Shown: in pieces, positions 1 through 64,000 of the stretch | Position numbering within the stretch: the first letter of the stretch is position 1 | Layout: every line of letters starts with the position of its first letter | Assembly (NCBI GenBank): GCA_965116875.1 | Contig: OZ220733.1 | Location: forward strand, 448,001 to 512,000 | From: Candidatus Latescibacterota bacterium | Lineage (GTDB): Bacteria; Latescibacterota; UBA2968; GCA-2709665 | DNA length: 64,000 nt | Direction: 5' to 3' | The notes under the pieces: generated by a model | What the model was told of the DNA's origin: nothing | The model's input: the letters and a program-made list of their open reading frames with translations, nothing else | The model's database searches: none | Made by a program: the position numbers and the translations under genes

Positions 1-721
1 CGTAGGCGACGAGGATATAGGTCAGGTTGAGAAGAATACTGGAAACGAGGATGCCGGCATAGCCCGAGATTGCGTGGACGCCGCCCAGACCCTGAAACAC
101 CGACCGGAGAATGCCGGTCAGCCGGTCCGCGGCCGACCGGGAAACCCACCGTACCGGCAGTCGCAAGACTGTCAACGCACGGTCGCCGTATACCGAAAGA
201 AGCGCAAAGAGCACGAGTATACCCACCGTGGCCGCCAGCGTAAAGAGCGCGACCGCTTCCATCCACGGGAACGCCGCGGCGATTTTTTCTCTCGTAAAAT
301 AGAGGACGCCACCCAGAAAGACGAGGAGAGCCAGCATGTCGATCGCCCGTTCGACGAGGATCGTGGCGAAAACGCCGCTCAACGGCAGGCGCCGGTCCCT
401 TTGAAGCGCGACGCCGCGCGCGATCTCGCCGGCGCGGGAAATGACGTTCGTGGCCGCATAGCCCACGAGTATGGCATGGCTGGCCATCATGAAGGATATC
501 TGGCGACTGACGGGTTTCAGGAGGATCCGCCAACGCCAGGCTCGGGGGAAAATGGATAATACGAGAAGAAAGACGCTTAAGACAAGCCAGGATCCTGTGG
601 CCTGCCTGACCGCAGACCAGAGGCCGGCAGGAGCGACGCCCTGAAAAGCCAGCCACAGAAACCCGGCGGCGAGGGCCGCCCCGATGGAAAATTTGAGCCA
701 TGTCTTTATGGTGTCAGGCAC
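1..721 (-). CDS. Lysylphosphatidylglycerol synthase TM-domain / flippase-like membrane protein (3' end runs off the window)
   Basis: Not in the ORF track. Manual translation from GTG at 721: MPDTIKTWLKFSIGAALAAGFLWLAFQG...RAWRWRILL...NVIPRAGEIAR...ATILVERAID, matching the RW / N..P.R.GE..R / ER..D motifs of LPG_synthase_TM (UPF0104). Confidence 0.85.
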   Translation of the reverse strand, partial: MPDTIKTWLKFSIGAALAAGFLWLAFQGVAPAGLWSAVRQATGSWLVLSVFLLVLSIFPRAWRWRILLKPVSRQISFMMASHAILVGYAATNVISRAGEIARGVALQRDRRLPLSGVFATILVERAIDMLALLVFLGGVLYFTREKIAAAFPWMEAVALFTLAATVGILVLFALLSVYGDRALTVLRLPVRWVSRSAADRLTGILRSVFQGLGGVHAISGYAGILVSSILLNLTYILVAY

Positions 722-736
722 GATTGAATTCCAGGT

Positions 737-1627
737 TCAGTAGCCGAAACCGCGCAGGGCCTGTTCTTTCTTCCGCCAATTCTGAAAGACCTTCACCCGC
801 AGTTCCAGGTAGACCGGAACGTCCAGGAATGCTTCAATCTTGCCTCGTGCAATCTTGCCGATGGATTTGAGGGTTTTTCCATTTCCTCCAATGACGATGC
901 CCTTCTGGGACTCTCGTTCAACGACAATAATGGCCCGGATATGGGTTCTGTGGCGGTCTTCCCGGAAAGCCTCCACCTTGACCGTGGTTGCATATGGCAA
1001 CTCCTGACGCAGTTGCAGGAAAATCTCTTCCCGGATGAGTTCGGTGACGAAAAATCGCTCCGGGTGCTCGGTGAGCATGTCTTCCGGAAAGTACAGGGGT
1101 CCTGAGGGCAGCGCCTGCTCCAGACTGGACCGAAGCAGTTCGACATTGTAACCGGTTTGGGCGGAAACCGCAATGACTTCCTGAATGTTGGCTTCCTGCC
1201 TCACCGCATCCGCGCACTGCGTTCCCCGGGCCGCGGATACCAGGTCGGATTTATTGACCGCGACGATGCGCGGGCTCCTGACCCTGCGGAGGACTTCACG
1301 CATTTCCCGGTCGAAGGTGGCATCGAAGTCCGAGGCGTCAACGACACCGAGGAATACATCCGCGTCACTCACGGAACGCCGTATCTGATCGCACATTCGC
1401 TCGTGCAGACGACAACGGGGCTGAAACAATCCGGGTGTATCCAGAAAAATCATCTGGGACGTCCGGGAGGTGAGAATGCCGGATACGCGGTGCCGCGTGG
1501 TCTGAGGTTTTGCGGTCACTATGGAAAGGCGTGCGCCAACGAGGTGGTTAAACAACGTGGATTTGCCCACGTTGGCCTTTCCGGCGATTGCGATATACCC
1601 GGATTTGAAATCGGTCGCGCTTGACAT
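737..1627 (-). CDS. era: GTPase Era
   Basis: GKANVGKST, KPQTTR, DTPG and NKSD motifs; C-terminal KH domain with ELPY and VIG. Confidence 0.97.
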   Translation of the reverse strand: MSSATDFKSGYIAIAGKANVGKSTLFNHLVGARLSIVTAKPQTTRHRVSGILTSRTSQMIFLDTPGLFQPRCRLHERMCDQIRRSVSDADVFLGVVDASDFDATFDREMREVLRRVRSPRIVAVNKSDLVSAARGTQCADAVRQEANIQEVIAVSAQTGYNVELLRSSLEQALPSGPLYFPEDMLTEHPERFFVTELIREEIFLQLRQELPYATTVKVEAFREDRHRTHIRAIIVVERESQKGIVIGGNGKTLKSIGKIARGKIEAFLDVPVYLELRVKVFQNWRKKEQALRGFGY

Positions 1628-1642
1628 AGTCGAGCTATCGGT

Positions 1643-2596
1643 TCAGAAATATACGGAACCCGAGACGCGGTAGGTGTTGTCCAATTCGCCGTGTTCCAGA
1701 AAAGCGAAGTCGAAAGCAACGCGTCCGCGCAGCCGGACGCCCGCACCGGCGGTAAAGTGATTTCCCCTTGCACCCAGACGGAATGCCAGCTTCTCCCGAT
1801 AGACGTATTCGATGCCAACCCTCGCACCCTGAAGACCGTCGGCGGCGGATTTTTCCTCGCCGATGTTGATACTTCCGCTGCAGGTGACCCGTCCGTTGAC
1901 CGCCGAAACAGTTCTCGCGAGTGCGAGACCGATGGCGAGGACCGGCGGGACCCGGTTCGACGAACCCGAGTCGAAGGTGATCTTCATGGGGATGAGATTG
2001 CGAATCATCAGTCCCGCGGTCAGGTCCGCCCGGGGCACATAGAGCATGCCGAAATCGATCCCGAATCCCGAACCGGCGCCGGCACCGGCGCCGAGGCTGC
2101 GGGATACGAGCTTCACTCCGGCCCCCGCGAACAGATTCGGCCTCAGTCCTCTACCAAAGGCAAGATGCAGGTGGGTTTCGGTTGTACCCGTGACACGGGA
2201 AACGACCGGACGGTTGTCCGGACCCGGTGCAAGCGCAGGATCCTCCAGTGTGGTGATCTTGACGCCGTCAACACCAAGGCGCGTCAGCCCGACGCCGAAG
2301 CCGCCGAGAAGAGAGGGCCCACCCAGTGTAAAGACGTCGTGATTGACCGTACCGCCGAACTGCTCGGCGTGTTGTATCTGCAATTCACGTCGCCGAAGCC
2401 GCTCAAGACCCGCGGGATTCCAGTAAACCGCTGTTGCATCATCGCTTATGGCCACAAAAGCGCTGCCCATCCCCAACGGTCTTGCTCCCGCGCCGAGCAA
2501 CAGCGGGTCTTCTGAATAACGGGTTTCTTCCTGCGCTGCAGCCGGCGCGGGTAGCGACAGGGCAAGCGTCAGGATCACGAGGAGAAACTGCTTCAC
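1643..2596 (-). CDS. PorV/PorQ (UPF0164)-like outer-membrane beta-barrel protein
   Basis: Signal peptide; GAGARPLGMGSAFVAISDDATAVYWNPAGL motif; alternating beta strands; C-terminal Phe. Confidence 0.85.
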   Translation of the reverse strand: MKQFLLVILTLALSLPAPAAAQEETRYSEDPLLLGAGARPLGMGSAFVAISDDATAVYWNPAGLERLRRRELQIQHAEQFGGTVNHDVFTLGGPSLLGGFGVGLTRLGVDGVKITTLEDPALAPGPDNRPVVSRVTGTTETHLHLAFGRGLRPNLFAGAGVKLVSRSLGAGAGAGSGFGIDFGMLYVPRADLTAGLMIRNLIPMKITFDSGSSNRVPPVLAIGLALARTVSAVNGRVTCSGSINIGEEKSAADGLQGARVGIEYVYREKLAFRLGARGNHFTAGAGVRLRGRVAFDFAFLEHGELDNTYRVSGSVYF

Positions 2597-3174
2597 GGGA
2601 AGGACTCTTGCAGTGTAAAATCAACGGGAGGAATGAGTATCGCGGCGCATCCCGGCCGAAGAGCGGAATCCAGCGCCTTGACGTCGGACGAAACGAGGCC
2701 GATGCCGAAGGTCCCGGCCGGCAGGGGAAGCTCGTGCGGCTGGATGAGAAGGGAAGGAGAAAAATACAGCCTGGAACGACTCCGGGGACCCTCTATCAAC
2801 CGGCCGCTGAAATCGACTGGCAGCCGTCTGCCGCGAAGCCTGAGCCCGGAATTTCCGGGTTCAATGCTGTACGGGGCGAGCCGGTCGATCATCCGGAGTT
2901 GGGATGACGACAGGCTCAACGTTCCCGGAAGTCGATCATGCTGAATCGCGCAGACCCGCAAGATGTGCGCTCCCGCCTTCAGATAGACGTTGCGGGACGG
3001 AAGATCGATGACGAGATAGTAGTCGTCGGGATTCTCGCGTACGAAGCGAAGTTCGAGGCGCAGAGCCTGTTTTCTGTTGTGGAGCGCCTGTTCGAGCGAG
3101 TCGGGAACGCTTCCGGCCGATGCCGGGGTGGACGGCGTGGACAGGGCGATGAGGATGGCGACAGGGAGAGTCAA
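2593..3174 (-). CDS. Exported L,D-transpeptidase-like protein lacking the catalytic His/Cys
   Basis: C-terminal part of track ORF 2593..3846. The TTG start overlaps the upstream TGA (TTGA). Signal peptide, short coiled coil, YYLVIDL..RNVYL (YkuD beta start), and GTFGIGLVSSDVKAL where HGCIRL is expected. Confidence 0.65.
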   Translation of the reverse strand: MTLPVAILIALSTPSTPASAGSVPDSLEQALHNRKQALRLELRFVRENPDDYYLVIDLPSRNVYLKAGAHILRVCAIQHDRLPGTLSLSSSQLRMIDRLAPYSIEPGNSGLRLRGRRLPVDFSGRLIEGPRSRSRLYFSPSLLIQPHELPLPAGTFGIGLVSSDVKALDSALRPGCAAILIPPVDFTLQESFP

Positions 3175-3797
3175 TAGATGAAGACGCGGCTTCCGGTTTG
3201 CGCCATGGCGAACGTCGACTCGAGGTCGGCGTCGTTCAGACGGATGCATCCGTGGGTGATATTCCGCCCGATCAGATTCGGGTAGAGATTGCCGTGAATC
3301 TCGTAGCCATCGCCCAGTTCCAGAGCGAACTTGCCCAGCGTGACCGGATCCAGGCGTCTGAAATCCCACGGAAGCACAGGAGTCTCCAGACCCGCCTCCA
3401 CAAAAGCCCATTCCGGCTTCTCCCAAATTGGATTCACCACTTTTCGCCGGATTTCGAATTGTCCCTTCGGCGTGTTGAACCGCCACGATTTGCGTTTGTC
3501 GCTCAACAGGATCTTTCCGCTTCCGGTTGCGCAGACCGCTTCCCTGACCAGACGGTTTCGGCGCCAGATTTGCAGGCGATTGTGTACCGTGTCGATGACG
3601 ATATCCGGTTTTTCGTCCATCAACCCGTCCAGCGCGGCTTCCAGCCTCCGGACCTCCGCCTGGAGACGCTTCGCCGTGGAGGACAGGACCGGGGCGCCTG
3701 CCAGCTCGGAACGCGGACTCCCGGCGTCGGGGGCGCCGGACCGGCAGGCGACTGCAACCGGCAGAAGCAGAAACAGGATAAAGCGAAACCGGTGCAT
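3171..3797 (-). CDS. L,D-transpeptidase (YkuD family) lipoprotein
   Basis: Lipobox VAVAC; IVIDT, ATG, TPKG, NPIW, YEIHG and THGCIRL motifs. Confidence 0.93.
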   Translation of the reverse strand: MHRFRFILFLLLPVAVACRSGAPDAGSPRSELAGAPVLSSTAKRLQAEVRRLEAALDGLMDEKPDIVIDTVHNRLQIWRRNRLVREAVCATGSGKILLSDKRKSWRFNTPKGQFEIRRKVVNPIWEKPEWAFVEAGLETPVLPWDFRRLDPVTLGKFALELGDGYEIHGNLYPNLIGRNITHGCIRLNDADLESTFAMAQTGSRVFIY

Positions 3798-3811
3798 GCA
3801 AAGCGTACCAA

Positions 3812-3975
3812 AGAAGCTGTCTTAAAATTCCCAGCGGTCTTCGCACGGCTGCAAAAGCGCCGGTCGGCGTTGGTCAAACTCACCCGTATAGACGAATATG
3901 GGCGAGTTTTTCCGCCTTGACCGCCACTTTTTCGCTCGCGCTCGGGAACTCACCGGTGACTTTAAAACAGCTTCT
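3812..3975. mobile_element. MITE-like repeat family A, full-length copy
   Basis: 15-bp terminal inverted repeats AGAAGCTGTCTTAAA / TTTAAAACAGCTTCT (14/15 match), internal hairpin, non-coding; related copies at 7874, 20572 and 59176. Confidence 0.8.
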
Positions 3976-4048
3976 AAAACTCGAAAACCGAGAAGAACGG
4001 AGGCTTCTCGGTTTTCAGGTTGAACCACGTGTGATTCATTCAGATGAA

Positions 4049-4651
4049 CTATCGCAGATACCAGGCTTTGTTTTCCTCTTTCCAGTCTTCGATTTTCTGC
4101 ATTGCGACTTTTACCGCATCCTGTACTCCGCCCAACTTGCCTTCCGCGGCCTGGGCCTGGGCAAGCGCATCTTTGAACATGCCGTTCTCAAGGCTGCCCT
4201 TTGCGCCATTCAAAGACGCTTCGGCTTCGCCAAGGTCTGCATCGAGTTGGTCCAGATCCTCATCCGCGCCTTTTCCCCTGGGTGCGGCACTGAGCGATTC
4301 ACGGGCTTCCGCCAGACCTGGAGAAGTCGAATCGATAATCGCCTGTGCGTCGTCGCGTGTCCTGACTTTGTTTGTTTCCGCCTGCGACACGGACTGGTTC
4401 GCGCGTTCCTCCGCCTCGATAGCGGCAGCTCTGGCCTCTTTGTATTCGCCCTTTTCCGTCTTGTCCTTGGCATCTTGCAGCGTATTCGCGGCTGAACGGA
4501 AAATCTCCTCGGCATAGACGTCGGCCTCTGCGGCCTTGGCCTTGCTGAGGGCGCCTTCGGCGGCCTTGATTTCTTCCTCGGGAGGTTGTTCGCAAGCCGC
4601 GAAGGCTGCGGCAAAACAGATAACAAAGCCGATTCTCAGGACAGATCGCAT
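4049..4651 (-). CDS. Alanine-rich coiled-coil lipoprotein (DUF4398-like)
   Basis: Lipobox FAAC, GGAG RBS, all-helical sequence AEGALSKAKAAEADVYA. Confidence 0.8.
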   Translation of the reverse strand: MRSVLRIGFVICFAAAFAACEQPPEEEIKAAEGALSKAKAAEADVYAEEIFRSAANTLQDAKDKTEKGEYKEARAAAIEAEERANQSVSQAETNKVRTRDDAQAIIDSTSPGLAEARESLSAAPRGKGADEDLDQLDADLGEAEASLNGAKGSLENGMFKDALAQAQAAEGKLGGVQDAVKVAMQKIEDWKEENKAWYLR

Positions 4652-4750
4652 CTCCCCTCCTTGGTTGATAAGATCTCGAAAGTTGCCAACAAGTCAAACA
4701 GAAATAACCATTTCCGAAACATCTCGGCGTGAATGCACTGATACAGGAAG

Positions 4751-4779
4751 AAGATACACCTTACAATCTACAATGTCAA
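4751..4779 (-). promoter_or_regulatory. Sigma70-type promoter for the lipoprotein-LDT-PorV-era run
   Basis: Minus strand TTGACA-17 nt-TATCTT. Confidence 0.7.
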
Positions 4780-4817
4780 GCGATTTCTCCAGAAATTTCG
4801 CCGTTGCGCCTTCCACG

Positions 4818-4887
4818 CAGCCGGTTGAAAAAGCCCATCCGTACGACGGCCGTCCCTCGTCCGCAGAACGACTTTATCGACGGACTG
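4818..4887. repeat. MITE/REP-like repeat family B copy
   Basis: CAGCCGGTTGAAAAAGCCCATCCG...CGACTTTATCGACGGACTG with imperfect TIRs; homologous to 14991, 40229 and 52489. Confidence 0.75.
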
Positions 4888-4993
4888 ATTGCGGTTGCGC
4901 GCCCACTGTGCTGACGTTATATTGACGGAGTTCCGGAATTCACCGGTACGCCCGCTCGACTGTGGATTCTGCCGAAGTGAACAGGAGGAATTT

Positions 4994-5230
4994 GTGGGTT
5001 TCGAAAATCAGCTGGGTGTGGCAGCGCTTGCCGTTCTTGGAGCGCTGCTTCTCCGATGGACCGGAGTACCCAATCGTTGGACGCCGGTAACGCCTCTGGT
5101 TCTGTCGATGCTGATTGTCGCGTGTTTCGGAGAGCTTGAGACCGCTGGCGACACATTCAGGATCGGTCTGGTCAGCGGGCTGTTCGCCAACGGATTCCTA
5201 TTCCTTCTTCTGGGCACCCGGAATGGATGA
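4994..5230 (+). CDS. Small membrane protein, holin-like
   Basis: AGGAGG RBS followed by GTG; 78 aa with 3 hydrophobic segments; VPNRWTPVTPLVL...IGLVSGLFANG. Confidence 0.55.
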   Translation: MGFENQLGVAALAVLGALLLRWTGVPNRWTPVTPLVLSMLIVACFGELETAGDTFRIGLVSGLFANGFLFLLLGTRNG

Positions 5231-6349
5231 TCTTATTCTCAGACGATTCAGGTCATCCAGAAGCTGCTTGGCGTCGAATACGACGGAATTTTTCGAGATG
5301 CGTTTTTCCTTGCGCACGTAGGCCTCGAGCGCTTCCCGGGCGTCATCGTGGCGGCCGTCTCGAAAGCAGGCCAGGCCCAGGTAAAAATAGGCGTCTGTCT
5401 GGAGCGAATCGGACCTGACCGCGTTTTGAAGATGCGAGATGGCGCTGTCGTAGTTGCGAATATTGAAGTATGACACCCCGAGTTTCAGATAGACCGAGGC
5501 ATCGTCGGCGCCGGCGTCAGCCGCTTTTCCATAGGTTTCGACGGCGGCCTTGTAATCCCCCCGGTTAAACGCGAGATTGCCCAGGCTGACGTACGCCTCG
5601 CCGTATTGCGGGTCGATCTCCAATGCCTTCAGGTAGGCGGCCCGCGCTTTCCCGAGTTTTCCTTCCTGCGCGTAGGCCATTCCCAGATTCCTGTAGATAT
5701 AGCGGCGCTCCGTGGCATCGGGCTGAAACCGAAGCGCCCGCTCGTAGATTTCAACGGCTTTGTCCGGCTTTCCGGTATATATATACGTAAGGCCCAGATT
5801 GAGATACGCGTCCGTAAATCTGTCATTGAGCTTGACGGCACGTTTGTACTCTGCAACTGCCTGATCCGCATATCCTTTATGGTAATATGCCAGCCCCATC
5901 AGGTTTCGCACGAAAGCCGAACCGGGTTTCAATTCCAGTGCGGCTTTGTATTGCGCCAGCGCCGCGTCGTAATTTCCTTTGTGATAGTGTGTTCTGCCCA
6001 GATCGACACGCGCATGAAAGATGCGGGAATCGGCCCTAACCGACCGCCTCAGATATTCCAGCCGTTCATCGGGTCGGGTCAGCAGACGCCCGTACAGGTA
6101 AAGACCCACGGCCGATCCGGGTCTGGCCTGCAGGCGTCTCAGATATTCGGTCAGCAACTCCCGACGGCGGTCCGCCCTGATCATCAGGTCCTGGTAGTGC
6201 ATATTCGCCTGGATATCCTCGGGCCGGACTTTGATCAGTCGGCGGAAATGGGCAATTTCGGCGTCACTCCCGACGACTTCAGCGCCCTGTACCGGGCTTC
6301 CGAGCCATCCGATGCCGAGTAGAGTCAGGTAGATCAGAATGGCGGACAC
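5198..6349 (-). CDS. Exported tetratricopeptide repeat protein
   Basis: About 8 TPR units (NLGLAY, YKRAL); signal peptide from GTG at 6349 preceded by GGAG; the track ORF extends to 6493. Confidence 0.9.
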   Translation of the reverse strand: MSAILIYLTLLGIGWLGSPVQGAEVVGSDAEIAHFRRLIKVRPEDIQANMHYQDLMIRADRRRELLTEYLRRLQARPGSAVGLYLYGRLLTRPDERLEYLRRSVRADSRIFHARVDLGRTHYHKGNYDAALAQYKAALELKPGSAFVRNLMGLAYYHKGYADQAVAEYKRAVKLNDRFTDAYLNLGLTYIYTGKPDKAVEIYERALRFQPDATERRYIYRNLGMAYAQEGKLGKARAAYLKALEIDPQYGEAYVSLGNLAFNRGDYKAAVETYGKAADAGADDASVYLKLGVSYFNIRNYDSAISHLQNAVRSDSLQTDAYFYLGLACFRDGRHDDAREALEAYVRKEKRISKNSVVFDAKQLLDDLNRLRIRSSIPGAQKKE

Positions 6350-6692
6350 GTACGCTCCGGGAGACAAAGGTCGAACGCAGGACGTCGCTTCGACAAAACC
6401 TGTTCGCAACCGGATACCGACGAAGTTACCGACCTGTGACGTGATTGCAATAAAGGCGGTCCAACAGCGGAATCCCCGGCCGTCCGCTGACAACGTGGCT
6501 CCGCAGGCGAGGAACGGCGTCCGACTACGTCAGCCGAGGCAGGGTATACTGTCGAATAAACCGGAGGGCGCCGGTATTCCGGGATGGCGGCGCGGCGCGA
6601 GCTGATGGCACGGGGCGGTGAATCCTGCCCGCCGGACCGTACATTGCGACAGAAGGATCCGTGTTCCGGCAATGGGGGAACCGGATCGCCGC

Positions 6693-7547
6693 TTATCTGT
6701 CTTTCTTCAGAAGGACTTTCAATGGTCGTTTGGGCTTATAGAGGTAGATCACGTCGGCGGGGGCGAGCATGGTATTGAATATGGCGATTTCGTCGATCTT
6801 GCCGGAATAGGCGTAGTTGTTGAACCGGATGGCCAATTCATCCATGTTCCAGGTAATGTCGCGTCGGATATTCTTCTTCCGTCCGATTTCCTCGCCGTCG
6901 ACGAAGAGGGCGTATTCGGCATCGGCGTTTCCACTGTTGATATTGGACCAGGTGACCACAACGTGGCGCCATTGGTCGGACTTCCAGTTGAGCCTGTCGT
7001 ACCTGATCGTCCAGTCTTTTACCAGTTCCTCTCCGACAGTCTGCGTCTTGTCAGGATAGCAGCCGAATCGGAGTGCGCTGGGCGGCCGATCCTTCCGGTT
7101 CTTGTCGAAGTCTACGAATATGACGGCGTCGTCCCACTTCTTTCCCACCGAGAATGGCTCGGGAAACTTCTCCTTGAAGTCGCTGTTGGGATCTACGCTC
7201 AACCAGAAAGAAACGCCGCCGGACCAGGAGCTTCCGGCGTCGTACGGAAAGTTGCCTTTCGCCTGATAGCTGAGAAACGTCGCTCCGTTTGCGAATGAAA
7301 CGAAACCGTCCTCCTTCCCGCCGGTGAACTCATGCCGGGGCGGGCTGCTCGTTTCCATTGCAGCGACCGTGCCCTTTTTTTTCGTAAACGCCTCAAACCG
7401 GGATCTGTCGTCAAAGTTGGCGAAGAAGAGTACATTCGCCGCGAGCTTTTCCTCGATGATCTTTTCCGGACCGCCGCAGGAAGAAAGACAGAGTGCGGCA
7501 ACTGCGGTTGCGATCAGGTGCAGGAGGCGGGGAGCGCACCGGGTCAT
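6693..7547 (-). CDS. LamG/concanavalin-A-like domain lipoprotein
   Basis: Lipobox LSSC; VSFWL, WRHVVVTW, LFVDG and GKIDEIAIFN motifs. Confidence 0.85.
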   Translation of the reverse strand: MTRCAPRLLHLIATAVAALCLSSCGGPEKIIEEKLAANVLFFANFDDRSRFEAFTKKKGTVAAMETSSPPRHEFTGGKEDGFVSFANGATFLSYQAKGNFPYDAGSSWSGGVSFWLSVDPNSDFKEKFPEPFSVGKKWDDAVIFVDFDKNRKDRPPSALRFGCYPDKTQTVGEELVKDWTIRYDRLNWKSDQWRHVVVTWSNINSGNADAEYALFVDGEEIGRKKNIRRDITWNMDELAIRFNNYAYSGKIDEIAIFNTMLAPADVIYLYKPKRPLKVLLKKDR

Positions 7548-7734
7548 AAGTCACGTCTCCTTTCGGGAGAGGATAGGAACGATGAACCCGTTCGACTTGC
7601 CGTAACAAAGGGTCACCAATATAAAAAATGCGTGTTCGGGCGCAAGGGGTTTTTCTCGTTTCCGTTCTTCGGAGACGGTTTTCGGAAGCCGCGAAGGCCA
7701 GAAAAATCAGATGATTAGAGCAATGGAAAATGCC

Positions 7735-7763
7735 TTGACAACGGTTTTCTTATTTGTTATATC
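7735..7763 (+). promoter_or_regulatory. Sigma70 promoter (extended -10) for the giant permease operon
   Basis: TTGACA-17 nt-TATATC with TG at the extended -10 position. Confidence 0.65.
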
Positions 7764-7873
7764 CAAATTTTGTGAATTGCCCTGGACGGCCGGATTTTTG
7801 AACGAATCCTTCGGTCAACGGCGGATGGTTTCGGCGATCGTCCGCAATGCGGTCCGCACCGGTCCCGGGCTCG

Positions 7874-7923
7874 GAAGCTGTCTTGAAATTCCCAGCGGCC
7901 TTCGCATGGCTGCAGAAGCGCCG
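7874..7923. repeat. Family A repeat, left-end fragment
   Basis: GAAGCTGTCTTGAAATTCCCAGCGGCCTTCGCATGGCTGCAGAAGCGCCG matches 3813-3862. Confidence 0.75.
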
Positions 7924-8033
7924 TTGTGCATAAACGTGATGCAACCCCCGGCAGGGTCGCTGCGGGGTTCTTTGCCATGACTCGTCGACAGGGCTGAGCC
8001 GCCCTGGCATTATACAAGATTCAGGAGTTGAAA

Positions 8034-11000
8034 ATGCTGCGCAAACTCGGCGGCGTGATCCTTTGGCTGATCGCGATCTTTATGCTTTCGTCGGTTACCG
8101 TGTTCAATCCGGGACAGGTAACCGACTTTTTCGTTCGTGTATTCAATATCAGGCCGAGCGTGCCCCAGTTGCGTGAGGAAAGACCCTCCCTGAGGGACCG
8201 GCGCATCCAGGATTTCGCCAATCAGATCTCGGAGGATCGACTTCGGGAAACCGTATCCGCTCTGGCGGGGATGGGATCCCGCGTGCCAGGGTATCCGGGG
8301 CACAGGAAGGCCTTCGAATACGTCAGGAACCGTTTCGAAGTTCTGGGCCTGGAAGATATAACGGTCGAGGAACACCACGTTACGGTGCCGATCGACAAGG
8401 GCGCGACCCTGAAGGTCCAGGAGACCGGCGTCGCAATCCGGCTGTACGGACTCTGGCCCAATCATGTGCAGACGTCTTCCCTGCCCGATCAGGGCGTTAC
8501 CGGCGCGTTGATCGACGCGGGAGACGGCTCCTTCAAGGCGCTGAATTCGAAGCCGATGAAGAACAGCATCGCGTTGATGCAATTCGATTGCGGTCAGAAC
8601 TATCTCAATCCCCGCATGCTGGGCGCGCAGGCCATCATTTTCTACGATAACGGCGGCGTGAGCAGAGGACAGGCACTGGAGAAAATCCTCCAGGTACCGG
8701 TTGACGTACCGAGGTTCTGGGTGGAAAAAGACGACGCGGTGCGTCTTGCGGAACTGGCGGAGTCCGGCGCCACGCTCGTTAACGTTACGTCGAGAATGGA
8801 TTGGGAAAAGGTCCCCACCTGGAACGTCCACGCCACCCTGCCCGGCTCCGAAGATTACGTCACCGAGCGTGAAGAGCGGAAGTGGAAGGACGAGATGGTT
8901 GTCCTGAGTTCATTCTACGACGCCATCTCCGTCGTGCCGGCACTGGCCCCCGGCGCGGAGAACGCCACGGGGCTGGCCGCCCTTTTGGAAGTCGCGGCAG
9001 CGTTGAAAGATCAATCCTGGCTGGTCGATTCCTCCCGGCTTGCGCAACTGCCGAGGTATACGGTCAAATTCCTGGTGACGGGCGCCCATTTCCAGGGGCT
9101 GGCCGGCATCAACGATTTTCTTTTCCGGCACTCTCGGGAAAGCGACCACTTCCGTGAGAAGATACCGGACGAGGAGAAAATCGATTTCCGCCTGTACGTC
9201 GGGTTCGACCTGTCGAGCGAAACGGACCGGATCGCGAGTTTCTCACACGGTACGTTTATCAATCCGAACTGGTCTACCAACAATTACGAAAACAACCTGC
9301 TGGCGCCCTATGCGAAGAAATTCAACAAATACCTGGCCAAAGTCTATCCCGGCGAGGAACGCCACGTCGACGCCGTTGCGCCGCCGAAGAGGACCTGGAA
9401 GAACTACATGCCCATCAGGCTGGGATTCGACAGCGAAGCGGTCAAATTCGTCGGCAAGGAGGGAATTACGCTTGCGAGCCCGTCCACAACGCGCGAGAGG
9501 GTGGATACGCCCGCGGACCGGCTGGATCACGTCAACTTCAACAATCTTGCCCACCAGACGCGCACAGCAACGGGCATGCTGCTGAAAGCTCTGGAAGATC
9601 CCGAGTTCTTCAGGGTGTCCAAACTCAAGCTGCAGGATCTCGGGCACAGTATGAAGGGTCGAATCCTCTGGTTCGAACGGGATGCCGATTTCGCAATTCC
9701 ACGCGTACCCGTTCCGGGGGCCATCGTCACGTATCAACAGCCCGGACCGGTTGCGAGTTGCGGCGGAGTCCGCACCCTTATTGTGGACAAGACCACGGAA
9801 GGTCCCAGGTACGTAAGCGATCGCTCCACAGGGCCCTTGTTTGGCACAAAAGAGGAAGTGGATGCCACCGGCAGGTTCCGGTTCGATATCATGCGCAACC
9901 GGTTTACGAATCAGATACTGGCGTTTGAAATCGACGACAATGGCCGAATCATCTCGGCGCCGGACCTGGGCACGGAGGGCGAAGAGAAGTTCCCGACCAG
10001 GCAGGGCTACGGATGGTGGGAAAACGAGATGCTGGCGGTCCTTTTCAAGTGCCGGTCTCTCAGCGTGTTTGAAATCATCGATTCCAGCTACCTTTCCGCC
10101 CTCGATTTCATGACCGTGTTGAATGCGGGCGATTCACAGCCGATGGAATACGGTTATTACTATATTGAAAATCAGAGTATCAAAGAGGGCGACGTCACGC
10201 GGGCTGCGGTCGCGTTTACCGCCATGAACCCCACGACCGGGAGTCCCGATCCCATCAAGATTCTGATGAGTACGGGCCTTTTCGGCGTGAAATACCTGTT
10301 GACCAACGCACCTGAGGAGTTGCTGGAACAACCGGTGGACAAGTGGGAGGTGGACGACGAATTGCTGGAGCGGTCCCGGGGCGCGGGTTATCCGCCGGGC
10401 GTGATTCTTTACCCGTCCTACAAGGCCGCCAAGGATATGTGGGTGGTCGACGACATCCGGATGAAGCAGCTTGCCCAGTACGGAATCACGAACGCGCGGC
10501 TGGAGAAGCTGCACACGCACGCGGCGGACGCTTTGAAGCGGGCGCGGGAGAATCTGGCCGACTACGACTACGAAGGGTTTATCGCCGCGTCCAGAGAGGC
10601 GTGGGGTCTGGAAGCGCGCGGGTACCCCGAAGTCATGTCCACTGCAAACGACACGGTACGCGGGATAATCTTCTATTTCATTCTCCTGCTTCCGTTCTCC
10701 TTCTTCTGCGAGCGGCTGCTTTTCGGATTCCCGGATATCACCCGCCGTCTGGTCGGCTTTGCAGGAATCTTCGTACTGTTTTTCATCATCCTTCGATACG
10801 TGCATCCGGCCTTCAAGCTGAGCAGCACGCCCTACATAATCTTCCTGGCATTTGTGATCATGTCGCTTGGCGGCATTGCGATGTTCATTGTCGTTTCCAA
10901 GTTCGGCGAGGAAGTCAGGAAAATGAAACAGGCCTCCGCGGGCACGTACGAGGCGGACGTGGGACGGTTGAGCGCGACTGCCGCATCCATCATCCTGGGC

Positions 11001-12830
11001 ATTTCCAATCTGCGAAAACGACCTCTCCGCACGGGACTGACTGCGATTACCCTGACGTTGCTTACGTTCACGGCCCTTTCGTTTACATCGGTGCAGACGT
11101 CCATCAAATTCTATCGATTGCCGAGGGATAACCAACCGCCGTACCAGGGCGGCCTGGTACGGGATCGATCCTGGAGAGGATTGCAGGAATCCGTGCTTCA
11201 ATACCTGACCAGCGCATTCAAGGGCCGTGCGACCATCGTTCCACGCGCATGGTATCTTTCGCAGGTTCGCGGGGAACGGGCATACGTCAATTTTTCGCGG
11301 ATCACGGACCAGACTTCCTACCTGGGTTCAAGGGATACCTACGTCGATTTTGACGTTGGTATCACCACCGGAAAAGACAGCTTTGTCAACGGCTTGCTGG
11401 GACTCACGGCGGACGAACCCCGAATTACCGGCGTGGACCGATACCTGATGAGCGGACGATGGTTCGAACCCGGAGAGACGAATGTGTGCATTCTCCCGAA
11501 CGATCTCGCGGAACTGGTGGGTATCTTCCCGGAAGACGCCGGGAGTGCGAAGATCGAAATGCTGGGTGGCGTCTTCACCGTGATCGGAATCATGGACTCC
11601 GAGGGATTCAACAAATACAAGGATATGGACGACGAAAAGCTCACGCCGGTTGATACCGTAAAGGAGAAGGACGACCTGGCAGACGCCCAGGACCAGGATC
11701 CGAGGGTTGTCGCAGCGGCGCCGATCGAGACGTTCACGCACCTGGAATCGACCAACGTGATGATCCTGCCTTATGACTACGTCCGCAATATCGGTGGCAC
11801 TCTGAACTCCGTCGCCCTGGCGAACTTCGTGGATGCCCAGGGCAATGCCAGGACGAACTTCCTGCCGGACGTCGAAGAATTCATGACGCGGGTATCCCTG
11901 ACGATGTTCGTGGGCCACGAAAACAAAGTCACGGTTTACAGTTCCATCGGTTCGACCTCTCTATCGGGATTGGGCACGCTCTTCATTCCCATTCTGATTG
12001 CCGCGCTGATCGTGCTGAATACGATGATGGGCGCGGTGTACGAGCGGTTCAACGAAATCGGGATATACTCGGCGGTGGGGCTGGCGCCCAATCACATTGC
12101 GGCGCTGTTTCTGGCTGAGGCGACGGTATTCGCCACGGTAGGCGCCGTGTTCGGATATCTGATCGGACAGGTACTGGTTCTTGTGCTGTTTACCCAAGCG
12201 CAAGCGCAGGGACAACTGCTCAGCCTTGAATTGAACTATTCTTCGTTATCGGCCATTTCGTCCACATTGATTGTCATGGCAACGGTATTCCTCTCCACCC
12301 TGTACCCTGCAAAAAAGGCCGCCGATATGGCTGTGCCGGACGTGACGCGAAAGTGGGAGTTTCCGGAACCCGAGGGCGACAGATGGGTGTTCGATTTTCC
12401 GTTTACGGTTGGCGGCGCGGAAGTCCTGGGAATGTACACGTATCTGACACGTGTCTTCGAGTCATACGGCGAAGGATCCGTGGGCGATTTCGTGGCCGAC
12501 TACGTCCGTTTCACCTCACAGGACATGCAGGGTGAACCGCAGTACGAAATCAATCTCACGTGCTGGCTTGCGCCCTACGACCTGGGCATCAGCCAGGAGG
12601 TGGCATTGCTTGCCATTCCAACCAGGGAACACAATATTTACAAGATCGAGGTCGTCATCAACCGGCTGAGCGGTGACGTGGCCTCCTGGAAACGGATTAA
12701 CCGGGGGTTCCTGAACGTCCTCCGGAAGCGATTCCTGGTCTGGCGAACCATTCCACCCGAGTTGAAGCACCAGTATGCGGACGAGGGCGCCCGCATTCTG
12801 TCGGACAAGGTGGAAGAGGCGGTTGTATAG
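8034..12830 (+). CDS. M28-peptidase-like / MacB-FtsX-type permease fusion protein (about 1,598 aa)
   Basis: AGGAG RBS; N-terminal TM; SRVPGYPG..AFEYV and APGAENATGLAALLE (M28-like); TM bundle; NLRKRPLRTGLT and VYERFNEIGIYSAVGLAP..I..LFLAE (FtsX permease motifs). Confidence 0.85.
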   Translation: MLRKLGGVILWLIAIFMLSSVTVFNPGQVTDFFVRVFNIRPSVPQLREERPSLRDRRIQDFANQISEDRLRETVSALAGMGSRVPGYPGHRKAFEYVRNRFEVLGLEDITVEEHHVTVPIDKGATLKVQETGVAIRLYGLWPNHVQTSSLPDQGVTGALIDAGDGSFKALNSKPMKNSIALMQFDCGQNYLNPRMLGAQAIIFYDNGGVSRGQALEKILQVPVDVPRFWVEKDDAVRLAELAESGATLVNVTSRMDWEKVPTWNVHATLPGSEDYVTEREERKWKDEMVVLSSFYDAISVVPALAPGAENATGLAALLEVAAALKDQSWLVDSSRLAQLPRYTVKFLVTGAHFQGLAGINDFLFRHSRESDHFREKIPDEEKIDFRLYVGFDLSSETDRIASFSHGTFINPNWSTNNYENNLLAPYAKKFNKYLAKVYPGEERHVDAVAPPKRTWKNYMPIRLGFDSEAVKFVGKEGITLASPSTTRERVDTPADRLDHVNFNNLAHQTRTATGMLLKALEDPEFFRVSKLKLQDLGHSMKGRILWFERDADFAIPRVPVPGAIVTYQQPGPVASCGGVRTLIVDKTTEGPRYVSDRSTGPLFGTKEEVDATGRFRFDIMRNRFTNQILAFEIDDNGRIISAPDLGTEGEEKFPTRQGYGWWENEMLAVLFKCRSLSVFEIIDSSYLSALDFMTVLNAGDSQPMEYGYYYIENQSIKEGDVTRAAVAFTAMNPTTGSPDPIKILMSTGLFGVKYLLTNAPEELLEQPVDKWEVDDELLERSRGAGYPPGVILYPSYKAAKDMWVVDDIRMKQLAQYGITNARLEKLHTHAADALKRARENLADYDYEGFIAASREAWGLEARGYPEVMSTANDTVRGIIFYFILLLPFSFFCERLLFGFPDITRRLVGFAGIFVLFFIILRYVHPAFKLSSTPYIIFLAFVIMSLGGIAMFIVVSKFGEEVRKMKQASAGTYEADVGRLSATAASIILGISNLRKRPLRTGLTAITLTLLTFTALSFTSVQTSIKFYRLPRDNQPPYQGGLVRDRSWRGLQESVLQYLTSAFKGRATIVPRAWYLSQVRGERAYVNFSRITDQTSYLGSRDTYVDFDVGITTGKDSFVNGLLGLTADEPRITGVDRYLMSGRWFEPGETNVCILPNDLAELVGIFPEDAGSAKIEMLGGVFTVIGIMDSEGFNKYKDMDDEKLTPVDTVKEKDDLADAQDQDPRVVAAAPIETFTHLESTNVMILPYDYVRNIGGTLNSVALANFVDAQGNARTNFLPDVEEFMTRVSLTMFVGHENKVTVYSSIGSTSLSGLGTLFIPILIAALIVLNTMMGAVYERFNEIGIYSAVGLAPNHIAALFLAEATVFATVGAVFGYLIGQVLVLVLFTQAQAQGQLLSLELNYSSLSAISSTLIVMATVFLSTLYPAKKAADMAVPDVTRKWEFPEPEGDRWVFDFPFTVGGAEVLGMYTYLTRVFESYGEGSVGDFVADYVRFTSQDMQGEPQYEINLTCWLAPYDLGISQEVALLAIPTREHNIYKIEVVINRLSGDVASWKRINRGFLNVLRKRFLVWRTIPPELKHQYADEGARILSDKVEEAVV

Positions 12831-12920
12831 GCAGGCACTAAGCCAACCGGATCGACGGCGACCGGCGGGCTGACCCGCAACCCGCGAGTGACTCACTGCT
12901 CCCAACGAGGAGAGGCAGTT

Positions 12921-14969
12921 TTGGCAATCGAACCCAAGGATCCCAGGGAAGACCAGGAACAGTACGAAAACATCATGCCGGTGGACGCGCCGTTCGAAGA
13001 TGGCTTCAATATGAAGACCTTGTGGGCGACGCTCTTCGTGGGTCTGGTGATGCTGCCCGGCGCCATCTATCTCGGGCTGGTTACCGGGCAGAACATGGCG
13101 GGCGCGTCCGAATGGGTGACCATCATCCTGTTCCTGGAAATCGCCAAGAGATCCTTCGTGCGGCTGAAGACCCAGGAAGTCCTGGTCATCTACTGGGTTG
13201 CCGGCGGATTGCTGGGCGTGGGCGTTCGACTGGGCAGCGCGGCACTGGTGTACGGGGGTCCGTTCGGCGGATTGATCTGGGATCAATATCTTATCCAGTC
13301 TCCCGCGGCGAGGGGGCTCGCGGATTTCATCCCTGACTGGGTGGTGCCCAGAATCAGCGAACATCCCGAGATTTACGCCGAACGTACGTTTCTGCACGCC
13401 GCATGGTTGAAGCCGATCGGCATCCTCGTTGCATTGACGCTGCTTAGCAATACCGCGAGACTGTCGCTTGGGTACGTGATGTTTCGAATTACCAGCGACA
13501 TCGAACGGTTGCCGTTTCCGCTGGCGCCCGTGCAGGCACGCGGGGCAACCGCGCTCGCCGAGACGTCGGCCAAGCAGGAAGGCTGGAGATGGCGGGTATT
13601 CAGTACCGGAGCGTGCATCGGACTGGTCTGGGGCCTTCTGTACGTTGTCGTCCCCACTCTTTCCAGTATTTTCCTGACCGATACGGTTCAGATCCTGCCC
13701 ATTCCCTGGATCGATTTCACGGAACAGATCAAGACCATCCTGCCTGCGGCGCTGTTTGGAATTGCGACCGACCTGGGCCACCTGATCGTCGGGTTCGTGT
13801 TGCCGTTCTGGGTGGTCATCGGATCTTTCGCCGGCGCCGTTCTGGGGAACCTGGTCGTAAACCCGTTCCTTTACAGATGGGAAATCCTGGACCGCTGGTC
13901 CGCGGGCATGACGGCGATCCCGACGTCGATCTCCAACCAGTTCGACTTCTGGCTGAGTTTTGGAATCGGCACGTCTTTCGTCATCGCGTTCACCGGATTC
14001 TACCAGGTGTTTCGGGTGCTTATGGAGCAACGCCGCCAGAAACAGCAGACAGGGCATCATACGTCCGGCATTGACCTCGAGGACCTGCCGGAGGGCCGCT
14101 CGGACATAAAGATGGTCTACCCGATTCTGTTCTGGGGCGCCGCCACGTTGGGCTTTATCGTTATGTGCCAGATGCTTGTTCCGGAATTCCACTGGGGCTG
14201 GGTGGTGTTTTTCGGGCTCATCTACACCCCGATTTCCTCCTATATCGGCGCTCGAATGATCGGTCTGACCGGAAGTCCGTACGGGGCGAGTATTCCCTAT
14301 CTGCGTGAAGCGGGCATTCTTCTCTCCGGATACAAGGGGGTGGCGGTCTGGTTCGCTCCCCTGCCACTGCACGACCACGGCCTTGCCGTTCCAACGTATA
14401 AACAGATGGAGCTGACAAAAACGAAATTCGTCAGCTACGTGAAATTGACCGCGGTGACCATGGTCGTCATCTTCATCTTCAGCTTCATCTTCTGGGAATT
14501 CATCTGGCGGCTCGGCCCCATTCCGTCGTCGAGTTATTACTATGTGCAGACGTTCTGGCCGTACGACGCCACAATGACCACGATGTGGCTCAAGTCGACG
14601 ATGCCGGACCTCGAAGGGCATGGAACCGTCGGCGTCGAACTCCTGAAGGATATCATCAAGCCCCATATCATCGGCGCAGGATTTGCCGTTGGCGGTCTCA
14701 TGTATCTCATTCTGGCGGCGTTGAAGGCGCCCACGCTGTTCTTCTTCGGTTTTGTCGGCTCGCTTGCCACGTGGCCGCATTTCGTGATTCTGCAGTTTGC
14801 CGGTGCGCTGCTTGGACGTTACTACTTCTCCAGGCGTTTCGGGGAATCCAAATGGCGGGCGTACGCGCCCATTCTGCTGGCCGGATACTACTGTGGAATG
14901 GGGCTCATCGGAATGACTTCGGTTTCCGTTGTGCTGATTTCAAAAGCCGTTTCGCAGGTTGTCTTCTAG
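12921..14969 (+). CDS. OPT-like polytopic membrane transporter
   Basis: GAGGAGAGG RBS followed by TTG; roughly 14-17 hydrophobic segments; ERLPFPLAPV motif resembling OPT/DUF6785 proteins. Confidence 0.75.
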   Translation: MAIEPKDPREDQEQYENIMPVDAPFEDGFNMKTLWATLFVGLVMLPGAIYLGLVTGQNMAGASEWVTIILFLEIAKRSFVRLKTQEVLVIYWVAGGLLGVGVRLGSAALVYGGPFGGLIWDQYLIQSPAARGLADFIPDWVVPRISEHPEIYAERTFLHAAWLKPIGILVALTLLSNTARLSLGYVMFRITSDIERLPFPLAPVQARGATALAETSAKQEGWRWRVFSTGACIGLVWGLLYVVVPTLSSIFLTDTVQILPIPWIDFTEQIKTILPAALFGIATDLGHLIVGFVLPFWVVIGSFAGAVLGNLVVNPFLYRWEILDRWSAGMTAIPTSISNQFDFWLSFGIGTSFVIAFTGFYQVFRVLMEQRRQKQQTGHHTSGIDLEDLPEGRSDIKMVYPILFWGAATLGFIVMCQMLVPEFHWGWVVFFGLIYTPISSYIGARMIGLTGSPYGASIPYLREAGILLSGYKGVAVWFAPLPLHDHGLAVPTYKQMELTKTKFVSYVKLTAVTMVVIFIFSFIFWEFIWRLGPIPSSSYYYVQTFWPYDATMTTMWLKSTMPDLEGHGTVGVELLKDIIKPHIIGAGFAVGGLMYLILAALKAPTLFFFGFVGSLATWPHFVILQFAGALLGRYYFSRRFGESKWRAYAPILLAGYYCGMGLIGMTSVSVVLISKAVSQVVF

Positions 14970-14990
14970 TTTTGAAGGCCTGCGACGCAT

Positions 14991-15075
14991 TAGCAGCCCG
15001 TTGAAAAAGTCCATCCGGTCTACCTGCCAGGACTTCACTGGCAGACCTGCAGAGCGACTTTATCAACGGACTGTT
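14991..15075. repeat. Family B repeat copy with nested hairpin
   Basis: TAGCAGCCCGTTGAAAAAGTCCATCCGG...GCGACTTTATCAACGGACTGTT. Confidence 0.8.
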
Positions 15076-15178
15076 TTGGAACGCCGCCCGGATTCCGGTT
15101 GTCTAAGGAGCACCGTAGACGCCCGATCCGGGCCGAATTACATCCGCCCGGACCGAATCCAATCTCATGGAGGTTTCA

Positions 15179-15652
15179 ATGACACGAAGCGAAAGGACGA
15201 CATGTCTGGCGCTGATTGCGTTCATCGTATTGGCGTTTGCCGTGGATGCGGCGGCACAGCCTGACCGGCGGGGCGGACGTGAACGGGGTCGGCGCGGAGG
15301 CGCGGCCCGTATCAGAATGATGTTGCCCCTGGAGCAGACGCTGAGCTTTCTGGCGTTTAACGACAAGATTGCGTTGAAAGACGAACAACTGATTCAAGTT
15401 CGAAACGCCCTTATGGAGATTCATGGACAGCGGGCCGAACTGCAGAATGAAATGCGGAATGGCGCCGACCGGCAAAAAATCATGGAGAAGCTCGGCCGCC
15501 TTCGCAGTTCGATGTTTGAGAAAGTCAAAGAAGTGCTGGACGACAGCCAGGATGAGATTCTGGATGGCTATCTGGAGAGAATGCGGCGAGGGTTTCAACG
15601 CGGGCGCGGCGGCGGCCGGCGGGGCGGCGGTCCACCGGGCGGCGGCGTTTGA
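15179..15652 (+). CDS. Exported helical protein, Spy/CpxP-like, with Gly/Arg-rich ends
   Basis: GGAGG RBS; signal peptide ending AAA-Q; LKDEQ and LDDSQ resemble LTXXQ motifs. Confidence 0.65.
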   Translation: MTRSERTTCLALIAFIVLAFAVDAAAQPDRRGGRERGRRGGAARIRMMLPLEQTLSFLAFNDKIALKDEQLIQVRNALMEIHGQRAELQNEMRNGADRQKIMEKLGRLRSSMFEKVKEVLDDSQDEILDGYLERMRRGFQRGRGGGRRGGGPPGGGV

Positions 15653-15661
15653 GGTTTTCCG

Positions 15662-17047
15662 ATGAATCTACAGGAGGTTGGCGAACGACTCGAGAAGCCC
15701 TTCACGTTTGCCGTGGTGGGCGACACGCACTTCTTACATCCCAGGTTCGGACAACCAGCGGCCGGGACCGGCAGTTCGTTTCGGCCCCTGCAGGTCGACC
15801 AGTACCTCGAAAGCGTTCAATATGTCCTGATGCCGATGATGGATTCCCTGAAGGAGGTTTCCCCGGAATTCCTGGTCATAACCGGAGACCTGGTGGAGGG
15901 GCATCACGACGTCGAACTCGCCGTTGATGAGATCAAGGAAGGGCTGGAATTTTTCGAGGGATACGGGATTCCCCTCCTGTTCGCGTGCGGAAACAGGGAC
16001 CGGGTTGAGGCATTCGACAGCGTTGTTCGCCCGTATCTGGGGCGCTGGTTGGACAGTACCCCCAGGGAGCGGTATTTCTTTCTTGACGTCGCCGGCTGCC
16101 GGCTTGTTTTCCTCGACACCCCCACGTGGAAGAGGAAAGGCGCACAACGGAAATGGCTGGAACTCACGTTGAGTGACCGGGAGGCCGCTGGAATCGATCG
16201 GACGTTTCTGTTCGGACATCATCCCGTCTGGCCGCTTGCACGGGCCTTTTTCACCAACATCGACCTCCATCTCGATTTACCCGAAATTCTACAGAAACAT
16301 CCTGTAGACGCTTATTTTTGCGGGCATACGCACAATCAGAACGTGTTGCTTCACCGTACGGACGGCCGACCGGTTCTGCAATGCATGTGCGCTTCAATCG
16401 GCCTGTCCAGTGAGATGCCAACGCCGCTGGATCGTGTGCAGGACGTGCTGCCGGATCCCCAGGACGTGCTGGCCTGCTGGCCAGGATACCTTGAGAATAC
16501 GGCGCCAGGATGGTTTATCGTTCAGGTGGGCCCGGACTCGGTTGAAACGTCGTGGCACCACTTGAACAGAGGTGTTGAGACACGACTCGTCTGGCATCGT
16601 CCCGGAAATCTCTCTGCATTCGAAAAAATGGACCATCCGCCGGATGCCCGGCTGATTTACGACGACTTGAATCATATTCGGCGCGCTTCCCTGCGGTTGT
16701 GTGGATGGCATGCGCTGCGCCAGGACAAAAAGGTGTTCCTCAACGGCGCGCTGGTTGGCAACCTCCCTCCCGCGAACGACTACGCGCCGGTCCGGATGGA
16801 TTTGCCGGCGGAATGCCTTGAACATCTGCGCATGGAGAACCGGCTCGAGATTCAGGTGCCGCGGAACGAGGCCTGTACGCTGGGCAACTTCATACTCGAA
16901 GCGGTCTTGCCGGGTGGGAGATTTGTGCGAACCCGCCCCACGGGGGAAATTTTCACCTGGTCCGACAGATGGGGTGCGTGGAATTCAAGCTGGCTGATGA
17001 AGATGAAACCGGGACGGCCGGCTTCAACATTGTTGTGTTTTCAATGA
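15662..17047 (+). CDS. Calcineurin-like metallophosphoesterase with C-terminal beta-sandwich
   Basis: GDTH, TGDL, GNRD, GHH and GHTH motifs. Confidence 0.85.
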   Translation: MNLQEVGERLEKPFTFAVVGDTHFLHPRFGQPAAGTGSSFRPLQVDQYLESVQYVLMPMMDSLKEVSPEFLVITGDLVEGHHDVELAVDEIKEGLEFFEGYGIPLLFACGNRDRVEAFDSVVRPYLGRWLDSTPRERYFFLDVAGCRLVFLDTPTWKRKGAQRKWLELTLSDREAAGIDRTFLFGHHPVWPLARAFFTNIDLHLDLPEILQKHPVDAYFCGHTHNQNVLLHRTDGRPVLQCMCASIGLSSEMPTPLDRVQDVLPDPQDVLACWPGYLENTAPGWFIVQVGPDSVETSWHHLNRGVETRLVWHRPGNLSAFEKMDHPPDARLIYDDLNHIRRASLRLCGWHALRQDKKVFLNGALVGNLPPANDYAPVRMDLPAECLEHLRMENRLEIQVPRNEACTLGNFILEAVLPGGRFVRTRPTGEIFTWSDRWGAWNSSWLMKMKPGRPASTLLCFQ

Positions 17048-17125
17048 GTTGACCTGCCCTGCGTCAGCGCCACCCACACCGGTGCGGAGGATGCGTCGCC
17101 GGACCTCAGGAGTTCGGAAGTCTCC

Positions 17126-19204
17126 ATGGACAGTCAGCGATCTGCAAACAGGCTGGTACACGAGACCAGTCCCTATCTGCTGCAACACGCGCACAACCCG
17201 GTAGACTGGTATCCGTGGGGCGACGAAGCCTTTGAACGGGCGAGGAATGCAGACCGGCCCATTTTCCTTAGTATCGGATACTCGGCATGTCACTGGTGCC
17301 ACGTGATGGAGAGGGAGTCGTTTGAGAACGAAGCAATCGCAGCCGTGATGAACCAGTTCTACGTTAACGTCAAGGTCGACCGCGAAGAACGTCCGGACGT
17401 GGACGAAATCTATATGAGCGCGGTACAGATGATGACCGGCGCCGGAGGATGGCCGATGAGCGTGTTTCTCACACCCGACGGAACACCGTTCTACGGCGGA
17501 ACCTACTTCCCTCCCGACAGCAGATATGGACGACCCGGATTCCCCGACCTGCTTCGCTCCGTGGCGACGCATTACAAGGAAAACAGGGGCAAAGTGGGAG
17601 AGACGGCAGAACGCCTGATGGCCGGTTTGAAACGGCTGACCGACCTGAGAAACCTTGATGGAGAGTTAACGGGAGAATTGTTCTCCGACGGGTATTCCCG
17701 GATTGCCCGCAATTTCGACTGGGAAAATGGAGGCTTCGGATCGCAGCCGAAATTTCCGAATTCCATGAATCTATCGGTCTTTCTGCGGGAATTTGAGAAA
17801 AGCGGAGATCGCAATGCATTGGATATGGCGCTTCTCACCCTGCGGAAGATGGCGCGGGGAGGGATATACGATCATCTGGGCGGCGGATTTCACCGGTATT
17901 CGGTTGACCATCGCTGGCTGGTCCCCCACTTCGAGAAAATGCTGTATGACAATGCCCTGTTGACCCCGCTCTATCTGGAAGCCTTCCAACACTCCGGAGA
18001 GCCGCTGTTTCGGCAGATTGTGCAGGAAACACTGTCCTATGTCATTCGTGAAATGACCGATCTGCAAGGCGGATTCTACTCCACTCAGGACGCGGACAGC
18101 GAAGGGGAGGAGGGCAGGTTTTTCGTCTGGGACCAGGAGGAGGTGAACGCACTGCTGGGCCAGGAAGAGGGCCGATTGTTCTGCCGGTACTTCGATGTCC
18201 GCCCGGAGGGTAATTTTGAACACGGGAAGAGCATTCTGAATATTCCGGTTGAAGCGCCTGAATTGGCCAGATTCCTGGACGTGGACCTGGAGCGCCTGGA
18301 CGGTGTGACGCGGCGCGGACGGGAGGTATTGGCAGAGGTCCGCGAGAGGAGGACCAGGCCGGACCGGGACGAAAAAATCCAGGTGAACTGGAACGGGCTG
18401 ATGATCTCGGCTTTTGCGCATGCCTATCAGGTTCTCGGACAACCGGAGTATCTGGAGGCGGCACAGAACGCTGCCCGCTTCATACTCGACAACATGGTGA
18501 CGGAGTCCGGATGTCTACTGCACACGTACAACGCCGGGCGGGCGCGGTTCCCGGGCTACCAGGACGACTATGCCTTTTTCAGCAGCGGACTGCTCGACCT
18601 CTATGAGGCCTGCTTCGACCCTCGATGGCTGAATGCGGCAGAGACGCTCACGGAGACGATGCTCCGGGAATTCTGGGATCCGGAGCAGGGTGGTTTCTTC
18701 TTTACCGGAGGGTCGAATGAAAAGCTGATCGTCCGCTCAAAGAACCCGTACGACAACGCAATCCCCTCCGGAAATTCGATGGCCGTTGTCTCGCTGATGC
18801 GCCTGGGTACGATTCTCGACCGGCCGGATCTGTGGAAAAAGGCGGAGCAGACGCTGAAGCTGTTCGAACCGATGCTCAGAGAAATGCCGTCCGGATTCGG
18901 CCAGATGCTTTGCGGCCTGGATACCTTCACCAGACGTCCGTTTGAGATCGTACTGGTGGGCGATCCGGAGGATTCAGCGACGAAAGATCTCCTGAAGACG
19001 GCATACGGACGCCCGGCATCCAGCCGTGTGATCGTTCTTGCGGGTCCGGACGAGAGAGAAGATCTGTCACGGCGCATTCCATTGCTTTCCGACAAGAAGG
19101 CGGTCAATGGAAAACCTACCGCGTACGTGTGCAGAAATTCGGTCTGTTCGGCGCCGGTGACAACACATACCGAACTGGACGCATTGTTGCGGAAACCATC
19201 GTGA
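17126..19204 (+). CDS. YyaL/SPATA20-like thioredoxin-domain protein (DUF255)
   Basis: [29 protein letters not shown] and [11 protein letters not shown] motifs. Confidence 0.95.
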
Positions 19205-19233
19205 GGAGAACAGAATACAGACAGGAGGATGAG

Positions 19234-19779
19234 ATGGCATCGGTATTGGTGGTAGGAGATGGTCCGGGCGGTCTGAGCGCCGCCCTGTTTCTGGCCAAGA
19301 ACGGCATGGATGTCGCCGTGTTCGGTCAAAATACAACCCCCATGCATAAGGCCATGCTGTACAACTATCTGGGGATTCCCGAGTTGACCGGGACCGAATT
19401 TCAACGCATCTCCCGGAATCAGGTCGCGGCACAGGGTGCAAGCATTGAGGACGTGCAGGTCGCGGGAATCGAAAAGACCCCGAGCGGATTCACGTTGACC
19501 ACGGAGGGCGGGGTCACCCGCGAAGGGCAATATCTGATACTGGCCGCCGGCACCAACGTGAAACTCGGCGTGAGTATCGGTCTGGAAAGAGGCCCGGATG
19601 GGCTGGAATGCGACAGGGACGGACGTACGTCGGTTGAAGGACTCTACGTTGTGGGATGGAGTACGCGGCTGCGCAAGACGCAGGCGATTATTTCCGCCGG
19701 CCAGGGCGCGTCCGCCGCGCTCGATATTCTGTCAATTGAGGCTGGCGAGGACGTACACGATTTCGACGTGGTGTCGTGA
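19234..19779 (+). CDS. Short FAD-dependent oxidoreductase (thioredoxin-reductase-like, FAD domain only)
   Basis: AGGAGG RBS; VVGDGPGGLSAA, ILAAG, TSVEGLYVVG and QAIISAGQG motifs; no CxxC or NADPH domain. Confidence 0.85.
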   Translation: MASVLVVGDGPGGLSAALFLAKNGMDVAVFGQNTTPMHKAMLYNYLGIPELTGTEFQRISRNQVAAQGASIEDVQVAGIEKTPSGFTLTTEGGVTREGQYLILAAGTNVKLGVSIGLERGPDGLECDRDGRTSVEGLYVVGWSTRLRKTQAIISAGQGASAALDILSIEAGEDVHDFDVVS

Positions 19780-19886
19780 AACTCCCTGTAGATGCACCCT
19801 CGTGAGCTTCGCCCATCGAAGGCACGGCGGCGGGCCGGCAGGGGTTGAAACGGTTCCACCGGTGTCCGTGCAATTCCTTCGTGTGG

Positions 19887-20456
19887 TCAAAAGTACCTGG
19901 GTGTCTTTCGGGGCGCGGCCGGTTTCGGAGGCGCCTCGTTTTCAGGGATGCCGTGGCTTTCGATGATGCCGCGAACCACGTGGACCGGAAGGCCCATTCG
20001 AACGGCCAGCGCCATTGAATCACTTGGACGCGCGTCCATTTTGAACGTCGTTCCATCCGGACCCTGCAGGGTGAGTACGGCGAAATATGTACTCCCCAGA
20101 CCCCCTTCTTCCAGTGGGCGAAGTTCGTCGATGACAATGGATTTGAGACGGACACCGGCCTCTTGCAGCACATTGTGGAACAGATCGTGGGTGAACGGGC
20201 GGGGAAACGTCTCGTCCTTCAGCTTGCGCCAGATTGCCATCGCTTCGCAGGGACCGATCCATATCGGCAGAAGTCGTGCGGTCTCGCTGTTTCGCAGAAA
20301 AACGATGTATTGATCTTCAGAATCCCGCCCGACCTGATGGACCTCGGTCCTGACCAGGTCCTTTTCCGATGGATGTGCGGCAGGCGCGAGGACACCGCCC
20401 AGACACAAACATGAAGCGCAGAAGTACATCGCCGCAGAACGGGTTCTATCGTACAT
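19887..20456 (-). CDS. Bifunctional nuclease family protein (DUF151)
   Basis: LLPIWIG..EA, RPFTHDL and DARPSDSMALA motifs. Confidence 0.92.
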   Translation of the reverse strand: MYDRTRSAAMYFCASCLCLGGVLAPAAHPSEKDLVRTEVHQVGRDSEDQYIVFLRNSETARLLPIWIGPCEAMAIWRKLKDETFPRPFTHDLFHNVLQEAGVRLKSIVIDELRPLEEGGLGSTYFAVLTLQGPDGTTFKMDARPSDSMALAVRMGLPVHVVRGIIESHGIPENEAPPKPAAPRKTPRYF

Positions 20457-20571
20457 TACAATTCCTTTCGGTGCGTGAGAAGCCGGCGCTGACCGGCGGG
20501 TTCACAGTGGGTTTCGTGAATATACGCCTGCGCCTACCACGGAGCAATTCGAATTTTCGACATCGGGACTG

Positions 20572-20681
20572 AGAAGCTGTCGCAGACTTCCCGGCGGTCT
20601 TCGCACCTGCCTGGCGCCGCAGGCAAGGCAGGCGGCTGCAAAGCGGCGGTCGGGAATTCACCGGTACCTTGAAAACAGCCT
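20572..20681. mobile_element. Family A repeat copy (internally deleted, with 27-nt nested insertion)
   Basis: AGAAGCTGTC...GGTCTTCGCA and CGGGAATTCACCGGTACCTTGAAAACAGCCT match both ends of 3812-3975. Confidence 0.75.
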
Positions 20682-20695
20682 GCGGAGTTTGTGGG

Positions 20696-20724
20696 TTGAC
20701 AAGTTCTGTTGAATGTGCTATCTT
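20696..20724 (+). promoter_or_regulatory. Sigma70 promoter for the yicC-gmk-rpoZ-coaBC-udg-dnaB operon
   Basis: TTGACA-17 nt-TATCTT with extended -10 TG. Confidence 0.7.
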
Positions 20725-20776
20725 TTTGAGTTTCACAATTTTACACGAGTTGTTCGTTGTAGAGCCGGGAGAACGC

Positions 20777-21655
20777 ATGGTTGTCAGCATGACGGGTTTC
20801 GGGAGGGGAGAAGTCGAAACCGACGGCTATCGGGCGTCGGTGGAGTTGCGGTCTGTCAACGGGCGCTACGGCGAGGTATCTGTCCATCTGCCCAGACATC
20901 TGTCTCCCCTTGAACAAAGGATCAGGGACCTCGTACTCTCGGTTTTCTCCCGCGGCCACATACGCGTCTCGTTGAATGTGGCTGGCGACGCGCTTGGACA
21001 GGGAATCCCGGTTCTGAACGAACGTGTCTTCGAGGGATACCGGGACGGGCTTGCCCGGCTGCAATCTCGCCTGGGGGTTTCGATTGCACCTGATCCCCTG
21101 CAGGTTGCTTTGATGCCGAATGTCTTCGAGTTCGAGTCCGACGCACCGGATCTGGACGCCGTCTGGAAGGCGGTTGCGCCGGCCTGTGAACAGGCCGTTG
21201 CCCAATGCCAGTCGATGCGCGCCGCGGAAGGTAAGCAGCTGGCCGCGGATCTCGTCCATCGCATCCATCTTCTCCAGGATCTGATCGAAAAGATAGAGGA
21301 ACTGGCGCCCGGACAGGTGGAGTCCGCGCGCAGGAGGATCGACGAGAAACTCCGTGAACTCATCGCTCCGGAGAATGTCGACCAGAACCGCCTCCTTACG
21401 GAGGTCGCCCTCCTCTCGGAACGCATCGATATTACCGAGGAAACGGTCCGCTTCCACAGTCACAACGAACAGTTTTTAAAGACGCTCGACCGCGAAGAGC
21501 CGGTCGGCAGGCGCCTGAACTTTCTTCTCCAGGAGATGCTCCGCGAGGCGAACACAATCGGGTCCAAGGCCGGCGACGCGGAAATTGCGCATCTGGTGGT
21601 CGGGGTCAAGGAAGAGATCGAGAAGCTCAAAGAACAGGTACAAAACATAGAATAA
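20777..21655 (+). CDS. yicC: YicC/YloC family endoribonuclease
   Basis: SMTGFG, SVNGRY, DITEE, GRRLNFLLQEM.REANTIGSK and EQVQNIE motifs; located upstream of gmk. Confidence 0.96.
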   Translation: MVVSMTGFGRGEVETDGYRASVELRSVNGRYGEVSVHLPRHLSPLEQRIRDLVLSVFSRGHIRVSLNVAGDALGQGIPVLNERVFEGYRDGLARLQSRLGVSIAPDPLQVALMPNVFEFESDAPDLDAVWKAVAPACEQAVAQCQSMRAAEGKQLAADLVHRIHLLQDLIEKIEELAPGQVESARRRIDEKLRELIAPENVDQNRLLTEVALLSERIDITEETVRFHSHNEQFLKTLDREEPVGRRLNFLLQEMLREANTIGSKAGDAEIAHLVVGVKEEIEKLKEQVQNIE

Positions 21656-21675
21656 CGGCATGGTCGGTTCCACAG

Positions 21676-22341
21676 ATGGAAAAGCCATTCGGAATTGAGG
21701 CCCTTCAACACCAACTCGATCGCCATCCCGATTCGTTCGTGGTGGTACTCTCGGGCCCCGCGGGTGCGGGAAAAACATCCATCCGACAGGGACTCCTGGA
21801 ACGCGATCACACGCTGCGGCGATGCGTGACCACCACCACGCGCGAAAAACGCCATAACGAGACGGACGGCGTCGACTACCATTTCGTTTCGGAGGATGCG
21901 TTTCGTTCCGGGCTGGAAGAAGGTTGTTTCTTCGAATATGCGGAGGTATACGGCTTCCTATATGGCGCAACGTTCAGGGCGATTGCCCGCGCAATTGGAA
22001 AACACGGCGTCGTGCTGCTCGTGGTAGACGTGAAGGGCGCGGCTGCGTGGAAGCGATTGCTGAAGGAACGGTGCGTAAGCGTGTTCGTGCTCCCGCCATC
22101 GCACAAGGCGCTTGAACAGCGCCTGGGTGGGCGCAGGACCGAAACGGCTGCGGCCTTGAAGCGCAGGCTGGAGAACGCAGGGTCTGAACTTGACAGAGCC
22201 ATGGAGTTCGATCATCTCGTCGTCAACGGCGACCTGGATCGTGCCATATCCGACGTGCAGGAACTGATTCGCGTTGAACGGCGCAGGCCATGGCGATCGC
22301 GTCATCTACTCGATGAATTCGGGCGCCTGAATGTGACTTAG
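21676..22341 (+). CDS. gmk: Guanylate kinase
   Basis: SGPAGAGKTS, TTR..R..E.DGVDYHF and YG motifs; conserved synteny. Confidence 0.95.
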   Translation: MEKPFGIEALQHQLDRHPDSFVVVLSGPAGAGKTSIRQGLLERDHTLRRCVTTTTREKRHNETDGVDYHFVSEDAFRSGLEEGCFFEYAEVYGFLYGATFRAIARAIGKHGVVLLVVDVKGAAAWKRLLKERCVSVFVLPPSHKALEQRLGGRRTETAAALKRRLENAGSELDRAMEFDHLVVNGDLDRAISDVQELIRVERRRPWRSRHLLDEFGRLNVT

Positions 22342-22353
22342 CAGCCCGTTGAG
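22339..22353. repeat. Family B terminal fragment overlapping the gmk stop codon
   Basis: TAGCAGCCCGTTGA is identical to the start of the 14991 copy. Confidence 0.55.
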
Positions 22354-22459
22354 GAAGAATTGCGGCAGGAAGGCAGATCCATTCACGCATACGCGCGTAA
22401 AAAATCCCGTGGTCGATCCACGGAAACCACGCCCCATACAGACGGAGGATTTCGTCCAA

Positions 22460-22720
22460 ATGTCACGGATTTTCTTTCTCGAAGAGATCAGCAACGACGC
22501 CGTAAACCCATACGAGGCGGTCAGCGCCGCGTCGAGAGAGTCCCGCCGGATCAACCAGGCCCGGATGGCGAGAGACGTTTCGGGCGAGGCGGAAAAACCT
22601 ACGACGCTGTCGCTGGATCGTCTTTCGACGGGAAAAGTGAAAATTTCGTACGACGTCGATGAGGAAATGGAAACGGAAGATGGCAATGCAGTCAAAGATG
22701 AGGGTCCTGCTGGGAATTAG
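22460..22720 (+). CDS. rpoZ: RNA polymerase omega subunit
   Basis: GGAGG RBS; NPYEAV.AASRESRRIN...KPT; sits between gmk and coaBC. Confidence 0.85.
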   Translation: MSRIFFLEEISNDAVNPYEAVSAASRESRRINQARMARDVSGEAEKPTTLSLDRLSTGKVKISYDVDEEMETEDGNAVKDEGPAGN

Positions 22721-23876
22721 CGGCGGGATTGCCGCCTACAAGGCCGTTGAAGTACTTCGCGACCTGCAGCGTGAAGGCGCCGAAGTGCGTGTGGCGATGA
22801 CAGCGGCGGCGCTGAAGTTCATCCAACCGCTGACGTTTGAGGCGCTCTCGGGCCACCGTGTCTACACCGAGCTGTTTCCTGAGACGGGAGACCCGGAGGT
22901 CATTCACGTCAAGCTTGGCGAATGGCCCAACCTGATTCTGATTGCGCCCGCGACGGCCAATGTGATTGGCAAGATGGCCAACGGCCTGGCAGACGATCTG
23001 CTGACGTGCACCGTGCTTTCCAGCGAGGCGCCCGTGATGTTGGCGCCGGCAATGGAAACGGGAATGTACCGCCACCCTGCGTTCCAGCGAAATCTCCAGC
23101 GACTTGCCGATATGGGATATTGCCTGATCGGTCCCGAAGAAGGCGCGCTTGCTTCCGGCCGCAGCGGAATGGGCCGGCTCGCGGAACCGCGGCGAATTGT
23201 CGCTGAAGCCGTCTCCGCCGTGTTGACGTCTGGAGATCTTGCGGGTCGAAAGATCGTCGTTACGGGAGGTCGGACGGAAGAAGACATCGACCCGGTTCGC
23301 TTTATCACGAATCGATCCACCGGAAAGATGGGGTACGCGGTAGCCCGCCGCGCCAGGCAGCGTGGCGCGGAAGTCGTTCTGGTGAGCGGCCCGGGCAATC
23401 TGGATCCGCCCGCTGGCGTGGACCTGATTCGAGTGAGAACGGTTTCCGAACTGCGTGCGGCGACCGAATCGGAATTTGAGGGTGCGGATGCCCTTGTCAT
23501 GACCGCGGCCGTTCTGGACTTCAGGCCTCGAGTCGTCTCCAACGCAAAAATTAAGAAGAACGCCAACGGGCTCACGCTGGATCTGGTTGCGAATGAAGAC
23601 TTTCTGGTGGGCCTGGGCGCCCGGAAGAATGGCCGGATCGTGGTTGGATTCGCGATGGAAACGGAGAATGGGCTGTCGAACGCAAGAAAGAAACTCGAAG
23701 AGAAATACCTCGATTTAATCGTATTGAACGATCTGAACGTTTCCGGCGCCGGGTTCGGAGTGGACACCAATGTGGTCACGCTGATCGACGGGGGCGAGGC
23801 GGAACCGTTGCCGAAAATGTCCAAGCTCGAGGTTGCAGACCGGATTCTGGATTGGGTGAAAGAACGGTGGACCTAG
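22686..23876 (+). CDS. coaBC: Phosphopantothenoylcysteine decarboxylase/ligase
   Basis: GGIAAYK, APATAN, APAME and E.IDPVRFITNRSTGKMG motifs; start could be 22659-22698. Confidence 0.97.
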   Translation: MQSKMRVLLGISGGIAAYKAVEVLRDLQREGAEVRVAMTAAALKFIQPLTFEALSGHRVYTELFPETGDPEVIHVKLGEWPNLILIAPATANVIGKMANGLADDLLTCTVLSSEAPVMLAPAMETGMYRHPAFQRNLQRLADMGYCLIGPEEGALASGRSGMGRLAEPRRIVAEAVSAVLTSGDLAGRKIVVTGGRTEEDIDPVRFITNRSTGKMGYAVARRARQRGAEVVLVSGPGNLDPPAGVDLIRVRTVSELRAATESEFEGADALVMTAAVLDFRPRVVSNAKIKKNANGLTLDLVANEDFLVGLGARKNGRIVVGFAMETENGLSNARKKLEEKYLDLIVLNDLNVSGAGFGVDTNVVTLIDGGEAEPLPKMSKLEVADRILDWVKERWT

Positions 23877-24532
23877 ACGTTGAGACAGAAGCGACGCTGG
23901 ACGCCGTCCGGGCGTTCGTTGAAACGCAGGCGGAATTCGGCCTGAGTGAGTTCAGGCTCCCGCGCACCGACGAGGATGCACGGCTTACCGACTTTCACGA
24001 ATCGATCCGCGACTGCCGGATGTGCGGTCTCTGTGAGAGCCGGCGCACCGTTGTCTTTGGAAGCGGCAATCCGGACGCAGGTCTGATGTTTATCGGCGAA
24101 GCGCCCGGGGCGGAAGAAGACAGGAAGGGACTGCCGTTCGTCGGCCCGGCCGGAGAACTGCTCACCCGCATGATCGAGGCCATCGGGTTTCAGCGTGACG
24201 AGGTCTATATTGCGAATGTCATCAAATGCAGGCCGCCGGGTAACCGGGACCCGAAGCCCGAAGAAGTGCAGACGTGCAGGCCCTTCCTCGAACGGCAGAT
24301 CGAGCTCATACAGCCGGTTGCAATCTGCGCCCTCGGTCTATTCGCCGCGCGGACCCTGTTGGAAACCGATGAACCGATGGGCAGCCTGCGGGGTCGGCAG
24401 TTTTCCTACCGCGGCATTCATCTGATTCCCACCTACCACCCTGCCGCGCTCCTTCGAAATCGGCAGTGGAAGCGCACCGCCTGGGAGGATTTACAACTGC
24501 TCAGGCGCGTGTACGACAGCGCGGCCGGATAG
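23867..24532 (+). CDS. Uracil-DNA glycosylase family 4 (4Fe-4S)
   Basis: [32 protein letters not shown] and TYHPAALLR motifs. Confidence 0.95.
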
Positions 24533-24592
24533 GTGCATCCACGTGTCCCGCAACCCGGTGTTCGGACACGGTTTCCTTTAGCTATTGATCCC

Positions 24593-25972
24593 ATGGCTTC
24601 CCAACCAACAAGCGCACAGACAGCCGCCGATCGTCCCCGGCCCCAGGCGCTGGAGGTCGAACGGGCAGTGCTGGGCGCCATGTTCATTGACAACGCGTCC
24701 ATAAGCCATGTGACCGAGGTCCTTGGCGACGAGACGGCGTTTTACCATACGGCGAACCGCCGGGTCTACGCGGCCATACTCGCGCTGTCGGAGCGGGGAC
24801 TGCCGGTTGACGAAGTGACGGTTGCGGAAGAACTGAAGCGCCGCGGTCAATTCGAAGACGTGGGCGGATACGCCTACGTTGCCAGCCTGGGCGGCGAGAT
24901 GGCGACCAGTGCGAACGCGGAATTCCACGCCAGGATCGTGCTGGAGCGCGCCCAGCGCCGCAGGCTGATCGACGTGTCCACGCAAACGATCGCGGAGTGT
25001 TATGACGAGGCGGAAGAGGTCAACGACGTCATCGACAGGGCCGAGCAGCGAGTATTCCGGATCGCGGAAGGCGGTCTCGGACAGGGCGTTGTGCCGCTGC
25101 AGTCCAAATTGCACGAGACGATTGAACACATTGAAAAGGTCCAGAAACAGGAAGGCGCCCTTTCGGGCGTTACCACCGGATACGTTGAACTTGACAGGAA
25201 AACGGCCGGGCTGCAGCCTTCCGATCTGATCATCATCGCGTCGCGCCCTTCAATGGGAAAAACGGCGTTGACGCTCTGTATGGCGCGAAATGCCGCCGTT
25301 GCGGAGGCAATTCCGGTACTCTACTTCTCTCTGGAAATGAGTATGCAGCAACTCGCGATACGTTTGCTCTGCGCCGAAGCCCGGGTGAATTCGCATCGAC
25401 TGCGCACCGAGAAGCTCTCGGACGAAGAGTGGGAGCGGATGGTAACCTGGACCGGAAAACTGTCGCAGGCGCCGTTATTCATTGACGACACGCCGGGCAT
25501 CTCCGTAATGGAGCTGCGCGCGAAAGCCCGCCGCGCTAAATTGGAGCACGGCATCGGCATGATCGTGGTGGATTACCTCCAGCTGATGACAACCTCAGCA
25601 CGAGTGGACAACCGGGAACAGGAAATCGCGAGTATTTCGCGATCGCTCAAGGCGCTGGCCAAGGAACTCGACCTGCCCGTCGTTGCATGTGCGCAGTTGT
25701 CCCGCGCGGTCGAGTCCCGTACGGACAGACGGCCGCTGCTTTCCGACTTGCGCGAGAGCGGCAGCATCGAACAGGACGCCGACGTGGTCGCGTTTCTCTA
25801 TCGGCCGGAGGTGTACGGAATACCCGATGAAGAGGGCAATCCACAACCGGACAAGGCCGAGCTCATTATCGGCAAGCAACGCAATGGACCGACCGGAAGC
25901 GTGAACCTGAGGTTCATGAGCGATTATTTGAGATTTGAAGAATACGAGACGTACCGCGACGATCCTTTTTAA
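24593..25972 (+). CDS. dnaB: Replicative DNA helicase
   Basis: ASRPSMGKT, FSLEM, VDYLQL, DLRESGSIEQDAD and KQRNGPTG motifs; no intein. Confidence 0.98.
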   Translation: MASQPTSAQTAADRPRPQALEVERAVLGAMFIDNASISHVTEVLGDETAFYHTANRRVYAAILALSERGLPVDEVTVAEELKRRGQFEDVGGYAYVASLGGEMATSANAEFHARIVLERAQRRRLIDVSTQTIAECYDEAEEVNDVIDRAEQRVFRIAEGGLGQGVVPLQSKLHETIEHIEKVQKQEGALSGVTTGYVELDRKTAGLQPSDLIIIASRPSMGKTALTLCMARNAAVAEAIPVLYFSLEMSMQQLAIRLLCAEARVNSHRLRTEKLSDEEWERMVTWTGKLSQAPLFIDDTPGISVMELRAKARRAKLEHGIGMIVVDYLQLMTTSARVDNREQEIASISRSLKALAKELDLPVVACAQLSRAVESRTDRRPLLSDLRESGSIEQDADVVAFLYRPEVYGIPDEEGNPQPDKAELIIGKQRNGPTGSVNLRFMSDYLRFEEYETYRDDPF

Positions 25973-26164
25973 CCTTGATTCCTCATTTTTCGAGGACGTT
26001 AATTCGAATATGTGTCAGTTAAAAAGGCGATTTAACTGCTGATTACCAGGATACACCAGGACTCTGAACGTGAACGAAAAAATGTCCTTCATGACGACCA
26101 TTTCGACCCGTTTCGAAAGGTTTCGTCGCGGTGCCGCGTTGCGGCTCTTGCGAAATTGAGGTTA
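25970..26164. mobile_element. MITE-like repeat family C, copy 1 (195 bp)
   Basis: Imperfect TIRs TAACCTTGATTCC / GAAATTGAGGTTA; about 85% identical (manual alignment) to the reverse complement of 45021-45217. Confidence 0.85.
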
Positions 26165-26279
26165 ATGTCTGTCCCCATCCGTCGGATCGGACAGGCGCAC
26201 CGCCGGTCGCTTTGGCAGCGACCTCCAGCAAATTCGAATTGAATCGAACCTTCAGTCTGTCATTCCGAGGGGAATATAT

Positions 26280-26918
26280 ATGGACGATTACAGATCTCCA
26301 GTCAGGGTATCCAAGCTGTTGTCGCTGATGCTCCGGCATCGGCCGGAAGAGTTCGGCATCCAGGTCGACGGGTACGGATTCGCGGATTTCGACGCCGTGA
26401 TATCCGCATTGAAAAAACAGGATGCCGAAATCGAAGCCGGTGACGTGGAAGCACTGGTTTACAGAGCGACCAAGAAACGATTTGAGATTGTCGACGGGCG
26501 GATCCGTGCGCGCTACGGCCATAGTTTCGCGATGGAACTGGGAACCGAACCCGTAGAACCTCCGGAACACCTGTACAAGGGCGCAAGTGTATCGGAAGTG
26601 GAAGACATTCTGACACGGGGCATGAAGCCCGTGGACAGGCAATACGTCCATCTCTCTTTCGACGCCGACGTTGCGCTCAGGCTTGCGGGGAACCGGCGGG
26701 GACCGGGGGCCGTCATACGGGTGGACGCAAGAAAGGCCGTCGAAGACGGGATCCAATTCTTCGACTGCGGACCCACGATCCTCGCCCGGGAAATTCCGCC
26801 CGAGTTTCTCGCTGCCGAAGACACGCCTGGTCCGGTTCCGGATGGCGGTGTGTCCGCAAAACAAAGCGAGGAACCGGTAACGTACGGGAGGAAACGCCGA
26901 TTCGGGTCCAGGAGATAG
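26280..26918 (+). CDS. kptA: RNA 2'-phosphotransferase (Tpt1/KptA)
   Basis: SKLLSLMLRH.P, KRF, IRARYGHS and RQYVHLS motifs. Confidence 0.92.
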   Translation: MDDYRSPVRVSKLLSLMLRHRPEEFGIQVDGYGFADFDAVISALKKQDAEIEAGDVEALVYRATKKRFEIVDGRIRARYGHSFAMELGTEPVEPPEHLYKGASVSEVEDILTRGMKPVDRQYVHLSFDADVALRLAGNRRGPGAVIRVDARKAVEDGIQFFDCGPTILAREIPPEFLAAEDTPGPVPDGGVSAKQSEEPVTYGRKRRFGSRR

Positions 26919-26923
26919 CACAC

Positions 26924-27814
26924 GTGGCAAAACAGGATCGGTCCAGAGTACACGCGTTGTTGAAAACGGCCGCCGGCCTCTCCGGCGAGATTGGCGCAGA
27001 TCTCGTGCTGCTGGTGGCGGATTCCGGCGTGACCAGACCGGCGGTGCAGTCCCTGAATGATACCTGTCCGGTGCTGCTGGTCACCCGGCGCAATCGGTTT
27101 CTCCAGGACGTAGAGAGTCTGGGAGTTCGCAGGTTGAAGCTCGATTTCGACGATGTCTCCCATCTGGAACGGGTCCGGCAGGGCATTGTGCTGGGCATGG
27201 AGGGCGGTCACATCAAGAAGGGAAGCCTGCTGATATGCCTTGTAAATGTCATGGAACACGGTGGCGTGGACACACTCATGACCGTGGACACCCGCCGGGA
27301 ATTCAAGGACTTCGATTCGGAGAGCCTGGCTCAGCTGGCAGACGATCTGCCCGTTGGAGTGGTCAAGTCCGTGCTGGATATCGCCCTTGACATCGGACGT
27401 GAGGGCCGGGAAGGAGAGCAGGTCGGCACCCTCTTCGTGCTGGGCGACTCCGACCGCGTCCTGGCCAATTCACGCGTGATGACGTATGATCCGTTCCGCG
27501 GGTATTCAAGACTGGAGCGGAACATCTGCGATCCCGATAACCGCGAAGGCGTCAAGGAGGTTGCCCTGATGGACGGCGCCTTCATCGTCCATCAGGATGG
27601 TGTCATACGCTCAGGTTGTCGCTATATCACCTCCTTCGTGAGGGGTCTTACCCTGCCCAAGGGGTTGGGTGCACGTCATGTGGCCGCGGCAGCGGTTTCC
27701 AAGAACACCAATGCGATCGCGGTGGCGGTTTCGGAGTCTACGGGTACGGTTCGGGTATTCAAAGGCGGCGAGATCGTCCTGCGGCGAGACCCGGGCCACC
27801 GCATCGCCCGGTAG
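26924..27814 (+). CDS. DacZ-type diadenylate cyclase (N-terminal PK-C-like domain + DisA_N/DAC domain)
   Basis: EGREGEQVGTLFVLGD, MDGAF, GLGARH.AAA and VSES.GTV motifs. Confidence 0.88.
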   Translation: MAKQDRSRVHALLKTAAGLSGEIGADLVLLVADSGVTRPAVQSLNDTCPVLLVTRRNRFLQDVESLGVRRLKLDFDDVSHLERVRQGIVLGMEGGHIKKGSLLICLVNVMEHGGVDTLMTVDTRREFKDFDSESLAQLADDLPVGVVKSVLDIALDIGREGREGEQVGTLFVLGDSDRVLANSRVMTYDPFRGYSRLERNICDPDNREGVKEVALMDGAFIVHQDGVIRSGCRYITSFVRGLTLPKGLGARHVAAAAVSKNTNAIAVAVSESTGTVRVFKGGEIVLRRDPGHRIAR

Positions 27815-27849
27815 GCGGTTGATTCCTGTTTCCCATTTAAAGAGATTCG

Positions 27850-28353
27850 ATGAATATCCGTCTGATCCAGCGCGAGAGCGTAATGTTGGCCGTTGTCGGG
27901 GACAGTGTTCAACCTGTAGCCCGGGTCGCGAGGGCGTTCCCCAGAAGCAGCCCCGACCGCTACGTGGGACTTTTGGGAGAAAACGGGAATGAAATCTGTC
28001 TGATTGATGATCCCGGTACACTGGACGCGGATTCTCAGGAAATATTGAACGCCGCGCTGAAGGACGCCTATTTTATTCCACGAATCCTGGAAATCCTGTC
28101 GGTGACGCCTCGCGGCACGGGCGGTGAGTGGACCGTTGTCGCGGAAGATGGCGAGATCGTGTTCCGAACGCAGGACCGGGAGGCGCTGGACGGTTCGGAG
28201 CCGCCGTCGATTACGGTAACGGACGAGAACGGCCGGCGATATCGGATCGAGGACTACTGGGCAATGGACAGGGAGAGTCGCAAGACAATCCGTGATCTTG
28301 TACCGGATGAGGTCTTGCGGCTTCGGGCCAGGGTCGTCAGGGTTCGTCGTTAG
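27850..28353 (+). CDS. DUF1854 domain protein
   Basis: RAFP...P..Y, YFIPRI and TDENGRRY motifs. Confidence 0.8.
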   Translation: MNIRLIQRESVMLAVVGDSVQPVARVARAFPRSSPDRYVGLLGENGNEICLIDDPGTLDADSQEILNAALKDAYFIPRILEILSVTPRGTGGEWTVVAEDGEIVFRTQDREALDGSEPPSITVTDENGRRYRIEDYWAMDRESRKTIRDLVPDEVLRLRARVVRVRR

Positions 28354-28391
28354 TGTTCGGTTTTCCGGGAAAGGGCGCATTGTGAGCACGC

Positions 28392-29720
28392 ATGTCAAGC
28401 GGTGCGCGTATGGAGGTTGAGCGAAGCAGATTCCTGATTTCCGGCTGCTTGATCGGCGTGTGTGCGTTCGGCATACTGGCACTGGGTGAAACCCGGTACA
28501 GGATGCCGCTTTTTTTTCTGCTGTTCGGCCTGTGGATGGTTTTCTATCTGGCGGCGGTCTACCGTTGTTCCGGGGCCTCTCTGAAGACTGTCGTGCTGTT
28601 CGGCCTTCTGTTCCGCATCATTCTGCTGTTTTCCGCGCCCGGCCTTTCGGATGACGTTTATCGTTACGCGTGGGACGGACGGGTGCAGGCAGCGGGGATC
28701 AACCCCTACGTGTATTCACCTGCCTCCGAAGCATTGGCACACCTCAGGGACGACGATGTCTACCCTCATGTAAACCACCCGGACGTACCCACCATCTATC
28801 CCCCTCTGGCACAGATATTCTTCCGCGTCTGTTATCTCATACATCCGTCGATCTGGACCATAAAGACGGGCCTCGTCCTCTTCGACCTGCTGACGGCCTG
28901 GTTTCTATTGGGCCTGATCCGGCTCTACGATCAGCATCCGGGACAATTGCTCATTTACCTCTGGCATCCCCTGCTGCCGGTTGAGGTGGCGGGCAACGGC
29001 CACCTGGATGCGCTGGGTGTTTCCTTCATGGTGATTGCGTTCCTCTATCTTCAGGTTGGAGGTTATGCGAGGGCATTCGCCGCGTTGGCCCTCTCCTTTT
29101 TGAGCAAGTTCCTTGCCATCTGCCTGGTTCCGGTTTTTTATCGCTGGATCTGCGGAAGAAGTTCCGGAAGTTCAGAAGGGCGGTTGCCGGCTGGCTTCAG
29201 ACCGCAGGCCGTCTGGCCTGTACTGATTTTCGCCGCGGCGGCAGCGGCCGGGTACCTGCCCTACAGGGATGCTGGAGACGCCCTCTTTACAGGCTTCCTC
29301 ACGTATGCCGAACACTGGAGCTTCAATGCGCCGGTCTTCGATATCCTCAGCTACGTGCTGGATAACCCGCTTTGGGCCCGCACTGTCATTGCGTTCGGGT
29401 TCGGGGGCACGGTGCTTCTCCTCACGTTCACCAGGATGCCGCCAATTCAGGCAGGGTTCTTCCTCATTGGCGCCTTCCTGCTGCTTACGCCAACGTTGCA
29501 CCCGTGGTACGCGATCTGGATGATACCCTTCATGGTTTTCTACAGGCAGCCGGCATGGCTGATCTTTACGGGCCTGATCGCCATTTCATATCACGTGCTG
29601 ATCAGATACGCGAGCGAAGGGGTGTGGGAGGAGGCGGTCTGGGTAAAGGTTGCGCTATTCGGCGGGTTCGCCCTTGTCTGGGCATTCGAATGGATAAGGA
29701 AGCGACGCGTCGAGGTCTGA
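28392..29720 (+). CDS. GT-C / GT87-like membrane glycosyltransferase (DUF2029)
   Basis: SDDVYRYAWDG, NPY, TIYPP, WHPL..E..GNGHLD and HPWY motifs. Confidence 0.88.
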   Translation: MSSGARMEVERSRFLISGCLIGVCAFGILALGETRYRMPLFFLLFGLWMVFYLAAVYRCSGASLKTVVLFGLLFRIILLFSAPGLSDDVYRYAWDGRVQAAGINPYVYSPASEALAHLRDDDVYPHVNHPDVPTIYPPLAQIFFRVCYLIHPSIWTIKTGLVLFDLLTAWFLLGLIRLYDQHPGQLLIYLWHPLLPVEVAGNGHLDALGVSFMVIAFLYLQVGGYARAFAALALSFLSKFLAICLVPVFYRWICGRSSGSSEGRLPAGFRPQAVWPVLIFAAAAAAGYLPYRDAGDALFTGFLTYAEHWSFNAPVFDILSYVLDNPLWARTVIAFGFGGTVLLLTFTRMPPIQAGFFLIGAFLLLTPTLHPWYAIWMIPFMVFYRQPAWLIFTGLIAISYHVLIRYASEGVWEEAVWVKVALFGGFALVWAFEWIRKRRVEV

Positions 29721-29729
29721 GATCCACAA

Positions 29730-29760
29730 GGAAACGCCGTCCGTTCCGGACGGCGTTTCC
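29730..29760. terminator. Perfect 14-bp hairpin between convergent genes (probable terminator)
   Basis: GGAAACGCCGTCCG-TTC-CGGACGGCGTTTCC. Confidence 0.7.
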
Positions 29761-29804
29761 CTTGATGTAACGATTGGCAACTGGAACGATTCCGGCACAG
29801 GTCA

Positions 29805-32800
29805 CTAAACCACCTTGCCGAACAGGAGAGCAAACCGCACGAAGTCCGAGAATGCGACATTGCCGTCGTCGTCCAGATCGAACCGGGGATCGGTGGAGCC
29901 GAAGGCGCCGGCAAAGAGCAGGAAGTCGGAAAAATCAACTCTCCCGCTGTCGTCGAAATCGGCGATTGCCGCAGAAGGAAAGGTGGTCTGCCCGGACGCA
30001 AACGAAACGTTCCGGTAACGGGAAGCCAGGGGTACGCCGGACGTGTCCGCGGCCATGGAAGAGAACACCGCATACTCACGGCCGGCTTCAAACGGGTTCG
30101 AAAACGACAGCAGGGCGCGCCGGCTCGTACGGTCAAGAATCACCGAGGTCGGGTGACCCAGATCCGGGGCGACGGAATATCCGTGCGGATCGGCCGTTCC
30201 GGCCGCCATCGGTTCACTGAACGTGAGCGAGAGATTGTTTTCATGAAGGACTTCCACGCGAATCAGTTCCGGCGCGGGGTTGGGGCGCACGGTGTGCGTT
30301 TCGGAGTGTATTTCATCGCCGTTTGGCAGCGTGGCAACAACCACGTAACGATACACTCTGTTCTCTGTCAGGCCGGTGTCGGTGTACGTATTTCCCGTAA
30401 GCCGGTCGACCACGGTACTAAGCGAACTTCCATCGACGCCGCGCAGGATCCGATAGGCGGCCCCGTCTTCCAGGAGCGTCCACGCGAGCCGGGCGCTGTC
30501 CGGTCCAAGCGGAAAGGCATGCACGAGCTGGAGCATCCTCCTGAACCCCGGCTCCGTACGTTCCATCGCGCGCACGGCGCCGTCCCGGTTGTAGAGCAAC
30601 TCCTTGTTACCATCCCCGTCCAGGTCCGCAATGAGGGGACGGTACGTCAATGAAACGGTCTCGTGCCAGAAGGGCTCGTACGAATCCGGCCCGGTGGCGC
30701 GGATGAGGTAGAGGTCCGGGAGCAGGCAGACGGCCAGGTCGGGAACACCGTTGCCGTCCACGTCCCCCTTCGCAATACCGTTTCCCGTCGAAATCACACC
30801 CGATACGCGAATCGACCACTCCAGAGCATAGGACGACGGTCCGTTCGCACTGTAGATTTCAAGGTTCCAACGCCCGTTGAGCGCGTCGTTCCGGTCTTCC
30901 GCCGCACGGGCGACGGCGAACTCCACGTCGCCGTCATCGTCGATATCGGCGGCGCCGCCTATCCAATGGGTGTTGGTGCTGTCGCTGCCCGCCAGTTTCC
31001 AGGTCTGCGCAAAACCGCCGCTATGCAGGGCTTCATGGATCCAGAGATCTCCGTCGTCATCTCCGGAGAGGATTTCCTTCCGCCCGTTGCCGTTCAGGTC
31101 CGCGACGACAAGCCGGAGACCCGGCCAGTTGGAGCCTTCTGTCGGATTCGAGAGGGAGGCGACTCCAATGAAAGCCCCTTCTCTGGTACTCTTCAAGACA
31201 CGAATGTCCCTTGTCAGCGCCGAAAGGGCCACAATCTCGTTTCTGCCGTCACCGTCGACGTCCGCGATTTCGCCGCCCTGGAATTCAGGGAGGTCCAGAA
31301 GCGTTTCGGAGGGAAACGGAGTCCCGTCGAAGAGCCGGAGGCGCGCAATGTTGGTGCGGGGAAAGTTCATGCCCAGAAGGTCGGTGCGTCCGTCGTTGTT
31401 CGCGTCGCCCAGGGCCCAGGGTAGAAACGAATCGTTGGTCCGAAAGACGGTTGTGAAGACTCCGTCGTCGCCCCGTTCCATAATCAGGTTGGTGTTGTAG
31501 GGACGGCCGCTGACGTAGGGCATGAGTACGACTTCGGGTCGTCCGTCCTTGTCGAAGTCGGCGGTTTGGTTTGCAAGATACCCGTCGGGAAGGGCGTCGA
31601 CCTGAACGAAACCGCGGGAGGAGAGACGAAGCGGATTCACTTCAAATGTCAGCGGATCGGAAGACACGGCCTGTCCCGCGGCGTCCCGCGCCATGATTCG
31701 GTATTCCAGGGGACCCGGTGCGAGGTCCGGAGGCAGGGTGACGCGATGACGGGTGTAGATGACTTCCGAGAACAGGGTATCTTCTCGGGTTTCCGCGGGA
31801 GAACGAAAGAGCAGGGCGCCGTGTGTGGGACGTTGGGTGTGCCATTCGGCGTGGTACGTCTGGCGGTTCCCGATGAGTATGGGTGCGAAGGACGCCTTTG
31901 AAATCACCGGCAAAGCCCGCCGTATGCCAATCCGCACCCGATCTTCCAATGTGGCGCCGTCCGTCAGCCGGGCACGCAGGCGCAGGATGGCGGTGGTGTC
32001 GGCCTGTATGCGGGGCGTCCAGGAATGCCGGATGTTCGATCCCGGCGGGCCGCCGGAGAGTCGGATCCAGATTTGAGGATCTTCTCCCGTGCCCCAGAAC
32101 AACTCGTAATCGGCAACGTTGGGTCCATCGGCCCGGGCGACGATATCGACGTTCCGCGTGGCGCCGTCGTCCGTGCGGGGATGGTCGAACTGCACGACGG
32201 GGGGATCGGTCCACTCCGTTGTTTTTTCGAGCAATGTCGCCGCATCGATACGGCCGGCGCCGCTGCCGCTGTCCCAACCCTCCACCCCGAGGTCGTTCAC
32301 GGACGCCGTGAGCAGCGAGCGGACCTGCTCGGCGGTGAGCCTGGGACGACGGGAGAGTACCATCGCCGCCAGGCCTGAAATATGGGGCGCCGCGAAGGAC
32401 GTGCCCGAAGCGTGCGCGTACCGGTTTCCCGGAAGGGTCGTTAGCGTGCCGGCGCCGGGCGCGACGAGGTCCAGAGGGACCCCCCGGCTGCTGAATGCGG
32501 CAATCCGGTCCAGCGGCGCCGTGGCACCCACCGCAATGGTTTCGTCCATGGCTGCCGGGTAGGAAAGGCCGAATTCACCGCTGTTTCCGGCTGAGCTGAC
32601 GAGGACAAGGCCATTGGCGGCCGCATAGCGCACCACGTCTCGGATGAGGAACGCGCTTTCCGGCCCACCCCAACTCATATTGATGATATGTGCCCCGTTT
32701 TCCACGGCATAGAGAATGGCGGCGGCGAGGTCGTCTTCTTCAAGAAAGGTAAGATCGGATTGCAGCGTCACGCCGGCGCGAAGTGACATCAGCGCGGCCT

Positions 32801-33554
32801 CCGGCGCAACGCCCGCGATGCCCACGCCGTTGTCTGTTACGGCCGCGGCAATGCCGGCAACACGGGTGCCGTGGCTGGATTCGTCCATGGGATCGTTGTC
32901 GGGCGAGAGGTAGTCTCCCTTCGCCGGGAGCGTCGGGGTGTGGGTGAAGTCCCATCCGCGAACGTCGTCCACGTACCCGTTGTTGTCGTCGTCAATGCCC
33001 GGCCGTCCGGATGCTTCAGCGGTATTGATCCAGATATTGTCTGCCAGGTCTTCGTGGGTATAGTCCACGCCGGAGTCTATGATGGCGACAACGACCGCCT
33101 GTTCGCCCGGGGGCAGGCCATCCAGAAGGACCTGCCACCTGATCTGCTCCAGACCGTACTGATCGGGCAGTCGGGGATCGTCGGGCGCGGCGTGATGGGA
33201 AAAGAGGTGGACGAGCTGTGCGTAGAGGACGTCCGGATGCTCCATGTAGGCGGCCGCAGCTTCCACGGGACTTGCGCCGGGGTCAATCTCGAGACGGTAT
33301 ACCTGCGCCAATCCATGGGCACGTTTGGCCGGGACCACGGGTGGTTGAAACACGGGCTCCGGCGTGCCCGCGCCAAACCGGACATGCAGGCTTGCCAGGC
33401 TTCCCGCAGCGGTCTTGGCCGCCGCCGATCTGAACCTGACGAGGATCTGTCCCGGAGAGTACGCGGGCTGCGCCGTGACGGAACTGAAGGCAGGAAACCA
33501 TATCAAGACTTGCAATATGGCTGATATCGCCTGCATCCGGATGGTTCGATTCAA
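29805..33554 (-). CDS. Secreted S8 (subtilisin) peptidase with FG-GAP/VCBS repeats, FN3/Ig domains and an EF-hand/dockerin-like C-terminus
   Basis: IIDSG, HGTRVAG and GTSFAAP catalytic triad; repeated DxDGDG motifs; paired DFDDSGRVDFSDF / DLDDDGNVAFSDF. Confidence 0.93.
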   Translation of the reverse strand: MNRTIRMQAISAILQVLIWFPAFSSVTAQPAYSPGQILVRFRSAAAKTAAGSLASLHVRFGAGTPEPVFQPPVVPAKRAHGLAQVYRLEIDPGASPVEAAAAYMEHPDVLYAQLVHLFSHHAAPDDPRLPDQYGLEQIRWQVLLDGLPPGEQAVVVAIIDSGVDYTHEDLADNIWINTAEASGRPGIDDDNNGYVDDVRGWDFTHTPTLPAKGDYLSPDNDPMDESSHGTRVAGIAAAVTDNGVGIAGVAPEAALMSLRAGVTLQSDLTFLEEDDLAAAILYAVENGAHIINMSWGGPESAFLIRDVVRYAAANGLVLVSSAGNSGEFGLSYPAAMDETIAVGATAPLDRIAAFSSRGVPLDLVAPGAGTLTTLPGNRYAHASGTSFAAPHISGLAAMVLSRRPRLTAEQVRSLLTASVNDLGVEGWDSGSGAGRIDAATLLEKTTEWTDPPVVQFDHPRTDDGATRNVDIVARADGPNVADYELFWGTGEDPQIWIRLSGGPPGSNIRHSWTPRIQADTTAILRLRARLTDGATLEDRVRIGIRRALPVISKASFAPILIGNRQTYHAEWHTQRPTHGALLFRSPAETREDTLFSEVIYTRHRVTLPPDLAPGPLEYRIMARDAAGQAVSSDPLTFEVNPLRLSSRGFVQVDALPDGYLANQTADFDKDGRPEVVLMPYVSGRPYNTNLIMERGDDGVFTTVFRTNDSFLPWALGDANNDGRTDLLGMNFPRTNIARLRLFDGTPFPSETLLDLPEFQGGEIADVDGDGRNEIVALSALTRDIRVLKSTREGAFIGVASLSNPTEGSNWPGLRLVVADLNGNGRKEILSGDDDGDLWIHEALHSGGFAQTWKLAGSDSTNTHWIGGAADIDDDGDVEFAVARAAEDRNDALNGRWNLEIYSANGPSSYALEWSIRVSGVISTGNGIAKGDVDGNGVPDLAVCLLPDLYLIRATGPDSYEPFWHETVSLTYRPLIADLDGDGNKELLYNRDGAVRAMERTEPGFRRMLQLVHAFPLGPDSARLAWTLLEDGAAYRILRGVDGSSLSTVVDRLTGNTYTDTGLTENRVYRYVVVATLPNGDEIHSETHTVRPNPAPELIRVEVLHENNLSLTFSEPMAAGTADPHGYSVAPDLGHPTSVILDRTSRRALLSFSNPFEAGREYAVFSSMAADTSGVPLASRYRNVSFASGQTTFPSAAIADFDDSGRVDFSDFLLFAGAFGSTDPRFDLDDDGNVAFSDFVRFALLFGKVV

Positions 33555-33657
33555 GGTCCGGCTCCAGGAATGTGACTCTTCGATACTCTGCGAATCCGAT
33601 CCGCCTGTCTTCGGCGGCCTCTTCGGTATGGACGGAATATGTGGCCGGAGGTTCCGC

Positions 33658-34854
33658 TTATATCGATTGACGATCGGATAACGCTCCGGCGTCGTCCCGG
33701 CCCGGGCTTCCCGGCAGTGCGGCCACGAGCGCGGCGGACGGAAGCAGAATCAGGGAGACGCAAGCCAGAGCAAACCCCATGGATGTCATATCGGCAAGGA
33801 GACCTATGACCGGGAGCATAAGACCCGAGACGCCCCATGCGAAACCCATCACCAGTCCCGTAGCCGTGCTGGCGTGCTGCGGCAGGATGCGCTGTGCGAG
33901 TACGATATTGGTTGTCGCGCCCAGGTCGAAAATGAATCCGGCGAAAAGAAAACACGCCAGTGAGACGGGCCCGGAGGTGAAGCAGAAGACAACGTAGAAG
34001 ACGGTAGAGAATGCACAGGACCAACCCAGAAGCTTGCGAGGAGTCACACGGTCGCCGAGATATCCGCCGGCCAGACGGCCGAGGGTGGCCGCGATCAGAT
34101 AGGCGGACAACACCCATCCGATTTTCGAGATATCCCACATTCTTTCGTGGCCGAGTATGGAAATGAAGCTCACGCAGGCCGCGTGTACCAGAGATCGAAA
34201 TACGGCGATCGCATACAGGATCCAGAGCGGGCGCATGGCCGCCGTCCGGAAAAACGCATAATTGATGCGGACGGGTTTCGTCGAAATTTCCGACGGATTC
34301 GCGCCACCGGACATGCGGAAGAGCACGACCGCGGCAACGAGGCAGGGGAAGATCACGATCCACAGGGAATCCAGACCGAATCGAGAAACCACCTGCGTCC
34401 CCGTGACGGGAGCAATGGCCATGCCCAGAGGTCCGCCGGTGAGGAAAATGGCCATTGCGAAATTGGATCGTCGGGGCATTGAAGACGTCACCATACCACC
34501 GGCCGTGGGATGAAAAAGAGAGGAACCCAGTGAGGCCAGAATCAGAAAACCGGCCAGCACCGCCACCGTCGGCAACGAACCGATTGCGGAAACGCAGAGG
34601 CCGCACGCAAGCACACCGAGCGCGGCAAGACGCACGCGATTGGTCCGATCGCCGATGTAGCCCATGAACGGTTGCGGGATATTGCCGAAGAGAGAAACCA
34701 CCATGGGCAGGAGGGAAGCCTCCACCAGCGTAAGCCCGAATATTTCCTTGAAGAGGGCCAGCAACGGCGGAAACAGGGTCATATAGAAGTCGACGGTCGT
34801 GTGCGCATAGGTAATCAGGCAGACCCGCAGCATTGGACGTCGCGTACGTTGCAT
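33658..34854 (-). CDS. MFS transporter (Fsr-like)
   Basis: H..VD, QP..GY.GDR and G...FHP motifs; about 12 TMs; start taken at ATG 34854. Confidence 0.9.
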   Translation of the reverse strand: MQRTRRPMLRVCLITYAHTTVDFYMTLFPPLLALFKEIFGLTLVEASLLPMVVSLFGNIPQPFMGYIGDRTNRVRLAALGVLACGLCVSAIGSLPTVAVLAGFLILASLGSSLFHPTAGGMVTSSMPRRSNFAMAIFLTGGPLGMAIAPVTGTQVVSRFGLDSLWIVIFPCLVAAVVLFRMSGGANPSEISTKPVRINYAFFRTAAMRPLWILYAIAVFRSLVHAACVSFISILGHERMWDISKIGWVLSAYLIAATLGRLAGGYLGDRVTPRKLLGWSCAFSTVFYVVFCFTSGPVSLACFLFAGFIFDLGATTNIVLAQRILPQHASTATGLVMGFAWGVSGLMLPVIGLLADMTSMGFALACVSLILLPSAALVAALPGSPGRDDAGALSDRQSI

Positions 34855-34930
34855 CTGAGTCCCCGTTGACCGGCGGTGCGGTGAAGTCGAGCGGGATCCG
34901 TCGAAGGGAGTTGACGTGTAACGGGAGACG

Positions 34931-35293
34931 CTACCCGAGACCGGCGCGTTCGAGAACGACCTCCCCGATTTTGTCGTGGATTCCCAGGGGTCCGGTGACC
35001 CGAAACGCGACGCCTGGAAAGCCAGCCGCGGCCCGTTCAACCATGGCGGGAATGTCACGCGTGGCGTGGCGACCGGGCGAGAGCATGTAGGGGTGAACGA
35101 CAACCTCGGATGCGCCGTCGCGAACGCAGGCTTCAACCCCTTCTTCCAGGGTGGGCCGGGAAAGTTCCATATGCGCGATATGCACGATCAGCCCCGGACG
35201 TTTCCGCCTTACGACTCCCGCAACGTCTTCGAGCATACGATTGGCTTCGTCCAGGGTTGAACCGTGATCGACGATCAGAAGGGCTATGGACAT
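34931..35293 (-). CDS. cbiX: Short CbiX/SirB class II chelatase
   Basis: DHGS, AHMEL..P, PGRH...DIP and PLG.H motifs. Confidence 0.9.
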   Translation of the reverse strand: MSIALLIVDHGSTLDEANRMLEDVAGVVRRKRPGLIVHIAHMELSRPTLEEGVEACVRDGASEVVVHPYMLSPGRHATRDIPAMVERAAAGFPGVAFRVTGPLGIHDKIGEVVLERAGLG

Positions 35294-35548
35294 AATGGAT
35301 TGACGCTCAGAAGTATATGAGATAATCTGCGGACCTTACCGCTGGCAACGTCTACTCGACAACCCGCGTTGTTTCCGCCATCAATATCAACAGGTCAAAA
35401 TGCCGGTACGAGATCAGAAGGAACATGCGGCATTGCCGGTGCCACGTATACCTCTTTCAGGATGTGGGCAATACCGCCAGCCGCTTCAGTGCAATCACGG
35501 AAAGCAGAGAGCAGGAATCGGCACGAACTGCAGGTTCTGAATTCCGAT

Positions 35549-38512
35549 TCAATCTTCCCAGCGTTTGAATCCGGAGTGGACGACCTCAAACGCGTCACCA
35601 GGTTCAAAGTCGTAGCGGAATCCTTTTGAGTAGTCCAGATCATCCACCATACCGCGGACGAAATTTTCATCGCCGACCCGGATCAGCGTCCTGTTGCTTT
35701 CGCGCTCGACGCTTCGGATCCGATAGCAGGCATCGCGTTCATTTTCGTTTCGGATGGAGATGTAAGCGCCTGAAAGGGATCCGTCGGGTGGTGGTTCGGT
35801 TGTGTGGATGACACCGGGCTCGTGGGTGGAGACGATGCCGGTCCAGGCAGCTTCCGACATCCGGAAGCGATGTGACTCAGTGCCCATGACAGTCCCGCCA
35901 ACGAGCAATGACCATTGCGGGCCGATTTTCGACTCCGCAAAGATCCCGAACCTCCCGTTGAAGCAAATGCGGCCGTCTATTATAATGGCGGTGTGCCCGT
36001 CGCCGAAAATGACTGTGTGGACATTTTCGTCCGGAAGGCGGACTCTCAGAGCACGGAGAGCGGGCCCGCCAGGCAGGTCAACCTCTTCAATTTGCACAAT
36101 TTTCCGGTTTCTTCTGAATGCCTCGATGATGCTCAGATAGCCGGAGTCGAGGGGCTGTCCACCCTCGTGGGCGACGATGCCGTAGGTCAGGCGCCGGGGA
36201 TTACCGGGTTTGTTGCGGGGCGGATCTCCGTGACAGAGGGCGATCTCACCAGGGGGATTTATCAAGTTCCATCGCAGGTGAATGTCGGTCGCGTCACCGG
36301 GCGTGGATGATGTAGGGAGCGCCTGCCACGTATCAGCAATGGTCCAGTCGACGGAGACCGTCCCCGCCGCTGCTGCACAACGCTTTACGTCGTAAAGGTA
36401 CTGGAAGCCGCTGCCACTGTAGTTACGTACTTCGCCATCGTAAAATTCTCCGAACTTGACGTCCTCACCAGCATACGTGCCGTTGTCCTGTGGCGTTAAT
36501 TCGAGACCTTCGGTCCTGACGATTCCTTCGGCTGCGTGGAAGAGGAAGTGGTGGGATGAGCCGCCGGAGACCTGGAAGAGGTCTGCTGCATAGAAGTCCG
36601 TATCGGAAATCCGCACCAACGCGCTGGTGCGGCAATAGACCGGGCACTGCGGGTAGACGTCGGTGGACGAAACGGAGACGACCTGAGCTTCCGCTGTGGT
36701 TGCACAGAAGTCGACCTTTCCTGAGTAGCCGCCTTTCTGTTTGCTTCGATCAACAAGGACGGTGTTGTGGGAGACGGTATGGCTGGTCCAGCCTGAGCGT
36801 TTTGGCCATACGCGCGCGTGTTCGGGATAGCCCAGGTCCGGCAGCAGGTCCAATCCGAAGGCGTAAAGGCCAAGATTCAATCGATCCGCATGCCCATGGC
36901 CGGTGTTGCGGCCGTAATAGAGCCACAGGGTGCGTTCGTATTCATCCGCGCCGTCTCTGAGAAGTGCCAGTCCATACCCCGTCATCACGTCAGAATCGAG
37001 GCGGAAGGGCCCGTGCCGCGCTACGGCATCTGTCACGCGACGCCGGATGGCTTCCGGATCCTCGTTGAAGATGCTGCCGTGAATCCGTGTCAGATCTCCG
37101 CCAACGAGGTGGTGCGCAGCCCTGGCGAAAATGGGATCGCCAAACAGCTCCAGGCCTTCCAGACATTGTTCGACGGTGAGACCGCAAAGGTTGAGGTTAC
37201 CCGTCTGGCCCGTGTCGCCAATGTTTGGGATGTACCTGCCCAGACAGATCATGCGGATGTGACCCAGGTACATCTGCTTGTACCGCAGATATCCCCGGAT
37301 GTTGTGACGGGTGTACGAGCGTCGGCATCCAAGTACACGGTCCAGATCGTTCATGCCCTGGGATTTGTGGAGCCAGCCCAGGCTGTAGGACGGCGCGGCT
37401 TCGGAACCGATACCGTCCCGGTCGATTTCTCCCGCGAAAAGTTCCGGAATGTGTCCACCGCTCGGTTTTTGACCGCGCAGTTTGCCGGCCTTGAAGACCC
37501 AGTCCAGCCAGTGGTCGGTATCTTCCGCATCCAGGGCGACGGAGAGGACAGCCATCGTGACCTGGTCGCCGGGTTCGTTTCGGGCGACGTCGCCTGAGAG
37601 GATGGCGGCAATGCCCTCGCGTATGATACGACTCTCAATATGGCGGCACAGTTCGTCCACGTTGTTCTGGGAACACAAACCATGGACGTTCCTTTTGCGG
37701 GAGAGAAACGTGAAGAGCGGGTCGTCGTCCCGCCATGCGGTTCGGACGGTATCATAACATTCCGTAAAGGCGATGAGCAGGCCCGGTTCCCAGATTCGGC
37801 CGTAGATACGACCCCGGCCGCTCAATCCGTCCGAGTTGAAGAATCCGAGTCCGGCCCAGTAGGACCAGTGCATATCGGGATAGACGTCGGCGATTCTGGC
37901 CAGAAGAATTCCGGCTTTGTGAGCGTACGCGGGGTTGCCCGATAGCAGGTATGCCCGCTTCAACCCCTGGCAAGCGGTCCGTATTTCGTTCCAGATACCA
38001 TGGTGTCCATAGACACCAATGAGTTTGAATGACTCTCCGGTATCGTCGATCCAGCCCGTACCGTCGTCCACGCACCAGGTGAAAAGGGGGTCGTTTTTGT
38101 CCGGATGTTCTGTATTGAAGAGCAGGCTGCGGTCGGCTTCATCGGGACGAAAGACACCGTCGGGACCTATGCCGCTCTTGTAAAAGGCGGCATAGTCGTT
38201 GCCAGGAAACCGGCCGCCGCAGTTGGGGCAGGTGATTTTCCAGGGGTCGCGGAAAACGTCGACGTTGAAAGCGCCTCCATAACGATTGATGCCGTCGCCG
38301 CATTGCGGACATCCTTTGGCGACGCTTGCATTGGTGCTGCGACCGGTGGTTTGCCCGGTAACCAGCGACCACAGGGTGTCATCGTCCAGATCAAGCCAGC
38401 GTCGGGCACAATGGACGGCAGCATCCCGCTCGGCGGCAGCCCAGTACATTTGTTCAATGTTGCGGCGTGCGTTGGCGATCTCTTCGGTGGCGATGAAATG
38501 TTCGCCGGGCAT
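35549..38512 (-). CDS. Heparinase II/III-family (oligo-alginate-lyase-like) protein
   Basis: HGHADRLNL.LYA.G.DLLPDLGYP and SHNTVLVD motifs; N-terminal CPQC...CPNC. Confidence 0.85.
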   Translation of the reverse strand: MPGEHFIATEEIANARRNIEQMYWAAAERDAAVHCARRWLDLDDDTLWSLVTGQTTGRSTNASVAKGCPQCGDGINRYGGAFNVDVFRDPWKITCPNCGGRFPGNDYAAFYKSGIGPDGVFRPDEADRSLLFNTEHPDKNDPLFTWCVDDGTGWIDDTGESFKLIGVYGHHGIWNEIRTACQGLKRAYLLSGNPAYAHKAGILLARIADVYPDMHWSYWAGLGFFNSDGLSGRGRIYGRIWEPGLLIAFTECYDTVRTAWRDDDPLFTFLSRKRNVHGLCSQNNVDELCRHIESRIIREGIAAILSGDVARNEPGDQVTMAVLSVALDAEDTDHWLDWVFKAGKLRGQKPSGGHIPELFAGEIDRDGIGSEAAPSYSLGWLHKSQGMNDLDRVLGCRRSYTRHNIRGYLRYKQMYLGHIRMICLGRYIPNIGDTGQTGNLNLCGLTVEQCLEGLELFGDPIFARAAHHLVGGDLTRIHGSIFNEDPEAIRRRVTDAVARHGPFRLDSDVMTGYGLALLRDGADEYERTLWLYYGRNTGHGHADRLNLGLYAFGLDLLPDLGYPEHARVWPKRSGWTSHTVSHNTVLVDRSKQKGGYSGKVDFCATTAEAQVVSVSSTDVYPQCPVYCRTSALVRISDTDFYAADLFQVSGGSSHHFLFHAAEGIVRTEGLELTPQDNGTYAGEDVKFGEFYDGEVRNYSGSGFQYLYDVKRCAAAAGTVSVDWTIADTWQALPTSSTPGDATDIHLRWNLINPPGEIALCHGDPPRNKPGNPRRLTYGIVAHEGGQPLDSGYLSIIEAFRRNRKIVQIEEVDLPGGPALRALRVRLPDENVHTVIFGDGHTAIIIDGRICFNGRFGIFAESKIGPQWSLLVGGTVMGTESHRFRMSEAAWTGIVSTHEPGVIHTTEPPPDGSLSGAYISIRNENERDACYRIRSVERESNRTLIRVGDENFVRGMVDDLDYSKGFRYDFEPGDAFEVVHSGFKRWED

Positions 38513-38648
38513 GGGGCACCTTGAAAGACGGGGACTCGAGGGTGTCACTCAGGATAGCGCTCAAGCGGCGGCAGGACACGCGACGTCCCTCTCCCGGCCG
38601 GAGAGAAGGTGGCCATCGGATGACGTTTCGGTGCAGTTGATTCGAGCA

Positions 38649-40184
38649 TCAAGCAAGATCCCTGAGTATTTCCTGCGCGGCATTGTGGCCCGGAATGCCG
38701 CTCACTTCGCCACCGGGATGCTGTCCCGCACCGCAAAGGTACAGGCCTCGATGCGGGGCGCGATACTGCGAGAGTTCAGGAAGGGGCCGGTTCCAGAAAA
38801 GATGTTCGCCGGCATGTTGCACGTGCCAGATGCAACCGTCCGTCAGGCCGTTCTCACGTTCGATGTCGTGCGGCGTCCGGAAGATATAGCTTCGAATGGA
38901 GGACCTGAAATTGGGAGCAAATTCCGTGATCTGCTCGATGATTCCATCGGCGATCTCGTCCCGGACGTCGTCCCATGCACCCTGCCGGAGCCTCGCGGGC
39001 GCGGGATAGATCCACACGGAGGCGGTGTGATAGCCGGGTTGGGTGAGGGTGGGGTCCGCGAACGAGGGCATCGAAAAACTGATGACGGGTCTGCGTACCG
39101 GCAGGCCTGCATCCAGCTCATCGTACGCCGCGTCGACCTCCGGCCTCGATGCATTCAGGGTGATCGCGCCCCGGTAGGGCTGTTCAGGATCTCCATCCCA
39201 AAACCTCCATTGCGGGGCTTCGCTGATAACGGCGAGCAGCTTATAACAGCTCACGTGGGTGATCAGACCCTCGAGGCGCTTGCGCAGCCTGCCGTTAACC
39301 GATCCGGCGGGCATGAGTCTGAGGAACGTGCGCTTGGGGTCCAGGTTGGAGACGGTGATTCGGCTGCGGACTTCCCGTTCGTCTTCCAGTCGAACGCCGA
39401 TAACGGCGTTTTCTTCTACGAGGAACTCTTCTACGCCGGCGTCGAGATGGATGGCCGCGCCGGCTTCTCGCGCCGCGTCGGCGATGGCATCGCTAACGGC
39501 GCCCATTCCGCCCTCAACGTAGCCGTAGGGATGGGCCTCGCCGGTTTCGGCGTCCGGGCGGTTGATGGAACCGTAGGCAAAGTGAAGTCCCAGGGGATTT
39601 CGGCCCACGGCGGCGCCTTCCGTTGCGTAGAGATCCTTCAGGTGGTCGGTGGACAGGAATTCGTCCTGAAGTTCCCGGATTCGCGTGGAAACAGCCCTTT
39701 CGAGCACGCGGGCCGACGGGGTGCCCGCGATCGCCGAGCGTACATCCTCCAGCGGTGGGGGCGCCTGAAACCTGTAAGGGGTCACGATGTCCGAGAGTGT
39801 CCGCTTGAATTCACCGTAACGGCGGGTGTCCGCGCGTTCGCTGCTGGTGAGGCGGCTCCGGTGGGTTCGATTCCTGGGTGAGTCGTGATCCGATGGTCCA
39901 TGATACGTGCCGTCGGGACGCAGGCGGATGTATCCCTCGCGGGGAAGCATTTTCATCCCGCGTTCGTAGAGATCGAGGTCCCGTATGATTCTGGGAGGCA
40001 GGCCGTGGATCATGTGAGCACAGGTTGAAAAATGAAACCCCGGCCAGAGTTCTTCGGTGATTGAGGCGCCGCCCGCAAAAGACCGGCGCTCGAACACGCT
40101 GACGTCGAGCCCCGCTCTTGCCAGGTAGGCGGCGGCAGTCAGGCCGTTGTGGCCGGCGCCGACGACGATGACATCCGTATCCAT
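38649..40184 (-). CDS. Phytoene-desaturase-family (PYROXD2-like) FAD oxidoreductase
   Basis: GAGHNGL..A.YL, GGA..TEE, GGMG and GLYLCG..QHPGG..SG.PG.NAA motifs. Confidence 0.92.
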   Translation of the reverse strand: MDTDVIVVGAGHNGLTAAAYLARAGLDVSVFERRSFAGGASITEELWPGFHFSTCAHMIHGLPPRIIRDLDLYERGMKMLPREGYIRLRPDGTYHGPSDHDSPRNRTHRSRLTSSERADTRRYGEFKRTLSDIVTPYRFQAPPPLEDVRSAIAGTPSARVLERAVSTRIRELQDEFLSTDHLKDLYATEGAAVGRNPLGLHFAYGSINRPDAETGEAHPYGYVEGGMGAVSDAIADAAREAGAAIHLDAGVEEFLVEENAVIGVRLEDEREVRSRITVSNLDPKRTFLRLMPAGSVNGRLRKRLEGLITHVSCYKLLAVISEAPQWRFWDGDPEQPYRGAITLNASRPEVDAAYDELDAGLPVRRPVISFSMPSFADPTLTQPGYHTASVWIYPAPARLRQGAWDDVRDEIADGIIEQITEFAPNFRSSIRSYIFRTPHDIERENGLTDGCIWHVQHAGEHLFWNRPLPELSQYRAPHRGLYLCGAGQHPGGEVSGIPGHNAAQEILRDLA

Positions 40185-40228
40185 AAAACCGTTCCCCTCG
40201 ATGTGAACCGACCCGAACGCGCGCTGCG

Positions 40229-40291
40229 AACAGTCCGTTGATAAAGTCGCTCTGCAGGCGAGGCCGGATGGGCTTTTTCAACGGGCTGCTA
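40229..40291. repeat. Family B repeat copy (short form, reverse orientation)
   Basis: AACAGTCCGTTGATAAAGTCGC...CCGGATGGGCTTTTTCAACGGGCTGCTA. Confidence 0.8.
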
Positions 40292-41815
40292 AACCGGGCG
40301 GTCCCTTGAAATGAAGCGTGGCCGCAACCTTGCGGTAACGTGCGGATTGCGAGACGCCTCACCAGCGACTCCGTTCGAGGCGTCGACGTATGCCTTCAGG
40401 TGCGTTAAGGCGTTTCCGCTGTCGATGGCGTCCCTGGCGCGTTCGACGGCCGTTGACGGGTCGACATCAAATCCAAGCAGATGATCTTTCATTGCTGCGT
40501 TGAGCACGATCTGGTCGTAGACCCAGCCTCTATTCCCGGAAAGAGCGGAAAGGCCCGTTCCGGCAAAGGCGTCTGCACACACGGCTTCGGGTCGAGGCTG
40601 ACTGTCGTACCTGAATCCGGCTGCCGCCGGGTCGACGTCGCGATCGTACGTTTCAGTTCGTCCGTCGCCGGTCCGGAAACCCCTTACGTTGTTGATGGCC
40701 TTCCGTCCGCCGTCGGAGGGTTTGCCCAGCCGCAGCCCCAGCGAACTGCCGCCCTCCATTCCCTTCACGACAAGGCATGAGTGGAGACCCCGGTCCGCTG
40801 CCAGTTGAAGGAACATATCCTCGTACCCCGGATGGTAATAGCCCACCACCATGTGGTTTTCACCCGGGCACGTGAAGAGTTGCTGGGCCTTTTCCGTTGC
40901 CGCCCAGGGAGGCCGTTTGCCGATATGCGCGCGGAGTTCCCTGGTTGCGTACGCCGACGGCGAGAAGATGCGCTGGCTGACGTAGGCAAAACCCACGTGC
41001 GGTTTCTCGATCAGTTCTCCGGCATGTTCCAGAGAGAGATCGACGTTCGCCCCCAGCGCTTTCAGGAGCTGTTCGTCGGTGACTCCCCATTTCGGCGGCA
41101 TTCCATCCACGCCGTGCAGTACCGTCGGGCGTCCGAGCGCGGCCCTGACCGCCGCGACGAAAAGGGTCGGCCGGAAGTATCTGTTCGATCCGTCGTAGGG
41201 TTCACCGAAATGGGTGAGCGAGCCGACGTTCAGCTCCACAACGCCGGACGGGTCAAACGCGGCGTCCAGGTATCCGCGCGCCTCGTCGTATGTCTCGCGA
41301 TTCATCCGCTGTCCGATGAGCGCAGCGCCATTGAGCGCTGCTCGCCCATGTCGGCCAAGTATGACGCCGCACATCCGGCGTGTCTCGACATAACTCAGGT
41401 GATCACCGGCGAGGATCTTACGGAGAGAGGATATGAGAACCGCTTCCTGATCGTTTTTCGCTTTCAGCTTCGAGGAGGGTTCCAGTAGAAAAAGAACCTC
41501 CGTCGGCAGGCTTTGACGGAGGGCCTCACGATTCCCTTCAAACGCTTCGGTTTCGGCGCAACTCCACCGGGTCCGTGGAGGAAATCCGCGCCGCAGCGCC
41601 ATGGCGACGAAGAAAGCACCCATCTGGACAGGCGATACACGTATCGTATCAGGGTATTCCTCTCTGACGGAACGCAGAATCAGTTCCAGAATGCGGCCCG
41701 GCCGGGGGTCGGCGGGTTTTACGCCCAACGGCCGGGACTGATGAGGTCCGGTGCAGACGCGGGATTGGGCTTCCAGCACTTCCGGGTTCGGACCCGTGTA
41801 GCGTTCAGTCGTCAT
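40289..41815 (-). CDS. Anthranilate-phosphoribosyltransferase-like (TrpD2/YbiB-type) protein
   Basis: QMGAFF, GEPYDG, LHG...MPPK.G, R..IGKRP and KGMEG motifs; lacks the TrpD GTGGD motif. Confidence 0.8.
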   Translation of the reverse strand: MTTERYTGPNPEVLEAQSRVCTGPHQSRPLGVKPADPRPGRILELILRSVREEYPDTIRVSPVQMGAFFVAMALRRGFPPRTRWSCAETEAFEGNREALRQSLPTEVLFLLEPSSKLKAKNDQEAVLISSLRKILAGDHLSYVETRRMCGVILGRHGRAALNGAALIGQRMNRETYDEARGYLDAAFDPSGVVELNVGSLTHFGEPYDGSNRYFRPTLFVAAVRAALGRPTVLHGVDGMPPKWGVTDEQLLKALGANVDLSLEHAGELIEKPHVGFAYVSQRIFSPSAYATRELRAHIGKRPPWAATEKAQQLFTCPGENHMVVGYYHPGYEDMFLQLAADRGLHSCLVVKGMEGGSSLGLRLGKPSDGGRKAINNVRGFRTGDGRTETYDRDVDPAAAGFRYDSQPRPEAVCADAFAGTGLSALSGNRGWVYDQIVLNAAMKDHLLGFDVDPSTAVERARDAIDSGNALTHLKAYVDASNGVAGEASRNPHVTARLRPRFISRDRPV

Positions 41816-42045
41816 GGCAAACATTTCCTCAGGTGAAATAAAGCCGGCGATAGTATACAAGAATTCCGGTGTGCCATCAAGCGGGGCGGGCTGTGCCTCC
41901 AATCTCCGGGCAAAGTGACCGGACCGACGGAGGACTTCCGGCCCGGAGCGTATCGGGACTGAAAAAACGGTTTGCACGTACCGTGTTTTTTGTTAAATAA
42001 GACGTGTTCGACGCAATGTGGAACATCGCTGTACCGGGATCGAAA

Positions 42046-42876
42046 ATGACGGCATTCCGACTGGCGTGGTGTCTGTGCATATTGGGTTCGGCGAATACAC
42101 GGCTTCATGCCGAACCCGTCAGGGTGTACGCCGCGGCCAGTCTGATCGGTTCCCTGAAGCGGATTGAGGAGATATTCGAAAGGGAATCTGATCTGGAGAT
42201 CCGCTATTCGTTCGCCGCGTCTTCCACGTTGGCAAGGCAGATCGAACGGGGGGCGCCTGCCGATGTCTACATCTCCGCGAATCCGGCGTGGATGGCTTAC
42301 CTGGAGACACGCGGGCTGATTCGCCGGGATACGCGGACCGACCTGCTCGGCAACTCGCTGGTGATTGTGGCGCCCGGCGGAGAGGGGTTCCCTATTGAGT
42401 GGGAGAAGAATTTCGGCTTTGCCGCGGCGTTCGAGGGGCCGCTTGCGGTAGCGGACCCGGAACTCGTTCCGGCCGGTATCTACGCAAAGCAGGCGCTCGT
42501 CCGCCTGGGATGGTGGGGGAAATTGAGGGACCGTGTGGCCGTCGCGCAGGACGTGCGCGCGGCGCTCGCGTTCGTGGAGCAGGGCGCCTGCGCCGCAGGC
42601 ATCGTATACGCGACCGACGCCGCCTCCAGCGACGGGGTGGACGTACTGGCCGCCTTTCCGGCCGAAACCCATGACGCAATCGTTTATCCGGTTGCGATCG
42701 TGAACGGGCGGGACAGCGCGAATACCCGGCGCTTTGTGGACTTCCTGAAGTCGGCGCCGGCTCTCGGGGTATTCCGGGAAGATGGCTTTCTGGTTCCGCC
42801 TCCCGCAGAAAGGCCAGCCGACCCGCACGGGAACGATGCATCGCGCGGTGTGCCGATGTTCGCGACCGCGCGATAG
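42046..42876 (+). CDS. modA: Molybdate ABC transporter substrate-binding protein
   Basis: YAAASL, AASSTLARQIE.GAPAD, VPAG.YA and GIVYATD motifs. Confidence 0.95.
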   Translation: MTAFRLAWCLCILGSANTRLHAEPVRVYAAASLIGSLKRIEEIFERESDLEIRYSFAASSTLARQIERGAPADVYISANPAWMAYLETRGLIRRDTRTDLLGNSLVIVAPGGEGFPIEWEKNFGFAAAFEGPLAVADPELVPAGIYAKQALVRLGWWGKLRDRVAVAQDVRAALAFVEQGACAAGIVYATDAASSDGVDVLAAFPAETHDAIVYPVAIVNGRDSANTRRFVDFLKSAPALGVFREDGFLVPPPAERPADPHGNDASRGVPMFATAR

Positions 42877-42985
42877 CGGCTGTCCGCCAACGGAATCATG
42901 ACTCATTGGAGCCGGTCACCCACCCGGCGGCGGATCGCCGGCATCGGGGATTCCTTCGCATTCAGACCGGAAAGGGCCGAACGGC

Positions 42986-44107
42986 ATGTCAGTCCTGGAA
43001 AGGTTGAATATCGGTGTTGCGGGAGCGGCGGGCAGAGGCGGGAGTTTTCGGGCGGCCATTGACGCGCATCCCGCCGCCCGGCTGCATGCCGTGTGCGATA
43101 TCCGGGAGGACATGCTCGATGCGGCGGCAGAAAGGCTGGGCGCATCGGAGACCTATTCGGACTACGGGAAAATGCTGGAAAAGTCCGACCTGGATGCCGT
43201 GATTATCGGCACGCCGATGCAGTTCCACGCGCCACAGGCGATCGCGGCCCTGGAGTCGGGCGTCCACGTGCTGAGCGAGGTGACGGCCGCGGTTTCGGTG
43301 GACGAGTGCAAACGTCTGGTCGCCGCAGCCGTCGACACCACCGCGTTATACATGATGGCCGAGAATTTCACGTATATGAAACCCAATGTACTCGTGAAAG
43401 AACTGGTGAGGCGCGGGCTGTTCGGCGAGGTCTATTACGCGGAGGGTGAGTATGTCCACGAGTTGAAGGGATTGAACGAGGTGACAACCTGGCGCCGGAA
43501 GTGGCAGACCGGGATCGACGGCGTCACCTACGGCACGCACAGCCTGGGCCCGATCCTCCAATGGATGGCGGGCGACCGGGTGGCGCGGGTCTGCTGCGAA
43601 GGCAGCGGACATCATTACGAGGATCCCAGAGGGAACCCATACGAGAATCAGGATTCCTGCGTGATGCTGTGCAAGACCGTCAGGGGATCACTGATCAAAA
43701 TACGTGTCGACATGCTGTCGGACCGCCCTCACTCCATGGCGAACTACGCCCTTCAGGGCACCACGGGTTGTTACGAGTCCGCACGCGCCAGGGCGGAGGC
43801 GAACCGGATCTGGCTCGCGGATCTGTGCGAAGACCGGAATACATGGATGGATCTGTCGGAGCTGGAAGAAGAATACATGCCGGAGATCTGGCGCGATCCG
43901 TCCGAAGAAGCGCTGCAGGCGGGCCACGGGGGTGGGGATTATTTCGAGATTCTGGACTTCGTGAACGCCATCGAAGGAACGGCGCCGTGCCCGATCGGGA
44001 TCCACGAGGCCATGGACATGACGCTTCCCGGCCTGATCAGCCAGGCATCCATCGCGAATGGCGGCGCGTGGCTGGACGTTCCGGATTCGAGAGTCTGGGT
44101 GAAGTGA
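42986..44107 (+). CDS. Gfo/Idh/MocA family oxidoreductase
   Basis: Rossmann N-terminus; TP..H, LSEV, MMAEN, EGEY.H and GHGGGD motifs. Confidence 0.9.
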   Translation: MSVLERLNIGVAGAAGRGGSFRAAIDAHPAARLHAVCDIREDMLDAAAERLGASETYSDYGKMLEKSDLDAVIIGTPMQFHAPQAIAALESGVHVLSEVTAAVSVDECKRLVAAAVDTTALYMMAENFTYMKPNVLVKELVRRGLFGEVYYAEGEYVHELKGLNEVTTWRRKWQTGIDGVTYGTHSLGPILQWMAGDRVARVCCEGSGHHYEDPRGNPYENQDSCVMLCKTVRGSLIKIRVDMLSDRPHSMANYALQGTTGCYESARARAEANRIWLADLCEDRNTWMDLSELEEEYMPEIWRDPSEEALQAGHGGGDYFEILDFVNAIEGTAPCPIGIHEAMDMTLPGLISQASIANGGAWLDVPDSRVWVK

Positions 44108-44155
44108 AAAAGCGGAGGGGCCCCGAACTCGCGGCCGATTCACTCCCCTGTAATC

Positions 44156-44944
44156 TTACGACGGACCGGGCGTCAATGCGCCCGCGCCGAAAATGACCGG
44201 GAATGCACTGCCGCGCGCGGACTTTGTTGCCGCATGCATGTAACAGGCGCTGAACGCCCTGCGGGGAACGTCCGTGCGATTTGTACCGGAACTGTGTAAC
44301 AGCCAATTGTGCAGGAGAACGACTTCGCCCTCGTCGAGTTCCAGATAGATGTGCCTTGCGCTTCGCGTCCGTTCGTCAATCTGCTGGGGACTCAGGAACC
44401 CACTCGCGTTGTCGGGGTTGACGAGGCCCCATTTGTGAGACCCGGGGATGATTCTGACGCAGCCGTTTCCCACCGTGGCCGGATCCAAAGCCGTCCAGAC
44501 GGTAACGAGGGGATCCCGGTCCAGGTCGGTCCAGCGGTCCTGGTGCCAGGTCAGGTCGTGGCCCTTCCCGGCCGGTTTGTTCATAAACATGGCGCGGAAG
44601 CAGGCCACCGGCGCATTCGTCCCGTAAACACCGGCGCAGATGCTCCGAAACAGCGGTTTCTGCATATACGCGAGGAACAGACTGTCAAACTCCAGGTCCT
44701 GAATTTTCCGGTAGTTCAAAGTGGCGCCCTTATGCCCCGTGGTCTGGGGTCCCGGGCCATCCCGGCCTTCAACGACGTCCAGTTGCATCAGCATACGGCT
44801 GTAGTCCGATGGGGCCACGCCCAGCATGATGTCGTCGATGCGCTGCTTCAGGGCATCCAGTTCGGCGGCGCCTGCTACCCTGCCGAGATGGAGATAGCCC
44901 TTACTCCGGAATTGTTCCCACTGTTCGTCCGTGAGGCGGTCCAT
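44156..44944 (-). CDS. Phytanoyl-CoA dioxygenase (PhyH) family 2OG-Fe(II) oxygenase
   Basis: WHQD, WTALD.AT..NGC..IPGSH and H.S..N...R motifs. Confidence 0.92.
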   Translation of the reverse strand: MDRLTDEQWEQFRSKGYLHLGRVAGAAELDALKQRIDDIMLGVAPSDYSRMLMQLDVVEGRDGPGPQTTGHKGATLNYRKIQDLEFDSLFLAYMQKPLFRSICAGVYGTNAPVACFRAMFMNKPAGKGHDLTWHQDRWTDLDRDPLVTVWTALDPATVGNGCVRIIPGSHKWGLVNPDNASGFLSPQQIDERTRSARHIYLELDEGEVVLLHNWLLHSSGTNRTDVPRRAFSACYMHAATKSARGSAFPVIFGAGALTPGPS

Positions 44945-45020
44945 ATCGCACCCTGCGTATGTGGCGGAAGATTCCCCGTACTCCGGCACTGCGAAGAAAA
45001 AACGGGAATAACGTCACCGT

Positions 45021-45217
45021 TAGCCTCAATTCCGCAATAGCCGCAACGCGGCACCGCGGCGATACCCTTCAAAACGGACCGAAATGGTCGTCAGGAAGGA
45101 CATTTTATCCGTTCACGTCCAGCGTCCTGGTTTATCCTGTTAATCAGCAGTTGAATCGCCTTTATTAACTCGCACATATTCGAATGAACATCCCCGAAAA
45201 CTGATGAATCATGGTCA
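45021..45217. mobile_element. MITE-like repeat family C, copy 2 (197 bp, inverted relative to copy 1)
   Basis: TAGCCTCAATTCCGCAATAG...GAATCATGGTCA; its reverse complement aligns end-to-end with 25970-26164. Confidence 0.85.
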
Positions 45218-45290
45218 GTTGAGGGCGGGACGCTGGACGGAAAATAAATAAAATCGGATCGCAGATCAAGCGACCCGCGAGGAGCGGCCA

Positions 45291-46262
45291 ATGTCGGATA
45301 CGGTATTGTATCTCTCGAGAAATGACGTGGAAGCGGTGAATCTGTCGATGTCCGAAATCATCGACGGGCTGGACAGGATGTTTGTGGAAAAGGGACAAGA
45401 CAAGGTGGAAATGCCTCCAAAACCGGGCATCCACACGCAACCGGATGCATTCATTCACGCGATGCCTGCGTATATACCGAGCCTTGAATCGGCGGGAATG
45501 AAGTGGGTGTCGGGATACCCTGAAAACCAGGCAAAGGGGTTGCCGTACATCACCGGGTTGTTGATTCTGAACGATCCCGAAACCGGCATTCCCACGTGCG
45601 TAATGGACTGTACGTGGATCACGGCGATGCGGACGGGTGCGGCCACCGCGGTCGCTGCGAAATACCTGGCGCGCAAGGACAGCTCGACGGTTGGCATTGT
45701 CGCCTGCGGCGTTCAGGGCCGCGGCAATCTCGAAGCGCTCTCGTGCGTATTCGATATCCGGGAAGTCAAGGCGTACGATCTCTACCCGGATCTCGCCGAT
45801 CGATTTGCGGCGGAAATGGGACGCCGGCTGGATGTACGGATAGAGCCGGTACGAGAGGCCTCAGAAGCGGTCAGGGGTCTGGACATCGTGGTTACCAGCG
45901 GTCCGGTCCTGAGACATCCGGAACCCGTGGTTGGAATCGGCTGGTTGTCCGAGGGGTCGTTTGCGTGTCCGCTGGATTTCGATTCCTACTTCCGGGTCGA
46001 TGCGTTTCGCGAGGCCGACAAACTTGCGTGCGACGATATCGGTCAGCTGGACTATTACCGCAAGACCGGTTATTTCGGCGATACGCCCCAACCCTATGCC
46101 GACCTCGGGGAAATCGCCGCGGGACTGAAACCAGGACGGGAGTCGGCGAAGGAGCGCACGATTGCGATCAATCTGGGCCTCGGCCTGGAGGACATGGCGA
46201 CTGCAATTCTGGTTTACCGTCGTGCGGTGGAGCTGGAAATCGGAACCGGGTTACCGCTGTAA
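45291..46262 (+). CDS. Ornithine cyclodeaminase / mu-crystallin family protein
   Basis: AMPA, KW...P.N, T.MRTGA, ACGVQG and G.GLED.A motifs. Confidence 0.92.
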   Translation: MSDTVLYLSRNDVEAVNLSMSEIIDGLDRMFVEKGQDKVEMPPKPGIHTQPDAFIHAMPAYIPSLESAGMKWVSGYPENQAKGLPYITGLLILNDPETGIPTCVMDCTWITAMRTGAATAVAAKYLARKDSSTVGIVACGVQGRGNLEALSCVFDIREVKAYDLYPDLADRFAAEMGRRLDVRIEPVREASEAVRGLDIVVTSGPVLRHPEPVVGIGWLSEGSFACPLDFDSYFRVDAFREADKLACDDIGQLDYYRKTGYFGDTPQPYADLGEIAAGLKPGRESAKERTIAINLGLGLEDMATAILVYRRAVELEIGTGLPL

Positions 46263-46297
46263 TCAGGCCGTTGGGATCACTATGACGGGGAGGCGCG

Positions 46298-47419
46298 ATG
46301 ATTCGACAAACTGAGGACCCGGAAGAGATCGGGCTATCTGAAGAAGGCATGCGGACGGCATGCGGGATCCTGGAGGAGGCGGTGGTCCGGGGAGAGTTGA
46401 TGGGCGCCGCACTGCAGGTGTCACGGGGCGGCGTCGCCCTTCCGCCGGCGTGTTTCGGGCGCCGCACCCTGGCCCCGGCCGGTTCTCCGGTTGCGCCGGA
46501 TACACGATTCCTGGTTGCATCCATCACCAAGCCGATCGTCGCGGCGGCCGTCATGTTGCTCGTGGAGCGGGGCAAGGTCTGCCTGGACGACGCCGTGGCG
46601 GAGCTTGTGCCGGAGTTCGGTCAGGCGGGCAAGGAAGGCGTGCAGGTGCGGCATCTCCTGACCCACACGTCCGGACTGCCGGACATGCTCCCGCAGAATC
46701 TGGCGCTGCGGGCCGAGCATGCGCCGCTGGACGTCTTCATACAACACATTTGCGGGGTGGAACTGCTGTTTCAACCCGGGACGCGGATTTCCTATCAGAG
46801 TTGCGGTATTGCGATGCTTGGCGAGATTGTCCAGCGGATGGAGGCAGTACCCATCCGCACCTTCCTGAAACGTTCGTTCTTCGATCCGCTGGGACTCGAA
46901 AACACGTCGCTGGGTCTCCGGGAACGGAACGCGAGGGAGTCCGACGTGAAAATACACAGCGGGGAATACGGCGAAGCGGACGCCGTGTCGTGGAACTGGA
47001 ATTCCGACTACTGGCGCGGATTCGGCGCGCCATGGGGAGGGCTTTTGACGATACCGGCTGAAATGACGGCGCTCTGTCAGGCCTTTCTGTACGGCGGATC
47101 GCTGAACGGAATCCGCATTCTGAGTCCGGCAACGGTTTCCGCGATGACAACTGACCAGACGTCAGCGATGCCGGACCTGGACCGGACCGACAGATTCCGG
47201 CAGCGCTGGGGGTTGGGATGGCGCCTGAAGGACCGGATGAGTTCAATCTTCGGCGATATGACTTCGGACGCAACCTTCGGACACGAGGGGGCGACCGGCA
47301 CGGTGGCGTGGGTGGATCCCGAAACGGAGACGACGTGCGTATTGTTTACCAACGACCCCCATGGCGCCGCTCCTCTGCGTCCACGGGTGGGCAACGCGGT
47401 TGCGGCCTCGGTGATGTAG
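46298..47419 (+). CDS. Serine hydrolase, beta-lactamase class C family
   Basis: SITK, LLTHTSGL, Y.S and FGH.GATGT motifs; no signal peptide. Confidence 0.92.
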   Translation: MIRQTEDPEEIGLSEEGMRTACGILEEAVVRGELMGAALQVSRGGVALPPACFGRRTLAPAGSPVAPDTRFLVASITKPIVAAAVMLLVERGKVCLDDAVAELVPEFGQAGKEGVQVRHLLTHTSGLPDMLPQNLALRAEHAPLDVFIQHICGVELLFQPGTRISYQSCGIAMLGEIVQRMEAVPIRTFLKRSFFDPLGLENTSLGLRERNARESDVKIHSGEYGEADAVSWNWNSDYWRGFGAPWGGLLTIPAEMTALCQAFLYGGSLNGIRILSPATVSAMTTDQTSAMPDLDRTDRFRQRWGLGWRLKDRMSSIFGDMTSDATFGHEGATGTVAWVDPETETTCVLFTNDPHGAAPLRPRVGNAVAASVM

Positions 47420-47444
47420 TCGCGTACCGTACCGCGGCCACCTC

Positions 47445-47493
47445 CGTAGTTACGTTCTCTTCGTAGTTTCGTTCTTTCGTAGTCTCGTAGTTT
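47445..47493. repeat. Degenerate short tandem repeat (CGTAGT / TTCGT units)
   Basis: CGTAGTTACGTTCTCTTCGTAGTTTCGTTCTTTCGTAGTCTCGTAGTTT between convergent genes. Confidence 0.6.
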
Positions 47494-47503
47494 CCGAGCA
47501 GTT

Positions 47504-48472
47504 CTATCCCTCGACGTGAACGTGGCCGAAGAGTGTGCTGACCGACTCGTCGTTGTGGATGCGGCGGATGGCTTCCGACAGGATGGAAGCGACGGAAAGC
47601 ACCTTGATTTTTCCGTTCTGGACGTTTTCAGGCACCGGAATGGAATTTGAGACGACCAATTCGGTCAGGATGGAGTTTTCCACCCGCTCGACCGCGGGGC
47701 CGGCCAGTACGGGATGTACGATTACGGCGCTGATGTCGAGCGCGCCCTGTTTTCTCAGCGCCGTAGCGGCCTCAACGAGCGACCCGCCCGTAGAAATGAG
47801 GTCATCGATGATCACGGCGTTCTTTCCTTCCACGTCGCCGATAATGTTCAGAACTTCGGTCTGCGTTCCACTCGAGCGTCGTTTGTCTACAATGGCAAGG
47901 GGCGCGTCCAGCAGTTCGGAATAGGCCCGGGTCATTTTGATGTTGCCCACGTCGGGCGTGACCGTGACCAGGTTTTCCATGCCTTTTTCCATCAGGTAGT
48001 TTCCAAAGACGTTGATGGAGTAGAGGTGGTCCATGGGGATGTCAAAAAATCCCTGGATCTGGTTGGAATGCAGATCCAGCGAAAGGACCCTTCTGGCGCC
48101 GGCCGTAACGACAAGGTTCCCGATCAGTTTGGCGGTTATTGGAACCCGCGGCCTGTCCTTCCGGTCCTGCCGGGCATACCCGTAATAGGGTAATACGGCA
48201 GTGATCCGCCGCGCGGAGGCCCGACGGGCCGCGTCGATGAGGATGAGGATTTCCATCAGGGCGTCGTTGGGCGTGAATTCCCCGTTACCACAGATGGGCT
48301 GAACGATATAGACGTCGTTGCCTCGCACGTTCTCCCGGATTTGAACGCCGGTTTCCCCTCCAGGGAAACTGACGACTTCGGCTTCTCCCAGAGTGATGTC
48401 GAGGTGTCGGCAGATCTCTTCGGCCAGGGGCCTGTTGATGTTGCCGGTGAAAATCTGACAGTCGTATCCCAA
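47504..48472 (-). CDS. prs: Ribose-phosphate pyrophosphokinase
   Basis: AAGGAGG RBS followed by TTG; YARQDRK, DLH..QIQGFF and DDLISTGGS motifs. Confidence 0.97.
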   Translation of the reverse strand: MGYDCQIFTGNINRPLAEEICRHLDITLGEAEVVSFPGGETGVQIRENVRGNDVYIVQPICGNGEFTPNDALMEILILIDAARRASARRITAVLPYYGYARQDRKDRPRVPITAKLIGNLVVTAGARRVLSLDLHSNQIQGFFDIPMDHLYSINVFGNYLMEKGMENLVTVTPDVGNIKMTRAYSELLDAPLAIVDKRRSSGTQTEVLNIIGDVEGKNAVIIDDLISTGGSLVEAATALRKQGALDISAVIVHPVLAGPAVERVENSILTELVVSNSIPVPENVQNGKIKVLSVASILSEAIRRIHNDESVSTLFGHVHVEG

Positions 48473-48569
48473 AACGTCAGCCTCCTTCGGGGAGTTCGAG
48501 TCGCGGAATTGAAGAAATTTCCCGGGGAAGAACAGATGGAATATATAAACCGTCTGACGGTGGATCAAT

Positions 48570-49298
48570 ATGTTTCAAATCCTCTACCAGGACGACTGCT
48601 ACGTTGCCGTTGACAAACCGAGCGGCATTTTCGTACACCCGACCCGCCTGGGGCGACGGGAACCCGACTGCATGTCCCGCCTGGGCCGGCAACTGGGTCG
48701 TCCCGTTTTTACGATTCACAGGTTGGACCGCGCCACCTCCGGCGTGCTTCTCTTCGCGCTGAGTTCCGAGGCGGCCCGGAAAATGTGCCTCCTGTTCGAA
48801 GAACGACGCATCCGCAAGGAATACCTGGCCGTGGTTCGGGGGTTTGCGCCCGAAGCCGGACGGGTCGATCACGCCCTGCGCAGACACCGGAAAAACTCAG
48901 CGGTGGATGCGGTTACCGACTTTGTACGGGTAGGAACGGCCGAACTACAGGAGCCGGTTGGCAGACATGAAACAGCGCGCTTCTCACTGGTACGGGCGGT
49001 GCCTCAGACCGGCCGCATGCACCAGATCCGGAGACACATGGCCCATATCTCCCATCCCGTTCTCGGCGACACCAGGTACGGCGACGGCGCGCAGAACCGG
49101 TTCTTTCGCGCCCGGTTCGGTGTGCGCCGTCTGGCGCTTGTGGCCGTCCGCCTCGCGTTTCTGCACCCATATACCGGGGAAGATGTTTCAGTCGTTGCGG
49201 AACCTTCGGAGGATCTCAGGGCGACGTTCGCCGGGTTGGGCTGGAACGCGTCGTTGGCGGCCTGCTCTCATTCGCCCCTGGCTTCCTCTACGCTTTGA
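48570..49298 (+). CDS. truC: RluA-family pseudouridine synthase (TruC-like)
   Basis: KPSG..VH, HRLDRATSG, TGRMHQIRRH and GD..YG motifs. Confidence 0.88.
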   Translation: MFQILYQDDCYVAVDKPSGIFVHPTRLGRREPDCMSRLGRQLGRPVFTIHRLDRATSGVLLFALSSEAARKMCLLFEERRIRKEYLAVVRGFAPEAGRVDHALRRHRKNSAVDAVTDFVRVGTAELQEPVGRHETARFSLVRAVPQTGRMHQIRRHMAHISHPVLGDTRYGDGAQNRFFRARFGVRRLALVAVRLAFLHPYTGEDVSVVAEPSEDLRATFAGLGWNASLAACSHSPLASSTL

Positions 49299-50332
49299 GG
49301 CCGCCCCGAAACATCCCCGCCGGCCCACCTGTACAGCCTGGGAAACAGCGATAGCGTTCGATCCTCGAGCGGCAGCCTTACGGGCGCGCTGTTGCCGCGC
49401 ACCGATTGTCTGGACGCAATGGACACCTCGAGGGCCTGTCGCAGATCATGGCCGGTAATCCACGGTTCACCCTGCCCCCGTACTGCCGCCAGGAAAGAAC
49501 GGAGCGATCCGGTCAGATATTGATACTCGCGCCATTCATAAGGCTCATAGGCCGTTTGCTCTCTGATGCGACGTCCTGCTTGATCAAATCCCGTGTAGAC
49601 CTCCGGCGGCGCCCAGTTCCATCGCACCAGAGAATCATCGGTCCACACGTCCACGCCGCCGTGCGGCGTTGGCATGCCGAACACGGCACAATCGATGCCC
49701 GAACTCATGCGAAACCATCCATGAACAACCAGACCCTCATCCGTTTCCGCAGCCAGCGCCTCCTCCGCCGCTCCCCAGGCCATGACTTCCTCCACTTCCG
49801 CATCGGCAAACAGCCTGAGTACCGATATATGCTGACAACAACCGCCCGAAATCTCACCGCCGAATCCGTGGACGCTGGCCCCTCTCAAAACGCCGAATTC
49901 ACCGGCGCGAATCCGTCCCGCCGCCTCCTGCACCTCGTGCATCGCCCGCTGCAGATTGCCCCCGCCGAACACAACGTCCCGTTTTTTGCAGACGTCGACC
50001 ATCTCGTCCGCATCGGCCAGCAGACCGGCGATGGGCTTCTCCGCCGTCACCCCTTTTACGCCCGCCTGCGCGCACGCCACCACGGCATCTTTAATATACT
50101 TTACCGGTGTCACCACGGAGGCCACGTGGGGAACCTCGTCTCGCAGCAGGGCCTCCGCGTCCGGGTACAGCGCCCCAACCCCGAATCGCTCGCCCACCGC
50201 GCGGCGTCGTTCCGCGTTGACCTCGGCGATGGCGACGAGTTCCGTATCCGGATAGGCCGAAAATGCTTCTGCGTAAACCTGGCCCATACGACCGCATCCG
50301 ATGACCGCTGCTCGTAATCTGACGTCACTCAT
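49268..50332 (-). CDS. Gfo/Idh/MocA family oxidoreductase
   Basis: IGCGRMG and EKP motifs. Confidence 0.88.
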   Translation of the reverse strand: MSDVRLRAAVIGCGRMGQVYAEAFSAYPDTELVAIAEVNAERRRAVGERFGVGALYPDAEALLRDEVPHVASVVTPVKYIKDAVVACAQAGVKGVTAEKPIAGLLADADEMVDVCKKRDVVFGGGNLQRAMHEVQEAAGRIRAGEFGVLRGASVHGFGGEISGGCCQHISVLRLFADAEVEEVMAWGAAEEALAAETDEGLVVHGWFRMSSGIDCAVFGMPTPHGGVDVWTDDSLVRWNWAPPEVYTGFDQAGRRIREQTAYEPYEWREYQYLTGSLRSFLAAVRGQGEPWITGHDLRQALEVSIASRQSVRGNSAPVRLPLEDRTLSLFPRLYRWAGGDVSGRPQSVEEARGE

Positions 50333-50425
50333 CGTTCTCTCCCCTGCTTACAGAGTTCGCCCGCAAGCGGTCCCCCCTCTGAGGGGGCAACGATACAGGA
50401 ATAATCACACCGCGGTGTCATCTGC

Positions 50426-51379
50426 ATGCACGTGAACCCGAAACAGATCTCGATGATGCGAAGCGGCGCGATCGGAGACTTCGTACTGACGCTGCCGGGG
50501 GTGAACGCGCTGCGCACGGCATACCCGCGCTCAACCCTCCGACTCATCGGCAACCCGTCGATTCTCCGCCTCGCCAGCGTGGAAAACGTCGTCGACATCA
50601 ACAGCGCCGAAGTCGCAGGTCTATATAATCCTGAGGGGCCGGTTCCCGAACGTACACGCGCGCTCTTCTCGGATGTCGATCTTCTTCTGGCCTACGCCGT
50701 CGACCCGGGCTGCCGCCTTCAGTCCCGCCTCGCTGAAATCGTCCGCGGCCGGGCCATCGTATTCGATCCACGCCCGAAAGGAGACGTCCACATCGTAGAA
50801 CACCTCCTGGCGCCGTTGCGAAGGATGTGCATACCCGTGTCCGATCCGATGCCTCGCATCCGTCCGGCCGCCAATGAACTGGCTTACGCGGGCGAGATCC
50901 TTAAAAAACACGGTCTTTCCTCCCCCCTGGTGGCCATTCACCCCGGAAGCGGGGGCCGGGAGAAGTGCTGGCCGTTGACTTCCTATTTGGAGCTCGCCCG
51001 CAGACTCCGCATTCGCGGCGCGTGCGTTATCGCCGCATGCGGCCCCGTGGAACGGGGCGCGGTCGATGAACTGAAGGCTCACGTTCCCTGCCAGGTTCCC
51101 CGGGACCTTCGCAGCCTTGCCGCCCTGCTGCAGGGCGCCGACCTCTTCATTGGAAACGACTCCGGACCGGGACACATCGCAGCGGCGGTCGACACCCCCA
51201 CGCTCACCCTGTTCGGGCCTACCGACGCGGAAACATGGTCGCCGCGGCATCCCCTCGCCCGGATACTGAAGGCACCGGACGGCCGCCTTCCTGACCTATC
51301 GGTCGAATCCGTGCTGAACGCCGCACTCGAACAGCTTGTAACTGAACCACCACCGCCGCCGGCGTCATTCGGACCATAA
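50426..51379 (+). CDS. GT9 family glycosyltransferase (LPS heptosyltransferase-like)
   Basis: GAIGDF, IHPGSG..K.WP and GNDSG..H.AAA...LFGPT motifs. Confidence 0.92.
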   Translation: MHVNPKQISMMRSGAIGDFVLTLPGVNALRTAYPRSTLRLIGNPSILRLASVENVVDINSAEVAGLYNPEGPVPERTRALFSDVDLLLAYAVDPGCRLQSRLAEIVRGRAIVFDPRPKGDVHIVEHLLAPLRRMCIPVSDPMPRIRPAANELAYAGEILKKHGLSSPLVAIHPGSGGREKCWPLTSYLELARRLRIRGACVIAACGPVERGAVDELKAHVPCQVPRDLRSLAALLQGADLFIGNDSGPGHIAAAVDTPTLTLFGPTDAETWSPRHPLARILKAPDGRLPDLSVESVLNAALEQLVTEPPPPPASFGP

Positions 51380-51421
51380 TCCGTTCCAACGTGATTCTGC
51401 TATCGGTCAATGGCATTGGAT

Positions 51422-51450
51422 TTGACAGCCTGGGACCAATGTGCCATATT
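51422..51450 (+). promoter_or_regulatory. Putative sigma70 promoter for the second PhyH gene
   Basis: TTGACA-17 nt-CATATT with extended TG; an imperfect inverted repeat ATGGCATTGG / CCAATGTGCCAT flanks the -35. Confidence 0.45.
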
Positions 51451-51520
51451 AAGTTCCGACATCAATAGCATTTTGGCGTCGTCTTTGCATGTCGCACGTG
51501 ACGAAGGCAAGGAGATAAAA

Positions 51521-52483
51521 ATGAACGCCCTGCTCGATCTGACCTTTCGCGGGAATCCAATCGCGGGATCCGTCAATGACACGGGCGAGTTGCGGCGGTC
51601 GGACGACATTCTGCACGATCCTGCCGCACTGCACGACCGAATGGCGGACGACGGCTACCTCTACATGCCCGGACTCCTCGACCCTGAGGAATCGCTGGCG
51701 GCGCGGCTGGAAGTGATGAAGCGCCTCGCCGGCCTGGGCTCGGTGGATGAAACCCTTCCACTCATCGAGGGGAGGTACAAACCGGGCGGCGGGCTTGGTG
51801 CCATGTTCGACTTCACGCTCGACAATCCGGAACTGATGAAACTCCTCTACGACGGGCCCATGATCCGGTTCTACGAACGATTCCTGGGAGGACCCGTCAC
51901 CCATTTCGACTATACATGGTTCCGGGTCAAGGCGCCGGGAACCGCGTCTCCCACCCAACCCCACTACGACGTTGTCTACATGGGACGAGGAACCCCGAAC
52001 CTCTACACCTCCTGGACCCCGCTGGGGGACGTCCCTTTCGAAATGGGCGGCCTGATCATCCTGGAGAATTCACACAAGTGCGAACGCCTGCGGCACACCT
52101 ACGCGCGGACCGACGTCGACAAATACTGCGAGAATGAAAACGAAGCCGGACGCATCGTTGAAACCGCCAGGATTCAGAAGCGCGACCTGACCGGCGAGGA
52201 ACAGTCCCGCATCCGATGGAATTCCACCGGTTCGTATGCCTCCGACGCCATTCAGGCTCGTAACGAAATCGGCGGCCGGTGGCTGACGGCAGACTACAAA
52301 CTGGGTGACGTGCTTGTCTTTTCGATGCACACGCTGCACGCCAGCTCAGACAACCGCACCGACCGGATCCGCATCTCCTCGGACTCCCGCTATCAACTCG
52401 CCTCCGAACCGCAGGACGAACGCTGGATCGGAACCCGTCCGGCGGCGCATGGCATTCGCGCGAAACAGGGCATGATCTGCTGA
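51521..52483 (+). CDS. PhyH family 2OG-Fe(II) dioxygenase
   Basis: AAGGAG RBS; PHYD.VYMGRG, WTPLGD and H.S..N...R.S.D.RY motifs. Confidence 0.9.
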   Translation: MNALLDLTFRGNPIAGSVNDTGELRRSDDILHDPAALHDRMADDGYLYMPGLLDPEESLAARLEVMKRLAGLGSVDETLPLIEGRYKPGGGLGAMFDFTLDNPELMKLLYDGPMIRFYERFLGGPVTHFDYTWFRVKAPGTASPTQPHYDVVYMGRGTPNLYTSWTPLGDVPFEMGGLIILENSHKCERLRHTYARTDVDKYCENENEAGRIVETARIQKRDLTGEEQSRIRWNSTGSYASDAIQARNEIGGRWLTADYKLGDVLVFSMHTLHASSDNRTDRIRISSDSRYQLASEPQDERWIGTRPAAHGIRAKQGMIC

Positions 52484-52488
52484 CCCTC

Positions 52489-52577
52489 AGCCGTCCGTTG
52501 ATAAAGTCGCTCTGCAGGCCTGCCGGAGAAGTCCTGGCAGGCAGGTAGCCCGGATGGGCTTTTTCAACGGGCTGTTA
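52489..52577. repeat. Family B repeat copy with nested hairpin
   Basis: GTCCGTTGATAAAGTCGCTCTGCAGG...CCGGATGGGCTTTTTCAACGGGCTGTTA. Confidence 0.8.
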
Positions 52578-52588
52578 GAACCGGTCTT

Positions 52589-54511
52589 TCAGTCTCCCTC
52601 CTTCGAGCCGCGTTCCTGCATCTGCCGCACAAACGAGTTTTCCGAATATCCGCCACGCACAGCCCTGAAGTCTGCCTCGACTTCGTCCGCGCCACCATCG
52701 GCGCCATATCCGATTGCCGCCGCGGCGCCAAACTCCTTTTCCGCGTCCGCCAGCACCCTTCTCGTGGCCGATGCGCGCAGTTTCCCACGCGCGGCGCCCA
52801 ATTCCTTCAGGTCCTGTGCTGTCAGCGCTTCCACGGAGGCGCCGGTTCGGTCACGGTACGTACGGCGCACCCATGCCCACTCATCCCTCTCGTACATCCC
52901 GTCGGCCAACGCGAATGCCGCATGGAACGCCGCCACCGTGCTCACGTCTCTTGAGACGATATCCGTTTCGATCTTCTCCAGGCGCGCCCCCGCAAGCAAT
53001 AAACCGCCCACGTCCGCCCAGCACGCATCGTATACCTCCCCTTCGGACGGACCCAATCCCTTTCCGTCCGCCACCCGCTGAAGGATCGTTTCAATCAGGT
53101 ACAGGTCGATCGCAGCCGCATAGCTCCTGATGCCGTGGCGCAGGACCAGGCGCCGGATCCTCACGCCGTTGTGGCGCACGTGCTCCACGTCTCGCGGTGT
53201 TTTGTCATACAAAGCGGTGAGAAGCGCCTCGCCCCGCTTCATTCGCTCGACCGTATAGGGACTGAACACTTCGTACCGGATTCTGTCGCGCCTGTCGGAT
53301 GCCGTCCGCCGGTCCCGGTTCGGCCACTTGTCGCCGTCGCGAACGGTACCTGCCGTGTGCAGGTTCATCGCAGGCGTGAGAAAACTCGCGCCCCTTTCCT
53401 CGACGAGGTACGAAAACGGTAAATCCCGGGTATCGAAGTTCGTCATGTGCTTGCCGATGACGACCGTGAACGGTCCGACCGCGCTCGGCAGGAGCATATA
53501 GGATGACGACCCCGTCTTGCTTCCTCGTTCGAGTATACCCTGGTGTACGGGGCCCAGCTTATACATGTGGTTGCTCTGGTTCGTCCCGCTTCCGGCATTG
53601 TAGAACGAATAGAGTCCCGCAATCAGAAGCGTGCTTTTGTGGTGCGTTACCGTGTAGGGACCGCCGAACACAGCGCAGGCTTCGCCGTTATAGCACTCCG
53701 AATTGGCGAAAAAGAGGGAATTCTCGGCCGAAAACTGCTTTCCAACCTGGACGCCCTGCCCGATAAAGCACCGGGACAGGATTGCGCCGCTTTCCACACT
53801 GGAGCCTTCCGCGATGATGAAATCCTCGGCCACAACGGACGCGCCGACTCGCGAACGCGCGTCCGTTTCACTCAATACGGTTCCGTTCTTCAGCATGGCC
53901 GCACCGACGACCTCCGCGCAGCAACCGATGTTTACATCCTGAATCTCATTTACATGCGCGACGACGGCGCGTTCGCCAACCACGCCCGTATCCGAGGTGA
54001 CGTCCGCGATGTACGCATCGACCATCTCCTGCAGGCGCAACGTCATCTCCGTCCGGTACCGGTGCATGCTCATCACGTATGCGAACTGGCTGGACATCTC
54101 GTTGAACATCGGCACCTCGCGCCCGCCACCCTCGTTAACGGTTTCCAAAACCACACCGTTTCCGAATACCGCACCGGCACGCGTCACCATCTGCCCGACG
54201 TCCGTTACGACCGCACCCTCGCCGATCCTGTAGTTCGCGAGGAGACCGCGAACCCGGGTCACCCGCACGTTGTCGCCCAGTACGCAATCAATCAGGGTTG
54301 CGTCCGAGATTTCCGCCGGTAAATCCGCGCCGGCAAAGGACACGTCTCCCTCCACGACGCCCAGCTTGTTCTGTCCGTAGAATCCGACACACCTCACCCG
54401 ATCCGGTTTGAATCCGTGCTTCACTTCGACCCTGGACCAATCCGGGGATTCGCACCCGTTCCGTTCCAGTTCCTCGACCTCGGCCCGCGAAAGCGCCCGA
54501 TAGCCATCCAT
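52589..54511 (-). CDS. DUF4954 family protein (beta-helix-like)
   Basis: YR.L...E...LE.NGC...DW, NEGGGRE and GPYTVTHHKSTLLIAG..SF.NAGSGTNQSNHMYKLGP.HQG motifs. Confidence 0.9.
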   Translation of the reverse strand: MDGYRALSRAEVEELERNGCESPDWSRVEVKHGFKPDRVRCVGFYGQNKLGVVEGDVSFAGADLPAEISDATLIDCVLGDNVRVTRVRGLLANYRIGEGAVVTDVGQMVTRAGAVFGNGVVLETVNEGGGREVPMFNEMSSQFAYVMSMHRYRTEMTLRLQEMVDAYIADVTSDTGVVGERAVVAHVNEIQDVNIGCCAEVVGAAMLKNGTVLSETDARSRVGASVVAEDFIIAEGSSVESGAILSRCFIGQGVQVGKQFSAENSLFFANSECYNGEACAVFGGPYTVTHHKSTLLIAGLYSFYNAGSGTNQSNHMYKLGPVHQGILERGSKTGSSSYMLLPSAVGPFTVVIGKHMTNFDTRDLPFSYLVEERGASFLTPAMNLHTAGTVRDGDKWPNRDRRTASDRRDRIRYEVFSPYTVERMKRGEALLTALYDKTPRDVEHVRHNGVRIRRLVLRHGIRSYAAAIDLYLIETILQRVADGKGLGPSEGEVYDACWADVGGLLLAGARLEKIETDIVSRDVSTVAAFHAAFALADGMYERDEWAWVRRTYRDRTGASVEALTAQDLKELGAARGKLRASATRRVLADAEKEFGAAAAIGYGADGGADEVEADFRAVRGGYSENSFVRQMQERGSKEGD

Positions 54512-54767
54512 GTGTGAATTCTCCTTCCCATCTCAGTTCATCGGTGCGTATCTTGCTGAAAAACCGGTCATTATCGAATCAGGAGGGCGGGTAAGATATC
54601 CTGCGCCGCATCCGACGGCAAGCGTTTTCTGCCGAATTCCCGTCCGGTTCCGCACCTCCCGGTTCGAGGGCAAAAACCTTTACTTCAATCCGGCCATTTG
54701 GTATATTGTCTTTCCTTTTCAGGCAGCCGCCAATCCAGAATACAGCGTTCCACGACGGGAGTACCGG

Positions 54768-55520
54768 ATGTCCGGCAGCATCAAACTCGAAGTCTGCGAC
54801 ACGAGCGCCGACGTAGCGGACAAAGCGTCGGAAACCATCGCAGATCTGATCCGCACAACACCGAATGCGGTGATCGGCCTGGCCACGGGATCCACACCGG
54901 AACAGACCTACGCGAGACTTTCCGATTTGCATCGTAACGAGGGTCTCCGATTCGTCAGGGTGACCTCCTTCAACCTGGACGAATACTGGGGCCTCGACGG
55001 CGATCACGATCAGAGCTACCGTTATTTCATGAACGACCGCCTTTTTCGGAAGATCGACATTCAACCCTGGAATACCCATGTCCTGAACGGTACCGCCGTC
55101 AATCCCGAATTGGAGTGCAGGGCCTTCGAGACGAAAATCCTTGCGGCAGGCGGCATCGACCTGTGGCTGCTCGGTATCGGCACCAACGGTCATATCGCAT
55201 TCAACGAACCCGGTAGCGCCGTTGACAGCCGCACGCGTCTCGTCAACCTTGCGCCGAGTACGATTGCCGCGAACAGTGACGGCCGTTTCTTCAAGGATGC
55301 CGCCAGTGTCCCCCGATTCGCCCTCTCGGCCGGAATCGGTACCATTCGGGAGGCACGGCGTATTCTTCTGCTGGCCACCGGATCCGGGAAGGCAGATGCC
55401 GTTGCGCAGTCCCTGGAAGGACCGCCATCAACGGACTGCCCGGCCAGCCTTCTGCAGAGCCACCCGGACTGCACGTTCATCGTGGACCGCGAAGCGGCTT
55501 CCAGGCTTGGATCCGGTTGA
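54768..55520 (+). CDS. nagB: Glucosamine-6-phosphate deaminase
   Basis: GLATGSTP, FNLDEY, GIG.NGHIAFNEP and PAS.LQ.H motifs. Confidence 0.96.
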   Translation: MSGSIKLEVCDTSADVADKASETIADLIRTTPNAVIGLATGSTPEQTYARLSDLHRNEGLRFVRVTSFNLDEYWGLDGDHDQSYRYFMNDRLFRKIDIQPWNTHVLNGTAVNPELECRAFETKILAAGGIDLWLLGIGTNGHIAFNEPGSAVDSRTRLVNLAPSTIAANSDGRFFKDAASVPRFALSAGIGTIREARRILLLATGSGKADAVAQSLEGPPSTDCPASLLQSHPDCTFIVDREAASRLGSG

Positions 55521-55601
55521 ATCCGAACGCAAACACCATCCGTCGCGCCGCAGCGCAACGGGACTACCTTCCAGTTTCTCCGCATTTTCAGGGAGCGTCA
55601 A

Positions 55602-55847
55602 ATGGATCGCGAATCAGTCAAGGCAGGCGTATACCAGGTGATTTCGAGGGTTCTTGGAATCGACACAGCCGAGGTCGCGGAGGATCAGAGCTTCACGGCG
55701 GATCTGGGCGCCGAATCCGTTCAATCCGTAGAACTCATGGCCGGATTCGAAGAGGAATTCGAAATAGAGATGGACGAAGATGAAGCCCTGGCCGTACAGA
55801 CCGTGGGTGGCGCCATCGACTTCATCGCACAGTATGTGAACGATTGA
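55602..55847 (+). CDS. Acyl carrier protein with variant attachment motif
   Basis: Acidic 81-aa protein; DLGAESVQSVEL..FEEEF.IE....A....TVG. Confidence 0.9.
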   Translation: MDRESVKAGVYQVISRVLGIDTAEVAEDQSFTADLGAESVQSVELMAGFEEEFEIEMDEDEALAVQTVGGAIDFIAQYVND

Positions 55848-55888
55848 TTCCGCACCACAGGCCCCCGATATTCCCAGGAGCGTACCCC

Positions 55889-57280
55889 ATGAAGACAGGA
55901 GACCTGATCGAAGTTGACGAGCCGAATCTCCTTGACGAGCAGTTTGACTACAATCTGCCGCCCAGGATTCTGTTTGACGGTCCGCTATATGAAGAAATCG
56001 GAGACCAACTCGTCAGATTCGACCCCGAAGAAGCCCTCGCCCGTGACCTCGTTATCACCGACACGACCTTTCGGGATGGTCAGCAGGCCCGCCCGCCGTA
56101 CACGGTCGAGCAGCAGGTCAGACTCTACGACATGATGGCCAGGCTCGGCGGACCCAACGGCGTGATCCGGCAGACCGAGTTCTTTCTCTACACGAAAAAC
56201 GACCGGCGCACCCTCGAGGAATGCCGCGCGCTGGGGCACCGTTTTCCGGAAATCACCTCCTGGATCCGGGCGGACAAGGGCGACTTCCGCCTGGTTAAGG
56301 AAGCCGGTGTGCGGGAAACCGGAATGCTCACGCCCAGTTCCGACTACCACATCTTCTACAAACTGAAGAAAGACCGACGGAAGGCATTCAACGACTACCT
56401 GGAGGTTGTGGAAGCCGCCTGGGAGTCCGGCATACGGCCTCGGTGTCACCTCGAAGACGTCACCCGGGCGGACATCGACGGATACGTCCTGCCATTCGTC
56501 CAGGAACTGATGCGCCGTTCCGAGCAGGTTGCTCCCGAACTGCGCGCAAAAATCCGGCTCTGCGACACCATGGGATTCGGGATCAGCTATCCGGGCGCGA
56601 GCCTCCCGCGGTCGATTCCCAAGCTCGTCTACCGGATGACCAACGACGGCGGAGTCCCGCACGATTGCCTGGAATGGCACGGGCACAACGACTTCCACAA
56701 GGTTCACGTCAACGGGGCTACCGCATGGCTCTACGGCTGCAATGCGCTCAACACCACGCTGTTCGGTTTCGGCGAACGCACCGGCAATCCGCCGCTGGAG
56801 GGCGCCATCCTCGAATACATCGGCCTTCGCGGGAGCCTTTTCGGCATAGACACCATGATGATCCAGGAGATGGCCGAGTACATGCGCTCCATCGGCGTGG
56901 ACATCGCGCCGAACTACCCGTTTGTGGGCAGGGACTTCAACACCACGCGGGCCGGGATCCACGCGGGCGGGCTGCGTTCCGATGAACGCATCTACAATAT
57001 TTTCGATACCACCGCACTGTTCGGACGTCCTCCGAGGGTGGCCATAACCGACAAGACCGGTGTCGACGGGGTGGCCCTCTGGGTCAATGAGTTCCTGGGT
57101 CTCAAGGGCAGCGACCGGCTCAGCAAGATCAAAGTGCACAAGGTCGCCCGCTGGGTGATGGACCAGTACGAAGTGCATGGACGGATGAGCGCGATTACGG
57201 ACGAGGAACTGGAAGAACAGGTCAAGATGAACCTCCCGGACCGGTACGCAACCTGTCAGGCCGGCCGCAAAGCCGGCTGA
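55889..57280 (+). CDS. DRE-TIM metallolyase, Re-citrate-synthase-like
   Basis: DTTFRDGQQARPPYT, RCHLEDVTRAD, HGHNDF and GERTGN motifs; no LeuA regulatory domain. Confidence 0.85.
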   Translation: MKTGDLIEVDEPNLLDEQFDYNLPPRILFDGPLYEEIGDQLVRFDPEEALARDLVITDTTFRDGQQARPPYTVEQQVRLYDMMARLGGPNGVIRQTEFFLYTKNDRRTLEECRALGHRFPEITSWIRADKGDFRLVKEAGVRETGMLTPSSDYHIFYKLKKDRRKAFNDYLEVVEAAWESGIRPRCHLEDVTRADIDGYVLPFVQELMRRSEQVAPELRAKIRLCDTMGFGISYPGASLPRSIPKLVYRMTNDGGVPHDCLEWHGHNDFHKVHVNGATAWLYGCNALNTTLFGFGERTGNPPLEGAILEYIGLRGSLFGIDTMMIQEMAEYMRSIGVDIAPNYPFVGRDFNTTRAGIHAGGLRSDERIYNIFDTTALFGRPPRVAITDKTGVDGVALWVNEFLGLKGSDRLSKIKVHKVARWVMDQYEVHGRMSAITDEELEEQVKMNLPDRYATCQAGRKAG

Positions 57281-57324
57281 TCCGCTCATTTCGCCTTGCA
57301 ATTCCGAACTCCTGGCGGATACTC

Positions 57325-58344
57325 GTGACGACCCGCACCGTCTCACACACCGCACTCAACGCCTTTTGCGTTGAGCTCCTCCAGGCGGCGGGTGTGCCTG
57401 AAACCGACGCCCGAATCACGGCCCGCATCCAGGTTGAAGCGGATCTCCGCGGCGTGCATTCTCACGGTGCCCGCGCCATTGCGGGCTATATCCGACAAAT
57501 CCTGCAAGGCGATATCAACCCCGACGCCCATCCAGGTATCCTGAGCGAGGGGGCCGCGTACGTTCACACGGACGCGGATAACGCCCTCGGACAGGTGTCC
57601 GCGTACAGGGCGATGCAATGCGCGATCCGGAAAGCCGAGGGATCGGGCATCGGCATGGCCGCAGTGCGGAATACCAATCATTACGGCGCCGCGGCCTACT
57701 ACGCCAACATGGCGGCCGAGGCCGGTATGGTGGGATTCAACACCACCGGTGGACGCCAGAACCGGGGCAACATGGCGCCGTACGGCAGCATCGAACCCGC
57801 AATCGGGAACGCGCCATTCGCCTACGGGATCCCCGCCGGGCGGGAACGCCCCATCATCCTGGATATGGCCACGGGTGTGGTTGCCGCCGGCAAAATCGGA
57901 ATTGCCCGGGACCGCGGACAGAAGATCCCCCTGGGGTGGGCGCTGGACGCGGCGGGAAATCCCACGGACGACCCGGCTGAAGCACGGATCGTCGTACCTC
58001 TCGGCCCCAAGGGATCGGGACTCGCCATTGTAATGCATTGTATCGGGGGCATCCTGGCGGGCGCTGCGTTTCCGGACGTGGAGAAGTTCGGCTATCTGTT
58101 CATCGCGATCGACGTCTCGACATTTGCCGATCCCAAACCCTTTGCGGCAGAAGTCGACGCCCGTATTCAGACCATCCGCGAGGCCACGCCGGCGCCCGGT
58201 GTCGACCGCGTTTACTACCCCGGTGAGCCCGAGTGGATCACCCGCGAACACCATCTCGAAAATGGTATCCCCATGCTTCTTCCGCATGTGACCGATCTCG
58301 AGTCCGTCGCCCGCCAACTCGGCGTATCGACGCGCCTGGGATGA
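57325..58344 (+). CDS. Ldh_2 (malate/L-lactate/sulfolactate dehydrogenase-like) oxidoreductase
   Basis: ADLRGVHSHG, NHYG, DMAT, KGSGLA and YPGE motifs. Confidence 0.92.
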   Translation: MTTRTVSHTALNAFCVELLQAAGVPETDARITARIQVEADLRGVHSHGARAIAGYIRQILQGDINPDAHPGILSEGAAYVHTDADNALGQVSAYRAMQCAIRKAEGSGIGMAAVRNTNHYGAAAYYANMAAEAGMVGFNTTGGRQNRGNMAPYGSIEPAIGNAPFAYGIPAGRERPIILDMATGVVAAGKIGIARDRGQKIPLGWALDAAGNPTDDPAEARIVVPLGPKGSGLAIVMHCIGGILAGAAFPDVEKFGYLFIAIDVSTFADPKPFAAEVDARIQTIREATPAPGVDRVYYPGEPEWITREHHLENGIPMLLPHVTDLESVARQLGVSTRLG

Positions 58345-58444
58345 CGCTCGCATCCGGAACCTGCCGCTGAAAATGGGTTCGGGTTGATCGCTGATTCCGT
58401 CCGGCTGCACCGCACAAAATGCCTGCCCGATCTGCAAACAACCG

Positions 58445-59176
58445 ATGGACATCCTTGCAATCACAGCCACCGCATTCGAGCAGGAGACGCTCAGAAGCAG
58501 TATTTCGCACTCCACCACGCGCACCTTCGCTCACAGGGTGCGCACCGAGGGCAAACTGGGGTCGCGTCGCGTCACCCTGATCGAGACGGGTATCGGCGCC
58601 GTCAATACCGCGCAGGCGCTCACCGCGGCTCTGGAGTCCTGCCGGCCGGATTTCGTACTGCAGGTCGGCGTCGGCGGCGCTTACGCCGGTTCTCAACTCA
58701 ACGTGGGTGACCTCGCCGTGGCCACCGAGGAAAACGACGGGGAACTGGGGATCCTTGCGCCCGGCGGCTGGCTTTCGGCCGACTGCATCGGCATTCCCGT
58801 TCCGAGCGGGAACCGGAACCACTACAATACCTTTCCACTCGACGCGGTCCTGGCCCGGCGCGCGGAAATGCTGATCCGCAACGTACGTCCGGAGGCGGTT
58901 CCGGCCGTGCGCTCCGGTCCTTTCGTTACTGTACAGCAATGCAGCGGCCTCGCTGCCAGAGGCAACGAACTCGCAGCGCGGTTCCAGGCGATCTGCGAGA
59001 ATATGGAGGGCGCGGCCGCCGCGCGCGTCTGCGCGCTGTACGACGTTCCTTTCATCGAACTGCGAAGCATCAGCAACCTCGTGGAAGACCGGAACACGGA
59101 CGCCTGGAAGCTCCCACTGGCCTCAGAGAATGCGCAAAGGGCCGCGCGTGTCCTGATGGAAAACCTGACGCCCTGA
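58445..59176 (+). CDS. mqnB: Futalosine hydrolase
   Basis: PNP/MTAN fold (G.G.VN.A, ENMEGAA, RSISN.VEDR...W); adjacent to mqnD. Confidence 0.9.
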   Translation: MDILAITATAFEQETLRSSISHSTTRTFAHRVRTEGKLGSRRVTLIETGIGAVNTAQALTAALESCRPDFVLQVGVGGAYAGSQLNVGDLAVATEENDGELGILAPGGWLSADCIGIPVPSGNRNHYNTFPLDAVLARRAEMLIRNVRPEAVPAVRSGPFVTVQQCSGLAARGNELAARFQAICENMEGAAAARVCALYDVPFIELRSISNLVEDRNTDAWKLPLASENAQRAARVLMENLTP

Positions 59177-59208
59177 GAAGCTGTCTCGAAATCTCCAGCG
59201 GTCTTCGC
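59176..59208. repeat. Family A left-end fragment at the mqnB stop codon
   Basis: AGAAGCTGTCTCGAAATCTCCAGCGGTCTTCGC. Confidence 0.7.
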
Positions 59209-59224
59209 GTATCTCGAGGCTCCG

Positions 59225-60058
59225 ATGGCCATCGTTTCGCTCGGCTATTCTCCCAGCCCGAACGACAATTACATTTTCTACGGACTCGCCCATGGCAAGA
59301 TCTCCGGCGCACCCGTGTTTGAGACGATCCTCGATGACATAGAAGCGCTCAACCGTCTGGCCATCGACGGCCGATTGGACGTCACCAAAGTTTCCTTTCA
59401 CGCACTGGGCCACCTTCGGGACCGGTACTGCCTCCTCCATTCGGGCGGCGCCCTGGGCCGCGGCTGCGGTCCTCTCGTTGTGGCCGTGAGACCCATGAAG
59501 CCGTCGGAACTGACCTGTGAAAAAATCGCGATTCCCGGAAGGCTCACTACCGCCACCCTGCTTCTGCGGCTGTTCCAGCCCTCCCTCGACAATCTCGTCG
59601 TTCTGCCTTACCACCGCATTATGGATGCCGTACGGACGGGCGAAGTCGGCGCCGGGCTGATCATTCACGAAAGCCGTTTCACCTATCCCGATTTCGGGCT
59701 GCACGAAGTCATCGACCTGGGCGATTGGTGGGAACGCAGCACCGGCCACCCCATTCCGCTTGGAGGCATCCTTGCCCGCCGCAACCTGGGCGCCGACCGG
59801 ATCCGCGCCATCGATAAAGCTGTGCGGGAAAGCGTGGAATATGCCCACGCACACGCGGGACGGGTCCGGGAGGACATCCTCCGGAATGCACCGGAAATGG
59901 ATGCGTCGGTCGTGCAACGGTTCATCGACCTGTACGTCAACACCTATACTCTGGACTACGGTCCGGACGGGGAGGCCGCAATTGCCGATATCGTCACGCG
60001 GGCCGAAACGGCTCGCATCATTCCGACATCCGAAAAGTCTCTCTTTGTCGACGGGTAA
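59225..60058 (+). CDS. mqnD: 1,4-dihydroxy-6-naphthoate synthase
   Basis: SP.PND, GALGRG.GP, IHESRFTY, DLG.WW, PIPLG and LYVN motifs. Confidence 0.95.
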   Translation: MAIVSLGYSPSPNDNYIFYGLAHGKISGAPVFETILDDIEALNRLAIDGRLDVTKVSFHALGHLRDRYCLLHSGGALGRGCGPLVVAVRPMKPSELTCEKIAIPGRLTTATLLLRLFQPSLDNLVVLPYHRIMDAVRTGEVGAGLIIHESRFTYPDFGLHEVIDLGDWWERSTGHPIPLGGILARRNLGADRIRAIDKAVRESVEYAHAHAGRVREDILRNAPEMDASVVQRFIDLYVNTYTLDYGPDGEAAIADIVTRAETARIIPTSEKSLFVDG

Positions 60059-60076
60059 GTGAAAGGAGTCGCTTCA

Positions 60077-60982
60077 ATGTCCAGACCCAGGATCGGATTC
60101 ATCGGACTCGGGATTATGGGAAAACCGATGTCCAAACACCTGCTCGCAGCCGGTTACGACGTTGTTGTACACAATCGAAGCCGGGAACCCGTGGCCGAAC
60201 TGGTTGACGCCGGAGCCAGCGAAGCCCACTCCCCCAGGGAGGTAGCCGAACATAGTTCGGTCATCATCACGATGTTGCCCGACTCTCCGGACGTGGAGGC
60301 GGTCGCTCTCGGACCCGGCGGCCTCATTGAAGGCGTGAGCCGGGGCGACGTCTACATCGACATGAGTACGATCGCACCCACAGTCTCCCAGGACGTGGGC
60401 CGGGCGATGGCCGAAAAAGGCGCTCGCTGCCTGGATGCGCCGGTGAGCGGAGGCGACGTCGGCGCGCAGAATGCCACCCTTTCCATCATGGTGGGCGGCG
60501 ACGAGGAGGCGTTCAACTCAGTCAAGCCCATTTTTGCGGCGATGGGTCAGAATATCGTACTGTGCGGGCCGCTCGGCGCCGGTCAGACCGTGAAGGCCTG
60601 CAACCAGGTCCTGGTTGCCGTCACCATTGCCGGGGTGTCCGAAGCATTGACCCTCGGCGCCAGGGCGGGCGTAGACCCGGCCAACATCGTGCGGGTCCTG
60701 AGCGGGGGTCTTGCGCGGTGCGGAGTACTTGAAAACCGGGGAGAGCGTATGGTCAACGGCGACTTCGACCCCGGCTTCCGCATCCGGCTTCACTACAAAG
60801 ACCTCAATATCATCATGAAAACCGGCAGCGACTTCAATGTGCCGCTGCCGGTTACGAGCATTGTACACGAACTGTTCAACCTGGCGATGGCCAGGGACCG
60901 GGGCGAACTGGATCACTCCGGTCTGTTGACCGTCGTCGAAGACCTGGCCGGCGTACAGGCGCGTACGGCCGACGCGGGCTGA
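60077..60982 (+). CDS. 2-hydroxy-3-oxopropionate reductase / beta-hydroxyacid dehydrogenase
   Basis: GFIGLGIMGKPM, DAPVSGG, K..NQ and PGF...LH.KDL motifs. Confidence 0.92.
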   Translation: MSRPRIGFIGLGIMGKPMSKHLLAAGYDVVVHNRSREPVAELVDAGASEAHSPREVAEHSSVIITMLPDSPDVEAVALGPGGLIEGVSRGDVYIDMSTIAPTVSQDVGRAMAEKGARCLDAPVSGGDVGAQNATLSIMVGGDEEAFNSVKPIFAAMGQNIVLCGPLGAGQTVKACNQVLVAVTIAGVSEALTLGARAGVDPANIVRVLSGGLARCGVLENRGERMVNGDFDPGFRIRLHYKDLNIIMKTGSDFNVPLPVTSIVHELFNLAMARDRGELDHSGLLTVVEDLAGVQARTADAG

Positions 60983-60989
60983 CGCGCCC

Positions 60990-61559
60990 TCACGCCGTCC
61001 AGCGCATCACGTCCTCCAGCGGCTTTCGCCTGGGCTTCGGGATCTCGCGCGGATACCCCGTGTAGAAGAAACCGATGATATATTCACGGTCCCGATCCAT
61101 GCCGAGCAACTCGTAGGTTTCCTTCCGCATGGTAATGGGACCGGTGCTCCACTGCATTCCCACGCCCAACTCCCATGCCGCGAGCTGCACGTTCTGCATC
61201 GCGCAGCAGACCGCCGCATAGTCCTCCCGCCGCTGCTGTTCGTCTCCTTCCTGGACGCAGGATACGGCGACGATTGAGGGTTTGGACATAAACTTGTCGT
61301 AACCCGCCTGCCACAGCTTCCTGCGGCTCTCACTATCTGCATGTTCCGGCGCCTTGCCTTCCTGGATGTCCGCGTATCGCCGCCCAAGCGCTTCTTTCGT
61401 GCGCTCCCCCAGAACGACAAAACGCCACGGCTCCGTGACATGGTGATTCGGCGCCCACAGGCCGAACTCGAAAATGCGTTTCAGCATTTCGCCGGAGACG
61501 GGCCTCGAATTGAATTTAAAGATCGTGCGCCGCGCCTTCAACACATCCAGTACATCCAT
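60990..61559 (-). CDS. Nitroreductase family protein
   Basis: RRTI, APNH..TEPWRF and QN..LAA...G motifs. Confidence 0.92.
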   Translation of the reverse strand: MDVLDVLKARRTIFKFNSRPVSGEMLKRIFEFGLWAPNHHVTEPWRFVVLGERTKEALGRRYADIQEGKAPEHADSESRRKLWQAGYDKFMSKPSIVAVSCVQEGDEQQRREDYAAVCCAMQNVQLAAWELGVGMQWSTGPITMRKETYELLGMDRDREYIIGFFYTGYPREIPKPRRKPLEDVMRWTA

Positions 61560-61639
61560 CCATCCGACCCTCCAGAAAATGGCAGAACACGCCGGCGCCG
61601 CGGTTGGCGTTCATCCGGGAACCGCCGGCGGACGCACAG

Positions 61640-62893
61640 TCAGACACGTTGCCCCAACAACGCCTCCGTGACCTTTCGCACCGCCCGAACGGCGGCGTTC
61701 GCCTCGCCCTCCGTATTGTGCTGGGTCAACCGGACCGCTCCCACGCGTTCTCCGCAGGTCCTGGCGTTGGGGCACCCATCGAGCGGATACGCATTTTTTT
61801 CGAGCCGGCCGGGCCTGTAGCTGTTGAACGCCGCGGGGTCCCTGTGCAACCTCCGGAAGACCTTCCATTCGATGACGTACTGCTGAGGTTTGGCGAACGC
61901 CGGAATGCCCTCCGCCGCGACCATCCGGCAGAACTCCGCCGCATTCACCCCGAGTACCTCCGGATCTACCGAAAACAGGGCCCACCAGTAACTGGGTTTC
62001 GCACCCTGCGGCTGTGGATGCGGCTTGACGCCCGGCAACCCCGCAATCCCCCGATCGAACGTATCGCCGAACGCCTGGCGACTGGCGATCCACCCCGGTA
62101 CCCGTTTGAGTTGCACGGACGCCAATGCGGCGTTGACGTCGCTCAACCGCACGTTCAACGCCGGGAATGCGGGCGTTGCCGGCGCGCCGGGGAACCTCGG
62201 ATAGCATTTGTCGGAAAACAAATCCGCTGTTTCCGCCAATTTGCGGCTTCGGGTCAAAGCAAACCCTCCTTCGCCTGACTTCATGTGCTTGCTTTCGTTT
62301 GTACTCCATGCGCCGAGTTGTCCGAACGTGCCGAGATATCTGCCCTTGATGGACGCGAGATGCGCCTGCGCGCAATCTTCGACGACCATCAGTCGATGTC
62401 TGCGGGCCACCCTCATGACCGCGGGCATATCCACCGCGTACCCACCGTTATGAATTGGCATAATCGCCCGGGTGAACGGTGTGATTGCTGATTCCATCGC
62501 GGCCACGTCCATCAAAAGACCGTCCCGTTGCACGTCCGCAAAAACGGGTATCGCGTTCAGCTGAAAAATTCCCATAATGCTGCCATAGTCGGTCAGGGGG
62601 CTCAATATGACCTCGTCTCCAGCGCCGATACCGGCAGCAGCCAGCGCTACGTGAATGGCCGCGCTCCCTGAACTCGTCGGCACGGCATACGGCAACCCGT
62701 ACAGCTTCTGCAACCCCTCGCGATAGGCCATGACGGCCTTACCGCGCGCCAGGGGCAGCGCCGGGCCGGAAAGCAACTTCTCCAACGCAGCCAGTTCCTC
62801 CCTGAAGTGGAACGCTCCCGAACGCCACGGCTTGCGATGTACCGGCCGGCCGCCGTGAATCGCCAGATCGGACTTTCTCGTGCCTGTTGCCAA
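61640..62893 (-). CDS. DegT/DnrJ/EryC1/StrS PLP-dependent aminotransferase
   Basis: AAGGAGG RBS followed by TTG; SSGSAA, EDCAQA and S...SKH..SGEGG motifs. Confidence 0.92.
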   Translation of the reverse strand: MATGTRKSDLAIHGGRPVHRKPWRSGAFHFREELAALEKLLSGPALPLARGKAVMAYREGLQKLYGLPYAVPTSSGSAAIHVALAAAGIGAGDEVILSPLTDYGSIMGIFQLNAIPVFADVQRDGLLMDVAAMESAITPFTRAIMPIHNGGYAVDMPAVMRVARRHRLMVVEDCAQAHLASIKGRYLGTFGQLGAWSTNESKHMKSGEGGFALTRSRKLAETADLFSDKCYPRFPGAPATPAFPALNVRLSDVNAALASVQLKRVPGWIASRQAFGDTFDRGIAGLPGVKPHPQPQGAKPSYWWALFSVDPEVLGVNAAEFCRMVAAEGIPAFAKPQQYVIEWKVFRRLHRDPAAFNSYRPGRLEKNAYPLDGCPNARTCGERVGAVRLTQHNTEGEANAAVRAVRKVTEALLGQRV

Positions 62894-62953
62894 ACCACCC
62901 TCCTTGCATATTGAACCGGCAAACCTGCAGAGCCTTACGCTCCGTCGTCTAAA

Positions 62954-64000
62954 CCTTAAATAAGCGAGTATTGTTGTTTGTTGAGCCGAAGGGCGCATTT
63001 TGGTGCGTTTGGGTTGATGAGAGCAATGGTGCCTGGCAAATGGTGATGGCGTGAGGTCGTACAGAGGTCTGTCGAGGTGAGTTTGCTGTGTAAAGCGACC
63101 GGTTGTGTGTGATTTGGGCGTAAGGGTCCGTTGCGTGATGATGGACGCGAACGCTGTGGTGATCTGCGGTCATCCTTCGAGTTGGTGTCAGGTGAAGCCG
63201 GTGCGTTCGATGGTGGCCCAGGCGCTTAGGAGTCTGCTCAGGGACGGCTGATAGCCGATGATGCGCACGGTGGTGCTTCGCGCGTTTCTCACCACACGAC
63301 AGGGAAACAGGATGATGTGGTTGAGGAAGGTGCGAAAGTCCATCCGGATATAGTGCCGGCGGTGTTTGATGCGATGCATCATCATGGCAAACCACGACTT
63401 GATGTTCCAGGCCAGTGCGGCGATGACCATGTAAGCCCAGTTACTGATCAGGTCATACATGGGCACGCGCAGGGCGTTGACACCGTTTTTGAGTTGTTCG
63501 ATGACGTTTTCCTGGTCGCAACGTTTGTTGGCCGCAAAGACGACTTCGGCAGGTGTGAGGTCGTGGCGCGTGGTGATGTAGAAGAAATACCGGATATTGT
63601 CGAAGAGGGTCTGCTCGCCTTTCGTCTTGGAGATGTTTTTTCTCACGGCCACGACGCGGTAGGTCCGTTCGCACTTGCCGGGCTGATAGTCAAACTGTGC
63701 CACGTCTTCGAACTTGAGCGCCAGGGTGAGGTAGCCCCGCGCCTTGACGATGCGCTGCTTCTCATTGTCCCGTCGGTGCCTTTTCTGTGGCGCGACAGGC
63801 CGGTGCAGGCGATGCCAGGCCGCTTCGTCAAGCGCCTCGGCCCGTGTTCGCAAGGCCTCGTTGGCGTCCATGCCGAAGATGAAATCGACGTTTTTGGCCC
63901 AGCGATCGAAGTGACCGGTGAGCGAAAAATCCGTGTCGCCGCGCAGGCATACGCGCCCTGCGTGGGGCTTCACCAAGGAGATGGCCGCATCGATCCAGGA
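62954..64000 (-). mobile_element. IS1380-family insertion sequence (partial; the other end is outside the window)
   Basis: Putative terminus CCTTAAATAAGCGA at 62954, downstream of the transposase. Confidence 0.75.
63188..64000 (-). CDS. IS1380-family DDE transposase (5' truncated by the window edge)
   Basis: LRGDTDF, YFFYIT, RCDQENVIEQLK and NWAYM.IA.LAWN motifs. Confidence 0.9.
   Translation of the reverse strand, partial: SWIDAAISLVKPHAGRVCLRGDTDFSLTGHFDRWAKNVDFIFGMDANEALRTRAEALDEAAWHRLHRPVAPQKRHRRDNEKQRIVKARGYLTLALKFEDVAQFDYQPGKCERTYRVVAVRKNISKTKGEQTLFDNIRYFFYITTRHDLTPAEVVFAANKRCDQENVIEQLKNGVNALRVPMYDLISNWAYMVIAALAWNIKSWFAMMMHRIKHRRHYIRMDFRTFLNHIILFPCRVVRNARSTTVRIIGYQPSLSRLLSAWATIERTGFT

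Follow-up and report, generated by a model that had tools for sequence, protein, structure and literature searches.

A type VII ABC permease with a peptidase-like head and its OPT-fold partner in a Latescibacterota genome

The window analysed here, 64,000 nucleotides of a Latescibacterota contig (C1:448001-512000, positions being numbered from its first letter), encodes a giant membrane protein and a polytopic partner that may make up one receptor/carrier pair within an envelope machine of several parts. The Pfam match, transmembrane (TM) layout and coupling helix of the giant identify it as a type VII (MacB/Lol/FtsX-type) ABC permease. The reading that we prefer, and to which we give about an even chance, is that of a type VII ABC mechanotransducer whose motor is encoded in trans and which works with an OPT-fold carrier, probably in uptake. 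The giant would contribute a periplasmic, non-canonical M28/PA-like binding head and a cytoplasmic helix-grip-like domain, and would probably pair with a stripped-down FtsX protein (mini-FtsX) and a LolD/MacB-type ATPase encoded at C1:749332-750799. ATP-driven movement of the FtsX stalk and head could load or gate the adjacent OPT/Yellow-Stripe-like (YSL)-fold carrier, most likely to take up an oligomeric nutrient, and the four giant paralogs of the genome would share a single motor pair.

Gene structure and transcription signals

The first-pass annotation of this DNA proposed two same-strand open reading frames with strong ribosome-binding sites, and both are real. The giant starts at ATG 8034 with AGGAG 6 nt ahead and the partner at TTG 12921 with GGAGAGG 5 nt ahead, its 682 aa being the length of its homologs (Table 1). 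Giant residue numbers throughout count from the TTG at 8028, not from ATG 8034. The transcription signals claimed for the pair fared less well. It was said to have its own TTGACA promoter; a perfect TTGACA stands at 7735-7740, yet promoter-like sites between 6500 and 19500 are at chance level, since 4 were observed against 4.6 ± 1.8 in shuffled sequence. Nor is a two-gene unit borne out: there is no terminator-like site on the + strand between 14969 and 15167 and none before 19266, and the strongest hairpin follows three further same-strand genes, which are possibly co-transcribed with the pair. These genes are kept in 20-23 of the 25 loci of the window's clade; only the 161-aa protein among their products has a signal peptide, and the metallophosphoesterase is cytoplasmic. 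The neighbouring LamG lipoprotein, once suggested as part of the system, is not established as a component because housekeeping genes nearby show similar conservation; its synteny is confined to the window's own clade (24/25 loci there, 24/80 overall).

Table 1. Features of the locus, in window positions
Feature	Position	Strand	Details and basis
Divergent LamG-domain lipoprotein	6693..7547	-	Pfam Laminin_G_3; lipobox LSSC; context only
Giant membrane protein	8034..12830	+	1,598 aa; ORF, RBS, ATG, Pfam PA/M28/FtsX
N-terminal TM anchor	8046..8102	+	Residues 7-25; hydropathy 2.31; no lipobox Cys
PA/M28-like head	8205..9707	+	About residues 60-560; remodelled metal-site positions; Pfam, profile matches, motif columns
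Second ectodomain region	9708..10652	+	Residues 561-875; 15.6% invariant columns
Three extra TM helices before FtsX module	10653..10895	+	Residues 878-898, 908-926, 934-955; hydropathy
Cytoplasmic linker with elbow helix, then FtsX TM1	10896..11093	+	TM1 at residues 1004-1022; hydropathy, model
MacB-type periplasmic domain	11094..11957	+	Residues 1023-1310; model vs 3ftj
FtsX TM2, coupling helix, TM3, TM4	11958..12302	+	Coupling helix at residues 1334-1356; Pfam FtsX, alignment
Cytoplasmic C-terminal domain	12303..12827	+	Residues 1426-1600; predicted alpha+beta, helix-grip/KA1-like; model
OPT/YSL-fold polytopic partner	12921..14969	+	682 aa; RBS, TTG, relatives, model fold match
Three downstream same-strand genes	15167..19204	+	Exported 161-aa protein, metallophosphoesterase, DUF255 thioredoxin-like; Pfam
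Strongest terminator-like hairpin of the region	19266..19285	+	7-pair stem, 6 G-C pairs, then T-rich tail

An ABC permease with a peptidase-like head

The giant, which has at least 1,121 full-length relatives at E ≤ 0.001, had been parsed into an anchor, a PA/M28-like head, a TM bundle, a MacB-type periplasmic domain, an FtsX module and a C-terminal tail, and this order stands. Pfam places FtsX (PF02687) at residues 1319-1433 (53.6 bits; curated cut-off 25.5) and PA at 157-237 (17.1 bits, under its cut-off); Peptidase_M28 at 284-512, with 29.1 bits against a cut-off of 21.3, assigns the head to that family by sequence. Hydropathy locates TM2-4 at 1312-1425, with a tail of 175 aa behind them, and together with the predicted model gives four TM helices, the first two separated by the MacB-type periplasmic domain. 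The model of residues 865-1600, in which the three extra helices are helices 11-34, 40-61 and 71-106, matches YtrF (Z 16.5), HrtB (Z 15.3), MacB (Z 14.7) and FtsX (Z 14.4); Foldseek retrieves MacB and LolCDE at E 5e-10, and LolC/E are also similar. The periplasmic domain aligns with the MacB periplasmic region 3ftj (Z 12.1, rmsd 3.7 Å, 181 residues), and several giant homologs carry a precomputed PF12704 match. The coupling segment aligns with MacB and YtrF over the ER..EIG motif (an 'ERTxEIG' stretch) and has the highest share of invariant columns of any part of the giant (60.9%); the share is 52.6% in TM1 and 16-18% in the periplasmic parts. In FtsX/MacB permeases the coupling helix between TM2 and TM3 docks the ATPase.

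The second ectodomain region (561-875) has neither a Pfam nor a PDB-profile match. The C-terminal domain, modelled at a pLDDT of about 75-89, resembles 1vjh (Z 9.3) and KA1, Aha1-C and SLMO1 (Z 8.5-8.8); its predicted fold is helix-grip/KA1-like and not that of an ABC nucleotide-binding domain. It is carried by 1,438 cluster representatives, nearly always at the C-terminus.

The profile of the head (A1) matches the aminopeptidase 2ek8 (E 1.5e-14) and, more weakly, the transferrin receptor TfR1 (6.5e-5) and nicalin (2e-4). The term pseudo-peptidase is apt, as the canonical M28 set of two-zinc ligands (His, Asp, Glu, Asp/Glu, His) and catalytic Glu is absent: in the alignment with 2ek8 the HHD, NDD and EE positions are all replaced. 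The replacements are invariant in 13/13 aligned giants, where HxD has become (F/Y/H)-Y-D, the bridging Asp position falls within GAE(N/S)A, and EE has become HF. Going by the motifs of the family, the last His ligand would be replaced by Asp, and the mapping of the last two ligands is tentative. The head has a conserved Y297/E311/H354/D394/D493 set. As the substitutions do not vary in their turn, the pocket may have kept the ability to bind something. The head would hand a ligand over to the carrier, as the annotation proposed. The same replacements bear on a very unlikely alternative, that of an FtsEX-like regulator in which ATP hydrolysis switches the head to cut periplasmic peptides and the OPT-fold carrier imports the products. 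FtsEX systems do control periplasmic hydrolases, the head has the M28 fold, and the NCBI name for the partner family is 'peptide transporter'; against this, the canonical ligand and catalytic positions are lost in every aligned giant. The head shares its layout, an N-terminal anchor followed by PA and M28-like domains, with non-catalytic M28B-type ectodomains (transferrin receptor, nicalin) and PA-domain aminopeptidases (2EK8), but differs from them in being fused to an ABC permease and in the invariance of its replaced site.

A partner with an OPT/YSL fold

By its predicted model, the partner is an OPT/YSL-fold protein, as the annotation had supposed, though it has no Pfam OPT match. It has at least 2,177 relatives at E ≤ 0.001 and matches no Pfam or NCBIfam family at E ≤ 0.1; 0/17 aligned relatives match Pfam OPT (PF03169) at E ≤ 0.01, and some homologs carry a precomputed PF03169 match. 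Barley Yellow Stripe 1 (7wsr_A; Z 18.3, rmsd 5.0 Å, 505 residues) is the sole chain among 48,161 with Z ≥ 8 against the model, the next best reaching Z 7.3; Foldseek gives E 3.8e-6 and TM 0.54/0.60 for the same match, the model itself being of low confidence (mean pLDDT 55.9, pTM 0.60). The partner thus shares the overall fold of OPT/YSL transporters (PF03169; HvYS1, PDB 7WSR/7WST), but at 12-14% identity, and is tied to an FtsX giant. DUF6785 and DUF6784 (PF20581/PF20580) have no match in the window's partner; profile comparison of the families by hhalign (probability 83.8%, E 7.9e-6, 194 columns) suggests that they are distantly related.

Conservation of the pairing

The co-occurrence of the two genes proposed in the annotation proves to be a conserved module. 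An OPT-like or DUF6785/6784 gene is present at 75/80 giant loci; at the remaining five the available DNA ends within 1.5 kb on one side. Conversely, a giant is present at 52/80 metagenome loci anchored on the partner. Where at least 9 kb flank the partner on either side, the share is 15/18, and the other three of these OPT-like loci lack a giant within 10 kb. Partner gene order is fixed within each clade of giants, and P0381 (2,120 aa) is a natural fusion of a giant with a DUF6785/6784-type protein, the same join recurring in the fragment P0382.

This genome encodes 4 giants, 25 OPT-superfamily permeases and 23 DUF6785/6784 genes. Beside the other three giant paralogs, DUF6785/6784 proteins take the partner's place, and four neighbours of these giants match PF20581/PF20580 at E 1e-96 to 1e-103. 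Most DUF6785/6784 genes (19/23) have no adjoining giant, which implies that OPT-superfamily carriers need none in cis; these 19 sit among cytoplasmic catabolic enzymes. The annotation had suggested looking for DUF6785/6784, PqqD-like and ATPase partners beside homologs, and all were found at relatives' loci. The conserved neighbour set of the giants contains no solute-binding protein.

A candidate motor encoded elsewhere

The window has no ABC ATPase, as first noted: 0/67 ABC_tran matches of the genome fall inside it. The view of an ATPase-free system is not supported by relatives, whose gene runs include a mini-FtsX and a LolD/MacB-type ATPase. Loci L027 and L031 read giant, OPT-like, 323-aa protein, PqqD-like, mini-FtsX, ATPase, and L197 and L198 read DUF, giant, OPT-like, x369, PqqD-like, mini-FtsX, ATPase; such cis-linkage was seen only in these four genomes from three families. 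In this genome the orthologs of the pair (mini-FtsX 58% identical, ATPase 76%) are adjacent, single-copy and unlinked, lying about 290 kb from the giant locus; in 20/20 sampled genomes the ATPase gene comes immediately after mini-FtsX. At giant paralog 4 the run of DUF, giant and OPT-like genes is immediately preceded by a gene for a MacB-type ATPase. The two candidate ATPases for the giants (C1:749332-750039 and C1:3889933-3890721) are both closest to LolD, MacB, YbbA, DevA and FtsE models. The presence of a separate FtsE-FtsX-EnvC-like operon at 1.818 Mb rules out that the mini-FtsX pair is the divisome FtsEX. The system probably has a motor ATPase though the window has none.

Of 151 genomes surveyed in the phylum, 137 have the giant and 131 have mini-FtsX, always in one copy; 130 have both. 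The 13 genomes in which neither was found are the 13 of family f10. The eight discordant genomes are 57-89% complete. In five high-quality f10 genomes the OPT-like and DUF families are absent as well. The joint absence traces to one family and counts as one evolutionary event.

It is rather improbable that the FtsX module is a relic and the giant an ATPase-independent, tethered receptor for a proton-driven OPT-fold carrier, with mini-FtsX and its ATPase acting elsewhere. In favour of this view, and against the preferred one, no ATPase or mini-FtsX lies within 10 kb at any of the 25 loci of the window's clade or at any of 80 metagenome loci. The giant has its own conserved cytoplasmic domain, whose predicted fold is not a nucleotide-binding one. 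The pair could also serve another function, as an S41 peptidase gene often precedes it (8 of 20 sampled genomes). Against a relic stand the coupling helix and TM1 as the most conserved parts of the giant, the joint presence or joint absence of giant and mini-FtsX in 143/151 genomes, and the single gene runs described above.

With the motor in trans, we tentatively consider, at appreciably less than an even chance, a hybrid transporter class in which one single-copy ATP motor is shared by several giant/OPT-fold receptor-carrier pairs. That motor would be built from mini-FtsX and the LolD-like ATPase, joined by the PqqD-like and 369-aa proteins as cytoplasmic partners. Its use by several pairs would recall TonB-ExbBD, a single motor on which many outer-membrane receptors depend.

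Direction of transport

Known type VII ABC systems work as exporters, extractors or periplasmic switches; OPT/YSL proteins are known as stand-alone proton-driven importers. To our knowledge, no characterised type VII system is an importer, all of them working outward or inside the periplasm, which counts against uptake. It is possible, if somewhat unlikely, that the ABC module expels, extracts or processes envelope cargo as MacB, LolCDE and FtsEX do, for example a peptide from the PqqD-like protein, with the OPT fold as an export or flipping channel and the head passing the product outward. The solved relatives of the giant that we found are all exporters, extractors or periplasmic mechanotransducers, complete operons include the PqqD-like gene (a peptide-recognition fold), and a solute-binding protein is missing from the conserved neighbours. 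However, the partner's only solved structural relative, HvYS1, is an importer, and an unsystematic look at the operons that we read revealed no precursor-peptide or modifying-enzyme gene. The catabolic neighbourhoods of the DUF6785/6784 paralogs likewise speak against export and, as genomic context, point to uptake.

Significance

With known type VII ABC systems (MacB, LolCDE, FtsEX, YtrEF, HrtBA, YbbAP, BceAB) the giant shares the FtsX four-TM fold with its long stalk, the MacB-type periplasmic domain between TM1 and TM2, the ER..EIG coupling motif, and LolD/MacB-type ATPases in the genome. It differs in an added 850-residue M28/PA-like ectodomain and three TM helices before the FtsX module, in a helix-grip-like cytoplasmic domain after it, in an ATPase that is unlinked here, in a likely second permease that is a mini-FtsX without a periplasmic domain, and in an OPT-superfamily permease as a constant neighbour. 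DUF6785/6784 proteins resemble the window's partner in their place beside giants, in the P0381 fusion and in distant kinship, but have Pfam matches where it has none and mostly stand apart from giants. Literature searches found no paper on DUF6785, DUF6784, PF20580 or PF20581, none on FtsX with Peptidase_M28, and nothing relevant on FtsX with M28 and OPT; the conserved, sometimes fused, pairing of type VII ABC and OPT proteins would be a coupling principle that we did not find described. If the shared-motor reading were true, import driven by a type VII ABC system and ATP coupling of an OPT-fold carrier would both be seen for the first time. The candidate motor genes are now located, which makes a reconstitution experiment possible. 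By its numbers of relatives the system is widespread. The giant family is large in Latescibacterota, sponge- and reef-associated members included, and with 4 giants and 25 OPT-superfamily permeases in this one genome the system may be one of the chief ways in which this uncultured phylum takes up nutrients.

Gene locus and transcription signals

In the Candidatus Latescibacterota genome G000 (5.45 Mb on a single contig, C1), positions 8028-14969 of the window (C1:448001-512000) are filled by two open reading frames on the same strand, encoding a giant protein with a peptidase-like head and an FtsX module (the giant) and an OPT-like protein (the partner). ATG 8034 is the most likely start of the giant, with AGGAG 6 nt before it (1,598 aa), and TTG 12921 that of the partner, with GGAGAGG 5 nt before it (682 aa, the length of most homologs); these are the strong ribosome-binding sites described in the first-pass annotation. 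The promoter assigned to the pair at that stage is less clear: a perfect TTGACA does occur at 7735-7740, but promoter-like sites are at chance level in the region scanned (4, against 4.6 +/- 1.8 in shuffled sequence). The description as a two-gene unit may be too narrow. The strongest terminator-like hairpin (G-C in 6 of 7 pairs) lies at 19266-19285, three further same-strand genes precede it (see table), and from the partner stop at 14969 to the start of the next gene, at 15167, the terminator scan listed no + strand site, so the transcription unit may extend beyond two genes.

Coordinates of features of the giant, of transcript contigs and of related genes (giant residues numbered from TTG 8028)
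Feature	Position	Strand	Remark
Giant, N-terminal anchor	residues 7-25		hydropathy
Giant, ectodomain	about 850 residues		hydropathy
Giant, three TM helices	residues 878-898, 908-926, 934-955		hydropathy
Giant, cytoplasmic linker, then TM1	TM1 at residues 1004-1022		hydropathy
Giant, periplasmic domain	about 290 residues, between TM1 and TM2		hydropathy
Giant, TM2-4	residues 1312-1425		hydropathy
Giant, cytoplasmic tail	175 residues		hydropathy
X20 contig on giant	10350-10599		2 differences
X20 contig on giant	11337-11677		1 difference
X20 contig on giant	12506-12754		no differences
X20 contig on partner	14263-14514		2 differences
Three further genes	before the 19266-19285 hairpin	+	exported 161-aa protein, metallophosphoesterase, DUF255 protein
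Mini-FtsX	C1:750095-750799		58% identical to L027 mini-FtsX
ATPase adjoining mini-FtsX	C1:749332-750039		76% identical
S41 (Ctp-type) peptidase with PDZ domain	L081:7883-9628 = G000:C1:750883-752628	minus	directly upstream of mini-FtsX/ATPase
PqqD-like (141 aa) and 369-aa protein	L082:6254-7828 = G000:C1:4511254-4512828	minus	
FtsE, FtsX, EnvC-like operon	L200:1087-3933 = G000:C1:1817587-1820433	minus	canonical-looking

Anatomy and fold of the giant

The layout first proposed for the giant (anchor, M28/PA-like ectodomain, TM bundle, periplasmic domain, FtsX domain and tail) agrees with both Pfam and hydropathy. Pfam places Peptidase_M28 at residues 284-512 and FtsX at 1319-1433, and a PA domain at 157-237 scores 17.1 bits, under the cut-off. 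The best matches of the structure predicted for residues 865-1600 (mean pLDDT 73.7, pTM 0.44) are type VII ABC permeases in both Foldseek (MacB 5gko at E 5e-10, then LolCDE, 5xu1, YtrEF, HrtBA, BceAB and YbbAP) and VIA (YtrF Z 16.5, HrtB 15.3, MacB 14.7, FtsX 14.4). The periplasmic domain aligns with that of MacB (3ftj; VIA Z 12.1, rmsd 3.7 Å over 181 residues), which bears out the earlier comparison with MacB. The coupling helix, residues 1334-1356, is the most invariant segment (60.9% of columns), followed by TM1 (52.6%), and the periplasmic parts have 16-18% invariant columns. Carrier fusions were considered for the longer giants at three loci (L046, L056 and L064) and rejected: about 200 aa are inserted there behind the M28 part.

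A profile of 13 giants matches the aminopeptidase 2ek8 at E 1.5e-14 and, weakly, the transferrin receptor (E 6.5e-5) and nicalin (E 2e-4); the head, used by itself as a single-sequence query of the PDB, had no match. In the profile alignment, (F/Y/H)-Y-D stands opposite the HHD motif of 2ek8, GAE(N/S)A.G opposite GANDDASG and H-F opposite the EE pair, and these replacements are invariant in all 13 giant sequences. This is in keeping with the term pseudo-peptidase used in the first-pass annotation, and the head, as read from its motifs, is not a canonical M28 peptidase. Going by the usual M28 motifs, the fourth ligand is presumably kept as D394 (DLSS), and D493 (VDTP.D) presumably stands at the position of the last His. 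The conserved Y297, E311, H354, D394 and D493 may still form a binding pocket.

The tail is an alpha+beta domain (model residues 586-711, protein residues 1450-1575) whose best matches are of the helix-grip/KA1 type, with the Bet v 1-like 1vjh at Z 9.3 and KA1, the Aha1 C-domain and SLMO1 at Z 8.5-8.8 (VIA). Because these scores, Z 8-9.3 from a whole-model search, barely exceed the tool's stated background of 7-8, we treat the likeness of the predicted fold as a lead. The tail was also considered as a degenerate ABC ATPase, a reading that we rejected: no NBD-only ABC ATPase chain is among the 50 matches listed, and those covering the tail are of the helix-grip/KA1 type instead. A protein atlas search with the tail domain gave no usable match. 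Among cluster representatives, 1,438 have the domain, and it is nearly always C-terminal, in proteins of 1,450-1,900 aa.

The OPT-like partner

The partner has no match at E ≤ 0.1 among the Pfam and NCBIfam models, and at E ≤ 0.01 none of 17 aligned relatives hits a Pfam family; for some homologs a PF03169 match is precomputed, and NCBI gives the name 'peptide transporter'. Its predicted structure, which is of low confidence (pLDDT 55.9, pTM 0.60), matches barley Yellow Stripe 1 (7wsr) in Foldseek at E 3.8e-6 (runner-up E 0.22) and in VIA at Z 18.3 (rmsd 5.0 Å, 505 residues), where 7wsr is the sole chain among 48,161 to reach Z 8 or more (runner-up 7.3). The initial label OPT-like holds for the predicted fold, but not for family membership. 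The partner family is distantly related to the DUF6785/DUF6784 proteins (hhalign 83.8%, E 7.9e-6, 194 columns). Enlarged partners occur as well: one of 959 aa (L027:14700-17579) has an insertion of about 290 residues with repeated 'W..T..GL' units, propeller-like by eye, and the partner of the fourth giant in G000 is likewise enlarged, at 808 aa.

Conserved pairing, gene order and fusions

Full-length relatives at E ≤ 0.001 number at least 1,121 for the giant and at least 2,177 for the partner. G000 itself holds four giants. Downstream of the window's copy comes the OPT-like gene; paralog 2 has DUF6785/6784 genes on both flanks, and its neighbours are proteins of 1,060 to 1,238 aa without obvious signal peptides; paralog 3 has a single DUF6785/6784 gene upstream; and paralog 4 has a DUF6785/6784 gene upstream and the only other OPT-like gene of G000 downstream. 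Across reference genomes, 75 of 80 giant loci include an OPT-like or DUF6785/6784 gene, and in the remaining five (L050, L056, L057, L076 and L080) the DNA on one side is shorter than 1.5 kb. On metagenome contigs a giant is present in 52/80 partner loci, and in 15 of the 18 that are flanked by 9 kb or more on each side (the exceptions being L116, L131 and L170). The co-occurrence of homologs on which the proposed pairing depended is thus seen from both genes.

In a tree of the last 700 residues, gene order is constant within every giant clade. With G for the giant, o for OPT-like, d for DUF6785/6784, sF for mini-FtsX and A for ATPase, the orders are G.o, d.G.d, G.d.o and o.d.G. The window's clade is G.o (25 fetched loci: L001-L022, L028, L030 and L052), and the group with both G.o.sF.A loci (L027 and L031) adjoins it. 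Among the best 150 carriers of the tail domain, P0381 (2,120 aa) joins a giant (23-1457) to a DUF6785/6784-type protein (1481-2107), and the fragment P0382 has the same join; a search for longer, fused forms of the partner itself found none, a negative that counts as weak evidence.

We conclude that the giant and an OPT-fold carrier are a real, conserved module, best filed with the type VII ABC kind as one that would work with such a carrier. Literature searches found no paper on DUF6785, DUF6784, PF20580, PF20581 or FtsX with Peptidase_M28, and no relevant paper on FtsX with M28 and OPT; as far as these searches go, the module is undescribed.

Habitat and expression

The window was found entire in two runs, and metagenomes from sponges and coral reefs contain relatives that are 95-99% alike. 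A sponge metatranscriptome library (run X20) contains contigs at least 99% alike on giant and partner (see table); none spans the gap between the two genes and many bins are without cover. DNA carry-over is possible in this RNA library, so the contigs are a weak sign that the two genes are expressed.

Other genes in the window include, at 29805-38548 on the minus strand and about 15-24 kb downstream of the pair, those for a 1,249-aa S8 subtilase with FG-GAP repeats, an MFS transporter and a 999-aa heparinase II/III-like protein. Two genes at 26924-28353 encode a DacZ-type diadenylate cyclase (296 aa) and, after it, a DUF1854 protein (167 aa).

A candidate ATPase encoded elsewhere

The first-pass annotation had proposed a system with no ATPase. 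This stands for the locus, as none of the 67 ABC_tran matches in G000 lies inside the window and none occurs within 10 kb in the 25 loci of its clade, but not for the wider family. In L027 and L031 the OPT-like gene is followed by genes for a 323-aa protein, a PqqD-like protein, a 229-aa mini-FtsX that lacks a periplasmic domain, and a 255-aa ATPase. The order in L197 and L198 is DUF6785/6784, giant, OPT-like, a 369-aa protein, PqqD-like, mini-FtsX and ATPase, which brings together the three partners (ATPase, DUF6785/6784 and PqqD-like) that had been named for a search of homolog neighbourhoods.

G000 has dispersed counterparts of these operon parts (see table). Its 141-aa PqqD-like protein, a weak match to the lasso-peptide PqqD chaperone model, and its 369-aa protein, which belongs to no family, are homologs of the two genes between OPT-like and mini-FtsX in L027, L197 and L198. 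A second ATPase of the same type, 55% identical, lies directly upstream of paralog 4; for both ATPases the LolD, MacB, YbbA, DevA and FtsE models score best, under every equivalog cut-off. The mini-FtsX pair was considered as the divisome FtsEX and rejected, since G000 has a separate FtsE-FtsX-EnvC-like operon at 1.818 Mb that is likely the divisome system.

Twenty genomes were sampled from across the families, and in every one the ATPase gene directly follows mini-FtsX; the pair is preceded by an S41 peptidase gene in eight and by a PqqD-like gene in five. The S41 peptidase may belong to the system too, or may instead indicate that the mini-FtsX pair serves another function. Among 151 genomes of the phylum the giant occurs in 137 and mini-FtsX in 131 (a single match each time), with both in 130; seven genomes, 60-89% complete, have the giant only, and one, 57% complete, has mini-FtsX only. 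The 13 with neither are all 13 members of one family (f10); kin are not independent in these counts, and the joint absence is one event. The OPT-like and DUF6785/6784 families are also missing from five f10 genomes that are 94-97% complete; the DUF6785/6784 profile does match in G000, where the OPT-like family was searched with a single protein only.

These patterns would fit, and do not prove, a history in which an ancestral operon came apart during the multiplication of giant/carrier pairs and a single motor remained for them to share. Gene dispersal is the most likely reason that the locus lacks an ATPase.

About 50 FtsX-domain matches occur in G000 (C1:1755642-1791894 and elsewhere). Duplicated (ADOP-type) permeases of 800 aa account for many of them; these stand in tandem arrays near which ATPase genes are few, so unlinked ATPases may be common in this genome. 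At another place (L098:4845-7643; G000:C1:4467345-4470143) a DUF6785/6784 gene (674 aa) directly abuts a following gene for a 257-aa ABC ATPase, with neither an FtsX gene nor one for any other permease in between, and an NMT1-like binding-protein gene is on the opposite strand.

Direction of transport and substrate

An Rfam E-value scan of 6500-20000 gave no riboswitch, hence no substrate hint for the window's pair. To our knowledge, all characterised type VII ABC systems act outward or within the periplasm, which makes export or extraction a serious rival to uptake. The carriers point the other way. G000 has 23 DUF6785/6784 genes, all outside the window (the nearest at G000:C1 423431-425398), and only four are beside giants. 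The 58 neighbours of the other 19 include PhyH-type dioxygenases (four loci), aminotransferases, GFO/IDH/MocA oxidoreductases, an enolase-superfamily enzyme, UxuA, a sulfatase and amidohydrolases, a setting that suits importers in catabolic islands. Since the DUF6785/6784 genes lie among cytoplasmic catabolic enzymes, we favour, with modest confidence, a system that would take up an oligomeric nutrient, and DUF6785/6784 looks like a general nutrient-importer family of this organism.
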